DNA of 64,000 nt from an uncultured virus (IMG/VR IMGVR_UViG_3300001605_000032) (IMGVR_UViG_3300001605_000032:1-64000), one strand, 5' to 3'. Shown: positions 1 through 64,000, numbered from the stretch's first letter. A program made the numbers and translations. Notes: generated by a model not told the origin, from the letters alone.

Positions 1-19
1 CGCGGGGCACAGTCGCCGG

Positions 20-66
20 CAGGGAGACCGGCGCGCTGATAGCCGCCGGTCTCCCTGTCCTTTTTT
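20..66 (+). terminator. Rho-independent terminator-like hairpin
   Basis: CAGGGAGACCGGCG...CGCCGGTCTCCCTG, a 14-bp stem, followed by TCC-TTTTTT. Confidence 0.65.
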
Positions 67-69
67 CTG

Positions 70-357
70 GTGGTTCAGATGTCGTCGAGCGCTGAAATTC
101 TCAATCGCGTAGCAGATCGCATGACGGCCGACATACTGAGCCGGCCGCGCATTGCACGCTCACCAACAGATCGCGATTACGCCGACGTACAGCAACGGCT
201 GTACCGGCTGGCGAGCGCGGCCACACCATCAACGCGACCTGCATTGCTGACGCGGCGTGACCCAGATTGGGAGCGCTCAGCTGCGATGATTGACGAACTG
301 CATGCCGAATTGCTCCGCCTGCGTGTGCAGCGTGCTCTCAACGAGGTTTCCCGATGA
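70..357 (+). CDS. hypothetical phage protein (start uncertain)
   Basis: Its stop overlaps the ATG of the next gene (ATGA coupling at 354-357). Confidence 0.5.
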   Translation: MVQMSSSAEILNRVADRMTADILSRPRIARSPTDRDYADVQQRLYRLASAATPSTRPALLTRRDPDWERSAAMIDELHAELLRLRVQRALNEVSR

Positions 358-1577
358 TTGGACAGGATGTGTGGCTGGCGTGGCGCATGGCTTTGAAGGG
401 CGAGGCTTTGCCGATTGATCAGCAACTACCCACCGGCCATGGTGGCGTCGATGGCCATCCTCAGCCCGGCCTCTACCGCCGCAAGGAAGGCGGGGGCTGG
501 CAGGACGGAAAGCGGCAGCCGCACACGTGGGTGCCTGTTCGGATCTTTCTGACCGACGATGACGGACAGACCGCGCACAAGTGGCAGGACGGTCTCAAGA
601 TCAACGCTGTCCAGGGCCGCGACACCGTCGTCGATCCTCTCAAAATCTGGTCGTGGTGCCAGACGCGCGACGCCACCGGAAAGATTGCCGTTCCCGACGC
701 GATCAAGCAGGACATCTACAAACATTGGATCGAACATGGCCGCTGGCCGGATGACGCGCCAGCGCCGACAGAACACCAGCCGGAGCCCGATGATAGGGCG
801 GCTCCTCCACCTCCCACGCCTGACTCTGGCTCGGCTCCGGCTGGTCTTGGTCACAATAGGGCGGAAGACGATGAAGGTTTCGACGCGCTGGTGCGCATCA
901 TTCAGCAGAACGACGCGGCGACGCAGGAATGGCTTAAGACGTTGCCGGAAGGCCGCTCTGCCGGCGACAAGGCGTCGAACTGGCTGACCGACATTCGCGG
1001 TCTCAAGAACAAGTACGAGGCGCTGTACGACAGTGAGAAGGCGCCCATTCAGGATGCACTCAACGCATTCGAGGCAAAGTGGGGACCGTACAGGCGGATC
1101 GTGGAAGCTACCCGTAGGCGGCTGGCCGACGCGGTGACGCTGATCGGCGACAAGGAACGCAAGCGGCTGCAGGCCATCGCCGACGCGGATGCGCGCAAAA
1201 AAGCCGAAGCCATCAGGGCTCAGCTTGAAGCCGAACGTGCCGCGAAGATGGAAGCCAAGCGCAAGGCGCGCGAGGAAGCCGCTGCGCAAGCCGGGATGCT
1301 GCCGCTTGATCCTCCACCACCGGAGCCGGAACCAGAGCCCATAGTCGTTCACGTGCAGGCCGAGCCGGTGAAAGTGCAGTTCGGCGGATCAACGGGACGC
1401 AAGGTTGGGCTTAAGACGGTCAAGAAAGCCGTCATCACCGATTGGCAGGCAGCGGCTGCGCACTATGCAATGTCGCCGCGCGTTCAGGAGATCGTGCAGA
1501 AATTGGCCGACGCCGACGCCAAAAACGGCGTGGCGTGTCCAGGTTCATCGATCAACGACACCGTAGCGGCGGCGTGA
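354..1577 (+). CDS. phage early protein with Pro-rich linker and long coiled coil
   Basis: 407-aa ORF with PQPGLYR N-terminal motif, GHN motif and helical C-terminal half; lies upstream of the recombination genes. Confidence 0.75.
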   Translation: MIGQDVWLAWRMALKGEALPIDQQLPTGHGGVDGHPQPGLYRRKEGGGWQDGKRQPHTWVPVRIFLTDDDGQTAHKWQDGLKINAVQGRDTVVDPLKIWSWCQTRDATGKIAVPDAIKQDIYKHWIEHGRWPDDAPAPTEHQPEPDDRAAPPPPTPDSGSAPAGLGHNRAEDDEGFDALVRIIQQNDAATQEWLKTLPEGRSAGDKASNWLTDIRGLKNKYEALYDSEKAPIQDALNAFEAKWGPYRRIVEATRRRLADAVTLIGDKERKRLQAIADADARKKAEAIRAQLEAERAAKMEAKRKAREEAAAQAGMLPLDPPPPEPEPEPIVVHVQAEPVKVQFGGSTGRKVGLKTVKKAVITDWQAAAAHYAMSPRVQEIVQKLADADAKNGVACPGSSINDTVAAA

Positions 1578-1588
1578 CGGGGGAACAG

Positions 1589-1888
1589 ATGAGCGAGACA
1601 ACGTTTACATCGGGGCCGTGGAACGTCGTCACTTTTTCCGACGGTGTTTTGGTCAGCACACCTAGCACGTGCGTCGCGGAGGTGATGAGAAGCGAATTAG
1701 AGCCGCATCGCATCCCGACGAAGGCAAACGCCGCCCTGATAGCAGCCGCGCCTGATCTCTATGCGGCGCTAAACAGTCTTTTATCAGCCGTGCGCAGCAT
1801 AGAGTATGCGGCGGGTTGGGAGACTGACCATCTTGAGGAGTCGCGCATGGCTGAAGCAGCCCTTGCCAAAGCGCGAGGCGAGACATGA
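1589..1888 (+). CDS. small phage protein with TxGPW...ANAxLIAAAP motifs
   Basis: MSETTFTSGPW start; ANAALIAAAPDLYAAL motif common in phage early proteins. Confidence 0.7.
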   Translation: MSETTFTSGPWNVVTFSDGVLVSTPSTCVAEVMRSELEPHRIPTKANAALIAAAPDLYAALNSLLSAVRSIEYAAGWETDHLEESRMAEAALAKARGET

Positions 1889-2139
1889 GCGAATACCGCC
1901 CCGACGAGTCATCACCAATCAAACAAGCCAGCACCGCGCTCTCATATCGGCATGGACGTATCGACGGGCTGAGCGGAAAGAAAAGTGATCCATTCGGCGC
2001 CGATGCCGATGATTGGGCCGCGTATCGCAAGGGATACGAGCACGGTCAAAGCGAGCGCCGGCCAAAGTTCCCGATATTGGCTGTCGCGGCGTCGATGGCC
2101 GTTCTGGTGGCTGTTTTTATTTGGTGGAGGATTGGATGA
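1885..2139 (+). CDS. hypothetical protein with C-terminal transmembrane helix
   Basis: ATGA coupling at both ends; hydrophobic C-terminus ILAVAASMAVLVAVFIWW. Confidence 0.65.
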   Translation: MSEYRPDESSPIKQASTALSYRHGRIDGLSGKKSDPFGADADDWAAYRKGYEHGQSERRPKFPILAVAASMAVLVAVFIWWRIG

Positions 2140-2405
2140 GCAAGATCGACGACGGGCCGCCCAGAATTAATCCCGCGGAAGTTGCTTTGGAAATTTTGAT
2201 CAAGTGGATGGCCGTGCAAGAGGCTCGCACTATCGCCGATCAAATGAGTGAAGAAAGCCGTACTCGCGACTGGTTTGCCGGCATGGCTTTGAGTGGTCTA
2301 ATTTCGACACTTGAGTACCCCGACGCGGACATGGCGTTTCGCTGTTACGCGCTGGCCGACGCTATGATTGATGCCCGCAAGGCCGATCCGGAGGGCGACG
2401 CATGA
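2136..2405 (+). CDS. small phage protein with RDWFAGMAL motif
   Basis: TRDWFAGMALSGL...CYALADAMI, a pattern frequent in phage small proteins; ATGA coupling. Confidence 0.7.
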   Translation: MSKIDDGPPRINPAEVALEILIKWMAVQEARTIADQMSEESRTRDWFAGMALSGLISTLEYPDADMAFRCYALADAMIDARKADPEGDA

Positions 2406-3316
2406 ACGCCGTAGCGAAGCCAGCACGAACACCAAAGCCGACCGACGTTGCTACATTTGAGGCGCCACGCCTGCCATGGCACGACGCTATCGGCGAGCGG
2501 TTCCACGATCTTGGCGTCACTCGCGCCACGTGGAAGGTTTTGTGCGAAGCCATATGGCCAGCGGCCAAGACATCGAACAGCGTTGTGATGGCGCTGTCCT
2601 ATTGCCAGTCTCGCCGGCTCGATCCGTTCAAGAAGGTCGTTCACATCGTTCCGGTGTGGGACTCTCAGAAAGGCGGATACGTCGAGACGGTGTGGCCGTC
2701 GATATCCGAGATGCGCACCACGGCGTTTCGCACGGGCCAGTATGCCGGATGCGACGAGACCAAGTTTGGACCCGACATTGAGCGCACGTTCAAGGATAAG
2801 GTGAAGCGTGACGGCAAGTGGATCGAGGATTCCAAGACTATCACGTTTCCAGAGTGGGCACAGATCACCGTGTATCGCATGGTCGGTGGCCAGCGCGTGG
2901 CATTTGTAGGACCGCGCATCTACTGGACGGAATATTATGCTCGCATGGGGCGATCAGAAATCCCTAACGAGATGTGGACTAGGCGCCCGCGCGCTCAGCC
3001 GGAAAAATGCGCTGAAGCTGGTGCGCTCCGCAAGGCATTCCCCGAAGAATTGGGCAACGAATACTCGGCCGAAGAGATGGAAGGCCAGCGTTTCTGGCAC
3101 GAGATGCGCGACATCACACCAAAGCCGGTGCAGGTCGCATCACCAGAGACCTTCGCCATCCCAGAGCCAGACGAGCCGGCACCGGCTGCGGCAGAGCAGA
3201 AAGCGCCAGCGCCAGCCGCTGCCAAGACACTGCCACCAGATGACATTCCATCCGACGCCATGCCGCCAGATGACGACGACGGCTGGCCAGGACCGAAAGG
3301 GCAGGATCGCAGGTAG
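2402..3316 (+). CDS. bet: RecT/Bet-family single-strand annealing protein
   Basis: LDPFKKVVHIVP, RTTAFRTGQYAG, WTRRPRAQPEKCAEAGALRKAFPEELG and YSAEEM motifs; acidic Pro-rich tail. Confidence 0.85.
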   Translation: MNAVAKPARTPKPTDVATFEAPRLPWHDAIGERFHDLGVTRATWKVLCEAIWPAAKTSNSVVMALSYCQSRRLDPFKKVVHIVPVWDSQKGGYVETVWPSISEMRTTAFRTGQYAGCDETKFGPDIERTFKDKVKRDGKWIEDSKTITFPEWAQITVYRMVGGQRVAFVGPRIYWTEYYARMGRSEIPNEMWTRRPRAQPEKCAEAGALRKAFPEELGNEYSAEEMEGQRFWHEMRDITPKPVQVASPETFAIPEPDEPAPAAAEQKAPAPAAAKTLPPDDIPSDAMPPDDDDGWPGPKGQDRR

Positions 3317-3340
3317 TTATCTTCATACAGGGGAAGTCCA

Positions 3341-4183
3341 ATGACCGTTCTTGATAGAATACACAGGCCGTCATCGACCAAGTTCGTCTCCGAGTTGATC
3401 ACCATCACGCCAGACATGGCGGCGCAGTGGCTGGAAATGAACAAGAAAAACCGCAAGGTGCGTAGCGGTGTCGTGGACAAGTATGCGCGCGACATGAAGG
3501 CCAAGCGATGGCAGGTCACCGGAGATGCTGTCCGGTTCGACAAGGACACCAACCTGATCGACGGCCAGCATCGATTGCTGGCGTGCGTCAAGTCCAACAC
3601 ACCATTCGAGACGCTGGTGATCTACGGCCTTCCGCCAGAGAGTCAGGACGTGATGGATCAAGGCGCAGTGCGTCGATCCGAAGACGTGCTGTCTTTACGC
3701 GGCTGGCAAAACGTGACGGGTCTTTCCGCTACGGCTCGCGTGCTGCTTGCCGAACGCGACGGTAGCACATCGTGGGGCAACAATAGATACTCGACGGCGG
3801 AAGTGCTGGCCGTCATCGACAAGCACCGCATCATGAGCCGGTACATTCCAGCGCCAGGACATTTGCCGCGCGGCATCTCGATCGCACAGGTTGGGTTCCT
3901 TGGCTACGTCGCCGCCGCGTTTCTTGAGCATGGCGAAGAAACGCAACGTACCATGATGGAAGTGCTGAAGACAGGCGTTCCGTCTTATCCCGGCGATCCC
4001 ATCCACGCCTATCGCGAGCGCATTCTTCGGATGTCCGACGACATCATGAAGATCAAGCGCGAAGCACGATGGAACACGTTCAAGCACGCGTTCAACCTCT
4101 TCCGAAAGACAGAGCCTGTGCAATCGCTGCGGTTCGGTCGCGATACGTGCACGATCATCGGGCTTGATCTGAAGAAGCTGTAG
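3341..4183 (+). CDS. ParB/Srx-like N-terminal domain protein
   Basis: ITPDMAAQWL, NRKV, YARDM and LIDGQHRLLA motifs. Confidence 0.75.
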   Translation: MTVLDRIHRPSSTKFVSELITITPDMAAQWLEMNKKNRKVRSGVVDKYARDMKAKRWQVTGDAVRFDKDTNLIDGQHRLLACVKSNTPFETLVIYGLPPESQDVMDQGAVRRSEDVLSLRGWQNVTGLSATARVLLAERDGSTSWGNNRYSTAEVLAVIDKHRIMSRYIPAPGHLPRGISIAQVGFLGYVAAAFLEHGEETQRTMMEVLKTGVPSYPGDPIHAYRERILRMSDDIMKIKREARWNTFKHAFNLFRKTEPVQSLRFGRDTCTIIGLDLKKL

Positions 4184-4198
4184 CGTTGGAGGTTCGTC

Positions 4199-4381
4199 AT
4201 GGACGACGAAATCACAGCAGAGTTGTGGCTGCTCACGCACGCCGCTTTGAAGCGCAACCGCTACCGCATCGTGATCAAGACTCAAGACGGCACGTACTGG
4301 CGGCGAGAGTCCGACAAATCGTACGTGCTGCTCAGCAAGAAACCTAACGGCGAGCCCAAGGTGCAGCGTCTTGACCGATGA
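4199..4381 (+). CDS. hypothetical protein
   Basis: GGAGG RBS upstream; fills the gap in the operon. Confidence 0.55.
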   Translation: MDDEITAELWLLTHAALKRNRYRIVIKTQDGTYWRRESDKSYVLLSKKPNGEPKVQRLDR

Positions 4382-4856
4382 TGCAACACAAGCCCAGCCA
4401 AAGGAAAAAGCCGTCTGCGCGACGTGCGGCCAGCCAATCCGAAACAGGTCTCGACGGGACCACGGCATGTATTGGGCGGTGTTGCGTGAGGCGTTCAAGA
4501 ACTGGCCGGAGCATCATCGGTTCAAGCCGCGCGATGTGGAGCATTTGCACGGCTGGTTATTGATCGAGGGTGGATACCACATCAGCACAGAGATCGAGGT
4601 ATCCGACGACGAAGCGGAAGCAGCAAAGGCAATGGCTCGCGCGATTTTCTCTGTCACGGCGCGCGAGATACACGACATGCGGTTGATGCGTTCAGGTCCA
4701 GGCGTATGGCGCATCTGCGTTCCTGACAGTCTGGCCTACGAATCCGCAGGCAAAGCTAAGTACGAAGCCATGCGAGCTGCTGTGTACGAGATCATCGTCG
4801 CAGCACTTGGATTGGAATCGATTGAATTTCTGAAGAGGGAACCATCACATGCCTGA
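4371..4856 (+). CDS. hypothetical protein, DUF1367/NinB-like
   Basis: RSRRDHGMYWAVLREAFKNWPE...HLHGWLLIEGGY...PDSLAY pattern. Confidence 0.55.
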   Translation: MTDDATQAQPKEKAVCATCGQPIRNRSRRDHGMYWAVLREAFKNWPEHHRFKPRDVEHLHGWLLIEGGYHISTEIEVSDDEAEAAKAMARAIFSVTAREIHDMRLMRSGPGVWRICVPDSLAYESAGKAKYEAMRAAVYEIIVAALGLESIEFLKREPSHA

Positions 4857-5112
4857 TTACGACATTGATCTGATGGAGACGATGCCGACACCGGATGAGG
4901 CCCGCTTGGGCGTCCTGCACGTGGAAGTGCTGCACTGGGGAAGAACCACGTTGGTGAAATTCATTGGCGGGAATGGCTTCGAGACGTTGGGCACGTACAC
5001 TGCCGGCCCGCGCAACAACGTGATCGACGCGCGAATTGCCATCGCTCGCGCGAATGCCACGCAGCGGCTGTGCCGGTGGCTGGATCGCCAGCAAGATAGG
5101 GCGCCAGCGTGA
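4849..5112 (+). CDS. hypothetical protein
   Basis: Overlaps the neighbouring genes in the same operon. Confidence 0.55.
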   Translation: MPDYDIDLMETMPTPDEARLGVLHVEVLHWGRTTLVKFIGGNGFETLGTYTAGPRNNVIDARIAIARANATQRLCRWLDRQQDRAPA

Positions 5113-5546
5113 ATCGCAAAGACCCAACGCTCACCGAAAAGCTGTGCACTATGATCCTGGTGTGGCTGGAAGTGCCGCACGTCAAAGCCAGGTCGATGTC
5201 TCGCGACGAGATCCTGGCGATGGTGGAATGGGATCACTATCCGGTGCCGTTTGCCGTCGCCCGCGACAATGGATGGATGATTCACGAGATCAACCATCCG
5301 TCTAATCTCAAGCCGACGTTGGCCGACGATCACGCTATCAAGACGGCGAAGAAGGATGTTCCGGAGATCGCCAAAGGCAAACGGATTTCGGCGAAGCACG
5401 CTGAGTTTCGTGAGCGCATACTGGCCAAGTCCGGAGTCGCGACAGAACCGGAGCGTCGCGACAGAAAAGTGTCGCGATTTGCTGGCGGTCGGAAGATGCA
5501 GTCGCGTCCGTTCAAACGCAGGCCACAAAACGGCAGGCAAGCATGA
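5109..5546 (+). CDS. degenerate HNH-like endonuclease
   Basis: EWDHYPVP...NHPSNL...DHAIKTAKKD matches the pattern of short alphaproteobacterial phage HNH proteins. Confidence 0.6.
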   Translation: MNRKDPTLTEKLCTMILVWLEVPHVKARSMSRDEILAMVEWDHYPVPFAVARDNGWMIHEINHPSNLKPTLADDHAIKTAKKDVPEIAKGKRISAKHAEFRERILAKSGVATEPERRDRKVSRFAGGRKMQSRPFKRRPQNGRQA

Positions 5547-6109
5547 AATCTCGGCGTGACATTCTGAAAGGCGGTGCTGCTGTTGCGGCGGCAGCTATCA
5601 TGCCAACCGTTCCCGTCGCCGCTATGGCAGTCACCAAAGCCGTTCCGGCCGCATCTCCGCCGTTGGTCGGTTGGTCGGTAGGCACGGAAGGGGCCATGAA
5701 TTGGGAGGCAGTATTTGCGCCAACGAGCGAGGATGCCATCAAGGAGTGGCTTTCAATCAAGGGAACGTGCGATGGCTGTCCGCACGACACGGGTGCAGAC
5801 GATGTGTGCGAGTGCTACCCAGATATTGACAGCCACAGATCAAAAGCGTTTGACCGCTACGCTGACGCGGATCGCGTTCCAGACACGGCTAAGCATCTCG
5901 ACGGGTGGTGCAACATTGATTGCGACCGCTGCGGATGGTCCAGTGACGAAACTGCATCTGAGGACGTGAACCATATTGTTGGCGACGAAATCGTTTGTGA
6001 GGGATGTATGACGTTAGTCGATTGGAAGATAGCAGACCCGGAATATTATGAAGAACAAGTTGAGTTGATGCTTGATGAGGAATACGGCGAAGAATCAAAA
6101 AGCGTATAG
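5543..6109 (+). CDS. twin-arginine (Tat) signal protein with Cys-rich domain
   Basis: MKSRRDILKGGAAVAAAA signal; CxxC motifs CDGC, CDRC and CEGC. Confidence 0.7.
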   Translation: MKSRRDILKGGAAVAAAAIMPTVPVAAMAVTKAVPAASPPLVGWSVGTEGAMNWEAVFAPTSEDAIKEWLSIKGTCDGCPHDTGADDVCECYPDIDSHRSKAFDRYADADRVPDTAKHLDGWCNIDCDRCGWSSDETASEDVNHIVGDEIVCEGCMTLVDWKIADPEYYEEQVELMLDEEYGEESKSV

Positions 6110-6121
6110 CAGGAGGTAGCC

Positions 6122-6337
6122 ATGCCGAGTGTCGTGACAGTAATCGTCGAGTGGCAGGGCGTAGACAAGCCAGCGCGTATCTCACGGGGAAACCGATCGT
6201 GGGATCAATGGCTCGGCGACGACACCATCAGGCAGATGGGGATGGCGAAAATATGCCAGTTCAAAGCGGAGCGTGTTGACGGCGTTTGGTTCATTGGCCC
6301 GCGTTGCGATGGGCGAGAGCGCAAGCAGATTGGATAG
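6122..6337 (+). CDS. hypothetical protein
   Basis: AGGAGG RBS; 71-aa ORF. Confidence 0.6.
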   Translation: MPSVVTVIVEWQGVDKPARISRGNRSWDQWLGDDTIRQMGMAKICQFKAERVDGVWFIGPRCDGRERKQIG

Positions 6338-6341
6338 AACA

Positions 6342-6503
6342 ATGCACACGATAGCAAGGCACAGCGCCGTGCCACTCATCACAGCGCTGATTATCGCTGC
6401 GATGGTGGTGGCCGTTCTGGAGTTTGGAACGGCGTCGGTTGGTCCACCGGATAGGGGACAGCCGGAATCGTTTTGGGAATCGTTGCGGGGAACGAATGGG
6501 TAG
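6342..6503 (+). CDS. small membrane protein
   Basis: MHTIARHSAVPLITALIIAAMVVAVLEFG hydrophobic helix. Confidence 0.5.
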   Translation: MHTIARHSAVPLITALIIAAMVVAVLEFGTASVGPPDRGQPESFWESLRGTNG

Positions 6504-6541
6504 GATGATGCAACAAGTGTAATGGCATGATGTGAATTTGC

Positions 6542-6611
6542 GTAGTCACAGTGACTACTATCCATCATAACATCAAACCAAGCGTAACCACAAAGTAGTC
6601 ACCATGACTAT
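6542..6611. promoter_or_regulatory. pair of palindromic operators
   Basis: GTAGTCAC-A-GTGACTAC (6542-6558, perfect) and GTAGTCAC-C-ATGACTAT (6595-6611), the latter overlapping the start of the HTH gene. Confidence 0.7.
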
Positions 6612-6942
6612 GACATGCTTTGAGATCAGAGCCGCGCTTGATGATTTGCGTATATCCCAGGCTAGGTTTGCTATTCTTTGTGGCGTGGATCGCCAACAAG
6701 TTTGGCGTTGGTGCGATGGCTGGACGCCAGTTCCTGAATACGCAAAGGCTTTGTTGTCCATGTTGAAATGCCGCGACCCGGTTCGCGTTTTGAACGGACA
6801 TCGCGAGACGTGGCAGGTCACCAAGCGCCACGTCTACCGACGCGGCACGACGTTCAAAGCGCTGGCCAAACGGTGGCATCCGGATGTGGCCGGCCGCGAT
6901 ACGACAGCCGAAATGCAGATAGTGTTGAGGTTCAGAACGTAG
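6604..6942 (+). CDS. XRE-type HTH protein fused to a minimal J-domain-like segment
   Basis: ISQARFAILCGVDRQQVWRWCDG HTH; C-terminal FKALAKRWHPDVAG with HPD motif. Confidence 0.7.
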   Translation: MTMTCFEIRAALDDLRISQARFAILCGVDRQQVWRWCDGWTPVPEYAKALLSMLKCRDPVRVLNGHRETWQVTKRHVYRRGTTFKALAKRWHPDVAGRDTTAEMQIVLRFRT

Positions 6943-7023
6943 GATGGCCCATAAACGCCCTTTCCCGATTGACGCATTTGCCGAACGGCAGTACATTTTG
7001 CACTGACTAGGGCAACGATCACC

Positions 7024-7119
7024 ATGACATCTGAACACATCATAACCATCTGTCTGATCATCGCCGTCATTGCCATCGCGGTTACTGCTGGATGGCTACT
7101 GAGCGACACCGAGGATTGA
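7024..7119 (+). CDS. 31-aa single-pass membrane peptide
   Basis: Translated by hand as MTSEHIITICLIIAVIAIAVTAGWLLSDTED; ends 2 nt before the exonuclease ATG. Confidence 0.5.
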   Translation: MTSEHIITICLIIAVIAIAVTAGWLLSDTED

Positions 7120-7121
7120 CC

Positions 7122-7988
7122 ATGCACGTTCACCTGATCGACGGCTCCGGCTACATCTACCGTGCATTCTACGGCTTGCCGCCGCTCACGCGTCCATCGG
7201 ACGGCATGGCCATCCACGCCGTGTACGGCTACTGCAAGATGCTCACCGCGATCGTCGATGAGCACGCGCCGCAGCACATGGCCGTCATCATGGACGGTGG
7301 GAGATCTGGAAGGACCGAGATCGATCCAGAGTACAAGGCCAACCGCAAGCCGCGTCCGCCAGAACTGATTGCGCAGATCGATCTGATGCACGAGGCCACG
7401 ACGGCTCACGGCATCGCGGCGATCAAGATCGACGGCATGGAGGCCGACGACGTTATCGCAACCTACGCCCGTATCATCAGCGACATGGGCGGCGAGGTGA
7501 CGGTGCACACTTCCGACAAGGATTTGATGCAACTGCTCACCATCGACGGTGTGCGGATGTTCGACCATCTGAAGCGACAAGACGTGACACCGGAGGTGTG
7601 CGCTACGCGGCTTGGCGTGACGCCCGATCAGGTGCTCGACTATCTGTCACTGGTTGGAGATGCCTCAGACAACATTCCAGGGGTGCCGGGCATCGGCGCG
7701 AAGTCGGCGGCGTCGCTGCTTCAAGTCCACGGCACGCTAGACGCCATCATTGAACTGGCTCAGACCAATCCGCCGATGCTGGCGTGCAAGCCAAAGCAAG
7801 CGCAGTCGATCGCCGACAATATCGAAACTGCGATACGCTCGCGCGATCTGGCTCGGTTGCGCGTTATCGATGATCTGCCGGAAGTCGATGGAATGGTGTT
7901 CGGTGGCTTGCCGTATGACCGGCTCATACCGTTCTGCGAAGCGTACGAGTTTGCCGAGATGGTCGGTAGGTATCGGGAGGCGGCATGA
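7122..7988 (+). CDS. stand-alone 5'-3' exonuclease / flap endonuclease (PolA N-terminal-like)
   Basis: LIDGSGYIYRAFY, YKANR, EADDVIAT, SDKDLMQL and LVGDASDNIPGVPGIGAKSA motifs. Confidence 0.92.
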   Translation: MHVHLIDGSGYIYRAFYGLPPLTRPSDGMAIHAVYGYCKMLTAIVDEHAPQHMAVIMDGGRSGRTEIDPEYKANRKPRPPELIAQIDLMHEATTAHGIAAIKIDGMEADDVIATYARIISDMGGEVTVHTSDKDLMQLLTIDGVRMFDHLKRQDVTPEVCATRLGVTPDQVLDYLSLVGDASDNIPGVPGIGAKSAASLLQVHGTLDAIIELAQTNPPMLACKPKQAQSIADNIETAIRSRDLARLRVIDDLPEVDGMVFGGLPYDRLIPFCEAYEFAEMVGRYREAA

Positions 7989-8239
7989 TCGACATGTGGC
8001 AACCGATTGCGACAGCGCCTATGGACGGCACATACGTCGACCTATGGTGCAAGCGTTCGTGGAATCCTCCGCAAACTCATGAGCGCTCAACTGATATGTA
8101 CTGGTGCAGAATACACAAGTGCTGGCGCAAGCGTGGAAATGAGCACGTCGTCGATACGTTTTGGAAGCCTAGTCCAGACCGGCATCTCATCCCGACGCAT
8201 TGGATGCCGGTTTTTTTGCCGCCGAGCGACAAGCCATGA
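7985..8239 (+). CDS. DUF551-like phage protein
   Basis: WQPIATAPMDGT...PTHWMP motifs. Confidence 0.8.
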   Translation: MIDMWQPIATAPMDGTYVDLWCKRSWNPPQTHERSTDMYWCRIHKCWRKRGNEHVVDTFWKPSPDRHLIPTHWMPVFLPPSDKP

Positions 8240-8580
8240 GCGAGCCACACGCCCTTGAAACGCCACTGACCATCGACGAGGTCGCGGTGCACCTTCGATG
8301 CACCACCCGAACCGTGCGCCGCATCCCGAAGGGCTGTTTGCCATGGCTCAAGATCGGCAAGGCACGGCAGTATCTACCATCCCACGTTCAGGCGTTTATG
8401 ATGGAGCAGGCATCAGGCAAGCCAGTTCCGAAGGAGATCGCGCCATGTGGGTCACGAAAATCAAGGCGTCGCCATTCTGGTACGCCAGATTCAACCATCC
8501 CGACCCCAGCAAACCCGTCGTTTCGGTCTCTACAAAGTGCGCGCACAAGCGGCAAGCGGTTGCTCGTGGACGCGAGCTAG
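8236..8580 (+). CDS. xis: excisionase-like HTH protein
   Basis: LTIDEVAVHLRCTTRTVRRI...LPWLKIGKARQY; directly upstream of and overlapping the integrase. Confidence 0.75.
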   Translation: MSEPHALETPLTIDEVAVHLRCTTRTVRRIPKGCLPWLKIGKARQYLPSHVQAFMMEQASGKPVPKEIAPCGSRKSRRRHSGTPDSTIPTPANPSFRSLQSARTSGKRLLVDAS

Positions 8581-9449
8581 AGGCAGAGTTCATCGCCGAT
8601 TGGGAGCGCAGCAAGGCAGGAGCGCCCAAGACACTTGGGCAGGTCATAGATGAGTATTGGGAGACCGAGGCGAAGGGGCTGAAGGCCGGCGTGACGCACG
8701 TGTTCCCGCATCTCGACAGGATCGACAAGTTCCTGGGCGGCAAGATGTACCACGAGATCACCATTGCCGACGTCGCACGGTTTGCCGATCAGATGGCGGC
8801 AGACGGGTTCTCGCCATCGACGATCAACCGGGCGCTGTCGGTATGGCGGCGCATGCACAATCTGGCGTTCAAGGTTCGGCTGTACCCGGTCAAGATGATC
8901 GACTGGTCAAAGGTCCGGCGCACGGAGCCACCGCCGCGCGATGCCCATCTGACGCACGATCAACTACACACGATCTTTTCGTCGTTGCCAACCCATGCGC
9001 GCGAGATCGCCATGTTTGGGTTGCTGGTCGGTTTACGCAAGAGCCAGGTGCTAACCTTGACCTGGGACAGCGTGGATCTGGATCACGGCACCGTCACGGT
9101 CTACCGCAAGCACAGGAAGGCGCAAGACCGGCATACGATCCCGATCCGTGAGGAAGCGTTGCGTCTGCTGGATCACCGTAAGGCGCTGGCAACGTCGGAC
9201 ATGGTATTCGACATCACCTACTTTAGGGGACATTGGGAAAAGGCCGTGAATGACGCCGGCATGAAGGGTCGTGTGCGGTTTCACGATCTGCGGCATTCGT
9301 TCGCAACGCTGGCAGCTCGCACGACACCACTCCACGTGCTTCAAGAGTTGCTGGGACACTCCGATATCAAGGTAACCATGCGTTACAGCCACGCAAGAGC
9401 GGGCGACATGAGGGCAGCGCTTAAGAGGCTGCCGGTGGTCGACGTTTAG
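8445..9449 (+). CDS. int: tyrosine recombinase (phage integrase)
   Basis: AAGGAG RBS at 8431; catalytic motifs GLRKSQ, FHDLRHSFA and LLGHSDIKVTMRY. Confidence 0.93.
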   Translation: MWVTKIKASPFWYARFNHPDPSKPVVSVSTKCAHKRQAVARGRELEAEFIADWERSKAGAPKTLGQVIDEYWETEAKGLKAGVTHVFPHLDRIDKFLGGKMYHEITIADVARFADQMAADGFSPSTINRALSVWRRMHNLAFKVRLYPVKMIDWSKVRRTEPPPRDAHLTHDQLHTIFSSLPTHAREIAMFGLLVGLRKSQVLTLTWDSVDLDHGTVTVYRKHRKAQDRHTIPIREEALRLLDHRKALATSDMVFDITYFRGHWEKAVNDAGMKGRVRFHDLRHSFATLAARTTPLHVLQELLGHSDIKVTMRYSHARAGDMRAALKRLPVVDV

Positions 9450-9468
9450 AGAACCGAGCCGATATCGT

Positions 9469-9539
9469 GGGCGCGTAGCTCAAAACAAGCAGAGCCCCGT
9501 GCGCGGGAGATACGGGTGCAAAGCCCGTCGCGTCCACCA
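9469..9539 (+). ncRNA. tRNA-Ala-like RNA with truncated anticodon arm
   Basis: Acceptor GGGCGCG/CGCGTCC plus ACCA with G3.U70 and A73; D stem GCTC/GAGC; T stem ACGGG/CCCGT; anticodon arm only CCCG-TGCG-CGGG. Confidence 0.7.
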
Positions 9540-9564
9540 TGTCGACTTTTAAGTAAACCACCGC

Positions 9565-9592
9565 AACGCGCATCGCAAGGTGCGCGTTTTTT
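9565..9592 (+). terminator. Rho-independent terminator ending the int/tRNA-like transcript
   Basis: AACGCGCATC-GCAA-GGTGCGCGTT followed by TTTT. Confidence 0.8.
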
Positions 9593-9631
9593 ATTTGTCA
9601 ATTGAGCAGACTGTCGCAGCTTACCGAGATC

Positions 9632-9876
9632 GACTTGCACGTTGACTTGCACGTTGTGCCACGTCCATTCGTGGTGCGTTCATGTCACGTCCGCGACTAC
9701 TCCTGTCCATCTTCAATAAAAAACCCAACGAAATCAATTCTATGTATGGTGTAGCCTTCGGTTTTCAAGACCGGTGCCTTAAACCACTCGGCCACCCATC
9801 CAGTCGTGTATTTTCAAGCACTTACGACAATGCACGCGTCGTGCCTGATGTCTAGTAACACGTCTATTTGCACGTC
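9632..9876. other. attP region with putative integrase arm-type repeats
   Basis: Tandem GACTTGCACGTT x2 (9632-9655) on the left and TAACACGTC/TTGCACGTC (about 9856-9876) on the right of the tRNA-homologous core; IHF-like TTTCAAGCACTTA near 9812. Confidence 0.75.
9759..9801 (-). other. att core: 5' half of tRNA-Ser(UGA)
   Basis: The minus strand reads GGATGGGTGGCCGAGTGGTTTAAGGCACCGGTCTTGAAAACCG and then stops resembling tRNA (no variable arm, T arm or 3' acceptor strand). Confidence 0.85.
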
Positions 9877-10245
9877 AGCCACACTGTATCACAAGCAACC
9901 CTAGATTTGTTCAGCCTCCTAGTCCGTCTTTAGTGTTGAGTAGTCCGGCTCGTATCCGTCTTCGGGCTTGAGCCATATGCAAACGTCGCGAACACCGATA
10001 TTGAACCGCCGACTGTCGATCTCAAACTCAACATCGCCGACGACGTATCTCCCGAACGGTTTGAGCCAGACCTTATCGCCAACGCGCGGAATGTGGTCGA
10101 GAGCGACGCATGCGATCGGCGCTTCACCGTCGCGGGCTTCGGTAGTGTCTCAGTTTGAAATCTGAGACATGCTTATGTCGGTTGACAGCGGGTGCAGGCG
10201 GGGCCATCTCCATGCTATGCTTAGCGCAAAGCAGGAGCAGTAATC

Positions 10246-10458
10246 ATGACATACAGAATTCAATTCTGCACCGATCCATGTCCGCAGTACCCCACCATAC
10301 TTGCGACTGAACTTGCCCCAACCAAAGAAGAAGCCGAGATGAAGGCCCGCGCTGGTTTTGATGATGCGAAGCAGAAGTTAGGCGCTGGCGGATGGCGCAT
10401 TATCGATTTGCTGGATCGACCCGTTGCGATGTGGATGGAGGGCGTCAGCGATGCCTAA
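10246..10458 (+). CDS. IS passenger hypothetical protein
   Basis: AGGAG RBS; 70 aa; overlaps the next gene. Confidence 0.65.
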   Translation: MTYRIQFCTDPCPQYPTILATELAPTKEEAEMKARAGFDDAKQKLGAGGWRIIDLLDRPVAMWMEGVSDA

Positions 10459-10681
10459 AGGCCCCAAGGGCGAGAAGCGCCCAGCCGACGTTGTCGCGAA
10501 CGCCGTGAAGGTGATGAAGATCGCCACGGGTGAGGAAGAAGACGAGAAGACTGACGACGGCAAGGATAAGGCCGCCGTCAGTCTAGGTAGGCGTGGAGGT
10601 CAGGCTAGAGCTGAAAAGATGAGCCCGGAAAGACGGGCTCAGATCGCCAAGAACGCGGCGGCCAAGCGGTGGAAAAAGTAG
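10451..10681 (+). CDS. small basic IS-associated protein (probable nucleic-acid binding)
   Basis: MPKGPKGEKRPADVVANAVKVMKIATGE...AAVSLGRRGGQARA...AAAKRW, a family I recall occurring beside this type of transposase. Confidence 0.8.
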   Translation: MPKGPKGEKRPADVVANAVKVMKIATGEEEDEKTDDGKDKAAVSLGRRGGQARAEKMSPERRAQIAKNAAAKRWKK

Positions 10682-10773
10682 GGACCAAACCTGACACCGC
10701 AAAACACGTCTTGCCATTCACATCATGATAGGTTAACCATCCGTCTACTGCAGCGGTTGACGGATGCCATGCC

Positions 10774-11232
10774 ATGGATCGACGCAACAACGATCTAGAC
10801 ATCGAAATGCTCCAGCTGGACGAGCGTAAGCTCAGGGAGATCGACGCTGAGCTTGCTCCAAAACTTGCGGAGCGTGCCGTTGTAGAGAAACGGGTGGCGT
10901 TACGACGCGAACTGTTGGCCTTGAGTGATGGCCAGCCTGACGACGTCAGCCTTTCGACGCCGACTCAGGCGGGGCTCGACAATACCCAGCAACACAGCAT
11001 CACGCTGGTTGAAGCTGTTCCCAAAGTCCTTCGCGACCACGGCCCGTTGAAGCCATCAGAGATCCGGTCTCGGCTGTCCTCGGTTGGCTTCACACAATCC
11101 TACAACGACAACTATTTTTACACGGTCATCAGCCGCTTGAGCAAATCCGGCGCGATTATTCGCACGCCAGACAAGAAGCTTGCCGTGCCAACACCTCAGG
11201 AAGCATCGTCATCAAACGAGGCGATGCACTGA
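10774..11232 (+). CDS. IS passenger: coiled coil plus putative winged-helix domain
   Basis: 152 aa; N-terminal coiled coil, then VLRDHGPLKPSEIRSRL...FYTVISRLSKSGAI. Confidence 0.65.
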   Translation: MDRRNNDLDIEMLQLDERKLREIDAELAPKLAERAVVEKRVALRRELLALSDGQPDDVSLSTPTQAGLDNTQQHSITLVEAVPKVLRDHGPLKPSEIRSRLSSVGFTQSYNDNYFYTVISRLSKSGAIIRTPDKKLAVPTPQEASSSNEAMH

Positions 11233-11241
11233 GCCAAAAAC

Positions 11242-11288
11242 AAAATCGCAGGCGACACCCACCGCAAAATGGATCGCCTGCGATTTTT
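11242..11288. terminator. 14-bp hairpin, possibly a bidirectional terminator
   Basis: AAAATCGCAGGCGA...TCGCCTGCGATTTT. Confidence 0.55.
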
Positions 11289-11538
11289 CCGAGCACCTGC
11301 CTAGCCAGCGGGTGGAACCGAGTGAGGCCCGTGGACCCGTGGCCGGGGGGTGGTACATGAGATAGTAGCACAGTTTCGCTGACAGTGAAGACCTAGGGTG
11401 GCGCCCGAGCGTCTTCCTGTGCAGCATCCGCCAATAATCGAACCGTGTTGCCGCCAGGGCTCACTAAGGGTCGTGGTCGTCTTGTCATGTGATCATATCA
11501 TGCTTGACGCTAAGCATAAAAGTTCATATATAGGAGCT

Positions 11539-11600
11539 GTGAACAAGCTCCCCAAAGCCAAGCGCGCACAGATCCTCTCGCTGCTCTGCGAGGGATCGTC
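11539..11600 (+). pseudogene. N-terminal stub of an IS1-like DDE transposase
   Basis: TAGGAG RBS then MNKLPKAKRAQILSLLCEGSS, recognisable as the start of this transposase family; the rest is missing. Confidence 0.75.
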
Positions 11601-11618
11601 AGTGAACTATCGGCGCTT

Positions 11619-12101
11619 ATGTCGTCTCTCAAGGGAGCCAAGGATATTGCGGAGACGATGATAGGTCTGCGGGACGCTGCCGCCCTTCAAGCCAAGTCCA
11701 TCGAATTTCAGTCCAAGATCCTTGACGCTCAGTCGCGCGCGTTCGCGGCTCAAGAGGAACGCACGTCGCTCGTTGAGCAAGTACGCGAGATTGAAAAAGA
11801 AGTTGCTCGCCTGAAAGATTGGAGCAGTGAGAAGCAACGCTACGAACTGAAGGAGCTTGGGAATGGGACGTTGGCTTACGCGGTGAAGGAAGCCATGCGC
11901 GGCTCCGAACCACCTCATTGGATATGTGCAAATTGCTACGAGGACGGCAAGAAGTCGTTGCTTCAGCCAGAGACCAGATTTCCCGGTCGGACGACTGTAT
12001 ATGTGTGTCATGGCTGCAGCGCGGAACTGATAGCATCAGGAGGCAGGGAGGTGGGCACACCAAGACAAACCCACGCCATTACCAAGAGCCTAGACAAGTA
12101 A
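11619..12101 (+). CDS. IS passenger: coiled coil plus zinc-ribbon protein (5' end probably clipped by the deletion)
   Basis: SSLKGAKDIAETMIGLRD, HWICANCYEDGKKSLLQ and CHGC; the frame is open upstream (VSELSAL) to about 11598. Confidence 0.7.
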   Translation: MSSLKGAKDIAETMIGLRDAAALQAKSIEFQSKILDAQSRAFAAQEERTSLVEQVREIEKEVARLKDWSSEKQRYELKELGNGTLAYAVKEAMRGSEPPHWICANCYEDGKKSLLQPETRFPGRTTVYVCHGCSAELIASGGREVGTPRQTHAITKSLDK

Positions 12102-12200
12102 ATTTCAAACTGAGACACTACCCGGGCTTCATCTTCGTTGCCCGTTCCGTCGTAGAACTCAACCTTGGCCACCATCGCCCGCCGTTCCTATGTAGTGTTG

Positions 12201-12306
12201 GTGCCTTAGACCGACCCTCGCGGGCGTGTCGCCGGACTTTGCGACATCATTGCTCGGTCTCTGCACACACCGCTGTCAGCCGTGCATGGGCCTCTGGCGG
12301 CGATCT
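12201..12306. ncRNA. candidate structured non-coding cassette
   Basis: No credible ORF; nested stems AGACCGA/TCGGTCT, TGTCGC/GCGACA, CCC-TCGC-GGG and TGCAC/GTGCA. Confidence 0.4.
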
Positions 12307-12309
12307 CTC

Positions 12310-12459
12310 CTATTTTGCTTTCGTCAGTGCGCTAGCTACCCACACAACAAGACACGGAATTAATACGCACAAAACAGTATAGCAAACGATTACCAGCCAA
12401 ATGCGCAGCGACAGCGGCACCGCTTGATAACGCAAGATCGCGTCGACCCAGGTTGGCAT
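12310..12459 (-). CDS. cassette gene: 49-aa membrane protein
   Basis: AAGGAG RBS; MPTWVDAILRY...IWLVIVCYTVLCVLIPCLVVWVA. Confidence 0.65.
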   Translation of the reverse strand: MPTWVDAILRYQAVPLSLRIWLVIVCYTVLCVLIPCLVVWVASALTKAK

Positions 12460-12473
12460 CAGCCGCTCCTTTG

Positions 12474-12731
12474 TCACTCGCGCTCGCCGAGACGGCGCAG
12501 CGCTGAATCTCGAATTGGCGTTCCGACCAAAAACGGTTGATCGACAGAGACGCCAGTGTTGCCCGCCCACGACAGTTCGCGCTTGTCGTGGTGCAGATAG
12601 ACCACCGCGCCGAGCAGTTCACCGATCGGCTCCGGCACCGCTAGCACGGCGTCGATACCGGCCAACAGCTCGTCCAGTGTTGGCTCTGTCGGCGTGAGCG
12701 CCGGATCGGTGCACGTCATTGGCTCGCGCAT
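12474..12731 (-). CDS. cassette gene, hypothetical
   Basis: GAGGAG RBS; 85 aa. Confidence 0.65.
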   Translation of the reverse strand: MREPMTCTDPALTPTEPTLDELLAGIDAVLAVPEPIGELLGAVVYLHHDKRELSWAGNTGVSVDQPFLVGTPIRDSALRRLGERE

Positions 12732-12741
12732 CTGCCTCTCC

Positions 12742-13044
12742 TCATGTGGCGGTTGGCTTTGCCGACGCCGCCATGCCTACGAGAAACGGCATGGCCATGT
12801 TCGGCGTAATCTCAAGCGGCATCCAGAGTCGGATGCGCTGCGTGGTGCCGTCGTCGTCGAGATACGAAAAATGGTGCAGCTTGTAGTGCTCCAACTGAAG
12901 CGCCGTTGTCGCCGATAGTTCCAAGCCATCAGCCGTGATCATCGTTGCAAGTTTGACCGGCGTCGGTACTACCAGCTGCGGCCCAACTTTGTCGGGGTCG
13001 AACATCCGACCATGCCCCCAACCGCCGATGACTGTCCCGTCCAT
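12742..13044 (-). CDS. cassette gene, hypothetical
   Basis: 100 aa; tightly packed with neighbours. Confidence 0.65.
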   Translation of the reverse strand: MDGTVIGGWGHGRMFDPDKVGPQLVVPTPVKLATMITADGLELSATTALQLEHYKLHHFSYLDDDGTTQRIRLWMPLEITPNMAMPFLVGMAASAKPTAT

Positions 13045-13050
13045 CTTCCT

Positions 13051-13323
13051 CTACCTTTCCGCTTTGTCGATCTTGCGCGCCGCTTCCTGAATACGTTCTT
13101 CAAGAAGGCGACCAAGCGAGTCTAAGAACAGACGCGCGCCATCATTCGGTTCTAGATCACCGCCATAAGCAAACCGTCCATCGATCAGATCAAGCCACAT
13201 TGCCTTTCCGTCGCGAGTTAACACGATCCATCGCGGCGTTACGACATTGGTCAACAGCGATGCACTATGCGACTTTGCACATTTGCACTCGTGCTCCGGC
13301 GCCAGCCCCTTGCAGCATTCCAT
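13051..13323 (-). CDS. cassette gene, hypothetical with Cys-rich N-terminus
   Basis: TAGGAG RBS; 90 aa. Confidence 0.65.
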   Translation of the reverse strand: MECCKGLAPEHECKCAKSHSASLLTNVVTPRWIVLTRDGKAMWLDLIDGRFAYGGDLEPNDGARLFLDSLGRLLEERIQEAARKIDKAER

Positions 13324-13334
13324 CAGCCAGCCTC

Positions 13335-13613
13335 CTATGTAGTCTTGATCTCGTTGCCGTTACGATCAAACCGCATCCCATGGCTTGATTGGGAGAGGTT
13401 GATTGCAGCATTGAGCGCGTTGCTAATGCTCATGAACCGACCCCGTAGCCACCCATCATGACCACTGCCCAATGTTGCGGCCACGTGGGCTGTTTGGTTC
13501 ATGATTTTTGCTAGACGTAGATTGTCCGCCTCGAGTTCAGCAATGCGCTGGTCCTTCTCTGCCAGCGCCGCTTCGAGTTCGGCGGCCATCAAACGACCGT
13601 CGCGCATCGTCAT
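13335..13613 (-). CDS. cassette gene, coiled-coil protein
   Basis: AGGGAG RBS; LAEKDQRIAELEADNLRL. Confidence 0.65.
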   Translation of the reverse strand: MTMRDGRLMAAELEAALAEKDQRIAELEADNLRLAKIMNQTAHVAATLGSGHDGWLRGRFMSISNALNAAINLSQSSHGMRFDRNGNEIKTT

Positions 13614-13638
13614 CTCCCTCATCGTCTTGCTGTGGTGT

Positions 13639-14091
13639 TCAGTCGCTGTCGTCTTCTTCAAACTTGGACAGGTCCGCCGTCCACTTCGCAATCTTCCCGT
13701 CGCCGTCGATCTCCATGATCACGTAGTCGCCATAGCCCTCGCCTTCCGGGCACATGATCGGGGGCACATACCCGTCGATTGCCTTGACGACGTTGCGATC
13801 AGCATCCAGCAATTCATAGTCGCCGTCGTCGCAACATTTGTAGTGGATGCTGGCAGTTGTCCCCTTCGGCCAGTTCTCAATGATGCCCGTGTCGAGGTCG
13901 ATCGTCGGGCACCAGTTGCCGCCGCCAAGATGGTCGTTATCGGCAGCCGTTCCCTCGCGCAGCGGAATGCGTGATCCGTCCGTGTCTTCCTCGCCGTTGA
14001 CAGTCGCGTCTTCCCAATAGCGCACGCCGCAACGTGCGCGGATGTACTTCACCGGGATTGACTTCGTTTCCTTCAGGCGTAGCGCGTGCAT
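13639..14091 (-). CDS. cassette gene, conserved-looking acidic phage protein
   Basis: GVRYWEDATVNG...WCPTIDLDTGII.NWP...GYGDYVIMEIDGDGKI; 150 aa. Confidence 0.75.
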   Translation of the reverse strand: MHALRLKETKSIPVKYIRARCGVRYWEDATVNGEEDTDGSRIPLREGTAADNDHLGGGNWCPTIDLDTGIIENWPKGTTASIHYKCCDDGDYELLDADRNVVKAIDGYVPPIMCPEGEGYGDYVIMEIDGDGKIAKWTADLSKFEEDDSD

Positions 14092-14110
14092 CGTCCTCTC
14101 CAATACCGTC

Positions 14111-14386
14111 TTAGGCCGCCGCAGCGGCAGGCGCGTGAGCGAGTATGGTTTCCAGCGACACGCCGTTGCGGGTTTCATCCTCGCGGATCATGTCGCGGCT
14201 GACTGGCTCGTCGTAGAAGTAATGGATGCGGCGGCAGCCGCAGCGCACCTGCACGATGCGGCCTCGCTTTGCCGTGCAGTATCGTAACTCAATCGGATCA
14301 TCCAGCGATGCAATGTCTTGCACCACGTCAGCTTCCAAGCTGGCGCCGGTATCGCTGTCGTAAAGGTCCATGCTTCGATCTGCCAT
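14111..14386 (-). CDS. cassette gene, hypothetical
   Basis: AGGGAG RBS; starts MADRSMDLYDS; 91 aa. Confidence 0.6.
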   Translation of the reverse strand: MADRSMDLYDSDTGASLEADVVQDIASLDDPIELRYCTAKRGRIVQVRCGCRRIHYFYDEPVSRDMIREDETRNGVSLETILAHAPAAAAA

Positions 14387-14396
14387 GACTTCTCCC

Positions 14397-14567
14397 TCAC
14401 CGTTTTGATAGGCCGAGCCGGGCCGCCACCATCTTCGCGATAGTGAGTGGAGCGACCCATCCTTCGTCAAGCAGCGCCGTCACGTGCGCATCGATCTCCG
14501 GCGCGTCCACGGCGTCGGGCAAACCTAGCGCACGCCGAACCGACAGGCGTATTTGATCCCTGGTCAA
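14397..14567 (-). CDS. cassette gene, 56-aa hypothetical (TTG start)
   Basis: Translated by hand as MTRDQIRLSVRRALGL...RLGLSKR*; exactly fills the space between two junctions. Confidence 0.6.
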   Translation of the reverse strand: MTRDQIRLSVRRALGLPDAVDAPEIDAHVTALLDEGWVAPLTIAKMVAARLGLSKR

Positions 14568-14576
14568 CGAGTGCTC

Positions 14577-14810
14577 CTATCTTGCTGAACGTCTATTGTC
14601 GCGACGGATCACATACTCCGCCAGCTTGCGAGCGCGTTTCGCGCTACTGAATGGCGGATGTTCGTTGCGATCGCGAAGCGCGTTCATGAACCCCCAGCGA
14701 TACGACAGGCTGCGGTTCGACGACGGACGCGGCGCACTCCGATCATAGCCGTCCATAAACCCCTGCGTCATCTCGCGCTCTGCGAAAGACATGCGATCAA
14801 GCCAGTCCAT
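14577..14810 (-). CDS. cassette gene, hypothetical
   Basis: TAGGAG RBS; EMTQGFMDGYD...NRSLSYRWGFMN. Confidence 0.65.
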   Translation of the reverse strand: MDWLDRMSFAEREMTQGFMDGYDRSAPRPSSNRSLSYRWGFMNALRDRNEHPPFSSAKRARKLAEYVIRRDNRRSAR

Positions 14811-14819
14811 CGGTTCCTC

Positions 14820-14996
14820 CTATCTTGCAATTGAACGTGGCAGTCGCGCTGCATACCGCTCATTTGCCAAGCGCGCTCTTTCGTAGGCGCGATCCCTGCG
14901 CTGACAAATCGTGACAGGCCTGCGCAGACGAGACGGCCTCATGATTTTTACGATCCCGATCACCTTGAGCGCGTTCCACTTTGGTCGGCTGCGCAT
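14820..14996 (-). CDS. cassette gene, 58-aa Arg-rich peptide
   Basis: Translated by hand as MRSRPKWNALKVIG...RSIAR*; fills the space between junctions. Confidence 0.55.
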   Translation of the reverse strand: MRSRPKWNALKVIGIVKIMRPSRLRRPVTICQRRDRAYERARLANERYAARLPRSIAR

Positions 14997-15005
14997 TTTC
15001 CGCTC

Positions 15006-15263
15006 CTATGGATTCTTAGGCAACGGCAGCGGTGCGTAGTGACACTCCCGACGAAACGCTCGCCGCTTCGGATTGTCGTTCTCGTCAACCGCGTCGCCGT
15101 AGTCGATCATCGTTTGGCGAAGCTGCATCGCCTCGGCGTATGGCTTGGCGCCGAACGCGCAGCGGATCAAAATCCAAATGCCGTGCATCACCAGCGTCTC
15201 GAACATGCGCTGCCGGAATGCAGGCTTCTCCTGGATGTTGGCGTGCCACAAGCTATCAGCCAT
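15006..15263 (-). CDS. cassette gene, hypothetical
   Basis: TTGGAG RBS; starts MADSLWHANIQ; 85 aa. Confidence 0.6.
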   Translation of the reverse strand: MADSLWHANIQEKPAFRQRMFETLVMHGIWILIRCAFGAKPYAEAMQLRQTMIDYGDAVDENDNPKRRAFRRECHYAPLPLPKNP

Positions 15264-15282
15264 CGTCCGCTCCAATCCCGTC

Positions 15283-15608
15283 TTACGTGCTGAGCATAGC
15301 GCGGGTTCGCGCCAGCGTGTCGAGACACCCGTAGCCGGCCACGATGGCCAATTCTTCGAACTTTCGGCGCCGCTGCTCGGCTTGGGCGGCGAGGTGGTTG
15401 ATCGCCCGTATGGCCCCGTCTGCGCGGTAGTAGTCAGGGCCGATTCGCCCGTCATCGCTACGTCGCGGTCGGTCGCAGTCGTTGGACGTTCGCGCTCGTG
15501 CTTCCAGGCAGTGAGATCGCCACGGATAAAAATTGCGGACGAGCGGTAATGCTCGACCATCTGCGTGTAGTGCTCGACGTAGCGCCGAGCGGTCCATTCG
15601 TCGCTCAT
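15283..15608 (-). pseudogene. cassette gene with apparent frameshift
   Basis: The start frame (MSDEWTARRY...) differs from the frame ending at the junction TAA (...DGRIGPDYYRADG...AMLST*); the shift is near 15450. Confidence 0.5.
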
Positions 15609-15619
15609 CCCTGCCTCCC

Positions 15620-15853
15620 TCAGATTCTTGCCATGGCCTTTGCCCGTCGGAGGTGGCGCCTATAGCCATTCGACGGGCGACGGTACGTCGTTATTGAAAA
15701 CCGAGACTGGTCAAACACCAGATCCACGTGATGGCGAACGGCGTTTGGCGACCCGATCAGAAACAGCCGCTCGCCTGAGCGCATACGATGGCCCGGCATC
15801 GTTACAACCGTGAGATCGGAACCAGCTCGGGCTAGATCAACCGCTATAATCAC
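15620..15853 (-). CDS. cassette gene, hypothetical
   Basis: MIIAVDLARAGSDLTVV...SNGYRRHLRRAKA. Confidence 0.65.
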   Translation of the reverse strand: MIIAVDLARAGSDLTVVTMPGHRMRSGERLFLIGSPNAVRHHVDLVFDQSRFSITTYRRPSNGYRRHLRRAKAMARI

Positions 15854-15871
15854 GAGCGCTCCATTCCCGTC

Positions 15872-16132
15872 TTATCTGTTGAACTTTGCAGCGGACGGCT
15901 TGTGCCCGGCGCGGGTTGCCCTCTTGCGGAACTCGTACACGGCAGAACGCAGACCCGACCATGCGTCAGACACCATATCCGGGTGGATGTGATGCCGCCC
16001 ACCGTTCTCGACCTGATCGCGGTACTTGTCCGACACATCAAGGTAGTGGTCGGCTGCAACCGCCATGTACTCGCCGAACTCGATGGCGTAGTCGGCATCG
16101 GTGCGGGGCTTTGGGTTATCTGTATATGCCAT
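15872..16132 (-). CDS. cassette gene, hypothetical
   Basis: GGGAGG RBS; DYAIEFGEYMA...LRSAVYEFRKRA. Confidence 0.7.
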   Translation of the reverse strand: MAYTDNPKPRTDADYAIEFGEYMAVAADHYLDVSDKYRDQVENGGRHHIHPDMVSDAWSGLRSAVYEFRKRATRAGHKPSAAKFNR

Positions 16133-16144
16133 CCATCCTCCCTC

Positions 16145-16384
16145 TCAGTCTTTGCTGACAAGCGCGCGGCGCTCGTCCGTCATTTCAGCCGAGACCATGT
16201 CGGCCCACTCTTGCTCGTTGCCGGCATTGTCAGCCGCAAGAAAGATGGCGGACAGTGCTGCCTGAAGCATCAGGATGCGGTCAATAGCATCTGCGGCTGT
16301 GCGCTCGTAATCTTTCATGTGCTCGCGCGTTGCGTTGCCCATGAGGCCGCGCAGTCGCTCCACAACCGGGTAATCGTTTGTCAC
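16145..16384 (-). CDS. first cassette gene after the recombinase, hypothetical
   Basis: TAGGAG stop/RBS overlap; VVERLR...AADAIDRI. Confidence 0.65.
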   Translation of the reverse strand: MTNDYPVVERLRGLMGNATREHMKDYERTAADAIDRILMLQAALSAIFLAADNAGNEQEWADMVSAEMTDERRALVSKD

Positions 16385-16393
16385 GTTCCGCTC

Positions 16394-17056
16394 CTACCTA
16401 GTTTTACGTTTGCTTCGCGTCCGTGGCCCGTCTGGCCACAGTTTCTTACCCGTCGTCTTTAAGACCTTCTCCCGCAGCGTGACATTGGCCACGCCCATCC
16501 GCCGCGCCACTACGCCAACAGGCTGGCCGGCGCGCAGCATCGCTATCGCACGTTGCAACTTGGCTTCCGTGAGGCGCGGCTTGGGTCCGAACCGCACGCC
16601 GTGGCGCTTGGCGGTCTCCATGCCCAGCTTGGTCCGCTCCGCAATCAGGTTGCGTTCAAACTCAGCCAGGATGCCAGCAAGCTGAAACATCAGCCGCCCC
16701 ATGGGCGTTGTCGTGTCGAGCTGTTCGTGGATGCTGCGGAGCTGGATGCCGCGCGTTTCGAGATCGTCGAAGATCATCACGAGGTCGCGAATGGACCGGC
16801 TGAGCCTGTCGAAGCGCCAGACCATGATGCCCTCGCCGCTGCGAACGTGGGCAAGCATGTCTTGCAAGCCCGTGCGCTTGGTGTTCTTGCCGCTCGCCTT
16901 GTCCTGATAGATGCGGTCGCGCTCGACACCGCCCTCTCTCGTAAGGGCTTCGATCTGCATTCGCAGGTCTTGGTCGTCAGTCGAGACGCGCGCGTAGCCG
17001 TGCCACAAGATGGCGTCCGGTTTGTCCACAGGGGCGATTTTGTTTGTGCGTCGCAT
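16394..17056 (-). CDS. small serine recombinase (resolvase/invertase family)
   Basis: GYARVSTDDQ (catalytic Ser), VWRFDRLSRS, AEFERNLIAERT, GVRFGPKP and a C-terminal HTH. Confidence 0.93.
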   Translation of the reverse strand: MRRTNKIAPVDKPDAILWHGYARVSTDDQDLRMQIEALTREGGVERDRIYQDKASGKNTKRTGLQDMLAHVRSGEGIMVWRFDRLSRSIRDLVMIFDDLETRGIQLRSIHEQLDTTTPMGRLMFQLAGILAEFERNLIAERTKLGMETAKRHGVRFGPKPRLTEAKLQRAIAMLRAGQPVGVVARRMGVANVTLREKVLKTTGKKLWPDGPRTRSKRKTR

Positions 17057-17109
17057 AAGACGGTATTGCCACAATCCCGCTTTACATGCAAGCGGCGATT
17101 TGCTATATC
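17056..17109. promoter_or_regulatory. 29-bp palindrome at the recombinase start, with overlapping sigma70-like promoter
   Basis: TAAGACGGTATTG-CCA-CAATCCCGCTTTA (17056-17084); TTTACA-N17-TATATC (17081-17109) on the + strand. Confidence 0.65.
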
Positions 17110-17451
17110 AACAACGCCAATGAGTTTGGCCTCTGACGCGGAGGTGCAAGATGCGGCCGATACCTCAAATGGCCGTGAGAGAACCAGCGGGCGCCGGCAG
17201 CAATCGGGGCGCGCAAATCAGAAAGCGGAGAACGCCGCTATGAATCCGCCCACGATAGAAGAAGCGTCAAAGCGATTTTGCCCGTTTACGTTCGCCCCCA
17301 ACCAACATAGGCCGCCATGTGTGACGAACCCGACCCTTTTGAGCACTCAGAACCGTGGTGTCGTATTTGCCGGGTCATGATGTTCTGGCGCGATGCGTGG
17401 GGATCTTGGGTCTGCCCGAAATGTGGGAATTGGGAGTAGGAAGGGCCGGTC

Positions 17452-17814
17452 ATGAGCGACGATCCATCACAGTGGACAATGTCAAAGCCGTTGGCGCCAT
17501 CGGCGTTCAGATTTGTTGCTCAGGGCAGGATGTTCCTGACGATAACGACGGATGGCAGGATCGAGATTGGTGAAGGTTTCGAGCCAGACGAAGCTGGCCG
17601 GAAGGCTATCGAGGGCATGCAGTATCAGTTGGCCTTTATTATAGAGGCGGCGGTCGCAGCGGAACGCGAACGGTGCGCGAAGATTGTCGCCGACGTTGTA
17701 CGCGACGACAGCCCGACAATGGTCGACGGCAACGACGCCGAAGTTGAGGAAGAACTGTGGTTCAACGAGACGCTTCGCGACATCGAAAACGCGATACGCA
17801 ACCCTGTGGAGTGA
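17452..17814 (+). CDS. hypothetical protein
   Basis: 120 aa; AVAAERERCAKI motif typical of small phage proteins. Confidence 0.65.
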   Translation: MSDDPSQWTMSKPLAPSAFRFVAQGRMFLTITTDGRIEIGEGFEPDEAGRKAIEGMQYQLAFIIEAAVAAERERCAKIVADVVRDDSPTMVDGNDAEVEEELWFNETLRDIENAIRNPVE

Positions 17815-17824
17815 GGCCCACGAC

Positions 17825-18343
17825 ATGACACCGGAAGAAAAGCGCCTGCTGATTGAACTGGCAGTAATCGCGCTAAGCGAGGCGTCGCCTGCCGCGCAGC
17901 GCAACATAGAAAAGCTGCTTACCTCCTACCGCGCCGCAGAGTATGGTGAGAGGGACGGGCTGATTGCCAACGGCGCACCGTCGTCGAGTGCTAGGATTTA
18001 CGGATCATACACTGACTTTCTTCCTAGCTCGGACGAATCTGTCGACGGGACCGGCTCCCTACACAACGTCGATCGACCGCGAAGTCTCTACAAAGACAGC
18101 GACGACCGAACCCAACCAACAGAGCCCGGTCTGATCGGCTTGCATGAGGACTTAGCAGACATGGACAAGACTCCACGACACAAAGCCGCCGCAGACGCAG
18201 CACTCAAGGCGGCGGAGGAATCCAGCGACGAAAAGGTGAGCGAAATGCTGAGGATGTACGCGGATGATATCGAGCATGACGGTCGAGCGCACGCGCCGCA
18301 GTGGATGCGAGTAGCCGCCGCACGACTCTTATCGATGTCCTAG
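17825..18343 (+). CDS. hypothetical protein, convergent with the giant gene
   Basis: Starts MTPEEKRLLIELAV; 172 aa. Confidence 0.6.
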   Translation: MTPEEKRLLIELAVIALSEASPAAQRNIEKLLTSYRAAEYGERDGLIANGAPSSSARIYGSYTDFLPSSDESVDGTGSLHNVDRPRSLYKDSDDRTQPTEPGLIGLHEDLADMDKTPRHKAAADAALKAAEESSDEKVSEMLRMYADDIEHDGRAHAPQWMRVAAARLLSMS

Positions 18344-18396
18344 CGTGTGGCAAGCCCGATCCGTGCATCGCCGACCAACCCAACAGAGCCAGTCTT

Positions 18397-21300
18397 TTAT
18401 TTCATACTAGCACGCCGAATAATCGCCATCGCCTGCTCAATGGAATCTGTGTCGAGCTTCGGAACCTCTACGCTGCCACCACTGGCACGACGTGCCGCTT
18501 GCGGAACTGGCGTTTCCCATGGGGGTGTCGCGCGGCGTTGATCCGGTGTCATCCGCTGCCGTTCTGCATGTATGCGAGCATCTGCGACGGTCTTGATCTC
18601 GTCGGGTTCATCGGTCTCGTACAGCCACTGGCCGTTGCGCTTGAACCAGTTGGTTGCGTCCCAGATCTCCTTGGGTGACGCGCCACGCTTGGCCATAATG
18701 ATGGCTGTGGTGTAGGCGTTGATGTCTGCGCCTGGAGAAGTAATCGTGCCGAACGAGAGTGCCGGGCCGGTAGCACCAAACCGAACAATCTGCTGATCCT
18801 CCGGCACGTCGTAGTCAAGCCAGGGAGGACGGGCGCGACGCTCATCTGCCGTCATGTCCATGCGCTTCTGGACGGCGCGGGCTTCGACTTCGCCAGCAAA
18901 CCGTCGATAAACGCTGTCAGCCAGCGATTGCGGTGTCGTTACGTCAACATTAGTCCATGCGTCCATTCCGGTCGGGTCTTTGCGCGCACTCAAATCGGCC
19001 AGCGCCTTGGCATATTCCGGAGTTTGCTTGGCGATAGCTAAATTGCTCCCACCGTCAAAGCCCTCATCCTTCTGGATTGCGTGTGTCCCTTCATGCAAGG
19101 CTGTACTCTTGAACTCCTTTGGTGCCAACGCTTCGTTGAACCCAAACGTATTCCGTGTTGGGTTGAACGTACCTCGTGCGCCACTACCTTCGCGAAGCAA
19201 TCCCGCCGAGTATGCCATGATATCAGGATATGCGGAACTCAGGCCGTCGTGCTGCAACAAGTTACGCAACTGCAGCATGCCATCTCCACCACGAGCCTCC
19301 ATTGCGGAAGCGTATGCGCCGCCAGCACTCGGAGCCATCGGAACGCCGTTGCGACGTTCGATCCATTGCCGCATTGGAACGGGTGAACCAGCCCCACTAT
19401 CATCGATCTCGAACCGCCACTTGCCATCGACACCACGGAACCATCCCGTGTCGGTCCAGATCTGATCGCGTGTCGATCCATCCGCCTCCAGCTGCTTGGC
19501 GCGAGCGAGAGCATCCATGTCGGCCGTCTTGGCGCGCTCGCCGCCGAACGCGAACATGGCCTGTCCGCGTTCCATCACATCAGCCTTGATCTTGGGCGTC
19601 AGTGGGAACAGCGTGAAGCCGTTTCCCTTCATGCCGGAAGGGGTTTCGAGTTCGTCCACCTTGATCGGCTTGGCGCTGTCCTTGTCCAGCTTTTCGAGGA
19701 TTTTGCGCAGGTTCTTGGGGACGATTCCGTCGATCAGTCGGTCGCTTGCCTTCTCAATCACTTTGAGCCGCTTGAATATCGCATCAACCTTGGCCGCCGT
19801 GTCATCGACATCCTTGCGGGCAGTCTTGAGTTCGGTGGCGCTGTTCGGCGTGGTGCGTTCGGCGTTCCGCTTCCGAACTTCCGTTTGGGACGCTAGAGCT
19901 TGATTGTATTCCCATTCCGCGTCTTTCAGATCGGCCTTCAGCTTGTTATACTCATCAGCGCTGCGAACCTGCGTGGCCCCGTAAAACCCACGCATCCCGC
20001 CTTCATCGCCAGGATTGTAGCTCAGCACCGTATCGCCACTCGGGATCGCGATATAGGCCGCATCTGCTTCTGCCGCCTGACGGAGTGCACGGCGGAGTGT
20101 CGTCGTCGTCCACTGGTCGGTGGTGTTGACGAGGGGATTGCCGGGAGTGGCGGCTTGTGCCGTTTCCAATTCAGCACGCAAGCGTGCGATTTCCGACGCC
20201 TGCTGCGGCTCAAGATTTTTCATCTTAGTCAACTCGGCAAGCGCCGACTTCGTGTTCGGCCCGTCAAAACCGTTTCGGAGTTCATAAACCAGCTTGCTGA
20301 TCGCTTCGTCGAGATTGTAGTTGCGCTGGTATAGCGCCTCTTGCGCCTCTTGTGATATTTTCAGTGCTTCAATCTCAGAGCGCAGCCGTGCGATCTTACC
20401 CTCATCCCTGACGCCTCCATCCCTGAGCTTCTGCCCCCAATCGCTCTGGATTTGGTCGATGAGGTATACCGGCTGGCCCTCATGCTTGACCATTGACGTC
20501 ATCATATGGCCGATGATGTTGGGCTCGGGGAAATGGCCGGAGCGGAAACCAGCGTTCAGCGTCATTGTCTCCTTTGGCTGCACCACTGCACCGGGAGGGG
20601 CCGCGCGCCGAGCGTTTTCCTCAGTGTCGTATGTGGCGCTGCGCTGCGTTGCCGGGTCAAACCATTCCCATGCGTAAAGGCGCTTTTCAGTGTCCGGCAG
20701 ATGCAGCACCGTCTCCCTGTAGGTGGGGTTCGATGGATCGATGGAGTAGGAGGACCATTTAGTGGAGCGCTGGCCTTCAACGGCCCATTGATCCTCTGTG
20801 ATGCGAATTATCGAGCCATCTGGGAATTTGTAACCAACGGCGCTTGAGTTCGGAATGTCGATCTCGCGCCCCTTCAACTGTTCGATGATGTCAAACATGC
20901 CTTGACCGCTTCGCGTGGTCTCAGCGTTGATATCGTAGTCCATCAGTCGCGCAAAAGTGTCGGCCGCTGTTGTTCCGCTGCGGTCAAATCCGTAATTGCT
21001 CTCCCTCAGCCCCACCCTATTTGCTTCCAGGTGGGCCACTATCTCGTCACGGGTGATGGACTTCTTGCCGTCGAGGAAACCACGCAACCCTGTCGCCTCG
21101 ATCTCCGCATCCTTGACGCCTGCGGATTTAAGCTGCGCCAGCATCTGCTCTGGCGTGCCGCGAGATTGTTTAAGGTCTCGTGCCACTTCCAATGCATGAG
21201 AGTAGTAGCCGAGTGTGTCTTGGTCGCGCAGGCGCTGGCGCTGGATGGCAAACAGCGTGTCTTTGCCCTGCTTTGCCAGATCCTGCGTGAACTTGGCCGC

Positions 21301-24300
21301 AATTTTGTCCTTGGCGTCTTCCTTCCTCGAATCGTACTCACGGTATGGAATGCCGTTCTTGTCGAGAATGTCGCGGGTTTCTGGCGATGCGTTCTTGGGG
21401 ATCACCGCGCCAGCGAACTCGTTCAGCTTCACCACGCGTTGCGGCTTGGACTCAAAGTAGGGAACGGGCGCTTCCATGAACGCCTTGCCCGCCTCTAGGC
21501 CAAGCTCAAGCACGTCAGCAGGAACGCCGACAAAGTCTTCTCGCGCCAGCGCTGATCTCAGGCCGCTTGCACCGCCGCCACGCTTGGCCCATGCCGCCAT
21601 GGCTCGCATTGATCCGTCGAGAGCTTCAAACGTCGAACCGAACGACCCGCTCTGGCCAGAATTGGCGCGGACGTACTTGTTGTACGGCACCACGGCGTTG
21701 CGCCATTCCTCCATCAGCGCCTTGGCCTTTTCGCGAGCCTCGTTGACGCTCTTTTCGTCGGCCATCTGCCAGTCAGCGCGGGTGCGGGCTTCCTCGACGC
21801 TGCCGATACGAGATGCGGCAGCAGCGCGTGCCTTACCTTCACCAAACGTCATGTGATCTTCTTGCGCCGTGACGGATCGCGGCGCGGTCATGACGCGCGT
21901 GATGTTCTCCAGCGTATAAGGCTCGAACCTGCCGTTCACTTTGATCCTTGGCTCGCCGTACAGCGGCACGATCTGGTTCTCTGCCCACGTCTTGAACTCA
22001 GCCTCGAACGGCTTGATCGCGCGTTCCAGTCGCTCGCGTGTCTTGGCGCTGTCGACGGCCTTTTTGCCGATCTTGTCCACGTCCTGTTGGAGGGACCACG
22101 TGTTGATCATCGGCTGATTGTCGTCAGTGACGGCATGGTCGCGATACAGTTCACGGAAGTGTGCCTTGTCCTCGTCGTCAAGCGTTCGTCCGTCCGTCGT
22201 CATGTTCTTCGATGCGACGTATTCGTCGATTGCGTCGGATATGGCTTGCCCAAGCATCTGGCGTGTTGCGGCTTCGTTTTCAGGCTCGCTATACGACCAG
22301 TCCTTTGGCGCTGCTTTGAGAAATGCCTTGAACGCTGCGGTATCTATCCACGGAAAGCGTGAACCGACCATCGCACTGCGCATGACAGGCTCGACGGTCT
22401 TGCCCTTCACCTTGTCCAGGAACATCGCCTGAGCCGCTTTTGAGCGCAGCATCGGTCGGATTGCTGATTCGGGATTGGGGCGGTTGACCATGGCGTCCCA
22501 TGTCTCTTGCGCCGGTCCAGTGTCGTCGAACTTTATCCCGTAGGGTCGCAGCGCGTCCATTAAAGGCTGCGCTTTGCTGGTCGATACCGCCTTGTAGTCA
22601 GGACGCGGGAACCTGATTGACCAAGCGTCCGCGTCATACACCGGGTTCTGGCTCGGATCGCCTAGGCTTTTCTGGCCGATCATCGTGATCTCGCCAAAGC
22701 CATGACCCATCCCCATGCCTTCCTTCACAACGCCGATGGAAGGCACTGCTATGCCGCCCATCTTGTCGGCAAAGGCAAGGTTCTCAGCGGAAAGGTTGTG
22801 GAGTGCAGCAAGGCGAGTCTTGGCCTTCTGGGCAGCAGCCATGAGATCGGAGCTACCGCTGCGTTCCTGGTCGAAGTCCGCGTTCACATGGCGGATGTCG
22901 CTGGTATTGAACATCGCCGTCTGACCAAGCTCGGCAACGCTGCCATCGCGATTGCGATAAACGGTCTGGATACCCTTGTATCCTTGCGCCTTAACAGCCT
23001 TGTCGGTCGCTGCGATAAGCCGGTCACGCTCTGCCATGTCCAGTGTCGAATCAGTGATGGGACGGCCACCCGATATGCGCTCGAACTCAGCCTTGTAATC
23101 CGTCTCGTCGATCAGTGGCCCTCGCACCCAAAGCGGGCCAACAACGTTAGGTCGATCGCCAAGGCCGCGATCCTTGGCAGCCATGGCCCAACTGTTGCCG
23201 CCTTCACGGTTTGCGTCGAGATAGACCTTGCCTTTGCCAAGACCTACGCCGCGACGGCGACCTTCCTTGTCCTGTGCCTTGCGGAGATCGAACCCTGTTT
23301 CAGTCAGATCGCGGCCGGTGCCGTGCCAGTAGTTCACCGACGTGTCGAACCCAGCCGCTTCCGCTTTCTCGCGTTGCAGTTCCATGTTGGATGGGCTCTG
23401 GCTTGCTTGCGCAGCCCCGACAAGTTCCATCTCACCTTGCGCCGCATCCCCTTGCGGCACTCTCCATATGCTACCATCTAAGATGGCGTCGAGAATCACC
23501 GCGATCTCCGGATCAACGTCCACCGCGCCCGCATTGTAGAGTTCGGTGAGGTGCGCCACCTTCTCTTGTGCTATCCTCTCCTTGATGTCAGGCTGGCCAG
23601 CGTAGAGTCTGTTGTAGATCTTGGCCAAGCTCTCATTGTCTACCGCAAGCCTAGCGTTCGGATGTCCCGTCGCCTCCATGAACGACATGAGACCCATATC
23701 CATCACACGGAGATCGTCACTATGCCGCGCCAGCCGACCGATGATGAAATCACTCAGATGCCCGCCCCGGCAGAGAGCATGGACGTTCTCATGCCCCAGT
23801 TCACCCCGGAATACCTGGCTCGTGTAGCCCGTGAAATCAAAGCGGAAGAAGCTGACAACGCCAACGCTGCGCCCGTCGTCGGTGGTAGCCGGCCAAAGCC
23901 CGTTTCTGACGCCAGCGATCGATGACCACCGCTGATTTGAATACGCCTTGCTGCCGTCCGCCAGCTTGAACGTGACGCGGACCATGCCAGCGGTTGGGAA
24001 GTTCTTGTAGGGCGCGATACTCTCAACCGTACCCACTGGCGTTCCAGGCGGGAACATCCCGGCGAATTGCTCAATACGATCCAAAGCCTCGGCAACAACT
24101 TCCGGCTCTATCCGCACCACCTTGCCATTGGCAAAACTTTGCGCCGCACGCGCACGCATCGCAGCGTCACGCTTGGCGCCGATCTCGCCATTCACAGCAG
24201 CCATCAGATTGGCGCTGGCTTCCTGGGCAGGATCAAAGGCGGCGTTGATTGAACGTGCGCTGGACGGGCTTTTGACGACGCGAACAACATGATCGTCGTC

Positions 24301-27300
24301 ATGCGATACGGATGGATGGTGGAACTCCACCCAGTCCAGTCCTTCCGAGTCGATGATATCCTTGGCGACGACGTCGGGATCTTCTTCGGTCTCGAATAGT
24401 GCTTCCTCTATCTCCGGGTCGATATTGCGGCCATTCCCGCGTTTCATGTAAGCGGGCATGACGTTGGCGTTGTCGCCGGTATTGGTGAGTGCAACACCTT
24501 GCGAGTATGCCGACGCCTCGCCTGGACTGGTGGTCCACATCGAGTATGGGCGTAGCGCGTGCATCCCGCTTACGCCGCGATACCACACCCTACTCGTATC
24601 AAACCCCATCGCCTCCGCACGTGCTTTGCGTGCTTCTGGTGACATGTCGAGACCAGACGAAGCGGCGAAGAACGCGCTGCCATCATCAGCAGGCAGCCGC
24701 AGCCCACCCGTCGATGCATCCCTGACGTTGGCAGCTAGCTCCGGAACGCCTGCAAGTTTCGCCGCATACCACCTATGGTGACCATCAAGCACAAACGGCG
24801 TGCCATCCTTGGCTATGGCAACTTCGATAGGATATATCGGCAATCCATAGGCTATGTCGCTCAGCGATTTACGAACCCTGGCGACGCTGATCTCGTTCTG
24901 GATCGACTTGATGTCAGCGACCGGAACGTTGGCTTGTCCGGTAACGACCTTTCCTGCACCGATGAGACCGTCAAGGTCTCGGTCGATGTATAGCCTGTCG
25001 TCTGTAGGCCACCACGTCTTGAGAGCTTCACGCGCGCGCTGACGTGCTGCTTCATCGGGTATCGTGCCGGTTTGTGTTGAACCGATGGCCGCATCGGGTC
25101 CGGCATGGGCAGCAAGAATGTCGTCGCGCTGTTGTGGTGTAACGGGCTTGCCGTCTTTCGCAACGATCTTGATCAATGAGTCGTCCAGGATGACGTGGTT
25201 CCACCCGTCGCCGACTGCGGCGTCGCGATAACGAAACGCGTCTACTCCGCGACGCGTGAACTCCGATCGAAGCGCATCTTGGTTTAGACCCTGCTGTGAC
25301 AGTGGCAGCCCGCGTTCCATGGGCGCATTGGGATCGACGGCGACGTGTCGCCACGTAACAGCGCGATAGAGATCGCCCCACGTCTTGATCGGTGCGCGCG
25401 GATAGGGGTTCTCTTTTACACCGAAACTGGACAATTGGTCCGCTGGAACGGGATCGTCCCACCCACGAACTCGCGCCGGATCAAGTTGGCTGATGTCGAG
25501 TTCGTAAACTTTACTACCGTAAGTTCCCGCGTAGTCTGGTCGCGAAGTAACGAAAACGCCATGAGCCTCAACTTGATCATCGCGCACCCTTGAAAGCGAA
25601 GGCTTATCAAAGTCATGCGGGCTGCCATGGTAAGCAGTAATCGCCGCCAGTATCCCATCATCCTCCGGCGGCAACTTCTCCACCAGATCGGACAATTCGT
25701 TGTACGCCCTACGGAACTTGTTCCGATCTTCTGCCTTTGTCGCCGTGTTGGCTAGAACTGCGGCTTGTCGTTGCTCGACGCGCAACGCGTTCGGGCTGTA
25801 ATACTTGCCATTGTGCTCTACGTAGTTCGTGATGCTGGTGATCGCGCCGGGAATGATATCCCCTTGCCGCTCCCAAGCATTCCACATCGCGTAGGCTTCC
25901 GGCGTCATCGTGTCGGGCGCAATGATCTCGCCGCCCAACTGCTGCTGCACGGCATCTAGGAACTCGGTCCCGAGCCCTTTGAGCACGTACTTCGGTTTGA
26001 CGTTTAGGCTTTGCACCTGCCACACGCCGGGCTCGACCTCCGACACCTTGGCCTTGGCCATATGGATCGGGCCGGAATGGTCGAGATTGCGCAAAGCGGT
26101 GACGGGGTTGGCAACGAACGGCCACGTCACTTTTGGCGGATGCAGATAGACGTACACTTGCCTCAATCCCTTTGGATTAGGCGTCGTAGGAATGATCCGA
26201 CCAGTGAACCCTTGGACTGAGAATGATCCATCGCGTCTATATTGTCCGCCAGCATCAACGCCTCCATTGCTTGCGCTGCCAGTCTGGCCTGTTCCGGGCT
26301 GTTCGGCGGCAACTTGTCCGCTTGGTCTATTTGGACGTGAGCGCTCTGTCGCAGTTCCTGCGGTGTCAGCATCCGTCTTCCCCCGAATGAAATCGATCAA
26401 GTCCTTGGGCGTCCACCCGCCCACTGCAAACATAGGTTCCTCACCCTGCTGTCGCAAGACGGCGTTCTTGATCTTCTCCCATCGCCGCTGGACGGCCTTC
26501 GGTGTCAGCCCGCCGCCGAACTCGGCATTGAGAATAACCGCGCGCTCATTGAAATTCGGCGCCTCATCAATCAGTGCAGCAAGACGATTGTCGGCTTCAA
26601 CGCTCCATTGGAAGCCCTTTGGCGTTCCCCGCCGGCCGGTGTGTGCAAGGTTCGGATTGCGAGCGCGCAACGANTTGTATGGTGACCGGTCGTAACACGG
26701 CTCGCTGCATCGCNAANTNCCGCCTTCAACGCTGCGGCGGCTTGATCGGTTGTCAGGTTTCGATACTCTGGCGTCGCAAGACGCGCTCGCATCCCATCCG
26801 TCAGCGGCGATGACGATAAATATCGATCGCCATCGTACTGATAGCCAAGCTCAGCACGCTTCTGGCGCACGGCATCGGCAGTGAGGTTGACAGAATCGTC
26901 TGGAAACTCTTTGCTCAAAACGGTTCTTATTTCAGCGCTGGTCTTCGCGCGCAAGTCAGGCTGACCTAGCCGCTCGACCATGCCCGGCGTCCAAACCGTT
27001 CGCCCTTTTTCCCGCGCCAGTTGCCGGCCGCGCTCCTTGAGCCATTCCTGCATTTCAGGTCGCGCCATGGTCTGGCGCATGCGCTCGGATTGTTCTTCGC
27101 GGTAGCCGGGACGCTCCATCAGACGGCGCATGCGCTCTGATCGGATCTGGCGCTGCTCCGGGCTCTGGTGGAATGCCAGCCGGCGCTCGGCAGCCAACTG
27201 CGACCTGCGACTGGCGTCTGCCTCACCACGCACCTGAGCTACGGCCTGCTCGACCAACGCTGGCCGAACATATTGACCGAACTGCTTGGTAAGCCTCCCT

Positions 27301-30300
27301 GCGATATCCTTTGGTGCCATGCCACGCTCGGCCATGGCCAAGGCCATATCGCGCAATTCTGGCGTCAGCTTCGGACCCGGCGACGCGGTATCGCGCTGCT
27401 CCGCCAATCCACGCGCCTTTGCCGGCTCGCTTGGGCGCGCGTTCAGGTCGATCGAACCTGGAGCCACGCCATCGGTTGGCAGATCGGCGATTCTGGCTTC
27501 GATGACGGCATCCGGCAAACCACCGCCAAGATTGCTGGGGTCTATGCTATCGACGAACGCCTGCTCGCCCTTGAGATACCGCCACCAGACGTCGCCGGTC
27601 TCGACCTGCTCTGCCGTTACCGCTGCGCCATAGCGTTTGTTGAACGTATCAGCGATCTCGGCCGGGGAAGCGCCGTTGCGCTTCATTTCGGTTTCGAGCG
27701 ACCGCGCGTCGTTCAGGATTTCACGGGCTTCCCATTCGATCCGGCTGGGGGCTGCACCAATGGCGGCGAGGATTTCGCCAGATCCTTGGACGCTTGGATC
27801 ATCCGTCCGTCGCCCGTCTGCATTCCGACCTTGCCGAACACCTTGGCCCACAGTTTGATTTGCGCTGAAGATGTCCCCTGTTTCGGTGTCGTCATTCCCT
27901 TGTCTCCTTGCCAATCGTCGTTGGCGCTCCGCTTCAACATCGGCGCTCTGCTGGCCAATCACTTGGCTTGGAGTAACGCCTCCAAACATATCCGCGCTGG
28001 CGTCGATATGGCCCATCGCCTCGTTGGCGTAGCCGTTCAGCAACATGGCGACGAGATCGCTAGTGTGCTGGTTGAGGCCACCGTCTCCGCGCTCGTAGTA
28101 GAACGCTTTTACCCACGCCTTGACCGGAGCCTTGTCGTCGAATGCGTCAGACTGCGCCAGCCACGATGCAACCGCCTGATTAGGCTGTCCCGGTTGCCGT
28201 AGTGAATTGATCTCGCGAATGGCCTCGACCAGAGTCGGCCTAGGATCAAGATCCTTAGATGCCTGACCGGTGTCGATCGCCGCACCAAGGCGAGCCATTA
28301 CCGGAGCGGCGTTGAGCATACCTTTCGCAATCGACTTGATCTGGGTATCCGTCGATTCCAGCATACTAGACAACAGCTGATAGTTTGGATAAGCCGCCGC
28401 CAGCAACGCAGCTTCGATGCGCGACCGGCCTTCTTGCGATAAGACCCCATCCCTGGACATCGTATTTAATTCTGCCGTGGTAACGACAGGTGTACGACCG
28501 TTGCGGGGTGCGGTGTCCAAAACGAAATTGCGGAACCGCTGATTTTCTGGTGAGTTAAGATCGCCACCTTGATAAAGAGAAAATCCTTCCGCGCCTATGT
28601 TTGCCGCATCGCGCTTGGAATTTTCCGTGCGGCCCATTTCAGCGATCACACTGCGGTTTGCCAAATCTGCAAATCTGACCTGCTGCGCGTGCGCCATCTG
28701 AGGCACCACCATGACGATGCCGGGCATCTTCATTCTGGCGGCGGAAGGTTCCAACTGCGTCATATACGATCGGATTTCGGCAGCCTTAAACGCAAGATGC
28801 GGCTGGCTGTAGAGTTCCTTTACTGTTTCTACTCGACCATTCCCGGCCAACACGATGTTCTGTCCGGTCACAGTCGGTGCGCCGCGATCTGGCGTGGCGT
28901 TCGGCACCATCCCAAGGTCGATATTGTAATTTTTGGCGTTTTGTCGAATGATCTGTCGGTACTCGGGACGGTTTTTGCGATTGCGAGGTTGAAGATCTCC
29001 GGTGGCCGGCTTCAGTTTGGCATAATCGACCACCATCGGCACGGCATCGATCTGCATCGATCCATCCGGTGTCACCATTCGCATCGGTTGGCCAATCTCC
29101 CAACCTCCGCGCGACTGCGACTGCGGCTGACGAGTCAGCGAAACGCCCCTCATATCGCGGACATCCGACCGCAACCCGTCTTGCGCGTCTGCCAAAGCGT
29201 CAAGCTGCTCGATCACCCGCCGATCAGCTCGCAACTCAGGTGGCACCACGAAGTCGTTCGGGTTCTCGCGCGACTGATTGAGCCGCGCTGCCTCGCTCAG
29301 CGGTACGTCTATCGCATAGACGCTGCCGCCAGGGCCTGCGTATCCACGTGCCGACGCTGGATCGACCGTCCACCAACGCCCTGCACGCTCTGGGCGTAAT
29401 GGATCGGCCTCTGCACCAACACCTTCGCCGCGATAGAGCGTTACGGTTTCTGCCGGTTTATTGTCCGGTTGAGAAACAGCAGAACCCGTTGGATTGGATA
29501 CGGTTTCCGCACCAGAACCAAGATCCGTTGCCGGTTCTTTTGCCGGTTCGGTCATTGATCGCGCCAGATCGGCAACCCATGGCTGATCTTCGACGCGCGT
29601 ATTTTGGTTCGCCGGCACCAGATCGGCAAACGCGTTTGCTTCGGTGGCAGGGGGTGCCGCTTGTGGCTGGCGACGGCGCTGACGGGGTGCCGGCGTGGCC
29701 GCTGTAGCCTCTGGCGTGGCCGCTGGCGGCGTTTCAAATGCAGGAGGTGCTGGCCACTCCAAAGTTGGCTCGCGCCGCTCCTGGGGCTGCGCAGAGACTT
29801 CTGGCGTAGTCGCTGGCGCAGAACTGCCGCCACGGCGACCAGCGGCAGAGCGCACCATGCCGGTGCCGACCTGCCGCAGAACCTCCGTCAAACCGCCGAC
29901 AGCGGCACCGACAGCAGCCTCATCGCGGAATTGCTCACCCAATTGCTGGTTCGGGTTGTAGACCTCGCGAGCAATCAGGTCTTGCAGGAACCCTTGGCCG
30001 CCTTCCTGCACGCCTTCGATTGCCGCCTGAATGCCGACGCGGCCTATGGCTTGCGCTATCGGCCGGCGGAGTGCTTGCGGGATGGGAAGTGGCAGGCGGC
30101 CAAGCAAAACCTCGACGGGAAGCAAATCAGTCGAGCCAGGTCCGACGCCCAAAAGTCCGGCCGTCGTAATCTGATCCTGCGACAAGCCTGAACGTCCGGC
30201 AGCCCGCTCCCTGCGATCGAACTCGACAGCACGTTGCGTTGCCTCGCCCACACCCATCGACGAAAACACGGCCAAGCCGCCGACAGGTCCGGTCAATGCG

Positions 30301-30959
30301 GCAATCGGAAGTCCGAACGCAACGGAACCAAGGCCCTCACCAACTTGGCGACCGAACGCTCGGTCATACCCCGGCACAGGCGGAAGGACGCCCTTGGCAT
30401 AGTCCTGAATGGCCTCGCCCATTTTGAAGAACGGGCGATCCTGCACGGGCGTCGGCGACGCCACCCACTGCTGTTGGATAATCCGGTTCAAGCCATCACG
30501 AGCGCGGGCGCGCTGATCTGGCGACATCTGCGCGTAGCCGGCAACGTCCTCTTGCGGGGAAATGGCCTCGCCGCGTTCCGCTCGCTCCAGCATGGCCAGC
30601 CGCTCGCGCACGCGCTCGGCCGCGCCGCTTTGCGCACCGGCAGCGTACACGTCAGGTGCAGATACAGCCGTTCCAGCACTTCTGATCGCACCTGGAATGA
30701 CGCCCTTGGCAAGTTCGACGTATTGCTGGGGATCTTCAAACCCGCCCGGCTGCGGTACGGGCGCGACGGGCTGCCCACCCATAGCCGGAACTGCACCCGG
30801 CAGCGAGCCAACACCAAACCCTTCCACCATCGTGCCTGGGAGCGGCGTGCCAAACGCATCGAACCCAAGGCTTTTTGGCAGCGCTCCCGCCTCATCCTGT
30901 GCATTTTGCACTGGCGCGGCGCGTGGAACGAGATCGTCAAACGGATTTCCGACTGCCAT
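18397..30959 (-). CDS. giant polyvalent virion/ejection protein (about 4200 aa; apparent frameshift in the N-containing stretch at about 26670-26720)
   Basis: Two long ORFs (30959-26571 and 26670-18397) meet at ambiguous bases; motifs for ddrB-like ParB, ART-like (LYRG, YHGS, WYRG, WHGT), GNAT, ParB (LDGHHR), IQSDW domain, LPD23-like (TGWFRGVDGKWRFEIDD) and HExxH zincin. Confidence 0.8.
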
Positions 30960-30961
30960 AT

Positions 30962-33622
30962 CTACAGTTTCCCCGGATTGACGCCCATGGATCTCAGGCG
31001 TTCCTCGACCTTGGCGCGATCGGCGCCGCGACGAAGCGCGTTGCGTGCCTGCGATAATAGACGCGATTCGTCTCCTGACGATGATGCACTTGCCTTCGTA
31101 TCGCCGCCGCCGACTGCCTGTTGCATCGCTTCCGTCTCGGCCGCGACAGATGCATATGCTGGCCATAGCGCAGGGTTGTCGTGCGCCATCCGCTCAAGAC
31201 CAGACACGTGGCGGAGCATTGGTGCTATCGTCCGGTCGGTGCCATCGCGCACCGCCGCGCGCAACTGCATGTATCGGATCATCCAGTTGGTGTACGCTGG
31301 GCGCGACATTAGCACGGACGTGCCCAGCATCGATCCGCCGACCGCCAACGGCAGCGCCACGTTGCCAGCAAAAACCGATCCAACGCCAGCAAGTGCGCCG
31401 GTCACGTTCATTGTGTTCGTGCCGCTGCGACTGGTGTTCGTCAGAGCCTCGACATTCGATAGTCTGTTGGCCACGCGGAACAGATTATCTATCGCCTCAC
31501 GATGCTCCTCGCCGAAGAACAGATTGCGAGCTTCCGGACTCATGCCGTTGTAGTTTGTGACGAAGGTATTTGGGGACCAGCCAACCTCCTGCACGATGCC
31601 GCGCGCCGACTTGTTCGGGCGTCCTAGTTGCTGCACCAGCATGGCGGAAAACTCAGCGCGATCTTCCGGACGCAACGCACCAGCCGCCGCCCTCACCATC
31701 TGCATGTTGCCGCGCGTCGTGTCTGTAGCGGCAGAGATCAGCCTTTTTGTAGCCTCTTGCGGATTGTCGGTTCCGAGCACGGTGTTGAACCGTGCCATGC
31801 GCTCCATGCCGGCACGCGTATACGCGTCGGCCCGCTGGAAATACCGCAGTGATCTCGCCGCCTGATTAGCCACTTCGGGAGGCACATGGTCGGGCGCGGT
31901 TGCGGGAAGACGAGAGTTGATCAAAGCGCGATTGGCCAGATCCTGAACGCCAACCTCGATATCTCTCGACAAAGCACCATAAAGAGACCGCAGTTGTGAC
32001 TGGCTGAGCGTCTGCTGTGTTGGATTGTACTCATCCATGGATCGCCCGATCTCAGTTCTGATCGCGCGCAACTCCGGCAGCCCGAAGTGTGATTGAGCGT
32101 TGCGCAGACGGCCTGCAAGAGCACCACCAATCGCGCTCTGGCCGGATATCTGGTTGGCGATCTGGCCTTCTAATTGGGCCATGGCCTGTCTGGTGTTGAC
32201 CGCCGACACTTGCTGCGGGTTGGCCGTATTGTTTGCCCGCATCTGCGTTGGAAGCTGCCGCCACGCTTGCTCGTAAAGAGCCTCCTGCTTAGCGCGGAAC
32301 GATGTGTCTACAGATGGCGCCGAGATCAGCCGGCTCAGTTCGTCGTTGCTGAAATCCTCGACGCCACGGCGAGCGAGAACGGCATTGTGTGTGCCTTGAG
32401 CCAACGGGGGAACCTGCCTGTTGGCAATCCTCGTCGCTTCATCCGGGGTTGCGCCGTTGGCAATAGCCTGATTGTACGCGATTGCACGATCGGTATTCCT
32501 GATCGTTTCAGCTTGCGTCATGCGCTGCCGCGCGGCAGCGCTCATGATGTTCTGCGCTGGAACCGGGGCGGTTGGGTTAACGCCGATCGCCGTCAGTCGA
32601 TCCTCGTCAAGCGCGCGAACGCCTTCCCGTCCGTATCGCTCCAGCCCACGCTGAATGCTGCGCCCAGCCGTTTCCGGCATCGCAGTGCCGGATATGTCGC
32701 TCGATATGCGCAAGGCGGCATTGGCCGCATCCTGCATCGTCTCGTCGAAGTTGTTGCGTAGCGGGGCACCGAGAAACGGGGTTTCCGCCGTCTGCTTGCC
32801 GATCGACGCCACCGGACCTTGATTGAATGCTGGCCCGAACGTGCGGATACCAAGATCCTCGAACGCATCGGCATCGGTAGCAGCTTCTGTCGCACGGCGC
32901 CGTGCCATGCTCTGCCCGGTCTGTGTCCCGATGGGTGTCGTCGTTGGTGTGCGGTATGCAAGAATGCCGCCCGGCACCATAGCCCCAATGATCGACCCGG
33001 CAAGCTGCCCGGTGGTTCCAGCCCCCATATCCTCAGCCGTCTTCGCCCCAACGCCGCTGCCCGCACTTGCTGCAACATCGGTTGCTGCGGCAGCGCTCGG
33101 GTTCGCGCGCACGGCATTTAGTGTATCGTCCCAAAGCGACCCGATCGTCGATGTAGCCTGTCCTACGGATGGAACAGCTTGAGCCGCTTTGAACGTCGCC
33201 CCTAGCGGTACAGCAGATGCACCGATGCCCTGGCCGCCAGCGCGCAAGTATTCGCCGACCTTGCTCTTGGACTCCGGCTGGTTCATGTACTGCGACCAGA
33301 ACGGCATCTTGTCGACGTCGGGAAGCCCGTAGCGCCCGCCAGTAATGCCCTCTATCGCCCAGTCAATTCCTCGATACGGCGCGGTTACAAAGTCTGCCAG
33401 ACCTTTGTTGAACCCACGCACCGGCTCCATCGCCATATCGGCCGCGTCGCCGACGACTGGCAATGGCTGAGCACCGACGTTGCCCGCAAGACCGATTTTC
33501 TTGTCGAAATCCTGGCGCGGCATGTCTGCGTAGTGCTTCTGATGAAGCGCTTCAGCCAACTGAGAGTCCGACAGATCGTTGTACTGCGGGAACTTCTCGC
33601 GGATTTCCGAAAGCGTTGTCAT
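30962..33622 (-). CDS. putative internal virion / DNA ejection protein
   Basis: 886 aa, Ala/Gly-rich and helical; N-terminal IREKFPQYNDLSD.QLA..LH.KHY motif; located in the ejectosome cluster. Confidence 0.7.
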   Translation of the reverse strand: MTTLSEIREKFPQYNDLSDSQLAEALHQKHYADMPRQDFDKKIGLAGNVGAQPLPVVGDAADMAMEPVRGFNKGLADFVTAPYRGIDWAIEGITGGRYGLPDVDKMPFWSQYMNQPESKSKVGEYLRAGGQGIGASAVPLGATFKAAQAVPSVGQATSTIGSLWDDTLNAVRANPSAAAATDVAASAGSGVGAKTAEDMGAGTTGQLAGSIIGAMVPGGILAYRTPTTTPIGTQTGQSMARRRATEAATDADAFEDLGIRTFGPAFNQGPVASIGKQTAETPFLGAPLRNNFDETMQDAANAALRISSDISGTAMPETAGRSIQRGLERYGREGVRALDEDRLTAIGVNPTAPVPAQNIMSAAARQRMTQAETIRNTDRAIAYNQAIANGATPDEATRIANRQVPPLAQGTHNAVLARRGVEDFSNDELSRLISAPSVDTSFRAKQEALYEQAWRQLPTQMRANNTANPQQVSAVNTRQAMAQLEGQIANQISGQSAIGGALAGRLRNAQSHFGLPELRAIRTEIGRSMDEYNPTQQTLSQSQLRSLYGALSRDIEVGVQDLANRALINSRLPATAPDHVPPEVANQAARSLRYFQRADAYTRAGMERMARFNTVLGTDNPQEATKRLISAATDTTRGNMQMVRAAAGALRPEDRAEFSAMLVQQLGRPNKSARGIVQEVGWSPNTFVTNYNGMSPEARNLFFGEEHREAIDNLFRVANRLSNVEALTNTSRSGTNTMNVTGALAGVGSVFAGNVALPLAVGGSMLGTSVLMSRPAYTNWMIRYMQLRAAVRDGTDRTIAPMLRHVSGLERMAHDNPALWPAYASVAAETEAMQQAVGGGDTKASASSSGDESRLLSQARNALRRGADRAKVEERLRSMGVNPGKL

Positions 33623-36087
33623 TGGCGAAGCCCCAACGGATCACTGGACGCGGCGGGAGGCGGTTGGCTTCCAACCGGTGGCGACGCCTGCGGCTTGAAC
33701 ATCGTCTTGCCGCGCAACTGCTCCAACATCAGGTTGTTGAGCTTTTCGCGCTTGTCGAGTTCTTGAAGTGCACGCTTCAGGATGCCTTCACGGTCCTTAA
33801 TCGTTTGATCCATAGCCGTTTCGACGTCAAAAAGGATTTTGCGCTCACCTTCCGTTGGTGCCGCGCCAAACGTCTCCTTCAGTTTGCCAAGCACATTCCC
33901 CATCATCACTCGCGACAGATCTCGAGTCGCCTGCGACGTGCCGCTTCTGGCTGATGCTGGAAGATTCGGGTCTATCGTCTCTGCCCACCACCGCCCAACC
34001 CCCCCTTCTGTCGACTTCGCGTTAAGCGCCATGGCTTCATTCACGTATTGGCGAGCGAGCGGTACTCCAGAGTTGCTTTCGACAGCCTCCAAAATAGCCT
34101 TCTGTGCAGTCGGGCTCACCTCGTCCTTTCCGACCTTGCCAGTCAACACGAACTCTCGGTACTCGTTGCTGGTCTTGTCCATCCCAAGTCTTTCGGCTTC
34201 GCGCTCTCTGATCCGATACGCCTGCGTCGGATCTTCGCGCTGCGTTGCTTGCGACAGCACGGACTTCGCTTGTGCCTGCTTCAGCGCCACCTCATACGGA
34301 TGCATCGCTGCCGCGCGCTGGTTTTCCTCGCCTTGTATGTTTGCCGCACGCTGCGCCAGATCCATCTTGGCCTTTTGCAGCGCCTGCTCGCGCTCGCCCT
34401 TGCGATATGAATCGCGAGCATCAAGCCCAGCCAACATGCCCTTGCCAAAGTGTATTCCAGTAGTACCCTTTCCACCTTCGCCAGACGCTGCCATCATCGC
34501 CAAACCGGCGCGTGTCAGCGTCTGCTCACCCTCCGGTGAACGTACCCAGTTGACCGCGCGATCGAAGAACCCTGGCGGCTGCGGTGCGGCACTAGCAGTT
34601 GGTGCCGATGGCGGTGCGACGATGCCGCGTGGATTGAGCGCACCAACACGCATATCGGCGGGCGGCGCATACACTTCGCCAGATGTAGGGATCATCGCCT
34701 TGTCTGCCACATCGACCATCGGCGCAAGATCGGATGGTGGACGATCACCCGGCGCACCAGCAATTCCGACAGACGTGCCTGGCTGCATCAGTGGCGGGTA
34801 CTGCGATACGTCGGGAAACACGCCGGGACGCGGCGGCGGAACAAGACCGACACCTCCGGGCGCTGCGTCATACATTCCGCCCGGATCGTTGTCGTCTATG
34901 GCGCCACCGTCCGCAAACCCCAGTGCAGACCCTATCCCGCTCATCGTATTCGACAGACCATACGACAGGTTCTGCACGGGATCGGCATAGTTCGTCGTGA
35001 CAGTACCCCATCCGTTCGGCGCCTGCTCGGTGCGCATAGCCTCGCCGACTTTGGACACGCCCTTAAAAGCCTGACCTGCGGATTTGGCCGTATCGGTCAC
35101 GTCTTTCCAGTGGTCGGCAAGCCCCTTCTGGCTTTCGCCGCCGCCCATCTGCATTTGCTGATGGGGCTGGACGCCAGCGCCGCGCTGGATCTGTATTTGC
35201 GGGATGTAGCCGATACCGCCGCCACCAGCGTAAGCCACACGACCACCAGTATTGAGATACGGCATTGCCGCTATCCCAAGACCGGCCAACTGCGACCACG
35301 TATTTGGTGTCGGACCTTGCCTAGAGCCAGTTGATGTCGTTGTCGAGCCCATCTGCGAACCGATGCCGCTGGCAAGGTTTGCAAACCACCCAAGGCTTTG
35401 GAACGGATACGCCGACTGAGCCGATGCGTTGCCGCTTGCAGCATCCAGACGCTGCTGCTCCAATGCCTGCTGCATGGCACCAGAACTAAGCAAAGCCTGC
35501 GTGTCGGTGTAGGCAAGGTTGCCCAGGTTGCCCATGATGCCGGCGCCTTGCAGCGAGCGCGCTGCGTCGTTCTGGGCGGCACCCAAAGCCGTGTTGAATC
35601 CTTGCGCGCGAAGGTTAGCGAGAACCGGCGACTGTGTTCTGGATTGCGCTTCCGCCGTCAGAGCCTTGGCGACCTGCTCACGATCCCCACCCAGCGAACC
35701 TGCCCTGCGCGCGTCGCCCGTAACGCCTGATATCTGGCGATTGTTCTGAACGTCGAAATCGCGAATCGTCGCATCGACGACGTCGTTGTTCCACGGGTTG
35801 TAATACTGCTGCATGGTCTGGCTGACGGGGCCTGCACCCGTCGTCGCCATGCCGGACGCCGCGTTAATGTACGGCTGAGCGATGCCGCCCTGAATATTGG
35901 AAAATGCTTGGTTCTGATCGTTACTAAACCCAGCAACCTGCTGCGCCGTGTTCGGGTTCCAACCAGTGTTCTCGACCAGATTGCGGCCTTGGCCCAGCAG
36001 CCAATTGTACTGCTCCATCGCGGCTGGATTGGCCGACGTGGTCGATGACTGCGTTTGCGAGGTGCTGTTCGACCCTTTGCCGCACAT
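33619..36087 (-). CDS. putative DNA pilot / ejection protein
   Basis: MCGKGS..TQSSTTS start, Gln/Ala/Gly-rich, YYNPW motif; follows the GNAT gene as in podoviral ejection clusters. Confidence 0.7.
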   Translation of the reverse strand: MCGKGSNSTSQTQSSTTSANPAAMEQYNWLLGQGRNLVENTGWNPNTAQQVAGFSNDQNQAFSNIQGGIAQPYINAASGMATTGAGPVSQTMQQYYNPWNNDVVDATIRDFDVQNNRQISGVTGDARRAGSLGGDREQVAKALTAEAQSRTQSPVLANLRAQGFNTALGAAQNDAARSLQGAGIMGNLGNLAYTDTQALLSSGAMQQALEQQRLDAASGNASAQSAYPFQSLGWFANLASGIGSQMGSTTTSTGSRQGPTPNTWSQLAGLGIAAMPYLNTGGRVAYAGGGGIGYIPQIQIQRGAGVQPHQQMQMGGGESQKGLADHWKDVTDTAKSAGQAFKGVSKVGEAMRTEQAPNGWGTVTTNYADPVQNLSYGLSNTMSGIGSALGFADGGAIDDNDPGGMYDAAPGGVGLVPPPRPGVFPDVSQYPPLMQPGTSVGIAGAPGDRPPSDLAPMVDVADKAMIPTSGEVYAPPADMRVGALNPRGIVAPPSAPTASAAPQPPGFFDRAVNWVRSPEGEQTLTRAGLAMMAASGEGGKGTTGIHFGKGMLAGLDARDSYRKGEREQALQKAKMDLAQRAANIQGEENQRAAAMHPYEVALKQAQAKSVLSQATQREDPTQAYRIREREAERLGMDKTSNEYREFVLTGKVGKDEVSPTAQKAILEAVESNSGVPLARQYVNEAMALNAKSTEGGVGRWWAETIDPNLPASARSGTSQATRDLSRVMMGNVLGKLKETFGAAPTEGERKILFDVETAMDQTIKDREGILKRALQELDKREKLNNLMLEQLRGKTMFKPQASPPVGSQPPPAASSDPLGLRQ

Positions 36088-36100
36088 ATGATGCCGTTCC

Positions 36101-36736
36101 CTATGCTGCGTTGGTCACGAAGAACGCACCAGCCGGCGCACCAAGCCGGCGCCGATACAGTTCGACCTTCGCCGCCGTGCGATGATTGGATATGATGCCG
36201 ATCATGAGCGGTACGCCGATTGCCTCAGCGCACCGCTTGGCAAAATCGATCAGATCCTTGGCGTTGTTGGACCGTCTGAACTCCGGCAGGACGAACGAAA
36301 ACAGTTCTTCAAGAACGGTCTGATCCGAGTACCACATCGTCGACATGCGCATGACGATCGCGCCTTCAAGGCATCCTGGTTCGCCGATGACGCCGATCAT
36401 ACCGCCGGTTCGGTCGTAGTGAGACATGAGCACATCGCGAACGCGATCATCGCTCATCTCGAACAGGCCATTCTCTGCATGAAGTTCGCGGCACAGGAAC
36501 AGCACGTCATCAAGATCGCAGCGTTCGGCAAAGCGCACGCGGGAAGGTGCATCAGTTTTCTTGGCAACTGGAGACTTTGTTTCAGGCTGTACATCAACAA
36601 CCGGAACTGCCGTCGCTACCTTCACTTCAGTCTCATATGGATCGTCGTATGAATACGCGTAATCGCGTGCAGCTTGAGCGTTCGCCGGAGATGATGCCGC
36701 AACTGCGGACCAATCCGTCGTTCTGATTCTCGTCAT
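36101..36736 (-). CDS. GNAT-like acetyltransferase
   Basis: VRFAERCDL...EELFSFVLPEFRRSNNAKDLIDFAK...KVELYRR. Confidence 0.7.
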   Translation of the reverse strand: MTRIRTTDWSAVAASSPANAQAARDYAYSYDDPYETEVKVATAVPVVDVQPETKSPVAKKTDAPSRVRFAERCDLDDVLFLCRELHAENGLFEMSDDRVRDVLMSHYDRTGGMIGVIGEPGCLEGAIVMRMSTMWYSDQTVLEELFSFVLPEFRRSNNAKDLIDFAKRCAEAIGVPLMIGIISNHRTAAKVELYRRRLGAPAGAFFVTNAA

Positions 36737-36744
36737 GTCTTGTA

Positions 36745-36984
36745 TCAATCCGCTCTATTGATCAGCGAAGCGTGTGAAACCCATCCGCAACGTCCATCGT
36801 CCAGCGAAACCCACCTCACTTCAGGTGCATGTTTCCACTCGGATGTTGGAGTGATGTGCGGCGTAATGATCGGCTCAAGCGTTGCCCACGCTTCTCCTGG
36901 CGTTGGTAGCGGACCAGGATTGATGATGGTCCCAAACTCAATGAAGCTGCCACCAGTGCTGGTGCTAATTGGTAGGGTGCGCAT
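36745..36984 (-). CDS. hypothetical protein
   Basis: 79-aa ORF in the same operon orientation. Confidence 0.45.
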   Translation of the reverse strand: MRTLPISTSTGGSFIEFGTIINPGPLPTPGEAWATLEPIITPHITPTSEWKHAPEVRWVSLDDGRCGWVSHASLINRAD

Positions 36985-36998
36985 GATTGATGTATCCC

Positions 36999-38873
36999 TC
37001 AGTCCGTAGCTGGCGGCGGCAGAGCAGCGATGGTGTCTATCGCTCGCTTACGCTCGTCCATGATCCAGGCGTCAATGACATCGTGGCCGAGCGCCACGTC
37101 GCCAGCACCCAACTCGGCTACTACTTCAGGAGGAACGACGAACTCGCCGTCAGACAGCATGACCGGAATTTCGTCCGATCCGACCCCGCCACCATCCGCC
37201 CTGCGACGAGGCATCCCAACCCCGTACGGTCCCGTTTTGAACATGCGCTCAAGCGCCTTCAGACCAGCATTGGTGTTGCCCTGTCCCATGTGCGATACAA
37301 TGTCGGCTGGCAAAACGTGACTTCCAGATCGCGCAGTGGCTGGCACCTTGTCTGCTCTGCCGCCAGTGGCCCCGTACAGTGGTCCGCTGATGCCGCCGCC
37401 TCTTGCTCTGCCGGCAATGCCGCGCTGCCCAATCACATCCTCGACCGGCTCCACATCAACGCTATGCCCCGGTGCAGCGCTGCGAAGAATGTCGTCTGAT
37501 TGCATCTCGACCGTTGACGGTGTCGCCATTGATGCGCGCACTTCGCTGCCTGCCGGATCACGCTCTGTTATCGCCACTGGCCGCTCGCCGGTTCTGCGAA
37601 CGATGTCCATCACGTCGTCCTTGGATATCGGGCCAAGCCCAAGTACCTCGTTCTCACGCCCCATGGCGGATGCACGCAGGATTTCTTCGCCAGTGATCTG
37701 GATGGGATCGAAGTGAAACACGCCGCGCTCTGTTTCGACGCGATCCATGCCGGGTGGCAACGGAAGTTCCGGCGTACCGCGCGGGAACATCTGCGCTGGC
37801 CGGCGTCCCTCGATCAGTTGGCGTTGCTGTGCGCGAAGGCTATCCGTCGTCTCCGGCACATTCATGCCAGTGTCGTCGACCGCGCCACCGTCTGCGTATG
37901 GCATGCGGCCGATGCCAACAAGACGATCCATCATGCCTTGGGTGTACGTGTCCCGGCTCGGCATCAGAGATGGAACAGCAAACCGACCAGCGCCGCGATC
38001 ATCGGGAGCCGCATTGCCGTCAAGTGCACCACCATCCGCCCTTGCAAGCCGCATCGCCGTCCTGGCTTTGTCCATGTATGGCACCGTAGCGTTGAATTCG
38101 ACGTTGGCGGGACGGATCGGCTGATGCGCGAACTGCATCTCTTGCTCCGGAGCTTCCGATCGCGATTTGCCATAGCCTGACATGAGGTTGGCGATCTTCA
38201 GCGCAGACGCGCCGTAATCGGATAGCGAGGCGAGCGCGGAAGGCTTCTCGGCAGGTGGTGCCGATGTCGTGGCAGTGGGTGCCGGTGTTGGTGCCGCCGC
38301 GACGGCAACTGGCGCATCACGTGGCGGCGGCGTCGCGGCGGCTGTCCGCGTATCAGATGCCTGATACCGCTCGTTTGGCGTCAAGAACCATTCGCCGTTG
38401 ACGTTGGTATAGTCACCGGCCGCAACCGCCTTGGTTGCCCAGTTCGGCACCAGCACTTCGCCATGACCCGGCACGTTCATGCGCACTGCCGAGCGCACCA
38501 TGGACGGGTCTTTGTTGTAGTACGCCTGCATTCCGGCTGGCGAGAAAAAGTGGGTCTGTCCTGGCTTCAGCGGTCCTTCGCCGGACGACAGCCGATCGTA
38601 CTCCGCTCCCCACTTGTCGATGGCTTGCGGCGTTACCTCGCGCCAGCGATGGCCTAGTGCAATTGGATCGTAGTGGCGCAGGTGCCGCGCCGGATCGCCA
38701 CCTTCTGCTTGTATCCTGTTGCGGAACGCGTGCCCGACTGCGACAGACCCAGGCCCGCGCTGCTCCAACTGCATGACGGCGGCGGCATAATCGCGCTCTG
38801 TCGGATCGCGGCCAAGCACGTTGCGCAGGTAGGCTTGGAACTCTGGAACGCGCCGGTCCCGCCAGTCAGCCAT
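36999..38873 (-). CDS. virion protein with N-terminal SleB-like cell-wall hydrolase domain
   Basis: LEQRGPGSVAVGHAFRNR...THFFSP...PNWA resembles Hydrolase_2; C-terminal GGRADKVPA and SDEIPVMLSDGEFVVP motifs; repeated ADGG. Confidence 0.6.
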   Translation of the reverse strand: MADWRDRRVPEFQAYLRNVLGRDPTERDYAAAVMQLEQRGPGSVAVGHAFRNRIQAEGGDPARHLRHYDPIALGHRWREVTPQAIDKWGAEYDRLSSGEGPLKPGQTHFFSPAGMQAYYNKDPSMVRSAVRMNVPGHGEVLVPNWATKAVAAGDYTNVNGEWFLTPNERYQASDTRTAAATPPPRDAPVAVAAAPTPAPTATTSAPPAEKPSALASLSDYGASALKIANLMSGYGKSRSEAPEQEMQFAHQPIRPANVEFNATVPYMDKARTAMRLARADGGALDGNAAPDDRGAGRFAVPSLMPSRDTYTQGMMDRLVGIGRMPYADGGAVDDTGMNVPETTDSLRAQQRQLIEGRRPAQMFPRGTPELPLPPGMDRVETERGVFHFDPIQITGEEILRASAMGRENEVLGLGPISKDDVMDIVRRTGERPVAITERDPAGSEVRASMATPSTVEMQSDDILRSAAPGHSVDVEPVEDVIGQRGIAGRARGGGISGPLYGATGGRADKVPATARSGSHVLPADIVSHMGQGNTNAGLKALERMFKTGPYGVGMPRRRADGGGVGSDEIPVMLSDGEFVVPPEVVAELGAGDVALGHDVIDAWIMDERKRAIDTIAALPPPATD

Positions 38874-38891
38874 TGCTTAGATTTCCCCCAA

Positions 38892-40308
38892 TCACGCTAT
38901 GCATTGGGCTGTCAAACCGCTGGCCATACGTGTGGTGCCGTTATCGCCATACCAAGTCGTCGGGTTTCCATCTGCTGTTTCGAGCCACGCGATGACACTC
39001 AAGCCAAGACCGGGGTAGTCCTCGTAGAACGCACTCATCTGTGCTGATCCATTTGGTAGGACACCAAACGTTTTGGCCGAATTGACAGAAGTCGAATTAA
39101 TCCCAACGCCGACCGCAATAGCGCCACCACCAGTGTTTGTATACGCTACGACGACGTTGGCCGAAACATAGTTCTGTTGCAGACCTTGAATGACTGAAAC
39201 TTGATTAGACGTCGACCCATTTGCCTGTCTCCACGTAGCCGTATTATATGACCAACTGTTCGTGCTTTCAACAACATACAACCCGCGCTTTACGCCGTTG
39301 AACGCATTGAACACGAAACGGTTTGATCTGCTGTCCTCCGTCGTTCCTGCGGTTGATCCGGTTCTAATCGTCCCAAGATACGTTCCAGCGCCGGCAGCAA
39401 CGGCATACGTCGACGCGCCGTTTCTGGCCGTCATGGATACGGTGTTGGTCCATAGCCCGCTGGCAAGAGATATCTGCGTGGTCCCAGCGCCCGTTCCACG
39501 GGCTGTCGACGACGTCCAAGGCGGCCCCGACCCGATGCGAACGGTAGAACCGTCGAGGAAGCAAAACACGTCGTAATTCGTGTTGGCCGCGTGATTTGGG
39601 TTGTTGAGCGTCAGCGTCAGTTCACCACCCGTGATCGTCACAGGCGCGAATTGAGTCGGCGCCGACGCGCAAGATCCATAGACGGGAACGGTGTTGCCGT
39701 TCGTGGCGGTGTAATAGACAGACGTCGCCGCAGTTACGTCGCTGGTCGTGACCGGAACGCCAGTGGTTAGCGTCAGGCGGACCCCCTGGCGTCCATTGNA
39801 ANGGGGGGACGACGAATGTAGCATCCTCACGAAGATATCGGCCAGTGCCTGCTGTAGAGCCGGGATCTGGCACCAAGCCTTCAACAGAACTGGCGCCAGA
39901 TGCAACGAAGACTTCGCCGGGATTGTCGTTGCCATACCTGCACCCGTTCGTCGTGTCAGCAATCACCGCAACGCAATACCCTTGCGGGATTTCAAGCGGG
40001 GTTCCAACGCCGTTCGTGACGGTTATTGTGAACGCGCCCGTCGTCCGGTTTTCGCAGTACCAGAACCCGACGCAGGCGTTCGTGATGAGAATGTTGGCAG
40101 AGATCGTGCCAGTCAGGCGAACAACAAGGTTCTCGGCTTCCGAAGCTGAAAGCGTGACGTTGGCGTTAGTCAGAGCTTTGGTGACGATGCCACCAAGGTT
40201 GTTGTCGACAATCTGGAAAACGTCGGTATTAAGGACTGCGCCCCACGTACCGGAATTGGAGCCCGTCGATTGTAGCTCGTAGCCCTTGGCGCTTGTGACT
40301 GCCACCAT
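38892..40308 (-). CDS. tail fibre/baseplate-like protein (apparent frameshift at Ns near 39800)
   Basis: N-terminal GYELQSTGSNSGTWG...DNNLGG tail motif; Thr/Gly-rich C-terminal part (GRQGVRLTLTTGVPV) in another frame across the ambiguous bases. Confidence 0.65.
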
Positions 40309-40320
40309 GGTCTCCCGTGT

Positions 40321-40548
40321 TTATGGGGTATAGTAAGGGATCTTCACGGACGTCCCGTTTGGAAGTGTCGTGTTGAGATAACCCAACGGAGTTGCTGGCA
40401 GTGCCGATGCGCCACCCGCAGCACCGACCGTCGTCGCAGTCGTTGTCACTTGCGGAAACACTCGATTGATCGCCTTGATCAGTTCCGACATGTTCTGATT
40501 GAGCGTCTGGATCTGGCTTAAAACCCGCTGGTCGACTTGCTCGGCCAT
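40321..40548 (-). CDS. small virion protein
   Basis: MAEQVDQRV...GASALPATPLGYL...KIPYY. Confidence 0.65.
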   Translation of the reverse strand: MAEQVDQRVLSQIQTLNQNMSELIKAINRVFPQVTTTATTVGAAGGASALPATPLGYLNTTLPNGTSVKIPYYTP

Positions 40549-42818
40549 CAGTATCTCCCATCCCGCGTTGCTCTGTAGCGCATCAAGCCCAGTCGCCACC
40601 ACGAACTCAGATCGTTGCTTCCTATGCGGAACCTCGTCCGGTGCCCGCGCAATCGCGTCGTCAGGTACAGCGTATCCGTGTCGTACGGGAGAGCACCCGA
40701 CGTCATCACCTCACCCGTGAGATCGTTGGTGATCGTCGTCGTGATCGTCATGTCCGCTTCGGTATCGCTGTCGACCTTGCGATATTTCATGTCCGGTCTG
40801 ACCTGATCCATGAACATGCAGTCGTTGCCTTCGGCGATCATCACGTCGCCGGACTCGACGTACGAGTCCATCGGCTGGCCGTCTGCACTCTCTCCGTCCT
40901 CGTGCTGGTAGATTAGCCCAGCAGATGTTCCAGAAAGCGGGTAATCCAGAACGCCAAGATCAATCCCGGCGGAGCGAGCAAGGACTCCCTTGTCCCACGT
41001 TGGAGCAGGACCAACGCTGAGTTTCACGTACCGCGAGCACTCGCCAGTAGCGTCATTGGCGCTTGGATAGAAGAACCAGACCTCGCTAAACGAGGAAACC
41101 GCCCATGCCCAGCACTTATGCTGATTGGCGACGTCGAGATCCTGAAACACGTCATCCCACACCGTGCACGGCAGCGCTTCAACGCTACCGCCTGCCAAGA
41201 AGTAAAAGTTGTTGAACCCCATCCAGAATACGCGATCTTGAAGGATCGCCACGGCATGTTGAGCTATGAGACCAGACCCGCCGCCGATCTCGTTGAACGT
41301 AAACACCAAGGGTTGGCCGGTGTAAGTCATCGACCACACGCCGGCATCGGTGAACAGGAGGGCTTGGTTCGGCCCCTGAATGCCGCTGACAATCTCGGAG
41401 CCGCGTGGAATGCGTGCGGACCCTACTTGATTGGTCGTGTCGATCGACCAGTTCAAATAGTCGTCCTGGTCTGACCACCGCACGAGCAACGGATCTTGAT
41501 ACCCGCCAATTGCGTTCGCAACGGACTGCGTCGTCGACCCATACGCCACTAGGATTTGCGCGGGCTGCGAGACAAACATGCCACGGTTGAAGATCGGCGC
41601 GTTGTCTGTCGATACGATCTGCGCCGTCTCAAACCCGCCATCCGGGTCCCACGAATAGATGCCGCCGTTTTTCGGGCACGACATGAGGGTTTGCCCCCAT
41701 GTATCGAGCGTCCAGTCCGTGGTTGTGATGGCTGTTCCGGTTTGAGCGGAACTTGACGAACCAAGCCCGTATGTGCCCGTGCCGTATGTGCCGAGGCCAT
41801 ACCCAGCGCCAGCCGGTGCAGGGCCTAATGCTATGTAGTACAGCAGTTGCGCTTCGCCGGAATTCATCGCCACGGTGGTCGTCGAACTGGCCGACGTGGC
41901 AGCCGTGATCGTAAAGTCATCGACGCTTCCGACGTCATTGATCGTGTACGTGCCGATGATCTCGACACCACCAACAGTCGTCGAGATCGGAAACGTGATG
42001 CGACCACCAACTGACAGCCCATGACCGGGAAGCGTCACGTCGATGGACGGCGAACCGCTTGCCACGGAGAACAGCGGCACGATCCCGCCGTACACAAACC
42101 CGCCGCTGGTGTACGCGGTATAAGCCGTCGAATTGATGCCAACCAGTTCAAACGTATCTGCGGCAACGTTGGCGACTTCGTAGATGTTTCCGTTCAACTG
42201 CGTCATGCCGCCGACGCCAGTGATGTAGACGTAGTCGCCGTTGGCTCGCCCGTGAGCGACGGCAGTGACAACACAAGGGTTAGCCTGCGTTGCACCCGTG
42301 ATTGCGATCGTCGAGACAGTCGCCGTCGCATCCGACGACGCGGTGATGTTGTACGACGTCGCGCCCGTGACCAGTGCGATCGGATAGGCACCAGCCAAAA
42401 TGATCCCACCCACCGATACCGGCGTGTTAAAATACACCGTGTCGTAGATGGAGACGTTCGATATGTTCGGATCGGTGATCGAGACAGTAGCCGATGCCGA
42501 CGTGGTCTCGAAATCAGGCACAAAGTCGGAAAGCAGCGTCTGCGGCGTGATGTCTGCCAGCGTTCCGGACGTGATCACGCCAAGAGTTGATTGAGCGCCG
42601 ACTGCCAAGTGCTCAGTGCCGTCAAAGTCGCGCCAATCGAACATGGCCCGGATCGGACTGGCAATTGAGAACGGCCAGAATTTCGTCCACCCGCCGATCT
42701 TCTGAGGTAACCCACCCACGAACCGTATGAGGTTCGATCCAGACCAGCCGCCCTCATTAAGTGTTTCAGTGAAGGTTGTATTGATCCCTGGCCGAAACTT
42801 GATCGAGGCGATGGGCAT
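40548..42818 (-). CDS. tail tube/nozzle (packaged-DNA stabilization-like) protein
   Basis: 756 aa; FRPGIN, PQKIGGW, DPLLVRWSDQ and EVWFFYPS; inserted ITGATQANPCVVT (E1-FCCH-like) domain. Confidence 0.75.
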   Translation of the reverse strand: MPIASIKFRPGINTTFTETLNEGGWSGSNLIRFVGGLPQKIGGWTKFWPFSIASPIRAMFDWRDFDGTEHLAVGAQSTLGVITSGTLADITPQTLLSDFVPDFETTSASATVSITDPNISNVSIYDTVYFNTPVSVGGIILAGAYPIALVTGATSYNITASSDATATVSTIAITGATQANPCVVTAVAHGRANGDYVYITGVGGMTQLNGNIYEVANVAADTFELVGINSTAYTAYTSGGFVYGGIVPLFSVASGSPSIDVTLPGHGLSVGGRITFPISTTVGGVEIIGTYTINDVGSVDDFTITAATSASSTTTVAMNSGEAQLLYYIALGPAPAGAGYGLGTYGTGTYGLGSSSSAQTGTAITTTDWTLDTWGQTLMSCPKNGGIYSWDPDGGFETAQIVSTDNAPIFNRGMFVSQPAQILVAYGSTTQSVANAIGGYQDPLLVRWSDQDDYLNWSIDTTNQVGSARIPRGSEIVSGIQGPNQALLFTDAGVWSMTYTGQPLVFTFNEIGGGSGLIAQHAVAILQDRVFWMGFNNFYFLAGGSVEALPCTVWDDVFQDLDVANQHKCWAWAVSSFSEVWFFYPSANDATGECSRYVKLSVGPAPTWDKGVLARSAGIDLGVLDYPLSGTSAGLIYQHEDGESADGQPMDSYVESGDVMIAEGNDCMFMDQVRPDMKYRKVDSDTEADMTITTTITNDLTGEVMTSGALPYDTDTLYLTTRLRGHRTRFRIGSNDLSSWWRLGLMRYRATRDGRY

Positions 42819-42827
42819 TAGGCTGGA

Positions 42828-43532
42828 CTATCCTCTCTGCGGGACTGCGATTGGAGATGGGTTCTTGCTGGTCCAAGATACGGACTGCCACCGCTTGCGG
42901 TGTTCTTCGATGTTCGCGGATGCAATAGCTGTTTGAAAGTTCTTCTCCCATGACATCGCCATGCCTTGGTCCTCGGCGCTGGCCCCGAAATTTTTCTGAT
43001 ATCCGGCCGCGAACACCATTGACGCTGCGACGAAGCAATCCTGCAAGTAGTCGGTCAGGTACGTGCTTGTGTTGGTCGATGACAGAGGTGCGGGCCTGAT
43101 CTCGCCGACCACCTCCATACCCCATGCAGAGCCAGGCGCTGGCGCAACAGCTATTTCTTGGTCGGTGATCATAGCGAAGTATGCCGGAACCGCAGCCGCG
43201 CTCGTGGCCGTTTCAGATGGATAGCTAGCGTCCATCCATTCGAGCGATACCGGCTCAAGGCTAGCGACCCGCACACCGTTGCTCAGCACGTTTATTTGCT
43301 GGAGCACGACGAACCGGCCCTGCCCTTGAGGCAATGTGAAGTTGCGGCTGTCTCCGGTAAGAAACGCAGTTCTATCCCGCACCGTCGTCGAAAGCAGATC
43401 TAGTTCTCTGTATATTCGTTGCTCGGCAGACGCGATGATCGACGGCAGGATTTGGACGAACTCGGCTTGCGTCGGCGAAGTTGCCATCAGATTGGCGATG
43501 GTCGTCACGTACGTCGCGTAGGTCAGTGCCAT
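42828..43532 (-). CDS. head-tail adaptor protein
   Basis: LTYATYVTTIAN...AEQRIYRELDL...PAYFA...APAP; position between head and tail genes. Confidence 0.7.
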   Translation of the reverse strand: MALTYATYVTTIANLMATSPTQAEFVQILPSIIASAEQRIYRELDLLSTTVRDRTAFLTGDSRNFTLPQGQGRFVVLQQINVLSNGVRVASLEPVSLEWMDASYPSETATSAAAVPAYFAMITDQEIAVAPAPGSAWGMEVVGEIRPAPLSSTNTSTYLTDYLQDCFVAASMVFAAGYQKNFGASAEDQGMAMSWEKNFQTAIASANIEEHRKRWQSVSWTSKNPSPIAVPQRG

Positions 43533-43535
43533 TGA

Positions 43536-43703
43536 TCAGTCCTCACGCGGCTCCGGCGACAATTTTGTTTCCGCCACGCGATTCTGCAATCGCACGATCT
43601 CGGCTTCAAGAACACGAACCTGTGCCGCTAGATCAGCAGAGCGATCCATCGCCGCGTTACGCTGCGCTTGCAGTTCAGAAATAAGCGCCTGACCTCTGAT
43701 CAT
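43536..43703 (-). CDS. small coiled-coil protein (possible spike chaperone)
   Basis: MIRGQALISELQAQRNAAMD...; ATGA-coupled to the spike gene. Confidence 0.55.
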   Translation of the reverse strand: MIRGQALISELQAQRNAAMDRSADLAAQVRVLEAEIVRLQNRVAETKLSPEPRED

Positions 43704-46102
43704 GCTGCCGTTGTAAGAGCCGTCCATGTCGTGCTCCCGTTCGTGTTGATGTACGCCCGAGTCGATGTTGTGGAACCGTCCGACCGCAAATATAGCGACC
43801 CTTGGCCAGCTGACACGGTCGGCGCTCCAGACCCGTAGTAAATGCCGAACCCTGCTGTCGTTCCGAACAGCAGTGCTCCTGCAGTAGACCCTCCCGCTGG
43901 TGTCGCTGTTGCCGACGCGACCGTCACCAAACCCGAAAGAGCCAGCGCGCCACTGGAATGCGTGGCTGTGAAATTGCCGTTGTTGAAGTTGATGACGCCG
44001 CCGGATGCCAGGAACAGGTCGGACCACATCAGTGCCGTCGAGCCAAGTGCTGTGCCATCCGACGCCCCCGGCGATAGCACGCTACCCTCAAGCCTCAACT
44101 TTTCGGCGAGTGTGCCACCAACGACAATGTTGGCAACGAATGCCCCGTCCTCGGATGTAGACGTATTGTCAACGGACAGAAAATCGAACCTGCCGTACAC
44201 TTGGCTGTTGCCTGCACTGTCTTTACCGTACGCCTCAAATATTCCGATGTATGCCGACGCCGCGTGCGCATCCGTTCTATTAAACGTCAATGTAGCGGCG
44301 CCACCATCGGCACGGTTGACTGCGATTTGAGTGGTTGCGTTGACAGTTCCCGTCAACGACATTCGACCTTGAATCGTCTTGTTGGTCACTGCCTCGACCC
44401 AACCATCCGCAGTCGGATACTCGACAAGATTGCCCGTGCCGCCATCGGTGAAAGCAAACAACGTCGTCGTCGGGTTCATCACCATGACGCGGTTGTTGAT
44501 CGAACCGACACCGAGCACGAACGTGCCGTCCATGTATCCGAGCACGAACCGATTATAGGCACCATAGCACGTCATCGACGTGCCTCCTGGAGCCTCTTCG
44601 TCCATGGCAAAGAACGTAATCAGATTGTCGTTGGTGTTGACATCACCAGATGGGCCGAACACGCCGTTCGCGTAATTGCTGAACGAGTTATAAACCGTGA
44701 TCCGATTGACCTGGACGGCGCCATCTGCGGCGCTCACCGACTCCGCATAGACGCCGCCGCCGTTGTAGCCAAGCTCGCCAAGCGTGATGTCGTTGTCCTG
44801 GATGTGCTGCCCGGTATAGGCATCGTTGCTGGAGTTGAGCCACGCACCGTACTTGGTAAACTGCGTGATCTTGCCGACAAAGATCTCCGAGAACTGGCAG
44901 TTCCTGATCTCGATGCCGCTGGTGCCGCTGGCGTTGATGCTAGCCGGAAGAACGACGTTGCCGTTGACCGACAGCAGACCAGCTATCCAGATCTTGTACC
45001 CTGTGTTGCGCCCGACGCTTGGAAGTGTGGAGCCGATGACGATGCACGATCCGCTCGTCGGCGTGTAATTGAGAAATCCATAGCAGGTGAAGATGATCGG
45101 CTTTGAGAGCGTCAGTGACGTGCCGATCTTGTAGACGTAGCCGGCAGGTGCGTACACCATGCCGGCAGCGCCTTGCGTTGGTGTCGTTATGCCCTGCGCA
45201 TAGTCGAACGCAGCCTGGAATGCCGCAGCATCATCTGTTGATCCATCGCCGACCGCGCCAAAATCGAAGACAGACACGATCTCGCGGGCTTTGGCCTGCC
45301 ATGTGCGCGTAGTCGCGCCAGTGCCGGCTTGAAGGAAACCCGCCCATGTCGGATCTGCGCCAGCGCCATTCGTCTGAAGGTGATAGCCCGATGTGCCAAC
45401 AGCCAGCGCTGCCCACGACGCTGCGCCACGGTAAAGAACATTGCCCCGCGTCGACCCTAGGCTATCAAGAACGCTGGTGACCGTCGACCACGCCGGGTCC
45501 GTACCGTCCGATCCAAGCAATGTGTTTGCGCCACCAATGGCAAGCCGACCATTACTGGAAGCACCCCGCGCGATGATGTCGCCACGTGTCGTGGTTGGCG
45601 CAAGCGCATCGAAGCCAACTGCTGCTGTGGCGCCCCCAGTTCCGCCGTTGGCTATCGCCAGTGTTCCAGCCATAGTCAGCGTGCCAGACGACGTAATTGG
45701 CCCACCAGAAAACGTTAGTCCCGTCGTACCGCCGGAAGCATCGACGCTACTAACGGTGCCAATCTCCGATGTCCAATACGTATCGTAATCTGTACCGGAT
45801 GCCTTGGTCAGAAATTGACCTGTAGTCCCACCGGCAGGCACGGTGCCTGATATAACCGTGATAGCTTGATCGAGCGTGCACGAGTAAGGCTGCCCGTCGC
45901 TGACCTTATAAAGCGGTATACGAAACCCGCTTGGCGGCGATGGATTGCCACTGCCGGATAAAGCAGGCAGAACACCGACCGTCTTAAACAACTGCTCGGT
46001 GGTCAGTCGATACGAGTTGTCGTTGTAGGCAATCTCCAACTCTTCATCGCCCGTCAGCGCAACCGAGCGCGCCGCAAGTTGAGGGATCTTCTTCGTTGCC
46101 AT
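43700..46102 (-). CDS. tail spike with pectate-lyase-like beta-helix
   Basis: GTLAIANGGTG shaft; VSVFDFGAVGDGSTDDAAAFQAA beta-helix cap; C-terminal GSLYLRSDG motif. Confidence 0.8.
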   Translation of the reverse strand: MATKKIPQLAARSVALTGDEELEIAYNDNSYRLTTEQLFKTVGVLPALSGSGNPSPPSGFRIPLYKVSDGQPYSCTLDQAITVISGTVPAGGTTGQFLTKASGTDYDTYWTSEIGTVSSVDASGGTTGLTFSGGPITSSGTLTMAGTLAIANGGTGGATAAVGFDALAPTTTRGDIIARGASSNGRLAIGGANTLLGSDGTDPAWSTVTSVLDSLGSTRGNVLYRGAASWAALAVGTSGYHLQTNGAGADPTWAGFLQAGTGATTRTWQAKAREIVSVFDFGAVGDGSTDDAAAFQAAFDYAQGITTPTQGAAGMVYAPAGYVYKIGTSLTLSKPIIFTCYGFLNYTPTSGSCIVIGSTLPSVGRNTGYKIWIAGLLSVNGNVVLPASINASGTSGIEIRNCQFSEIFVGKITQFTKYGAWLNSSNDAYTGQHIQDNDITLGELGYNGGGVYAESVSAADGAVQVNRITVYNSFSNYANGVFGPSGDVNTNDNLITFFAMDEEAPGGTSMTCYGAYNRFVLGYMDGTFVLGVGSINNRVMVMNPTTTLFAFTDGGTGNLVEYPTADGWVEAVTNKTIQGRMSLTGTVNATTQIAVNRADGGAATLTFNRTDAHAASAYIGIFEAYGKDSAGNSQVYGRFDFLSVDNTSTSEDGAFVANIVVGGTLAEKLRLEGSVLSPGASDGTALGSTALMWSDLFLASGGVINFNNGNFTATHSSGALALSGLVTVASATATPAGGSTAGALLFGTTAGFGIYYGSGAPTVSAGQGSLYLRSDGSTTSTRAYINTNGSTTWTALTTAA

Positions 46103-46473
46103 CAGTCGCTTGACCCCGTGTAGTCCTCTGACGCTGTGCTGTCGAGAACACGATCTTCGTCGGCTTCGGTAACGCGCTGATCACCATCCTCGGTCGCGCG
46201 GTAATCGACCTCGTCGAGCACATACGGCTCTGGACGCGGATCAATCAGCGGCAGCGGATCTGGCGGGATGATGATGGTGCGCAAAAACTCGGACGGCGTG
46301 TCCATGCATGTCGGGCAAACGCGAAGGCGAAGGTTGATCAGGTCGGTGCCGGCCCACTGGTATTGGTAGCTCAACCTAAAGAGGTTGTAGTTAAACCCAC
46401 ATCTATCACAGGTTGACCAACCTTTTGGGTTGCTACTGTCTACTTCGGCTCTACCATGCGGGCGCCACGGCAT
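46102..46473 (-). CDS. zinc-finger virion-associated protein
   Basis: CDRCGF...VCPTCMD...PPDP.P..DPRP. Confidence 0.75.
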   Translation of the reverse strand: MPWRPHGRAEVDSSNPKGWSTCDRCGFNYNLFRLSYQYQWAGTDLINLRLRVCPTCMDTPSEFLRTIIIPPDPLPLIDPRPEPYVLDEVDYRATEDGDQRVTEADEDRVLDSTASEDYTGSSD

Positions 46474-46476
46474 GTC

Positions 46477-47205
46477 TCAATCCACCTGCGGGGCTCGGTA
46501 GTACCCACCGAAGCTGGGCGATATAAACATCTGCACTTGCTCCATGTCCTGGCTCGCCGCGATCTCCCAAGACTTGCTTGCGCGCTTGTCGAGGATGTCA
46601 GCGAACGCCGGCCCAAGAGCGGCCTTTGCCTTCTCCGGGTAGACAGCGCCAAGCCGATCAGCGAGGCCGTCCACAAACGCCGTGTGAAATCGATACGGGA
46701 TATCCAGAGTCGTGCCGTTCGGGATCGTCGCGTCCTGAGCTTGGCGCACGCAGCGCAGCTTCAGCGTGTACGTGAAGTTGTCATCCGGCACCGGCCACAT
46801 CGTGATCTGCGGCGTGATCTGGCGATTGAACCAGTACGACGTAGGATAGCCCTGCACCGCTTTGTTGGGCTGCGCCGCGTACTCGACAGTGCTCATGGCA
46901 CCAAGCGGGCGATCTGTGGTTTGGCTTCCGGTCGTCGTCGAGATGTAGGCCATCTGAATGGCAACGATCTCGGGATCAAGCGTGTACGTCGCCGTTCCAT
47001 CGACAAGCGTCTCGCTTTTTAATTCCGAAAGCCACAAGTTCGGCTGGAGATTCGCCCACTGACAAAGCAACAGGTTGGACTCGAACGTCGCGTCCGACAT
47101 GTGCTCTACGACGATCTCAGTCCGTCTCAGCCCAATACGTGCGTAGGCTGCGATAATGTGGCGAGACAGTGCTGGATCGAACGAGTACGTGCCAGACGTG
47201 GTCAT
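46477..47205 (-). CDS. head completion/adaptor protein
   Basis: MTTSGTYSF...NLLLCQWAN...PNKAVQGYPTSYWFNR...WPVPD. Confidence 0.7.
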   Translation of the reverse strand: MTTSGTYSFDPALSRHIIAAYARIGLRRTEIVVEHMSDATFESNLLLCQWANLQPNLWLSELKSETLVDGTATYTLDPEIVAIQMAYISTTTGSQTTDRPLGAMSTVEYAAQPNKAVQGYPTSYWFNRQITPQITMWPVPDDNFTYTLKLRCVRQAQDATIPNGTTLDIPYRFHTAFVDGLADRLGAVYPEKAKAALGPAFADILDKRASKSWEIAASQDMEQVQMFISPSFGGYYRAPQVD

Positions 47206-47215
47206 GATCGAACCC

Positions 47216-47536
47216 TTACGTCACCGTGATCGTCGCAACCGCTTCACGTGCCGCCGTTGCCGCCTGTTCGCGCTCGACGGATGCAACGTGGGCAACCGAA
47301 CCCGCCACGATGCCCTCGAACCACGCCTCCAAGACTTCCTGAATGGTCGGCTGGCGCGGGACGGATGGGGTCTCCTCCGTCGCGACCGTCATCCATCGGC
47401 CAGCGTAGGACCGGGCATAGGCTGCGATCAGCCGGCCGCTGTCCTGCTCGCTGACCTCTTTGGCAATGACGATGCCGCCCCCATTGGCGACAGTGCCGAC
47501 AGTGCTTCCCTCGACGGTGAGAATGATCTTACCCAT
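47216..47536 (-). CDS. hypothetical protein after the fibre gene
   Basis: 106-aa ORF in the operon. Confidence 0.6.
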   Translation of the reverse strand: MGKIILTVEGSTVGTVANGGGIVIAKEVSEQDSGRLIAAYARSYAGRWMTVATEETPSVPRQPTIQEVLEAWFEGIVAGSVAHVASVEREQAATAAREAVATITVT

Positions 47537-47723
47537 GGGCTTCGTCCTTTGCCGGGAGGTTGATCACGTTGGACTGCTCAGGCTCGGCCGGCTTGGCGAT
47601 CTGTTCCAGCAGCGCCGTGATGCCGATGATCTGGGCACTGTTGGCGATGCCCTGGATGGTCAAGGAGTTGAGACGGCCGGCGATTTCCTGAAGCTGCTGC
47701 TCGGTGATGGTGAAGGTTTTCAT
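47529..47723 (-). CDS. hypothetical small protein
   Basis: Starts MKTFTITEQQLQE; RBS upstream. Confidence 0.55.
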   Translation of the reverse strand: MKTFTITEQQLQEIAGRLNSLTIQGIANSAQIIGITALLEQIAKPAEPEQSNVINLPAKDEAHG

Positions 47724-47748
47724 GGGGTTTCCTGTTTTACGGTGACGT

Positions 47749-49092
47749 TCAGACGACGCACAACACACGATACGCGGTGCCGCCAGCGTCAGTGATGATC
47801 ATGGTGTGAGTGGCGGTTGGGGTCTCGGCAACGGCGTTCGCCTCCGTGCGGAGCTTGCCTTGCAGCGGAGCAAAGTCGCTGTCGTCAGCAAGGCGGGCCT
47901 GGAGAACGGTGCTGGAGCGCTTCAACGCAGGGAAGCTGGACGTGGTGCCGCCGAACATAAGTCGCCCAAATCCAGAGCCCGTTAGACCAGAGCCGCACAA
48001 TTCTACAACGCCGTCAGATGCGGCCTTGAAGAAAAAACTGCTAATTGTGCCAATATAATTTGACGTACCGCTGTTAGCGATATTTCCTGCACCAGCGTTT
48101 ATTGCTACGCAATTCATCTGCCCGGCCGCATTGATAGTACCAGCAGCCCAAATATTCCTCGGCCTAGTCGCCCCAGATGCGCCGATGTCGTAGGTGTTGT
48201 CTGTGCCGGCGAGGAGATGGCCGCCCGAACCGGGATTCACATACCAATATATTGTTGATAGATTAGACCCGGTGATGCGAAAACCGCTATCCGCACCCGC
48301 ACATATGACGCCAGCACTAATCAAGCCCAGTGTTCTAACGCTGCCTGTGCCGCCAGCCTGCGGACCTATATAAAATATATTAGAGTTTGCGTAAAACGCT
48401 AGCCGCTCGTAATTCGTCAGCGAGCTGGACTCGGTATTATACACCCTAAACGTCTGCGCATTCGTTCCGTTGCGAAGGGCTAGGGTGGCGGCGGCGTCGC
48501 GGTAGAGATAAACATCGGGAGTTGAAACACTTGACCCCAGAGCAAACGCCCCGTTTCCAACGATCTGACCGCTAGCCACAGCTAGCGTCATGGTGCCCGA
48601 TGCCTCTGCAATACTAAATGATCGGCTTCCGCCACCTGAAGGAACAGTAAACGTGAAGTCGTTCCATGAGCCCCCAATAGTGATGTTACCAGAACTTTTT
48701 ACTAAAAATTTTGGTGACGCAGCCACCTGCAAATCAAGCAGATTTCCACCGAACCCGGCTGCCGCATTGACGCCAAGCCCGGTTCCGCTTGTGCTCCAGC
48801 CCGTGGACGTGGTGCCGGTGGGTTCGAACAACACATACGGCTTCGTGGTCGTAGCGCTGCCGCCCGTGTACCACGTACCAGTCCCGGTGAACCCCGGTGC
48901 ACTTACCGCACCATTGACGCTGATCGTCTGTGCCGCCGTCCACGTGTTGGCGAGGCCGAGAATGTAGGCAAGATACGTCGTTCCAGCGTAGATGCTCGGC
49001 GTTGATGCAGACTGGCTATCCGCGCCGAACAGAAAGCCCCCGGATGGGAATGTCGCGTCCGGCGTTTCTGTCTTGAAATCAAAGTTTGCCAT
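47749..49092 (-). CDS. fibre-like virion protein
   Basis: Gly/Ser/Thr-rich, 447 aa; LALRNGTNAQTFRVYNT, DNTYDIGASGATRPRN and FGGTTSSFPALKR fibre motifs. Confidence 0.7.
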   Translation of the reverse strand: MANFDFKTETPDATFPSGGFLFGADSQSASTPSIYAGTTYLAYILGLANTWTAAQTISVNGAVSAPGFTGTGTWYTGGSATTTKPYVLFEPTGTTSTGWSTSGTGLGVNAAAGFGGNLLDLQVAASPKFLVKSSGNITIGGSWNDFTFTVPSGGGSRSFSIAEASGTMTLAVASGQIVGNGAFALGSSVSTPDVYLYRDAAATLALRNGTNAQTFRVYNTESSSLTNYERLAFYANSNIFYIGPQAGGTGSVRTLGLISAGVICAGADSGFRITGSNLSTIYWYVNPGSGGHLLAGTDNTYDIGASGATRPRNIWAAGTINAAGQMNCVAINAGAGNIANSGTSNYIGTISSFFFKAASDGVVELCGSGLTGSGFGRLMFGGTTSSFPALKRSSTVLQARLADDSDFAPLQGKLRTEANAVAETPTATHTMIITDAGGTAYRVLCVV

Positions 49093-49095
49093 CGC

Positions 49096-49272
49096 TTATT
49101 CCAGCCCCCACGTGAGGTTGAGCGTATCCCAAACCAAGAAATCGGCGCCCCAAAGCAGTTCCATCTCTGGGGATTCGCTTGGTGCGATGTCGAGACCAGC
49201 ACCGCCGATTGGCGTCTGGAACTGCAGCCCTTCGCCGAACGAAAGGCCGGTGTCGCTGTCGATCAGGCCCAT
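49096..49272 (-). CDS. 58-aa hypothetical virion protein
   Basis: Translated by hand as MGLIDSDTGLSFGEG...LTWGLE*; fills the operon gap. Confidence 0.55.
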   Translation of the reverse strand: MGLIDSDTGLSFGEGLQFQTPIGGAGLDIAPSESPEMELLWGADFLVWDTLNLTWGLE

Positions 49273-50234
49273 CAGAGTGGCACGTTAGCTGCCTGGATGA
49301 TGGTCAGCTTGACTGAGCCAGATCCAGAGTTGAGCACGATGCGAACCACCTGCGGCGCGTAGGCGTAGTTGCCTTGTGCGGTTCCTGTAGCAGCGACCAG
49401 CGAAGAGTCCGGATGGTTGACCCAATTCACGCTGGCAAGACCAACATCGTTGGGATCATCCAGCGACTGTTGAACCGTGAAGTTGACGGTGCCCGTGACC
49501 GACACCTGCAAAGCAGTCGGTGCGAAGTTAAAGCGATCCATGAAGATCGGCCGCGATCCAGCAACGCCGTTTGTACCGATGGTGACGGTGCCAGCCGATG
49601 CGCCGGAAAGCTGAATGCTGGTGATCGTTGCAAAATCAAGCGTGCTCACAGCCGTTGCGCCGCTGGCGCCAGTGACGGCCTGACTGATCGTGTTGTTGTT
49701 CCAGTCGGTGCCGTTGACGGTGAATGTGATGCCGGTGTCGTTGCCACCGGACGTGATCAGGATGCGGCGTGGCTCGTCGAGCGTGACCGTACCGTTAATG
49801 CCGACCGATACGTTGCCAGCAGCAGCACCAGATGCCGTCACCGACGTAACGGTGGAAAACAGCTTGGTGGTCGCGACGATGCTCGTATTGGAGCCAGTCA
49901 CAACCTCGCTCTGATATGCGCCGCCGTAGCCGTTCGGGCCATAAATCATACCGGCGATCGTGAACGTGATGCCGCTGTCGTTTCCAGCACTGGTGATGGT
50001 CACGGACGATGGCACGCCGCACTGGCCGATGCCGCCGTTGACGTTCGCGCCGCTGAGCGTTAGCGCGCCAGCGCCACCAACCGCTTGCGCGAGAGCGATA
50101 GCATCAGCATCAAAGCCGCTCGAATAGGCGCCATTCAGGGCCAAGCAGAACGCACCGGGACACGTCTGACTCGTCGCGACGATATCGGCGTCCGCGCCTG
50201 CTAGCGGGCCGACCGTGACGATCATTGGCTGCAT
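49272..50234 (-). CDS. virion structural protein with internal repeat
   Basis: Two copies of ITS(A/G)GND(S/T)GITFT; Gly/Ala/Thr-rich. Confidence 0.7.
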   Translation of the reverse strand: MQPMIVTVGPLAGADADIVATSQTCPGAFCLALNGAYSSGFDADAIALAQAVGGAGALTLSGANVNGGIGQCGVPSSVTITSAGNDSGITFTIAGMIYGPNGYGGAYQSEVVTGSNTSIVATTKLFSTVTSVTASGAAAGNVSVGINGTVTLDEPRRILITSGGNDTGITFTVNGTDWNNNTISQAVTGASGATAVSTLDFATITSIQLSGASAGTVTIGTNGVAGSRPIFMDRFNFAPTALQVSVTGTVNFTVQQSLDDPNDVGLASVNWVNHPDSSLVAATGTAQGNYAYAPQVVRIVLNSGSGSVKLTIIQAANVPL

Positions 50235-50256
50235 GTGGAGTTCTCCGGTGTGCTCG

Positions 50257-50292
50257 AAAAGGAAACGCGCGGCCCGACTGGGGACCGCGCGT
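50257..50292 (-). terminator. terminator after the capsid gene block
   Basis: Minus strand ACGCGCGGTCCC...GGGCCGCGCGT followed by TTCCTTTT. Confidence 0.65.
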
Positions 50293-50331
50293 CGTTCGTG
50301 TCAGTGCCAACTTGTAAGGAATTCTTACAAG

Positions 50332-50583
50332 TTAGCACTTGCCCGCACTGGTGATCGGATGCTTCGACGAGCTGGCGGACAGCGGGCTCTTGTCAGCGCC
50401 AACCCGACCGCCTCGTGCCCTATCGAGGCGCTTCTTGGCCATCCCGCCGGGGATCATGCCAACCGTTTTGCTCTTGGCCTCGGCCTCAACATCCTTGTTG
50501 CCGCCGGCCTCGGCAGGCATGGGATCTTTGGCAACAACGCCGCCGCCCATTGCCTTCTTCGACGCCTTGTGACGATGCTTCAT
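50332..50583 (-). CDS. small basic protein with xxGG motifs
   Basis: KAMGGGV, RLDRARGGRV and SPLSAS. Confidence 0.7.
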   Translation of the reverse strand: MKHRHKASKKAMGGGVVAKDPMPAEAGGNKDVEAEAKSKTVGMIPGGMAKKRLDRARGGRVGADKSPLSASSSKHPITSAGKC

Positions 50584-50624
50584 GGGTCTACCCTTTCGAT
50601 TGTGGTGTTACGCTCGATCACGCA

Positions 50625-51608
50625 TCACGTCGCATCGGCATTGGCCATCATGCCGCTGGTATCGCCATTCGGAACAGGCCCGGAGATCTTCACCGTTGAC
50701 GTATCCGCCGCCGTCCAATCCGTGCATCCCGCAGCAGAGCAATTATCCATCAGGACAAAGCCGCCTTGAGATGCATGGTAGCCGACCACCGCCGCCAGAG
50801 CCGAAGATCCGAAGTTGGTGATTAGGCAGTTCTTGAGCCACACAAACCGATCGATCGACCCTGACGCTGCCGCATCCACGACAAGCGGCGATGTCGCCGT
50901 GGCGTAGACAGGGAACAGGCAGTCCTGGAAGATGTTGCGGGTTGCGGCAGACCGCAGCTTGACGCTGGCGTTGGCGGCAGACCGGGACGCGGTATCGACA
51001 CCGATCTGACATCCGACGAACGTGTTCTCGCTGCCGCCGTTGAGGTAGAGCACATACGATCCGGCGCGACCTGCACCGTTCGCGGAACCCATACCCTGGA
51101 AGCCGACGTTGTAGAACGCATTGCGCTGGCCGGTGATCTGGCACAGTTGCTCGTCGGTGGATGCCTCGCCGACGCCCTGGAAAATCGAGAAGTTTGCAAA
51201 GTAGCAGCCCTGGGCCGACACCTTGAAAAGATCTGCGATGTTTGCCGTTGCGCCGGTTGCCGTCGAGATGCGAGCGCGCTGCCCGATCATCGTCGGCGCC
51301 GTCATGCCAACCATGTGCGTTGCCGACTTTGCCCAATCAAGTTGGGCGGAAAGCCGGAACGTGCCAGTGGTCGGTGCTGCGGTGGTGGGAGCCGATACCA
51401 GAACCACCACGTCGTTGTTGCCCTCGGTGCAGAGAGCATAAGCACGCGTGATGGTCTTGAGCGGATCTTCCGCGCCACCCGTGTTGCCGTCAGATCCGCG
51501 AACGGCATCGACGAAGTACCATGAGCCAGTGAACGGGATGCCAGACAGCGAGCCCACGAGGGGCACGCCGAAGGACGTCAACCCGTCCGGAAAATTGGTA
51601 TAGCTCAC
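50625..51608 (-). CDS. capsid-associated/decoration protein with beta-helix-like region
   Basis: MSYTNFPDGLTSFGVP; YFVDAVRGSDGNTG...PLKTITRA; directly after the major capsid gene. Confidence 0.65.
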   Translation of the reverse strand: MSYTNFPDGLTSFGVPLVGSLSGIPFTGSWYFVDAVRGSDGNTGGAEDPLKTITRAYALCTEGNNDVVVLVSAPTTAAPTTGTFRLSAQLDWAKSATHMVGMTAPTMIGQRARISTATGATANIADLFKVSAQGCYFANFSIFQGVGEASTDEQLCQITGQRNAFYNVGFQGMGSANGAGRAGSYVLYLNGGSENTFVGCQIGVDTASRSAANASVKLRSAATRNIFQDCLFPVYATATSPLVVDAAASGSIDRFVWLKNCLITNFGSSALAAVVGYHASQGGFVLMDNCSAAGCTDWTAADTSTVKISGPVPNGDTSGMMANADAT

Positions 51609-51644
51609 AAGCTTACCCTTTCTTTTTGAGTGGGTTGACGAGGA

Positions 51645-52556
51645 TCAGGACGACGGGAACGAACCCCAAACCGCGCGCGGATCGTTGTTGAAGAATCCGC
51701 CGCGCTGGTACGCCTTGACGAGCAGGTTGTCGGTGATGTTGTCCACCCACATATCCGTCTCGTACGGAACGCGCTCGATGTGGATAAACCCATCGATGGT
51801 GGTGTCGAGGAACCACGCGCGCGAGTTGGTGAGGTAGTCCCATGCGATGTACTGCGTGAGGCCGCCGGACAGCGACAGCACGGCGTTCACATCGTTGTTG
51901 GCCGTACCTGGGCGAAGCTCGGACTTGAGCAGGCGGATCGCCACCTTCTCAAGCTCCAGCGGCACGATCAGACGCTCGGCGCGGGCGTAGACCTTCAGGC
52001 CGGCCTCGTCCACGAAGTCTCTTCGAACAGCGGTCATGCCGTCGAGAAGCGAGCCCTCGTTAAGATCAAGATCGGTCGTCGGGCGATTGGCCCAAGTGCC
52101 ACCATCGTAGGGATGGTCGGTGGCGCAGAGCGCCTTGCCGTCACCGCCAACGTTGGTGTCGTAGGTCGTGGCATTGTTGAAAATGCCAGCAGCCTCGCGC
52201 TCCCAGAACTGGTTGAACGACTTGCTGAGGCCAAGAGCGGTCGGCTTGAACTCGCTCTTGTAAAGGTTGTCGTCGATCGCCTTGCGGGTGATGGCGTAGC
52301 CAAGACCCACCTCGACCGGCTCCATATTGTAGACCCAGCGCTCGCCAGCGTTGTTGTCGAACTGCGTGGCGCCGCCTTCCGTCTTCAGTTCGGGAAGCGA
52401 CATGTAGCGAGCCTGTACGCTGCGCTCGATCTGCATGTTGCTTTTACGCTTGCTGAAGATCTTCGAGTAGAAGTTCGGAAGATCCTTGTACTCTCCCGTG
52501 ATCTCCATGAGACCGGGGAGCAGCAGGTCACGAATCTGACCAAGTGCAATAGCCAT
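51645..52556 (-). CDS. major capsid protein (HK97 fold, Mu gpT-like)
   Basis: LLLPGL, KTEGG, GLGYAITRKAIDDNLY, GGDGKALCATDHP, LIVP, NNDVNA, YLT..AWF and DPR motifs. Confidence 0.85.
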   Translation of the reverse strand: MAIALGQIRDLLLPGLMEITGEYKDLPNFYSKIFSKRKSNMQIERSVQARYMSLPELKTEGGATQFDNNAGERWVYNMEPVEVGLGYAITRKAIDDNLYKSEFKPTALGLSKSFNQFWEREAAGIFNNATTYDTNVGGDGKALCATDHPYDGGTWANRPTTDLDLNEGSLLDGMTAVRRDFVDEAGLKVYARAERLIVPLELEKVAIRLLKSELRPGTANNDVNAVLSLSGGLTQYIAWDYLTNSRAWFLDTTIDGFIHIERVPYETDMWVDNITDNLLVKAYQRGGFFNNDPRAVWGSFPSS

Positions 52557-52582
52557 TTAGATTTCTCCTTGGTTCAGAGCCG

Positions 52583-53185
52583 TTAGATGCCGGTAGAGCC
52601 AGCACCGGACACGTTGGCTGCGACGATCGCCCAGTTGTACGAGGCGGCCTCCGAGCCAGGCGCACCAGCCGCCGCGATGTCCGAGTACAGACCGACGATG
52701 CGGAACGGCAGCGTTGCGTTCGTGCCGAGCGTGCCTTGGTCGATGCTCGCGCCGGAGAAGCAACCACCAACGGTGCTGCCGGTGCCGATCGCGACATCGA
52801 CGTTTGCACCGACATCGCCCTGAGTGATCGCCGTGCCAGACGACTGCACCAGGAACGTCGGCGCAGGGCTGAGAACGCACGGGATCAGATAGGCCGTGAT
52901 GTCGCCGGACGCGTTGGCGCCGGGCCAGAACGGCGAGTTCACGACACGACCAACCGACGTGTTGTAGTATTTGCAGCTGTGGAAGATGCCCCAAAGCTGA
53001 GACACCGCCGTCGATGCCGTCCACTGGTCGATGTAGCCAGTGTTCAGGATTTTGACAGGATCTTGATGGTAGATTGCAGTCGTGTTGTTCGACGCGATCT
53101 TCGCGGGGATCAGCTCGAAGTTCGGAGCCACACCGCCGCGAAGGCCAATCAGCTTGAACCCGAAGGGGCTGTTGCTGTTTGCCAT
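52583..53185 (-). CDS. auxiliary capsid/decoration protein
   Basis: MANSNSPFGFKLIG...TLPFRIVGL; immediately upstream of the major capsid gene. Confidence 0.7.
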   Translation of the reverse strand: MANSNSPFGFKLIGLRGGVAPNFELIPAKIASNNTTAIYHQDPVKILNTGYIDQWTASTAVSQLWGIFHSCKYYNTSVGRVVNSPFWPGANASGDITAYLIPCVLSPAPTFLVQSSGTAITQGDVGANVDVAIGTGSTVGGCFSGASIDQGTLGTNATLPFRIVGLYSDIAAAGAPGSEAASYNWAIVAANVSGAGSTGI

Positions 53186-53285
53186 GAGGGTTTTCCCTTT
53201 GGTGAAAAGGCTCTGACCCGAACGCTTGTCGGAGACGAGGCCAGCGAGTGACCCGGCAGCACGCCGGCATGAGCGAACGCACAAC

Positions 53286-53308
53286 AAAAAAGGCCGGCAA
53301 AGCCGACC
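53286..53308 (-). terminator. terminator/attenuator-like hairpin before the capsid genes
   Basis: Minus strand GGTCGGC-TTT-GCCGGCC followed by TTTTTT. Confidence 0.5.
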
Positions 53309-53338
53309 CTTCAAAAACGCGGAACGTGTTGGTTGACG

Positions 53339-53905
53339 CTAGCCGTCGATGTCGACGGAGCGCGAATAGGTGGGACGCAACGACGGATCGGTTGCCTCGG
53401 GACGACCACGCCGCGCGCCAAAGTTTGCGCTGCCGGCGATCTCGTCGTCAAAGTAGCCGGGACGAACAGCGTCGTTGCGTGGGCGCTTCTGCTTGTGCTT
53501 CTCAGCCATCGCAGCTCTGCGCTCCTCGATGCGTGCCTGATGTACGAACGGCTCAGGGCACTCCATCAGAACAAGACCTTCCAGCCGTATCGGACGATCC
53601 GGGTGACGATCCGCCGGAACCTCGCGCCAGCCGTTACGCTTGAGTGCTGCGATGTTGGCCAGATCGGGCTCGCCCAGCATGGCCTCGCGGCGCCAAGCGT
53701 ACACCATCCCATCAGGCACGATGTCCCGTGGAATGTGATAGGGCGAGTCGTTCGCCGGCAGCGGATCGCGGACAAGCACCTCACCCGTGAGTGGATGCGT
53801 GAACGTCATCGCACCTGGACGCGCAGCAACACGATCCGGCTCGCGCTCAGCTACCGGCTCACGAGCCTTCTGCCGCGCGGGCGTTTTGATTGAACCATCG
53901 GCCAT
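53339..53905 (-). CDS. conserved head-module protein
   Basis: PDGMVYAWRR...GEPD..N...NGWREVP..HP...GLVLMECP. Confidence 0.7.
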   Translation of the reverse strand: MADGSIKTPARQKAREPVAEREPDRVAARPGAMTFTHPLTGEVLVRDPLPANDSPYHIPRDIVPDGMVYAWRREAMLGEPDLANIAALKRNGWREVPADRHPDRPIRLEGLVLMECPEPFVHQARIEERRAAMAEKHKQKRPRNDAVRPGYFDDEIAGSANFGARRGRPEATDPSLRPTYSRSVDIDG

Positions 53906-53916
53906 GAGTTTTCCCC

Positions 53917-54972
53917 TTAAACGCGGTTGAGCCGGCCTTCTTGCTCGGCTTTGAGAAGCTGCTTGGCGTAGGCCGAAGGCGACATGCCCATGTGCTCGGC
54001 CATTTCTGCCTGCTCGCGTGTCAGCTTGATCTGCATGCGGCCATCGGCGCGGCGCGTGACGATCGAACTATCGCGCGAGACCGGAGCGGCCACACGCGGC
54101 GGTGCGGTTGCCTTTGGTGCAGCCTTGGCAGCGGTATCGACCACCACGTCATCCGCTGCCGCGTCGGCTGCCTTCCTGGTATCGACCACCACGTCGTCTG
54201 ATCCTTCGCCAGAGAAACCCATCGCTGCGTCGAGCTTGTCGTAGTAGGCATCAGAACCATCGGCGACGCCGCCCTTGATGATCTCGTAGTGGGCAGCCAA
54301 CGCCTTGTGATAGAGCGCTGGGTTGTTGACCGGCGCGCACTCGGGATGCGACCGAAACCACGATTGAGCACGCGGCGGCATCTGGCTCTGCTCAAGGAAC
54401 CGATCAAGCGGATCGCCTGACGCCTCGACCTTGGGCGGCTCGGCCTTTGCTGCTGTCTCCGCCTGCGTCTTGGCCTCGCGAACGCGGCCTTCCAAAGCTG
54501 CCTTGCCATCGCTCAACTGCGCAATGCGAGCGGCGGCCTCGGCCATCTTGGACGAGACTTCGGACACCTTCTCGTAATCGCCGGCTTCCAGCGCCGCACG
54601 ATGCGCGGTCTTCAGCGATTCCGCTTCGGACGTCGCCTTGTTCAGAGCGTTGGCGACCGCGTGAAAATCACTTTCGGCCGCTCTGGCTGCATTGATCGCG
54701 GCGCTCGTGCCACGCTCGTGTGCCAGCTTCTCAGCTTCGATACGCTTCGCACGCTCAGCCTGAACTCTGCTCTCAGCCTCAACGACGCGACGCATCAGGT
54801 CATCGCCGGCCTTGGCTGGTGCGGCTTCGCTTTTGGCAGGCGTCGCGGCTTCCGCCTTGGCCGTCGCTGGCGCTTTGGCGGCTTTGGGAGCGGCGAGACC
54901 GTATGCAGCCTCAAGCTCCTGGACCTCTGTTTCCGAGAGATCGATGACGTATTCATCATCCATGGTCATCAC
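53917..54972 (-). CDS. capsid scaffolding protein
   Basis: Ala/Glu-rich coiled coil; C-terminal VAAPVSR...LTREQAEMAEHMGMSPSAYAKQL. Confidence 0.75.
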   Translation of the reverse strand: MMTMDDEYVIDLSETEVQELEAAYGLAAPKAAKAPATAKAEAATPAKSEAAPAKAGDDLMRRVVEAESRVQAERAKRIEAEKLAHERGTSAAINAARAAESDFHAVANALNKATSEAESLKTAHRAALEAGDYEKVSEVSSKMAEAAARIAQLSDGKAALEGRVREAKTQAETAAKAEPPKVEASGDPLDRFLEQSQMPPRAQSWFRSHPECAPVNNPALYHKALAAHYEIIKGGVADGSDAYYDKLDAAMGFSGEGSDDVVVDTRKAADAAADDVVVDTAAKAAPKATAPPRVAAPVSRDSSIVTRRADGRMQIKLTREQAEMAEHMGMSPSAYAKQLLKAEQEGRLNRV

Positions 54973-55394
54973 CAGATCGACGTTGGGTCACTGACAGCGC
55001 CGCGAATGAGCGACGAACGGATGAGGCGGCAGGACACGCCGTTGATCGACATCTCCCATGCGTCGGAAGGACGATAGATGACCCAGTCGCCGACCTCCGG
55101 CTTATCGCCTTCCCATGCGAACTGGCCGGACTTGTCGAAGCGGAACGCCGTGCATCCCACCTTCAGCAGCAACCCAACCTTGCCCTGAAACCTATCCTCC
55201 TGCTTGGCATTGTCGGTCAGGAAGATGCCGCCCTTGGTGCGCTCTGGACGGATGTAGGTTGCGATCAGAACGTCATCCTCGAACACCCGATAGGCGTCGA
55301 TGTTCTGCTTGCCGATGGTTTCGAGTAGTGCCTTCCGTGGATCATCCGACTGGCTTAGTCGGTTGATCGACAGGGACATCGCCGCATTGCTCAT
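54969..55394 (-). CDS. GroES-like co-chaperonin
   Basis: RPERTKGGIFLTD...GKVGLLLKVG...PEVGDWVIY. Confidence 0.8.
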   Translation of the reverse strand: MSNAAMSLSINRLSQSDDPRKALLETIGKQNIDAYRVFEDDVLIATYIRPERTKGGIFLTDNAKQEDRFQGKVGLLLKVGCTAFRFDKSGQFAWEGDKPEVGDWVIYRPSDAWEMSINGVSCRLIRSSLIRGAVSDPTSIW

Positions 55395-55469
55395 GCGTGT
55401 ATCTCCAATGGTTGTCGATCGCCTTAGCCGGCATGGCCAAGGCGTGTGGAACGCTCACTGCAATAGGGA

Positions 55470-55682
55470 TCAATGAACGGACAGTTCGCCGCCGACGACA
55501 TCGCGCGGATCGACGGGAACCGCCGTGGACTGCAAGTGCCAGCCATCGGCCGTCTGACGCATAACCCACACCGACAGCATCATCGTCTGTGCATCGTAGC
55601 AACGCACGACGACGTTGCCGTCGTTGGCACACTCGACGAGTACATGATCGAGATTGAGCGTCACCGACGCGGCGTCCGTCAT
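55470..55682 (-). CDS. hypothetical protein
   Basis: ATGA-coupled, 70 aa. Confidence 0.5.
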   Translation of the reverse strand: MTDAASVTLNLDHVLVECANDGNVVVRCYDAQTMMLSVWVMRQTADGWHLQSTAVPVDPRDVVGGELSVH

Positions 55683-55903
55683 GTCGAACTCGCCGTCTGG
55701 TCGGGACGATCTGGATCGTCGCTTTCTGCGATTTCCTTGCACCAGTCCCTCACATGATCCAGCGCCTGAAGGTATCCGCACTGCGCTTGATAGTCGGCGT
55801 AGTCCTTGGCCAAGCCGCGCGCGACGATCTCGACCTTTGCTTCTGCCTCATCTTTGACGCGAGACAGAAGCCGGCGCACGAATACGCGATCAACGGGATG
55901 CAC
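55679..55903 (-). CDS. conserved small head-module protein
   Basis: GLAKDYADYQAQCGYLQAL motif. Confidence 0.7.
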   Translation of the reverse strand: MHPVDRVFVRRLLSRVKDEAEAKVEIVARGLAKDYADYQAQCGYLQALDHVRDWCKEIAESDDPDRPDQTASST

Positions 55904-55912
55904 GGTAAGTCC

Positions 55913-56110
55913 TCAATCGGGAACAAGCGCGCTGGCTTGTTTTTCAGCCGACGCGTTCGGGTCCATAAACTCAAAATATCGGGCGGCGCTTCTACACCAT
56001 TCGGCGACAGTCGAGTGGGGAACACCAGCATCTATTGCCACATAGCCAGCGTCGACAATCGACTTCTTTAGATCTTGCGACCGGCCGGTTGCTTCTTCAT
56101 CGGGTGTCAT
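55913..56110 (-). CDS. hypothetical protein
   Basis: 65-aa ORF in the operon. Confidence 0.45.
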   Translation of the reverse strand: MTPDEEATGRSQDLKKSIVDAGYVAIDAGVPHSTVAEWCRSAARYFEFMDPNASAEKQASALVPD

Positions 56111-56115
56111 ATTGA

Positions 56116-56616
56116 TCAGCCCTTCCGCTTCTGGATGGCCTCTTTCTCAAGGCGTCCTTCGCCTGACCCTGCACCGGCCGTCATGCCGAGCCTGCCACCG
56201 GCTGCCCTCATGGGCATGGGAGGCCCACCAGGGCCACCGGGACCGCCTGGACCCATGCCAGGGGGTGGCATAGGTGGCATCGGCGGGGGTGCCATGGCCG
56301 GCGGGGGAGCGGGCGGCTTTGGCATCGGCGGCAGTTCGCCCAGACCAGCACCGGGAGGCGGCGACGGATCTTTGTTGGCCACGACGATGTTGACCGTCGT
56401 GCCGCCCTTCTTGTCCTTCTTCTTGCCGCCCTTGCGATCCATGCGCGGCTTGGCCATACCGCCTTCGATCGCGCCACCTGCCGCGCGATGCTTGACGCCG
56501 TGCAAGCGGGACTCGTGGCTCTCGATCATCTTGCGATCTTCAGCCTTGTCCTCGCGGCCGAACGATTTGAGCTTGGCGTCAAGAGACCGTTCGATCTGTG
56601 CCTTCAGGTCTTTCAT
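56116..56616 (-). CDS. Pro/Gly-rich basic protein with RAAGG motifs
   Basis: RAAGG twice, TTVNIVV, poly-Pro and AGAGSGEGRLEK. Confidence 0.75.
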   Translation of the reverse strand: MKDLKAQIERSLDAKLKSFGREDKAEDRKMIESHESRLHGVKHRAAGGAIEGGMAKPRMDRKGGKKKDKKGGTTVNIVVANKDPSPPPGAGLGELPPMPKPPAPPPAMAPPPMPPMPPPGMGPGGPGGPGGPPMPMRAAGGRLGMTAGAGSGEGRLEKEAIQKRKG

Positions 56617-56632
56617 GTGAAACAGTCTCCTG

Positions 56633-58885
56633 TCAGGTGTCTTCGTAAAGCGGGATCTGTTCAGTCGCGAGCAGGTCTTGAACCATGTCCTCGCTCTCCG
56701 GATGGACAGTGAGAGACGACGCCAACTTCAACTTTTCGATCATCAGCTTGACGTCGCGGTCGCGCTCTTTCTCGTAGGCGTTTGCCGCCAACTCGCGCTC
56801 GCGCACCTGTGCGTTGAGTGAGGCCACGGCCAGCTTGGGATCGACGGCTGGTTGCTCCGGTTGACCTTCAACTTGGTGCGGCTGCGCACGCATGGACGCG
56901 ATGGCCAGTTGCGTTTGAAGCTGCTTGTCCTTGTTCTGCGCGTCCGCTGCGATCTTGGCTTGCTGGATCTGAGCGTTGATGCCAGCAACCAGCAGTCTCG
57001 GATCTGGCGGCGGGGCTCCCGGCTGTTGCGGCGGCGCGAACAGTTCTTCCGGATTGTCGATGCCGATCGCCTTTAGGATGTTCTCGTCCACCTTGCGAGC
57101 GTCGTACATCGCCGGGTTGGCGCTTTGAAGCTGCTTTACCGCTGTCCACTTCATCACACGGTGCATGTGCGACGGTGTATTCGGATCGGCTTGCGGAACC
57201 AGATCGACGTTCTTCAACGCGGCGATCAGCTTGTCGGCATTCCACTTTCCGTTCTTGCGCCGCGCATGGCGCCAGAGCGCTTCCGGGTCTTCCTCAAAGC
57301 ATTTCTTGAGCAGCCGCAGTTCTTCGCTCTGCGATGCGTGCAAACCCTTATGAACCGCGCCCTCGACCTTCATGGCTTGCTCGATCAGCGCCAGCGTGGT
57401 GCCAACGGGCGCGTTCTGCTTGCCCTCACCAACGCCTACCTCAGCCATGTTGCCGACGCGCTGGCCAACCTCCCGTAAGGCTCCCAAGAACGTCATGAAC
57501 GCCGGGCCTGGCTCTTTGTACGGCAGCGGCATGACCATGTCTTTGATAGCCATGGTGCCGTTGGATTGGAGCGGCGCACCACCACCGGGGGGAACCCGAA
57601 AGTGATTGGTCATCTGCCGATTGGAGCCGGTCTGCAAGTAGAGGAAGCCTGGGAAGTTCGCCAGCATGCCAGCGTCCAACACTTCACGCGTGCCGGCCGT
57701 CAACGCCGTGGCGATGTTGCCGAGAATGTGCAACAGGCCGATGCCGTAGAAGCCGAACGCCTTGATGTAGCTGAACTCGACAAACGTCTTGCGCGGCTGG
57801 AACTCCTGATCTTCCTCGTCCCAATCGCGGCGGATCTCAAGGATCTGTTGAGACGCCTTGTCGATGGTGACGCGATAGGGCAGCGGAAGGCCAGTCGGAG
57901 CGCCGTTCTTCTTGTGCTCGTAGCCTTTGATGTCGAGTTCGCAGTAGCACTCCCACAGTTCGTAGTCCTGATCTTCCGGACGCGACTGCGTGTTGGGCTG
58001 GATACCCTGCACAGTATCTATCTTGCGCTGAACAGCATCGCCGCCCATCGGCTGCGGGAACAGATCGACGTGGCGATAGACGCCAAGGATCTGCATCCGC
58101 ACCATGTCGGACTGTTTCATCCGAACGACTTGGGTAACCCTTGCCGCACTGGTCAGATCGACGGCGGCGTTGGAGACTATCAAATCCTTGGCGTCCACAT
58201 ACTCGCTCACCGGACGATTGCGCAGAGGCGAGTGATATACCTTCTTGAACCCAGATCCACCGAAGCCGGTCATGAACAGCATCCGCCGCGTGTCGGGGTA
58301 ATAGTCCGACGCCGTGGTGGTCAGGTAGATGTTGAGATCTTTTTCAAGCGTCTCCGCCTGCTGATCGCCGGCCGCGTTGCCGGGGCCATCGTTGCGCACC
58401 TTGACGGGGCCGCTCGCCGGCAGCAGTTCCGCCGCCGCGTTCGACATGAACCGGATGCACGCTTCCAGCAGGATCGGATCGCGAACCGTGCTCATGCCTT
58501 CCAGCGGGGCGCCGGACGCTATGTCCGACTTTGGATCGTCGAGCTTCAAGCCAAGCAGATCAATGCCGCGTGCGCGGGCTTCCAGCCATTGCGACCGTGA
58601 ACGATCGTCAGAATCGATACCGTTGCAGAGATCGCCACAGATGCGCGCGATCTCTGCCTGATCGATCTTGTCGGCAAGGTTCTCGTCGTGACCATCGCTG
58701 GCCATGGCATCGCGGCGGTACTGCGGGTTAAGATCGATGACGATCGAACCATCCGGCAGCGACACCTCGATCGTGCCGTCGCTCGTGACCCTTGGTGCGT
58801 CCAGGTCGACATCATCCGTCATCCCCTCCACCACCACGTCGTAATCGGCGTCGATGATGTTGGGTTGTGCGGCGATGCCTGCCAT
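56633..58885 (-). CDS. portal protein
   Basis: 750 aa; HDENLA, GSGFKKVY, LPLPYRVTID, GFYGIGLLH, MPLPYKEP and APVGTTLALIE. Confidence 0.88.
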   Translation of the reverse strand: MAGIAAQPNIIDADYDVVVEGMTDDVDLDAPRVTSDGTIEVSLPDGSIVIDLNPQYRRDAMASDGHDENLADKIDQAEIARICGDLCNGIDSDDRSRSQWLEARARGIDLLGLKLDDPKSDIASGAPLEGMSTVRDPILLEACIRFMSNAAAELLPASGPVKVRNDGPGNAAGDQQAETLEKDLNIYLTTTASDYYPDTRRMLFMTGFGGSGFKKVYHSPLRNRPVSEYVDAKDLIVSNAAVDLTSAARVTQVVRMKQSDMVRMQILGVYRHVDLFPQPMGGDAVQRKIDTVQGIQPNTQSRPEDQDYELWECYCELDIKGYEHKKNGAPTGLPLPYRVTIDKASQQILEIRRDWDEEDQEFQPRKTFVEFSYIKAFGFYGIGLLHILGNIATALTAGTREVLDAGMLANFPGFLYLQTGSNRQMTNHFRVPPGGGAPLQSNGTMAIKDMVMPLPYKEPGPAFMTFLGALREVGQRVGNMAEVGVGEGKQNAPVGTTLALIEQAMKVEGAVHKGLHASQSEELRLLKKCFEEDPEALWRHARRKNGKWNADKLIAALKNVDLVPQADPNTPSHMHRVMKWTAVKQLQSANPAMYDARKVDENILKAIGIDNPEELFAPPQQPGAPPPDPRLLVAGINAQIQQAKIAADAQNKDKQLQTQLAIASMRAQPHQVEGQPEQPAVDPKLAVASLNAQVRERELAANAYEKERDRDVKLMIEKLKLASSLTVHPESEDMVQDLLATEQIPLYEDT

Positions 58886-58895
58886 GGATCAGTCC

Positions 58896-59123
58896 TCAGT
58901 TCGTCTGCTGCGCCGGCTCGCCGGGAACACGCCCGGCGATCTCGTCGATCATCCGCTGCGCAAGCTCGACGTCGGCGTACATGCTGACCAGATGCTGCTT
59001 AGCGAGGTTGAAGTCACTGGCGACGCCGTTGGCGCTGAGATACGCCGTCATCTGATTGGCTCGATAGACCAGGATGCCGACCATGTCGTCGATGGTCAGC
59101 TGGCGTCCATTCGTCTCGTTCAT
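58896..59123 (-). CDS. hypothetical protein
   Basis: 75-aa ORF in the operon. Confidence 0.55.
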   Translation of the reverse strand: MNETNGRQLTIDDMVGILVYRANQMTAYLSANGVASDFNLAKQHLVSMYADVELAQRMIDEIAGRVPGEPAQQTN

Positions 59124-59126
59124 TGA

Positions 59127-59660
59127 TCACATCCCCAGCGGTTCTGTTGTGTCACCCCGTGCCAGCCACCGCTTGAACTGGCCTATCCCCATCTTGGTCA
59201 CGGCGCCGATGCGCTCATGTCCGCGATTATCCGAAAATGCTTTCTTGTACGTCTCGATGGCGTCGTCTTTCGACGAGAACCCTGCCATAACCTTGTGCTC
59301 GTCGAACTTGCCGTTGCGAGCGTCGATCTGGTCGATCACCCACACGTCTTGAGCAAGAGGATTAGGCCCCATGTAGAGATCAATATGGTCGTCGTCGGCG
59401 CCTACGCTGCGAAGCACGTAACCGTACGAAGCGGGCATGGTGCAGGCCCATGCATTACCCTTCGCATCGACGCCGCGACGGATAGAACCCTTGGCGTTCT
59501 CAATCGAAATCCGCAGGCCGTGCCAATTTATCTTGCCTTTGCGGTAGTTGCCGGCCGCGACCTTGGCCTCGCTCGGCTTGCGTTCCGTCTGCGCGGCAGC
59601 GTTCATCACGTGCTCACGCGCCAGCCGCATCGCCGTCGAGACGATGTCCCGGCCGCTCAT
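59127..59660 (-). CDS. stand-alone inorganic-pyrophosphatase-like domain of the polyvalent-protein type
   Basis: AGNYRKG, ISIENAKGSIRRG, YGY...GADDDHIDLYMGP and FDEHKVMAGF. Confidence 0.8.
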   Translation of the reverse strand: MSGRDIVSTAMRLAREHVMNAAAQTERKPSEAKVAAGNYRKGKINWHGLRISIENAKGSIRRGVDAKGNAWACTMPASYGYVLRSVGADDDHIDLYMGPNPLAQDVWVIDQIDARNGKFDEHKVMAGFSSKDDAIETYKKAFSDNRGHERIGAVTKMGIGQFKRWLARGDTTEPLGM

Positions 59661-60169
59661 TTTTCTTCCTCGTCGCCGCGCTCGATCTTTGTCTCTATCA
59701 AAGGAAGTTCTTGAAAATCTTCAACCTGCAGCCTTGCAACTTGCTGGCTTTGCGGCTCAGTCGATCTCTGCGCTCGGCCGATAACTAAGTGGCCTGACAT
59801 TCTTCCACCAGTGGAAACAGTAAGCGTACCACTGATTTGGATGCGATCATTCATCTGGCAAATCCTTCTGCTCGGCTGGTTCATCTAAACAATGAGATTG
59901 ACCAATTATCGGCAAGGACCTGGCGGCACGAGTGGAAAGCACCAAAAATAACTCAGCCACCGAATCTAAATAGTCACCGCGACTGAACTCTGCTCCACAC
60001 AGGCGTAAATGTCTGGCACCTGCGTCAATAGCCTCGATCAATGCTTCACTTTCAGGTTCCGTGAAGTCTATAATTTCCCTCACTTATCGTCTCTCATCGC
60101 TTGGTTCACCACCATCGCTGCAATGATCAGCAGCGCTAAAACTACCGACAGTGCGAGTTGGTCGATCAT
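59657..60169 (-). other. three small ORFs between terL and the InPase-like gene (about 59657-59853, 59847-60083 and 60080-60169)
   Basis: Overlapping stop/start codons; visibly more AT-rich than the flanks; the last ORF is a 29-aa hydrophobic peptide. Confidence 0.5.
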
Positions 60170-60175
60170 GTTGCC

Positions 60176-61837
60176 TCAGACTGGATAGAGCGGCGGAACC
60201 TTCTCGCGGTGCATCGAGCGTGCGATGCGCTCGTCGTTTCTTTCCTCACGGCGAACGGCGAGGCCGACAATGCGAAGGTGATACAGAGCCTGCGTTGCGC
60301 TGTCGACAATGTCTCGATACCGACCGTTCGGGAACACGGCGTGATCGTCGATGACCAACTGCGCCCAATCGCGCGGAACAAGCTCAGAGCCCGGATCTTT
60401 CGGATCTTCCAGTGATGCCGGAACGTGAACGAGACCGTCCGTCCAAAGGTGGATGACCGCCAGAGCACGGGCGAACTTGTCGCCGTCCGGGTTGACCATT
60501 TCAACGCCGAACGCCTCAGACCGATACAGCCGCTCAATCTCTTGACCGACCGACTGCCCGCTAGCTTTGTTCTCGATCAACAGTCGATCGACGCGGAGCC
60601 GCTTGCATTCGTATGCGACCCACTCGACCAGGCCCCACTCTCTCTTTGCCCGATCGACCCAGGACCGCTCGGATTCGTTTGGCTTGCGGTCGACGTGCGG
60701 GCCGTGGATCTCAAGATGCTTGCGCCACCCGGCCAGCATGAGAATCTGCGGGTTTCCGTGCTGGTCTCGATATACGCCCCAGACGCTGAACCCAGACGGA
60801 TCGTTGTGCTCTTTCTTGGTGTAGGCGGAGTCCAAGGACGCGACGACATATTCCATCTTCGGCGGAAGTTTGCCGAACGGGACTTCCAGCATCTGCCAAT
60901 ACTTACGCTTGAAGATGCCGCCGCCGCGTGGCTCTGGCGATTGTTGATACTGGCCGGCCCATAGAAACTCGTTGCGGCGAGACCGCGTCAGCACGGACTC
61001 TGGATAGCGCTCCGGCCACGCCAGTTCGCCCAACTCTGTTCGCGGGTCTTCCCACCCGATGATCGTCGAGCAACGCCGACCGTCGAATTCCATCGGTATG
61101 CAGAGATGAACGTAGTCATCCTCGTGCGTGATGATGTGCCCACTGACATCATCTTCATGCACGCGCTGCATGATCACGACGATCGCCGACTTTTTCAGGT
61201 CGTTGAGGCGGTTGCTCATCGCCTCGTCAAACCACCGAACCGTTTTGCTGCGGATGATGTCGGACTCGCCATCCTTTATGTTGTGCGGATCGTCGAGGCA
61301 GACGATATCCGATCTGGCGCCTGTGCCGACGCCACCAACTGACGACGCGAACTTCCAACCCGTCTTGTCGTTCGATATCTTTTCGACGCCGATTGCGGTT
61401 GACGCAAACCGCGACCCATACAGATCCTGATACTCTGCCGACTGGATCAGGTTGCGGAAGTAGCCGTTGTCTCGTTCCGTCAGATGAGCGGCGTAGCTGA
61501 ACCCGATGATGCGCGTGTGTGGCAGGTCCATCGGACCCCAAATCCACGCCGGCCAAAATACGTTTGTGACGAGCGATTTTGAGAAGCCCGGAGGGACGTT
61601 GATCAAAAGCCGGTTGATCGTGCCGTACGTTACCGCTTCCAAATGCTCACAGATCGCCCGAACAGACCACCCATCAACAAACGGCGTCTTCGGCTCCAGC
61701 ACGTGCCAGAAGTATTTGACGAACTCGTACAAGCCGCCGGGACGGGCGTGCGCATCCTTCGCCTGTCTACGCAGCAACTCCCGTCTCAGCGCTATCTGGC
61801 GTTCCAGAATAGGGCGACGGGAGCCAAGGGAGGACAT
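60176..61837 (-). CDS. terL: terminase large subunit
   Basis: LLINVPPGFSKS (Walker A), VCLDDPH, VIMQRVHEDD, QYQQSP, SLDSA, IENKASG and DIVDSATQAL. Confidence 0.93.
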   Translation of the reverse strand: MSSLGSRRPILERQIALRRELLRRQAKDAHARPGGLYEFVKYFWHVLEPKTPFVDGWSVRAICEHLEAVTYGTINRLLINVPPGFSKSLVTNVFWPAWIWGPMDLPHTRIIGFSYAAHLTERDNGYFRNLIQSAEYQDLYGSRFASTAIGVEKISNDKTGWKFASSVGGVGTGARSDIVCLDDPHNIKDGESDIIRSKTVRWFDEAMSNRLNDLKKSAIVVIMQRVHEDDVSGHIITHEDDYVHLCIPMEFDGRRCSTIIGWEDPRTELGELAWPERYPESVLTRSRRNEFLWAGQYQQSPEPRGGGIFKRKYWQMLEVPFGKLPPKMEYVVASLDSAYTKKEHNDPSGFSVWGVYRDQHGNPQILMLAGWRKHLEIHGPHVDRKPNESERSWVDRAKREWGLVEWVAYECKRLRVDRLLIENKASGQSVGQEIERLYRSEAFGVEMVNPDGDKFARALAVIHLWTDGLVHVPASLEDPKDPGSELVPRDWAQLVIDDHAVFPNGRYRDIVDSATQALYHLRIVGLAVRREERNDERIARSMHREKVPPLYPV

Positions 61838-61840
61838 GGG

Positions 61841-62095
61841 TTACGATTGAGTGTCGCTTCGACGCAACCAGCCGGACGGAGGCGAGAGCGGTTTCCGGAA
61901 ATGCCACTCGACCTCATCGGAGACAATTTGCAGCGTACCGTCAGAACCAAACTTTTCAGTGAGCGCCAATAGAACCGCAGCCATGAGACCTTGCCGTGGA
62001 TCAGAGCTTTCGCCGGGCATGGCGATATACTTGCGCATCTGCTCAAGGATGTCGGTAGCTTCTGGGCTCAGGTTCCAAGCATAATCGTCGATCAC
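61841..62095 (-). CDS. hypothetical protein
   Basis: 84-aa ORF between terS and terL. Confidence 0.5.
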   Translation of the reverse strand: MIDDYAWNLSPEATDILEQMRKYIAMPGESSDPRQGLMAAVLLALTEKFGSDGTLQIVSDEVEWHFRKPLSPPSGWLRRSDTQS

Positions 62096-62722
62096 CTAGT
62101 TCACCGTCCCGTTGCCGCTGTGCAAGTTTTCGATCTCGGCATCGGCCAGACGTTCCAACTCAGTGACGATCTCCTCGTCCGTCATGTTGGAGAAGTCGCC
62201 TGGGCCGCCAACCTCAACACGGTCGATGAACAGCCCAAGGTGCTTACCAAGATCAACCAATGCGCCCTTCTTGTCGTGGAGCTTCAGTGTAAGCGTGCCG
62301 TCCTTCGTCTGCTTCACTTCGGCAATCGCAGCCGCTGCGTTTTCCGACAAATCCTTTGCGTCAACAAGAGCGATCCCGTTTGTAATGTACTCGGTTCCAT
62401 CCTCTTTCGTCACCGCTATCGCAGCGCCCCACTTCACGACGTCGGTGATGTTGGTGAAACCAATTTTGGCCAATTCGCCTAGAACCTTTTCCTTCGTAAT
62501 GGCCAGCTTCTCAATGGCCCTCTCCGTTGCCTTGCGCTCGATGTGGTCGTGTTTCGCAAGCAACTCGCTAACCCTAGCTAAAATATGCTCTTTTCTGGCC
62601 ATCGCCGCTGCGTTTGACGGGTGCGGCGAGAAACCGGCAGAAATATATGCTTTGGCAGCGGGCTCGCCCCTTGCAAGCGCTTGGGCAAAAGCCTCTTGGC
62701 GAACGTTCTTGATGATCGGCAT
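62096..62722 (-). CDS. terS: terminase small subunit
   Basis: RQEAFAQALARG...AYISAGF...ITKEKVLGELAKIGF...KLHDKKGALVDLGKHLGLF. Confidence 0.88.
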   Translation of the reverse strand: MPIIKNVRQEAFAQALARGEPAAKAYISAGFSPHPSNAAAMARKEHILARVSELLAKHDHIERKATERAIEKLAITKEKVLGELAKIGFTNITDVVKWGAAIAVTKEDGTEYITNGIALVDAKDLSENAAAAIAEVKQTKDGTLTLKLHDKKGALVDLGKHLGLFIDRVEVGGPGDFSNMTDEEIVTELERLADAEIENLHSGNGTVN

Positions 62723-62899
62723 TCGATTTTATCCCACCAGCTTTGCAGGCGGTGCTATTTGCTTCCTGTTGCGACGAATGTGTGTGTGAGATAGTTGACC
62801 GGCTCGAACTGGAACCACCGTGTCAGGTTGTACTGGACTATAATGCTGAGCGGGATGATGTCGCCGCGCTTGCATCTGGCTTTCCAGCGGCGGCGGTTG

Positions 62900-63442
62900 T
62901 CACCCCTCACGACGCGCCGCCCGATCTTTCCACGTCGCCGCGATAGCCGCGTGCTCTGCTGTGACGTCGCCTGTGTATGGCAACCCATCCGTGCCGATGA
63001 TGTCACCGCTGGGCTGGACGATGTAGCCCAACCTGACCGTCTCGGCCTGCATCTTGTGTGATAGACGATCCTTCTTGGCGAACCGCTCGGCAATGGCGCG
63101 CAATTCGCATTCGATGGTGGGACACTGCATCAGGATCAACCCTTGCCGTTCGAAGGCAATGGCCGCGTCCTCTACTGGCATCTCTGGATGTGCGGATGGT
63201 CGCACGAATGTCCAGCCGTTGTTCAGCCGATCTTCAAGGTTCGCCATGTCTGGCTCGCCCATCAGAGCGGTGCGCACCCAATTGTACGTTATGCCGGGAG
63301 GTGGCGTGAGAGTGGCAGTGGGTGCCACTGCTTCGGCAATCGCCGGATGCGCTGGCGCAATCGGAACCTTGGGCAGAACGGCAATGACCGCTACGCCTGA
63401 AAGCCCCTTGAGGAATGATCGACGGGTAAGGTCGATGGTCAT
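62900..63442 (-). CDS. Tat-signal protein paralogous to the 53339-53905 protein
   Basis: LTRRSFLKGL signal; PPGITYNWVR...GEPD.AN...NGWTFV..HP...GLILMQCP. Confidence 0.7.
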   Translation of the reverse strand: MTIDLTRRSFLKGLSGVAVIAVLPKVPIAPAHPAIAEAVAPTATLTPPPGITYNWVRTALMGEPDMANLEDRLNNGWTFVRPSAHPEMPVEDAAIAFERQGLILMQCPTIECELRAIAERFAKKDRLSHKMQAETVRLGYIVQPSGDIIGTDGLPYTGDVTAEHAAIAATWKDRAARREG

Positions 63443-63567
63443 GCCCTAAATCATCCGAAGAACGTCACGCCAAAGCCATAGGCTTTGCGGCTCTTGAGCT
63501 TGAGCCAACGCGTAAGAAACAGCCACCGCTGCCATCATAGCAACAACCGATATTGCAACGCGAGCCG

Positions 63568-63792
63568 TCATTCCTTCTTCTCCCATGCGGAGCAGAGGGA
63601 AAGATCGGTGGTGTATTGAGGGACAAAATTACTCATAGCGCCAAGATTGATCGAAAACGAGTTGACCGAGCACTCCCCGAGCGTCGTGGCCGTGCGCGTG
63701 TCGCGCTTCCAATGCTTGCAGTTCGCGCACTTCGGATTGCGATCTTCCAGCCTCGCTTTAAGATAGGCGGTGATGTCGTCGGGGTGTGTCAT
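63568..63792 (-). CDS. small Cys-rich protein
   Basis: CANCKHW...GEC...C. Confidence 0.6.
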   Translation of the reverse strand: MTHPDDITAYLKARLEDRNPKCANCKHWKRDTRTATTLGECSVNSFSINLGAMSNFVPQYTTDLSLCSAWEKKE

Positions 63793-64000
63793 GCTGCTGT
63801 CGGCCCTGTTCGCTCAATTGCCGTAGCGATCTCCATCAACCGCTGCTTAGCACGCTCCATCAGCCAAAGCACCGTGCCTCCATCGGCTATGCTCGCCGCA
63901 AAATAGTCTTCGTTGTTGAGATCGTAGCCGAGCACTACTACAGACGACATGCCGTCGCTGAGCGCGTTGGCAAGAATCATTGCCGGATCGTAATTGATCG
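63789..64000 (-). CDS. hypothetical protein, probably truncated at the window edge
   Basis: VVVLGYD...YFAASIADGGTVLWLMERAK; the frame is open to the window end. Confidence 0.6.
   Translation of the reverse strand, partial: INYDPAMILANALSDGMSSVVVLGYDLNNEDYFAASIADGGTVLWLMERAKQRLMEIATAIERTGPTAA

Follow-up and report, generated by a model that had tools for sequence, protein, structure and literature searches.

Introduction

The SAS of Cluster K mycobacteriophages are described as asymmetric repeats with a Shine-Dalgarno core (consensus GGGATAGGAGCCC), present in 11-19 copies in one orientation; they lie a few nucleotides before the starts of non-structural genes of varied families, sometimes with the upstream stop codon inside, and are thought to act in translation (Pope et al. 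2011, PMC3203893). PeSL elements of T4-type phages, as described, are repeats between small ORFan genes of a plastic region, whose copies recombine with each other to reshuffle individual genes, a process that can yield mini-circles and involves no dedicated recombinase; they are composed of promoter (sigma-70) and terminator stem-loop modules (Arbiol et al. 2010, PMC2839356). Termination-reinitiation coupling is described more generally, where genes overlap or are separated by very few nucleotides (Huber et al. 2019, PMC6728339; 2023, PMC10666635).

The 64,000-nucleotide stretch of an uncultured virus analyzed here (IMG/VR IMGVR_UViG_3300001605_000032; the window) had been predicted to hold an integron-like array of gene cassettes driven by a small serine recombinase. 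Our reading of its sequence identifies a bipartite 15-nt linker, AAGAC-N4-WD-GGAG, reused between the small genes of one temperate-phage operon (Table 1). Like the SAS, as far as their description goes (PMC3203893), the linker is short and asymmetric, holds a Shine-Dalgarno core and stands in one orientation just before gene starts, the features by which an SAS is recognized. Unlike them, it has a bipartite sequence distinct from the SAS consensus, is confined to one operon, accompanies one recombinase clade in phages of unrelated backbone, coincides with mapped breakpoints and has a gene-less terminal copy. It resembles the described PeSL (PMC2839356) as a repeated element between small genes, here with breakpoints at the copies; the PeSL modules are much longer, whereas ours is a 15-25-nt translation linker within one transcript that carries no promoter or terminator signal. 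By analogy, the linker may be comparable to both elements. Tiny stop-start gaps, co-directed genes and a ribosome site inside the end of the upstream gene are shared with the described cases of termination-reinitiation coupling (PMC6728339, PMC10666635), from which the array differs in reusing one sequence element with an additional conserved AAGAC.

Table 1 Features of the array region, in window coordinates
Feature	Position	Strand	Evidence or remarks
Tyrosine integrase	8445..9449	+	Pfam Phage_integrase 5.5e-25; convergent with array, beyond attP
Probable attP core, 5' half of tRNA-Ser-like gene	9759..9802	-	Contig depth, loose contig ends
Terminal linker copy 12	9916..9930	-	AAGACGGACTAGGAG; contains stop of split last gene; no gene downstream
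Split last array gene, 3' part	9919..10140	-	Target duplication copy 10133-10140; TAG in terminal linker
IS1-family transposon remnant	10141..12122	+	Perfect 21-nt inverted ends, 10141-10161 and 12102-12122
Split last array gene, 5' part	12123..12175	-	Ends at transposon insertion; includes one copy of 8-bp target duplication
Linker copy 11	12185..12199	-	AACACTACATAGGAA, 2 mismatches; precedes split last gene
14 co-oriented small genes, 56-150 aa	12474..16384	-	ORF and coding-score map
Array gene 14	12474..12731	-	ORF and coding-score map
Array gene 13	12742..13044	-	ORF and coding-score map
Array gene 12	13051..13323	-	ORF and coding-score map
Linker copy 10	13332..13346	-	AAGACTACATAGGAG; motif searches
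Array gene 11	13335..13607	-	ORF and coding-score map
Linker copy 9	13614..13628	-	AAGACGATGAGGGAG; 10 nt past stop of 150-aa gene
Array gene 10	13639..14091	-	ORF and coding-score map
Linker copy 8	14098..14112	-	AAGACGGTATTGGAG; motif searches
Array gene 9	14111..14386	-	ORF and coding-score map
Linker copy 7	14392..14406	-	AAAACGGTGAGGGAG; motif searches
Array gene 8	14397..14567	-	ORF and coding-score map
Array gene 7	14577..14810	-	ORF and coding-score map
Array gene 6	14820..14996	-	ORF and coding-score map
Linker copy 6	15003..15017	-	AAGAATCCATAGGAG; motif searches
Array gene 5	15006..15263	-	ORF and coding-score map
Linker copy 5	15270..15284	-	AAGACGGGATTGGAG; identical 15-mer at one G006 junction
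Array gene 4	15283..15608	-	ORF and coding-score map
Five single surplus bases in record	15459, 15462, 15479, 15481, 15491		Contigs, 4 runs
Linker copy 4	15615..15629	-	AAGAATCTGAGGGAG; motif searches
Array gene 3	15620..15853	-	ORF and coding-score map
Linker copy 3	15859..15873	-	AAGACGGGAATGGAG; last G of GGAG is downstream edge of shared 283-nt contig
Array gene 2	15872..16132	-	ORF and coding-score map
Linker copy 2	16138..16152	-	AAGACTGAGAGGGAG; its GGAG is upstream edge of shared 283-nt contig
Array gene 1	16145..16384	-	ORF and coding-score map
Linker copy 1	16391..16405	-	AAAACTAGGTAGGAG; boundary of recombinase gene and 79-aa gene; motif searches
Small serine recombinase, 220 aa	16394..17056	-	ATG 17056, alternative TTG 17074; first gene of operon
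Conserved region 5' of recombinase gene	17057..17115	-	Promoter-like look, 19-nt palindrome; nucleotide homology

A bipartite linker restricted to one operon

A regular expression of the motif in its originally predicted form matches 14 times on the minus strand and never on the plus strand; 12 of the 14 matches, at 9930-16405, coincide with all twelve junctions that had been listed as carrying it. With at most one mismatch, AAGACNNNNWDGGAG is found 16 times in the window, a number reached by none of 100 shuffles (mean 3.28, sd 1.80, maximum 7). Eleven of these 16 matches, including all seven exact ones, fall between 9916 and 16405 on the minus strand, at gene ends of a single operon, and the phage's other operons lack the linker motif. 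Among 16 junction positions of the gene model, 12 carry the motif (one with two mismatches), two a shortened form, AAGATAGGAG, and two do not have it.

GGAG stands 3-12 nt upstream of 13 of 15 array starts; among the remaining 75 predicted genes this holds for 16 (P 2.8e-6). AAGAC, with at most one mismatch, occupies the fixed offset at 10 of 13 array GGAG starts compared with 1 of 16 elsewhere (P 2.6e-4), in line with the claim that the motif is commoner here than at other ribosome-binding sites. Within the motif the stop codon takes three different positions, and the offset of AAGAC to GGAG is constant whatever the reading frame; from such variable stops, conservation at the DNA level beyond mere stop/ribosome-site coupling had been argued. 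The W and D positions are largely set by TAG and TGA stops that overlap GGAG. The conserved stretch comprises 15 asymmetric nucleotides, with no conservation 3' of GGAG.

That the motif is strictly strand-specific, confined to one operon and strongly biased towards GGAG relative to the rest of the genome would also fit its recognition in RNA by a factor that acts in trans and co-regulates the operon, for instance a nuclease that processes the transcript or a repressor of translation that targets early ribosome sites of the GGAG type. Against this, the window and its relative G006 share no conserved candidate factor beyond the recombinase, and an Rfam search returned no family match; we regard such recognition as very unlikely. 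Two points speak against a translational role of the linker: by reasoning, the AAGAC part would not pair contiguously with a 16S rRNA 3' end, and array start regions are not predicted to be significantly more open than those of other genes (0.49 versus 0.44, P 0.13).

Stop-to-next-start gaps within the array measure 6-31 nt, and Pfam and PHROG assigned no function to any of the 14 array genes. Two promoter-like sites were detected in 9 kb of the region versus 3.7 expected, none of them at a linker, and the same scan placed no terminator-like site at any linker, which agrees with the predicted promoterless single-gene units joined by the motif. The region directly 5' of the recombinase gene may, judging from sequence, have a promoter-like function; nucleotide homology with the relatives L152 and G006 reaches approximately 46-56 nt upstream of the recombinase ATG.

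The five surplus bases of the record are absent from contigs of all four runs of one sample. With them in place, two genes read as one spurious ORF of 200 aa; upon their removal, the ORF from 15608 encodes 106 aa and stops at 15283-15285. The linker copy at 15284 thus only seemed to lie inside an ORF because of these extra bases, and it is a true gene junction.

A Gin-like recombinase heads otherwise unrelated arrays

The array is headed by a small serine recombinase, as predicted. Its product matches Pfam Resolvase (PF00239, 1.1e-43) and PHROG DNA invertase (7.8e-57), with Gin invertase as the closest solved structure (1.5e-35) and a HTH_7 match (3.4e-4) whose 21.1 bits fall short of the 23.8-bit cut-off; it combines the Resolvase domain with catalytic serine and the C-terminal HTH that characterize small serine recombinases. 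It is approximately 42% identical to Cin and related phage invertases. YARVSTDDQ, which aligns to Gin, and DRLSRS are invariant across five clade members; the catalytic motifs are intact and the enzyme is apparently active. Compared with Gin, Cin and Hin it has extra N- and C-terminal residues, and the clade conserves a C-terminal extension past the Gin-aligned part. No ribosome-binding site was found upstream of its gene. At the other end of the array, contig depth at the probable attP core rises to ~300 versus ~6 elsewhere, and loose contig ends are tRNA-like; an Rfam tRNA match at 9743-9801 stays below threshold and ARAGORN identified no whole tRNA.

Arrays lie behind the recombinase in six relatives (L152, L153, L154, L155, L156 and G006; 51-80% amino acid identity); those of 64-80% identity are embedded in otherwise unrelated phage DNA. 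G006 is almost unrelated to the window outside the recombinase (tblastx) and has no PF00589 match, i.e. no tyrosine integrase. The motif is co-inherited with this recombinase clade: it occurs at five of six junctions in G006, both in L153 and the single one in L152, and in a looser version in L154, L155 and L156. Arrays are absent from all 82 loci whose serine recombinases are more distantly related, and among 74 loci with the exact 15-mer G006 alone has one. Confinement to the clade fits a functional tie and shared descent equally well.

The recombinase is the only gene common to the arrays of the window and the six relatives, and among 32 array proteins a single cross-array pair is homologous. 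Each relative has a different first gene past the recombinase, even where the recombinase genes themselves are 93% identical in nucleotide sequence. In all pairs seen (L152/L153, L154/L155, G006/L152 and G006/L153), nucleotide homology stops at or just past GGAG, with L152 and L153 93% identical ahead of the break; different cassettes behind homologous recombinases and breakpoints in the motif had both been anticipated. All three array ends seen close with a gene-less terminal linker, a feature that ribosome binding alone leaves unexplained.

Homology of single cassettes had likewise been expected to end at the motif. This is the case for one unit: a 283-nt contig (15859-16141) runs exactly from GGAG to GGAG, with a depth of 10-11.6 versus 6.2-6.9 in its flanks and end 30-mers unique in the genome. 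Its gene has a second context within the same sample, and proteins at least 88% identical to the product lie on at least 27 contigs, compared with 1-5 contigs for the exact proteins in seven of eight other singleton-family neighbors and 1 contig for the eighth. Homologues of the 150-aa gene (13639-14091) occur in 53 other viral loci without motif and without recombinase.

Linker sequences themselves recur between arrays. Identical 15-mers and identical spacers precede unrelated genes in different phages, and one interior linker of the window is a single base off the recombinase-end linker of L152, L153 and G006. Before unrelated genes of different arrays, left halves are shared by 15 pairs (6.5 expected, P 0.0016) and spacers by seven (3.4 expected, P 0.045), against a column-shuffle null that ignores correlations forced by stop type and with three homologous junctions entered separately.

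Probable gene exchange at the linker

With moderate confidence, we favor the linker as a portable translational-coupling (stop-restart) element that is at the same time a point of gene exchange. Together with its 5-6-nt spacer and the start codon it would form a stop-restart unit, in which an A-rich patch (AAGAC) is combined with the stop of the preceding gene, a strong ribosome-binding site (GGAG) and the start of the following one. Repeated use would string ~15 small, mutually unrelated accessory genes together in a single operon adjoining attP, transcribed from a promoter ahead of the recombinase gene, with translation of each gene probably coupled to that of the preceding one. Gain, loss and exchange of genes would fall within the linker, at or beside GGAG, because it is nearly the sole non-coding DNA of the operon and recurs in related arrays. 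Such changes would probably arise when phages co-infect a cell and recombine illegitimately or at short homologies, with selection acting afterwards, and would leave n genes with n+1 linkers, much as in an integron. An imperfect identity of 15-25 nt is short for homologous recombination, which counts against this reading.

Alternatively, this may be an ordinary moron operon whose linker is a locally favored stop plus ribosome site with no part in exchange, the breakpoints falling there since tightly packed genes leave no other non-coding DNA. The narrow gaps speak for it, as viable joints must then fall in the linker, as do the stop-determined W and D positions and the homologue of L155's first array gene that sits without motif in another operon of the window. 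However, it leaves unexplained the AAGAC at fixed offset in any frame, the identical 15-mers and spacers before unrelated genes of different phages, the three gene-less terminal linkers and the absence of the motif from the phage's other operons; we regard it as rather unlikely.

The original prediction assigned exchange to the recombinase, with the ribosome-binding site and AAGAC as its half-sites. Known small serine recombinases act as dimers on sites with two inverted half-sites. The linker does not present two such half-sites around a 2-bp center: its 15 conserved nucleotides are asymmetric, their dyad-symmetry score is below random (6.08 versus 7.05 +/- 0.90), and the invertase-site core is not enriched (14 matches versus 15.5 expected). 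The proposed half-sites are therefore not supported. No convincing inverted repeats lie near the recombinase gene, and neither an invertible segment nor inverted crossover sites could be detected; the direct, asymmetric repeats set the array apart from Gin, Cin, Hin and multiple-inversion systems, which its enzyme resembles in sequence and structure match.

A phage 'serine integron', in which the Gin-like enzyme inserts, excises or reorders promoterless cassettes with crossover in or beside GGAG and the 3' end of its own gene as primary site, would nevertheless suit several observations: the recombinase as sole shared gene, its presence in the almost unrelated, integrase-free G006, its intact catalytic motifs and conserved C-terminal extension, the ever-different first gene, the n+1 linkers with a gene-less last copy, the shared unit bounded by GGAG on either side, and the interior linker so close to recombinase-end linkers. 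As in integrons, promoterless, co-oriented, mostly unknown single genes of variable content lie beside a recombinase gene, sites outnumber genes by one and the first cassette differs between close relatives. Unlike in integrons, with their tyrosine recombinase IntI and attI, the recombinase is serine-type and co-transcribed upstream, the junction doubles as a ribosome-binding site, and the linker has no inverted repeat like those of attC at cassette 3' ends. Besides the missing half-sites and the lack of conservation 3' of GGAG, the motif-free, recombinase-free homologues of the 150-aa gene speak against it, and no excision or rearrangement joints at motifs were seen in assembled contigs, which drop rare variants. 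The only link of the recombinase to the linker is co-occurrence, which may reflect linkage by descent. We thus consider this reading unlikely; of the integron analogy the cassette-like architecture stands, and exchange of genes between phages at the linker with the recombinase as agent is possible though improbable. Quite unlikely, too, is the specific claim that a Gin-like clade with a C-terminal extension captures and excises single-gene cassettes at AAGAC-N6-GGAG; if true, a recombination site would double as a ribosome-binding site and the module would move between unrelated phage backbones. Under our preferred reading of a stop-restart element, the recombinase would be a conserved neighbor rather than the agent of exchange.

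A transposon remnant splits the last array gene

The array had been read as ~17 same-strand units running to attP; this is incorrect, as the stretch at 10141-12122 is a transposon remnant with four plus-strand ORFs. Removing 10141-12130 in silico restores a single open 88-aa frame, the last array gene. The motif at 9930, noted as having no ORF after it, indeed has no gene downstream, and is also the 3' end of this split gene. Members of the IS1 family have terminal inverted repeats and generate a target duplication of 8-9 bp; the remnant has inverted ends and is flanked by an 8-bp duplication, in agreement with this family, and it is no member of the array. Of the transposase the window copy retains only a stub of 87 aa (11398-11661); it also encodes a small conserved protein (10451-10681) and three further ORFs. 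Duplications of 8 bp, one of them agreeing at 7 of 8 bases, accompany eight of the 10 listed paired copies on other contigs; two of these are a single element found at two loci. As to an IS1-type DDE transposase, the full-length relative in L231 scores 67.9 bits with NCBIfam transpos_IS1 (cut-off 100) and 29 bits with PF03400 (cut-off 24.1).

A conserved linker marks most gene junctions of the array

The virus record is a single sequence of 68,778 bp, of which the window covers the first 64 kb. Gene models are our own, and the layout of the region was derived from a coding-score map. As predicted, attP lies near the array. The stretch separating the array from the convergent tyrosine integrase holds part of a tRNA-Ser-like gene, a sequence common to many other contigs; this part is the 5′ half of the gene, not the 3′ half, and appears to be the attP core.

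Features of the array region and its surroundings in the window
Feature	Position	Strand	Remarks
Operon	79–9449	+	RecT and 5′–3′ exonuclease; tyrosine integrase at its end
Tyrosine integrase	8445–9449	+	
5′ half of tRNA-Ser-like gene	9759–9802		apparent attP core
Non-coding stretch	between the 79–9449 operon and the ORFs at 10246–12101		
Insertion	10141–12122		inverted repeats at 10141–10161 and 12102–12122
Four ORFs	10246–12101	+	
Run of small genes	17056 down to 12474	-	
150-aa gene	13639–14091	-	
86-aa gene	within 15859–16141	-	
Serine recombinase	16394–17056	-	first gene of the array operon
Structural genes	beyond the array		podovirus-like phage

The motif proposed in the original prediction is real. 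As a regular expression it returned 14 matches in the window, all on the minus strand and 12 of them at 9930–16405; AAGACNNNNWDGGAG with up to one mismatch matched 16 times compared with 3.28 ± 1.80 expected, 11 of these matches, including all seven exact ones, being located on the minus strand of the array region. Conservation of this linker (AAGAC-N4-WD-GGAG, with GGAG as ribosome-binding site) ends at both edges of its 15 nt. GGAG precedes 13 of the 15 starts in the array operon, but only 16 of 75 elsewhere (P = 2.8e-6), and AAGAC is found at a fixed offset from GGAG at 10 of these 13 array starts compared with 1 of 16 elsewhere (P = 2.6e-4); the early-operon junctions examined in the original prediction lack it, as had been stated. 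The upstream stop codon is placed variably: TAA stops directly precede AAGAC, and TGA or TAG stops share bases with the segment ahead of GGAG. Protein coding therefore does not account for the conserved motif, in keeping with the original claim of conservation at the DNA level. Start regions were not significantly more open in RNA folding, and Rfam returned no match at the linkers. The idea of a phage-polymerase promoter was dropped, as Pfam identified no RNA polymerase among 29 larger proteins.

Array genes are separated by stop-to-start gaps of 6–31 nt. The motif occupies 12 of the 16 junction positions (one copy with two mismatches); at two further junctions it is shortened to AAGATAGGAG, and the remaining two are without it. 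The copy at 15284 seemingly lies inside a 200-aa ORF of the record. Five single bases at 15459–15491 are, however, absent from the contigs of four sequencing runs of one sample; without them the gene starting at 15608 encodes 106 aa, and the TAA of this very motif is its stop codon. The 15284 copy is thus a real junction and the 200-aa ORF is false. Separately, a 275-nt gap at 12200–12473, which separates the last array gene from the 85-aa gene, contains no convincing ORF and may be a decayed cassette.

A transposon insertion splits the last array gene

The uninterrupted same-strand array initially described was not borne out. A perfect 21-nt inverted repeat delimits the stretch 10141–12122, and the same 8 bp, CGGGCTTC, flank it on both outer sides. 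Deleting the element together with one duplicate in silico yields a single open frame of 88 aa, reaching from an ATG at 12175 to a TAG inside the 9930 motif. Given the restored frame and the 8-bp duplication, the four plus-strand ORFs belong to the insertion. The 9930 copy had been taken to lack a following ORF; no real gene indeed lies beyond, but the last array gene, which the insertion has split, ends in this copy. An inversion switch was considered for this stretch and dropped in favor of transposition, on account of the direct duplication and the restored frame.

Viral contigs contain the exact 21-mer end in 98 stretches of 34–67% G+C, with 86 distinct ends in all, and sequence similarity does not extend beyond the 21 nt. 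Elements of this family range from 396 bp to about 4 kb, and an 8-bp target duplication flanks eight of the ten paired copies listed (one with seven of eight bases), two of the ten being one element in two loci. Full-length copies encode a 299–343-aa protein that weakly matches IS1-type DDE transposases, together with a conserved small protein and assorted cargo, e.g., an HTH-M78 peptidase and Abi_2 proteins, while the transposase in the window copy is reduced to a stub. The values for ends and duplications applied to this insert are those we take to be typical of the IS1 family. Within the region, the only joint present in the contigs, from 11529 to 12105 (side 20 nt), derives from another copy of the transposon. 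The exact end sequence did not occur in the literature searched.

Relatives of the recombinase carry arrays with the same linker

The recombinase contains a Resolvase domain (1.1e-43) and a marginal HTH_7, shares ~42% identity with Cin and other phage invertases, and finds its best solved-structure match in Gin (1.5e-35), with gamma-delta resolvase behind it. The catalytic motifs are intact and do not vary among five clade members. The gene has no ribosome site of its own and is preceded by a conserved promoter-like stretch; for a palindrome located upstream, no second copy was found.

Close relatives are rare, with none above 37% identity in a first viral scan and one weak match in species genomes. 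A metagenome scan identified five loci (L152, 79%; L153, 80%; L154, 67%; L155, 64%; L156, 51%), and an alignment-based viral scan a sixth relative (80%) in G006, a 46.7-kb record rated 100% complete (L338–L341). In L152 the recombinase gene contains an in-frame TAG (about 672–674) where L153 has GAG, making it either a pseudogene or a sequencing error. Linker-type junctions follow the recombinase in all six relatives. G006 displays seven forward pattern matches compared with one in a control, five of which fall on five of the six junctions of a five-gene array (rec|A, A|B, C|D, D|E and after E, leaving B|C without). We infer that this array spans the end and start of the record. One of its junction 15-mers is identical to the 15284 copy, in a phage otherwise almost unrelated to that of the window.

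Comparing arrays of recombinase homologues, as originally proposed, revealed different gene content, the same linker and breakpoints at GGAG. Among the 32 array proteins, only one cross-array pair is homologous (the window gene at 14111–14386 and the first gene of L153, 41%). Such arrays are absent from all 82 loci whose serine recombinases are more distant, and the exact 15-mer occurs in 74 viral loci, with an array only in G006. The first junction pattern gave 61 single matches in viral contigs, about chance by a rough estimate, and in nine multi-match loci inspected by eye the matches lie within genes and are not followed by a start codon. Structural-gene relatives (G001–G005) contain no recombinase and have motif counts at control level; G001 is collinear with 28.5–68.7 kb of the genome, but without the array region. 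A DNA search of the phage collection with 9900–17100 returned no match.

Single genes are probably exchanged at the linkers

Identity between L152 and L153 is 93% across the recombinase gene and is lost directly behind the GGAG in the first linker; homology ends likewise in the pairs L154/L155, G006/L152 and G006/L153. Gene content of the arrays turns over faster than the recombinase diverges. The four runs, all available as contigs from a sample that may be the record's own source, contain a 283-nt piece (15859–16141) extending from the GGAG of one linker to the last G of the next, with a depth of 10–11.6 compared with 6.2–6.9 in its neighbors in every run. As its end 30-mers are also unique in the genome, the sample contains an identical copy of this gene in a second context. 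The cluster of its protein covers at least 27 contigs compared with 1–5 for neighboring genes, the 150-aa gene excepted. In viral contigs, relatives of this 86-aa gene were confined to one distant locus without the motif.

The 150-aa gene encodes a cysteine-rich protein whose 90% cluster has 29 members, without a match in Pfam, PHROG or NCBIfam and without a usable one in the ESM Atlas. Homologues occur in 53 viral loci of 28–68% G+C, none with the motif or the recombinase, and in the closest of them a nucleotide identity of 84% begins at GGAG and ends with the stop codon, with no similarity on either side. In addition, a TAT-signal protein at 5543–6109, in the other operon of the window, is homologous to the first array gene of L155 (9657–10211; 60% over 40 aa), indicating gene movement between array and other operons that does not take the motif along.

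Parts of linkers recur across arrays before unrelated genes, namely left halves (15 pairs compared with 6.5 expected, P = 0.0016 under an imperfect null) and spacers (7 compared with 3.4, P = 0.045 under the same kind of null); GGAGACCACG followed by the start, for example, is found in L152, G006 and L155. All three arrays with a visible end close in a full linker with no real gene beyond, followed in L155 by a 13-codon ORF and in G006 by a convergent gene.

The linker as a proposed translational-coupling element

The cassette idea holds insofar as single genes are bounded at GGAG, with n genes and n + 1 linkers; the enzymology assigned to the recombinase does not follow from the data. Insertion and excision of cassettes at linkers by the serine recombinase would agree with the motif co-occurring strictly with this one, predicted-active clade in unrelated phages, and with the gene-less terminal linkers. 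We nevertheless consider it improbable. The linker is asymmetric, with a dyad symmetry below that of random DNA. An invertase-like core pattern, of the kind expected for serine recombinase sites, occurred at chance level, and no inverted repeats marking a substrate rose above chance near the recombinase. Joints at linkers were not seen in the assembled contigs, which, as contigs alone, provide no evidence against excision.

Since array genes have hardly any other non-coding DNA between them, viable joints must fall within the linker. Together with the asymmetry and the chance-level core, this leads us to favor a portable translational-coupling element that is also the place of exchange. Exchange would occur via short homology, or via illegitimate joining followed by selection. 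Comparable elements are the SAS of Cluster K mycobacteriophages and, as regards dynamics, the PeSL cassettes found in T4-type phages. The literature searched contained no paper that, in the sense meant here, links phage gene cassettes and integron-like arrays to a serine recombinase. A linker combining translation signal and exchange point would provide a simple rule by which temperate phages assemble and swap accessory genes, and would also offer a sequence tag for finding stores of accessory genes of unknown function. If recombinase-driven, the arrays would represent a new cassette-capture system; if not, an integron-like architecture would be possible without a dedicated enzyme.

Two further observations concern G006. 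This phage carries the recombinase-plus-array module, but no tyrosine integrase was found in it. Moreover, parts (about 19981–21228) of a 2757-aa ORF at 18397–26670 of the window share 58–78% protein identity with G006, in phages that otherwise have little in common.
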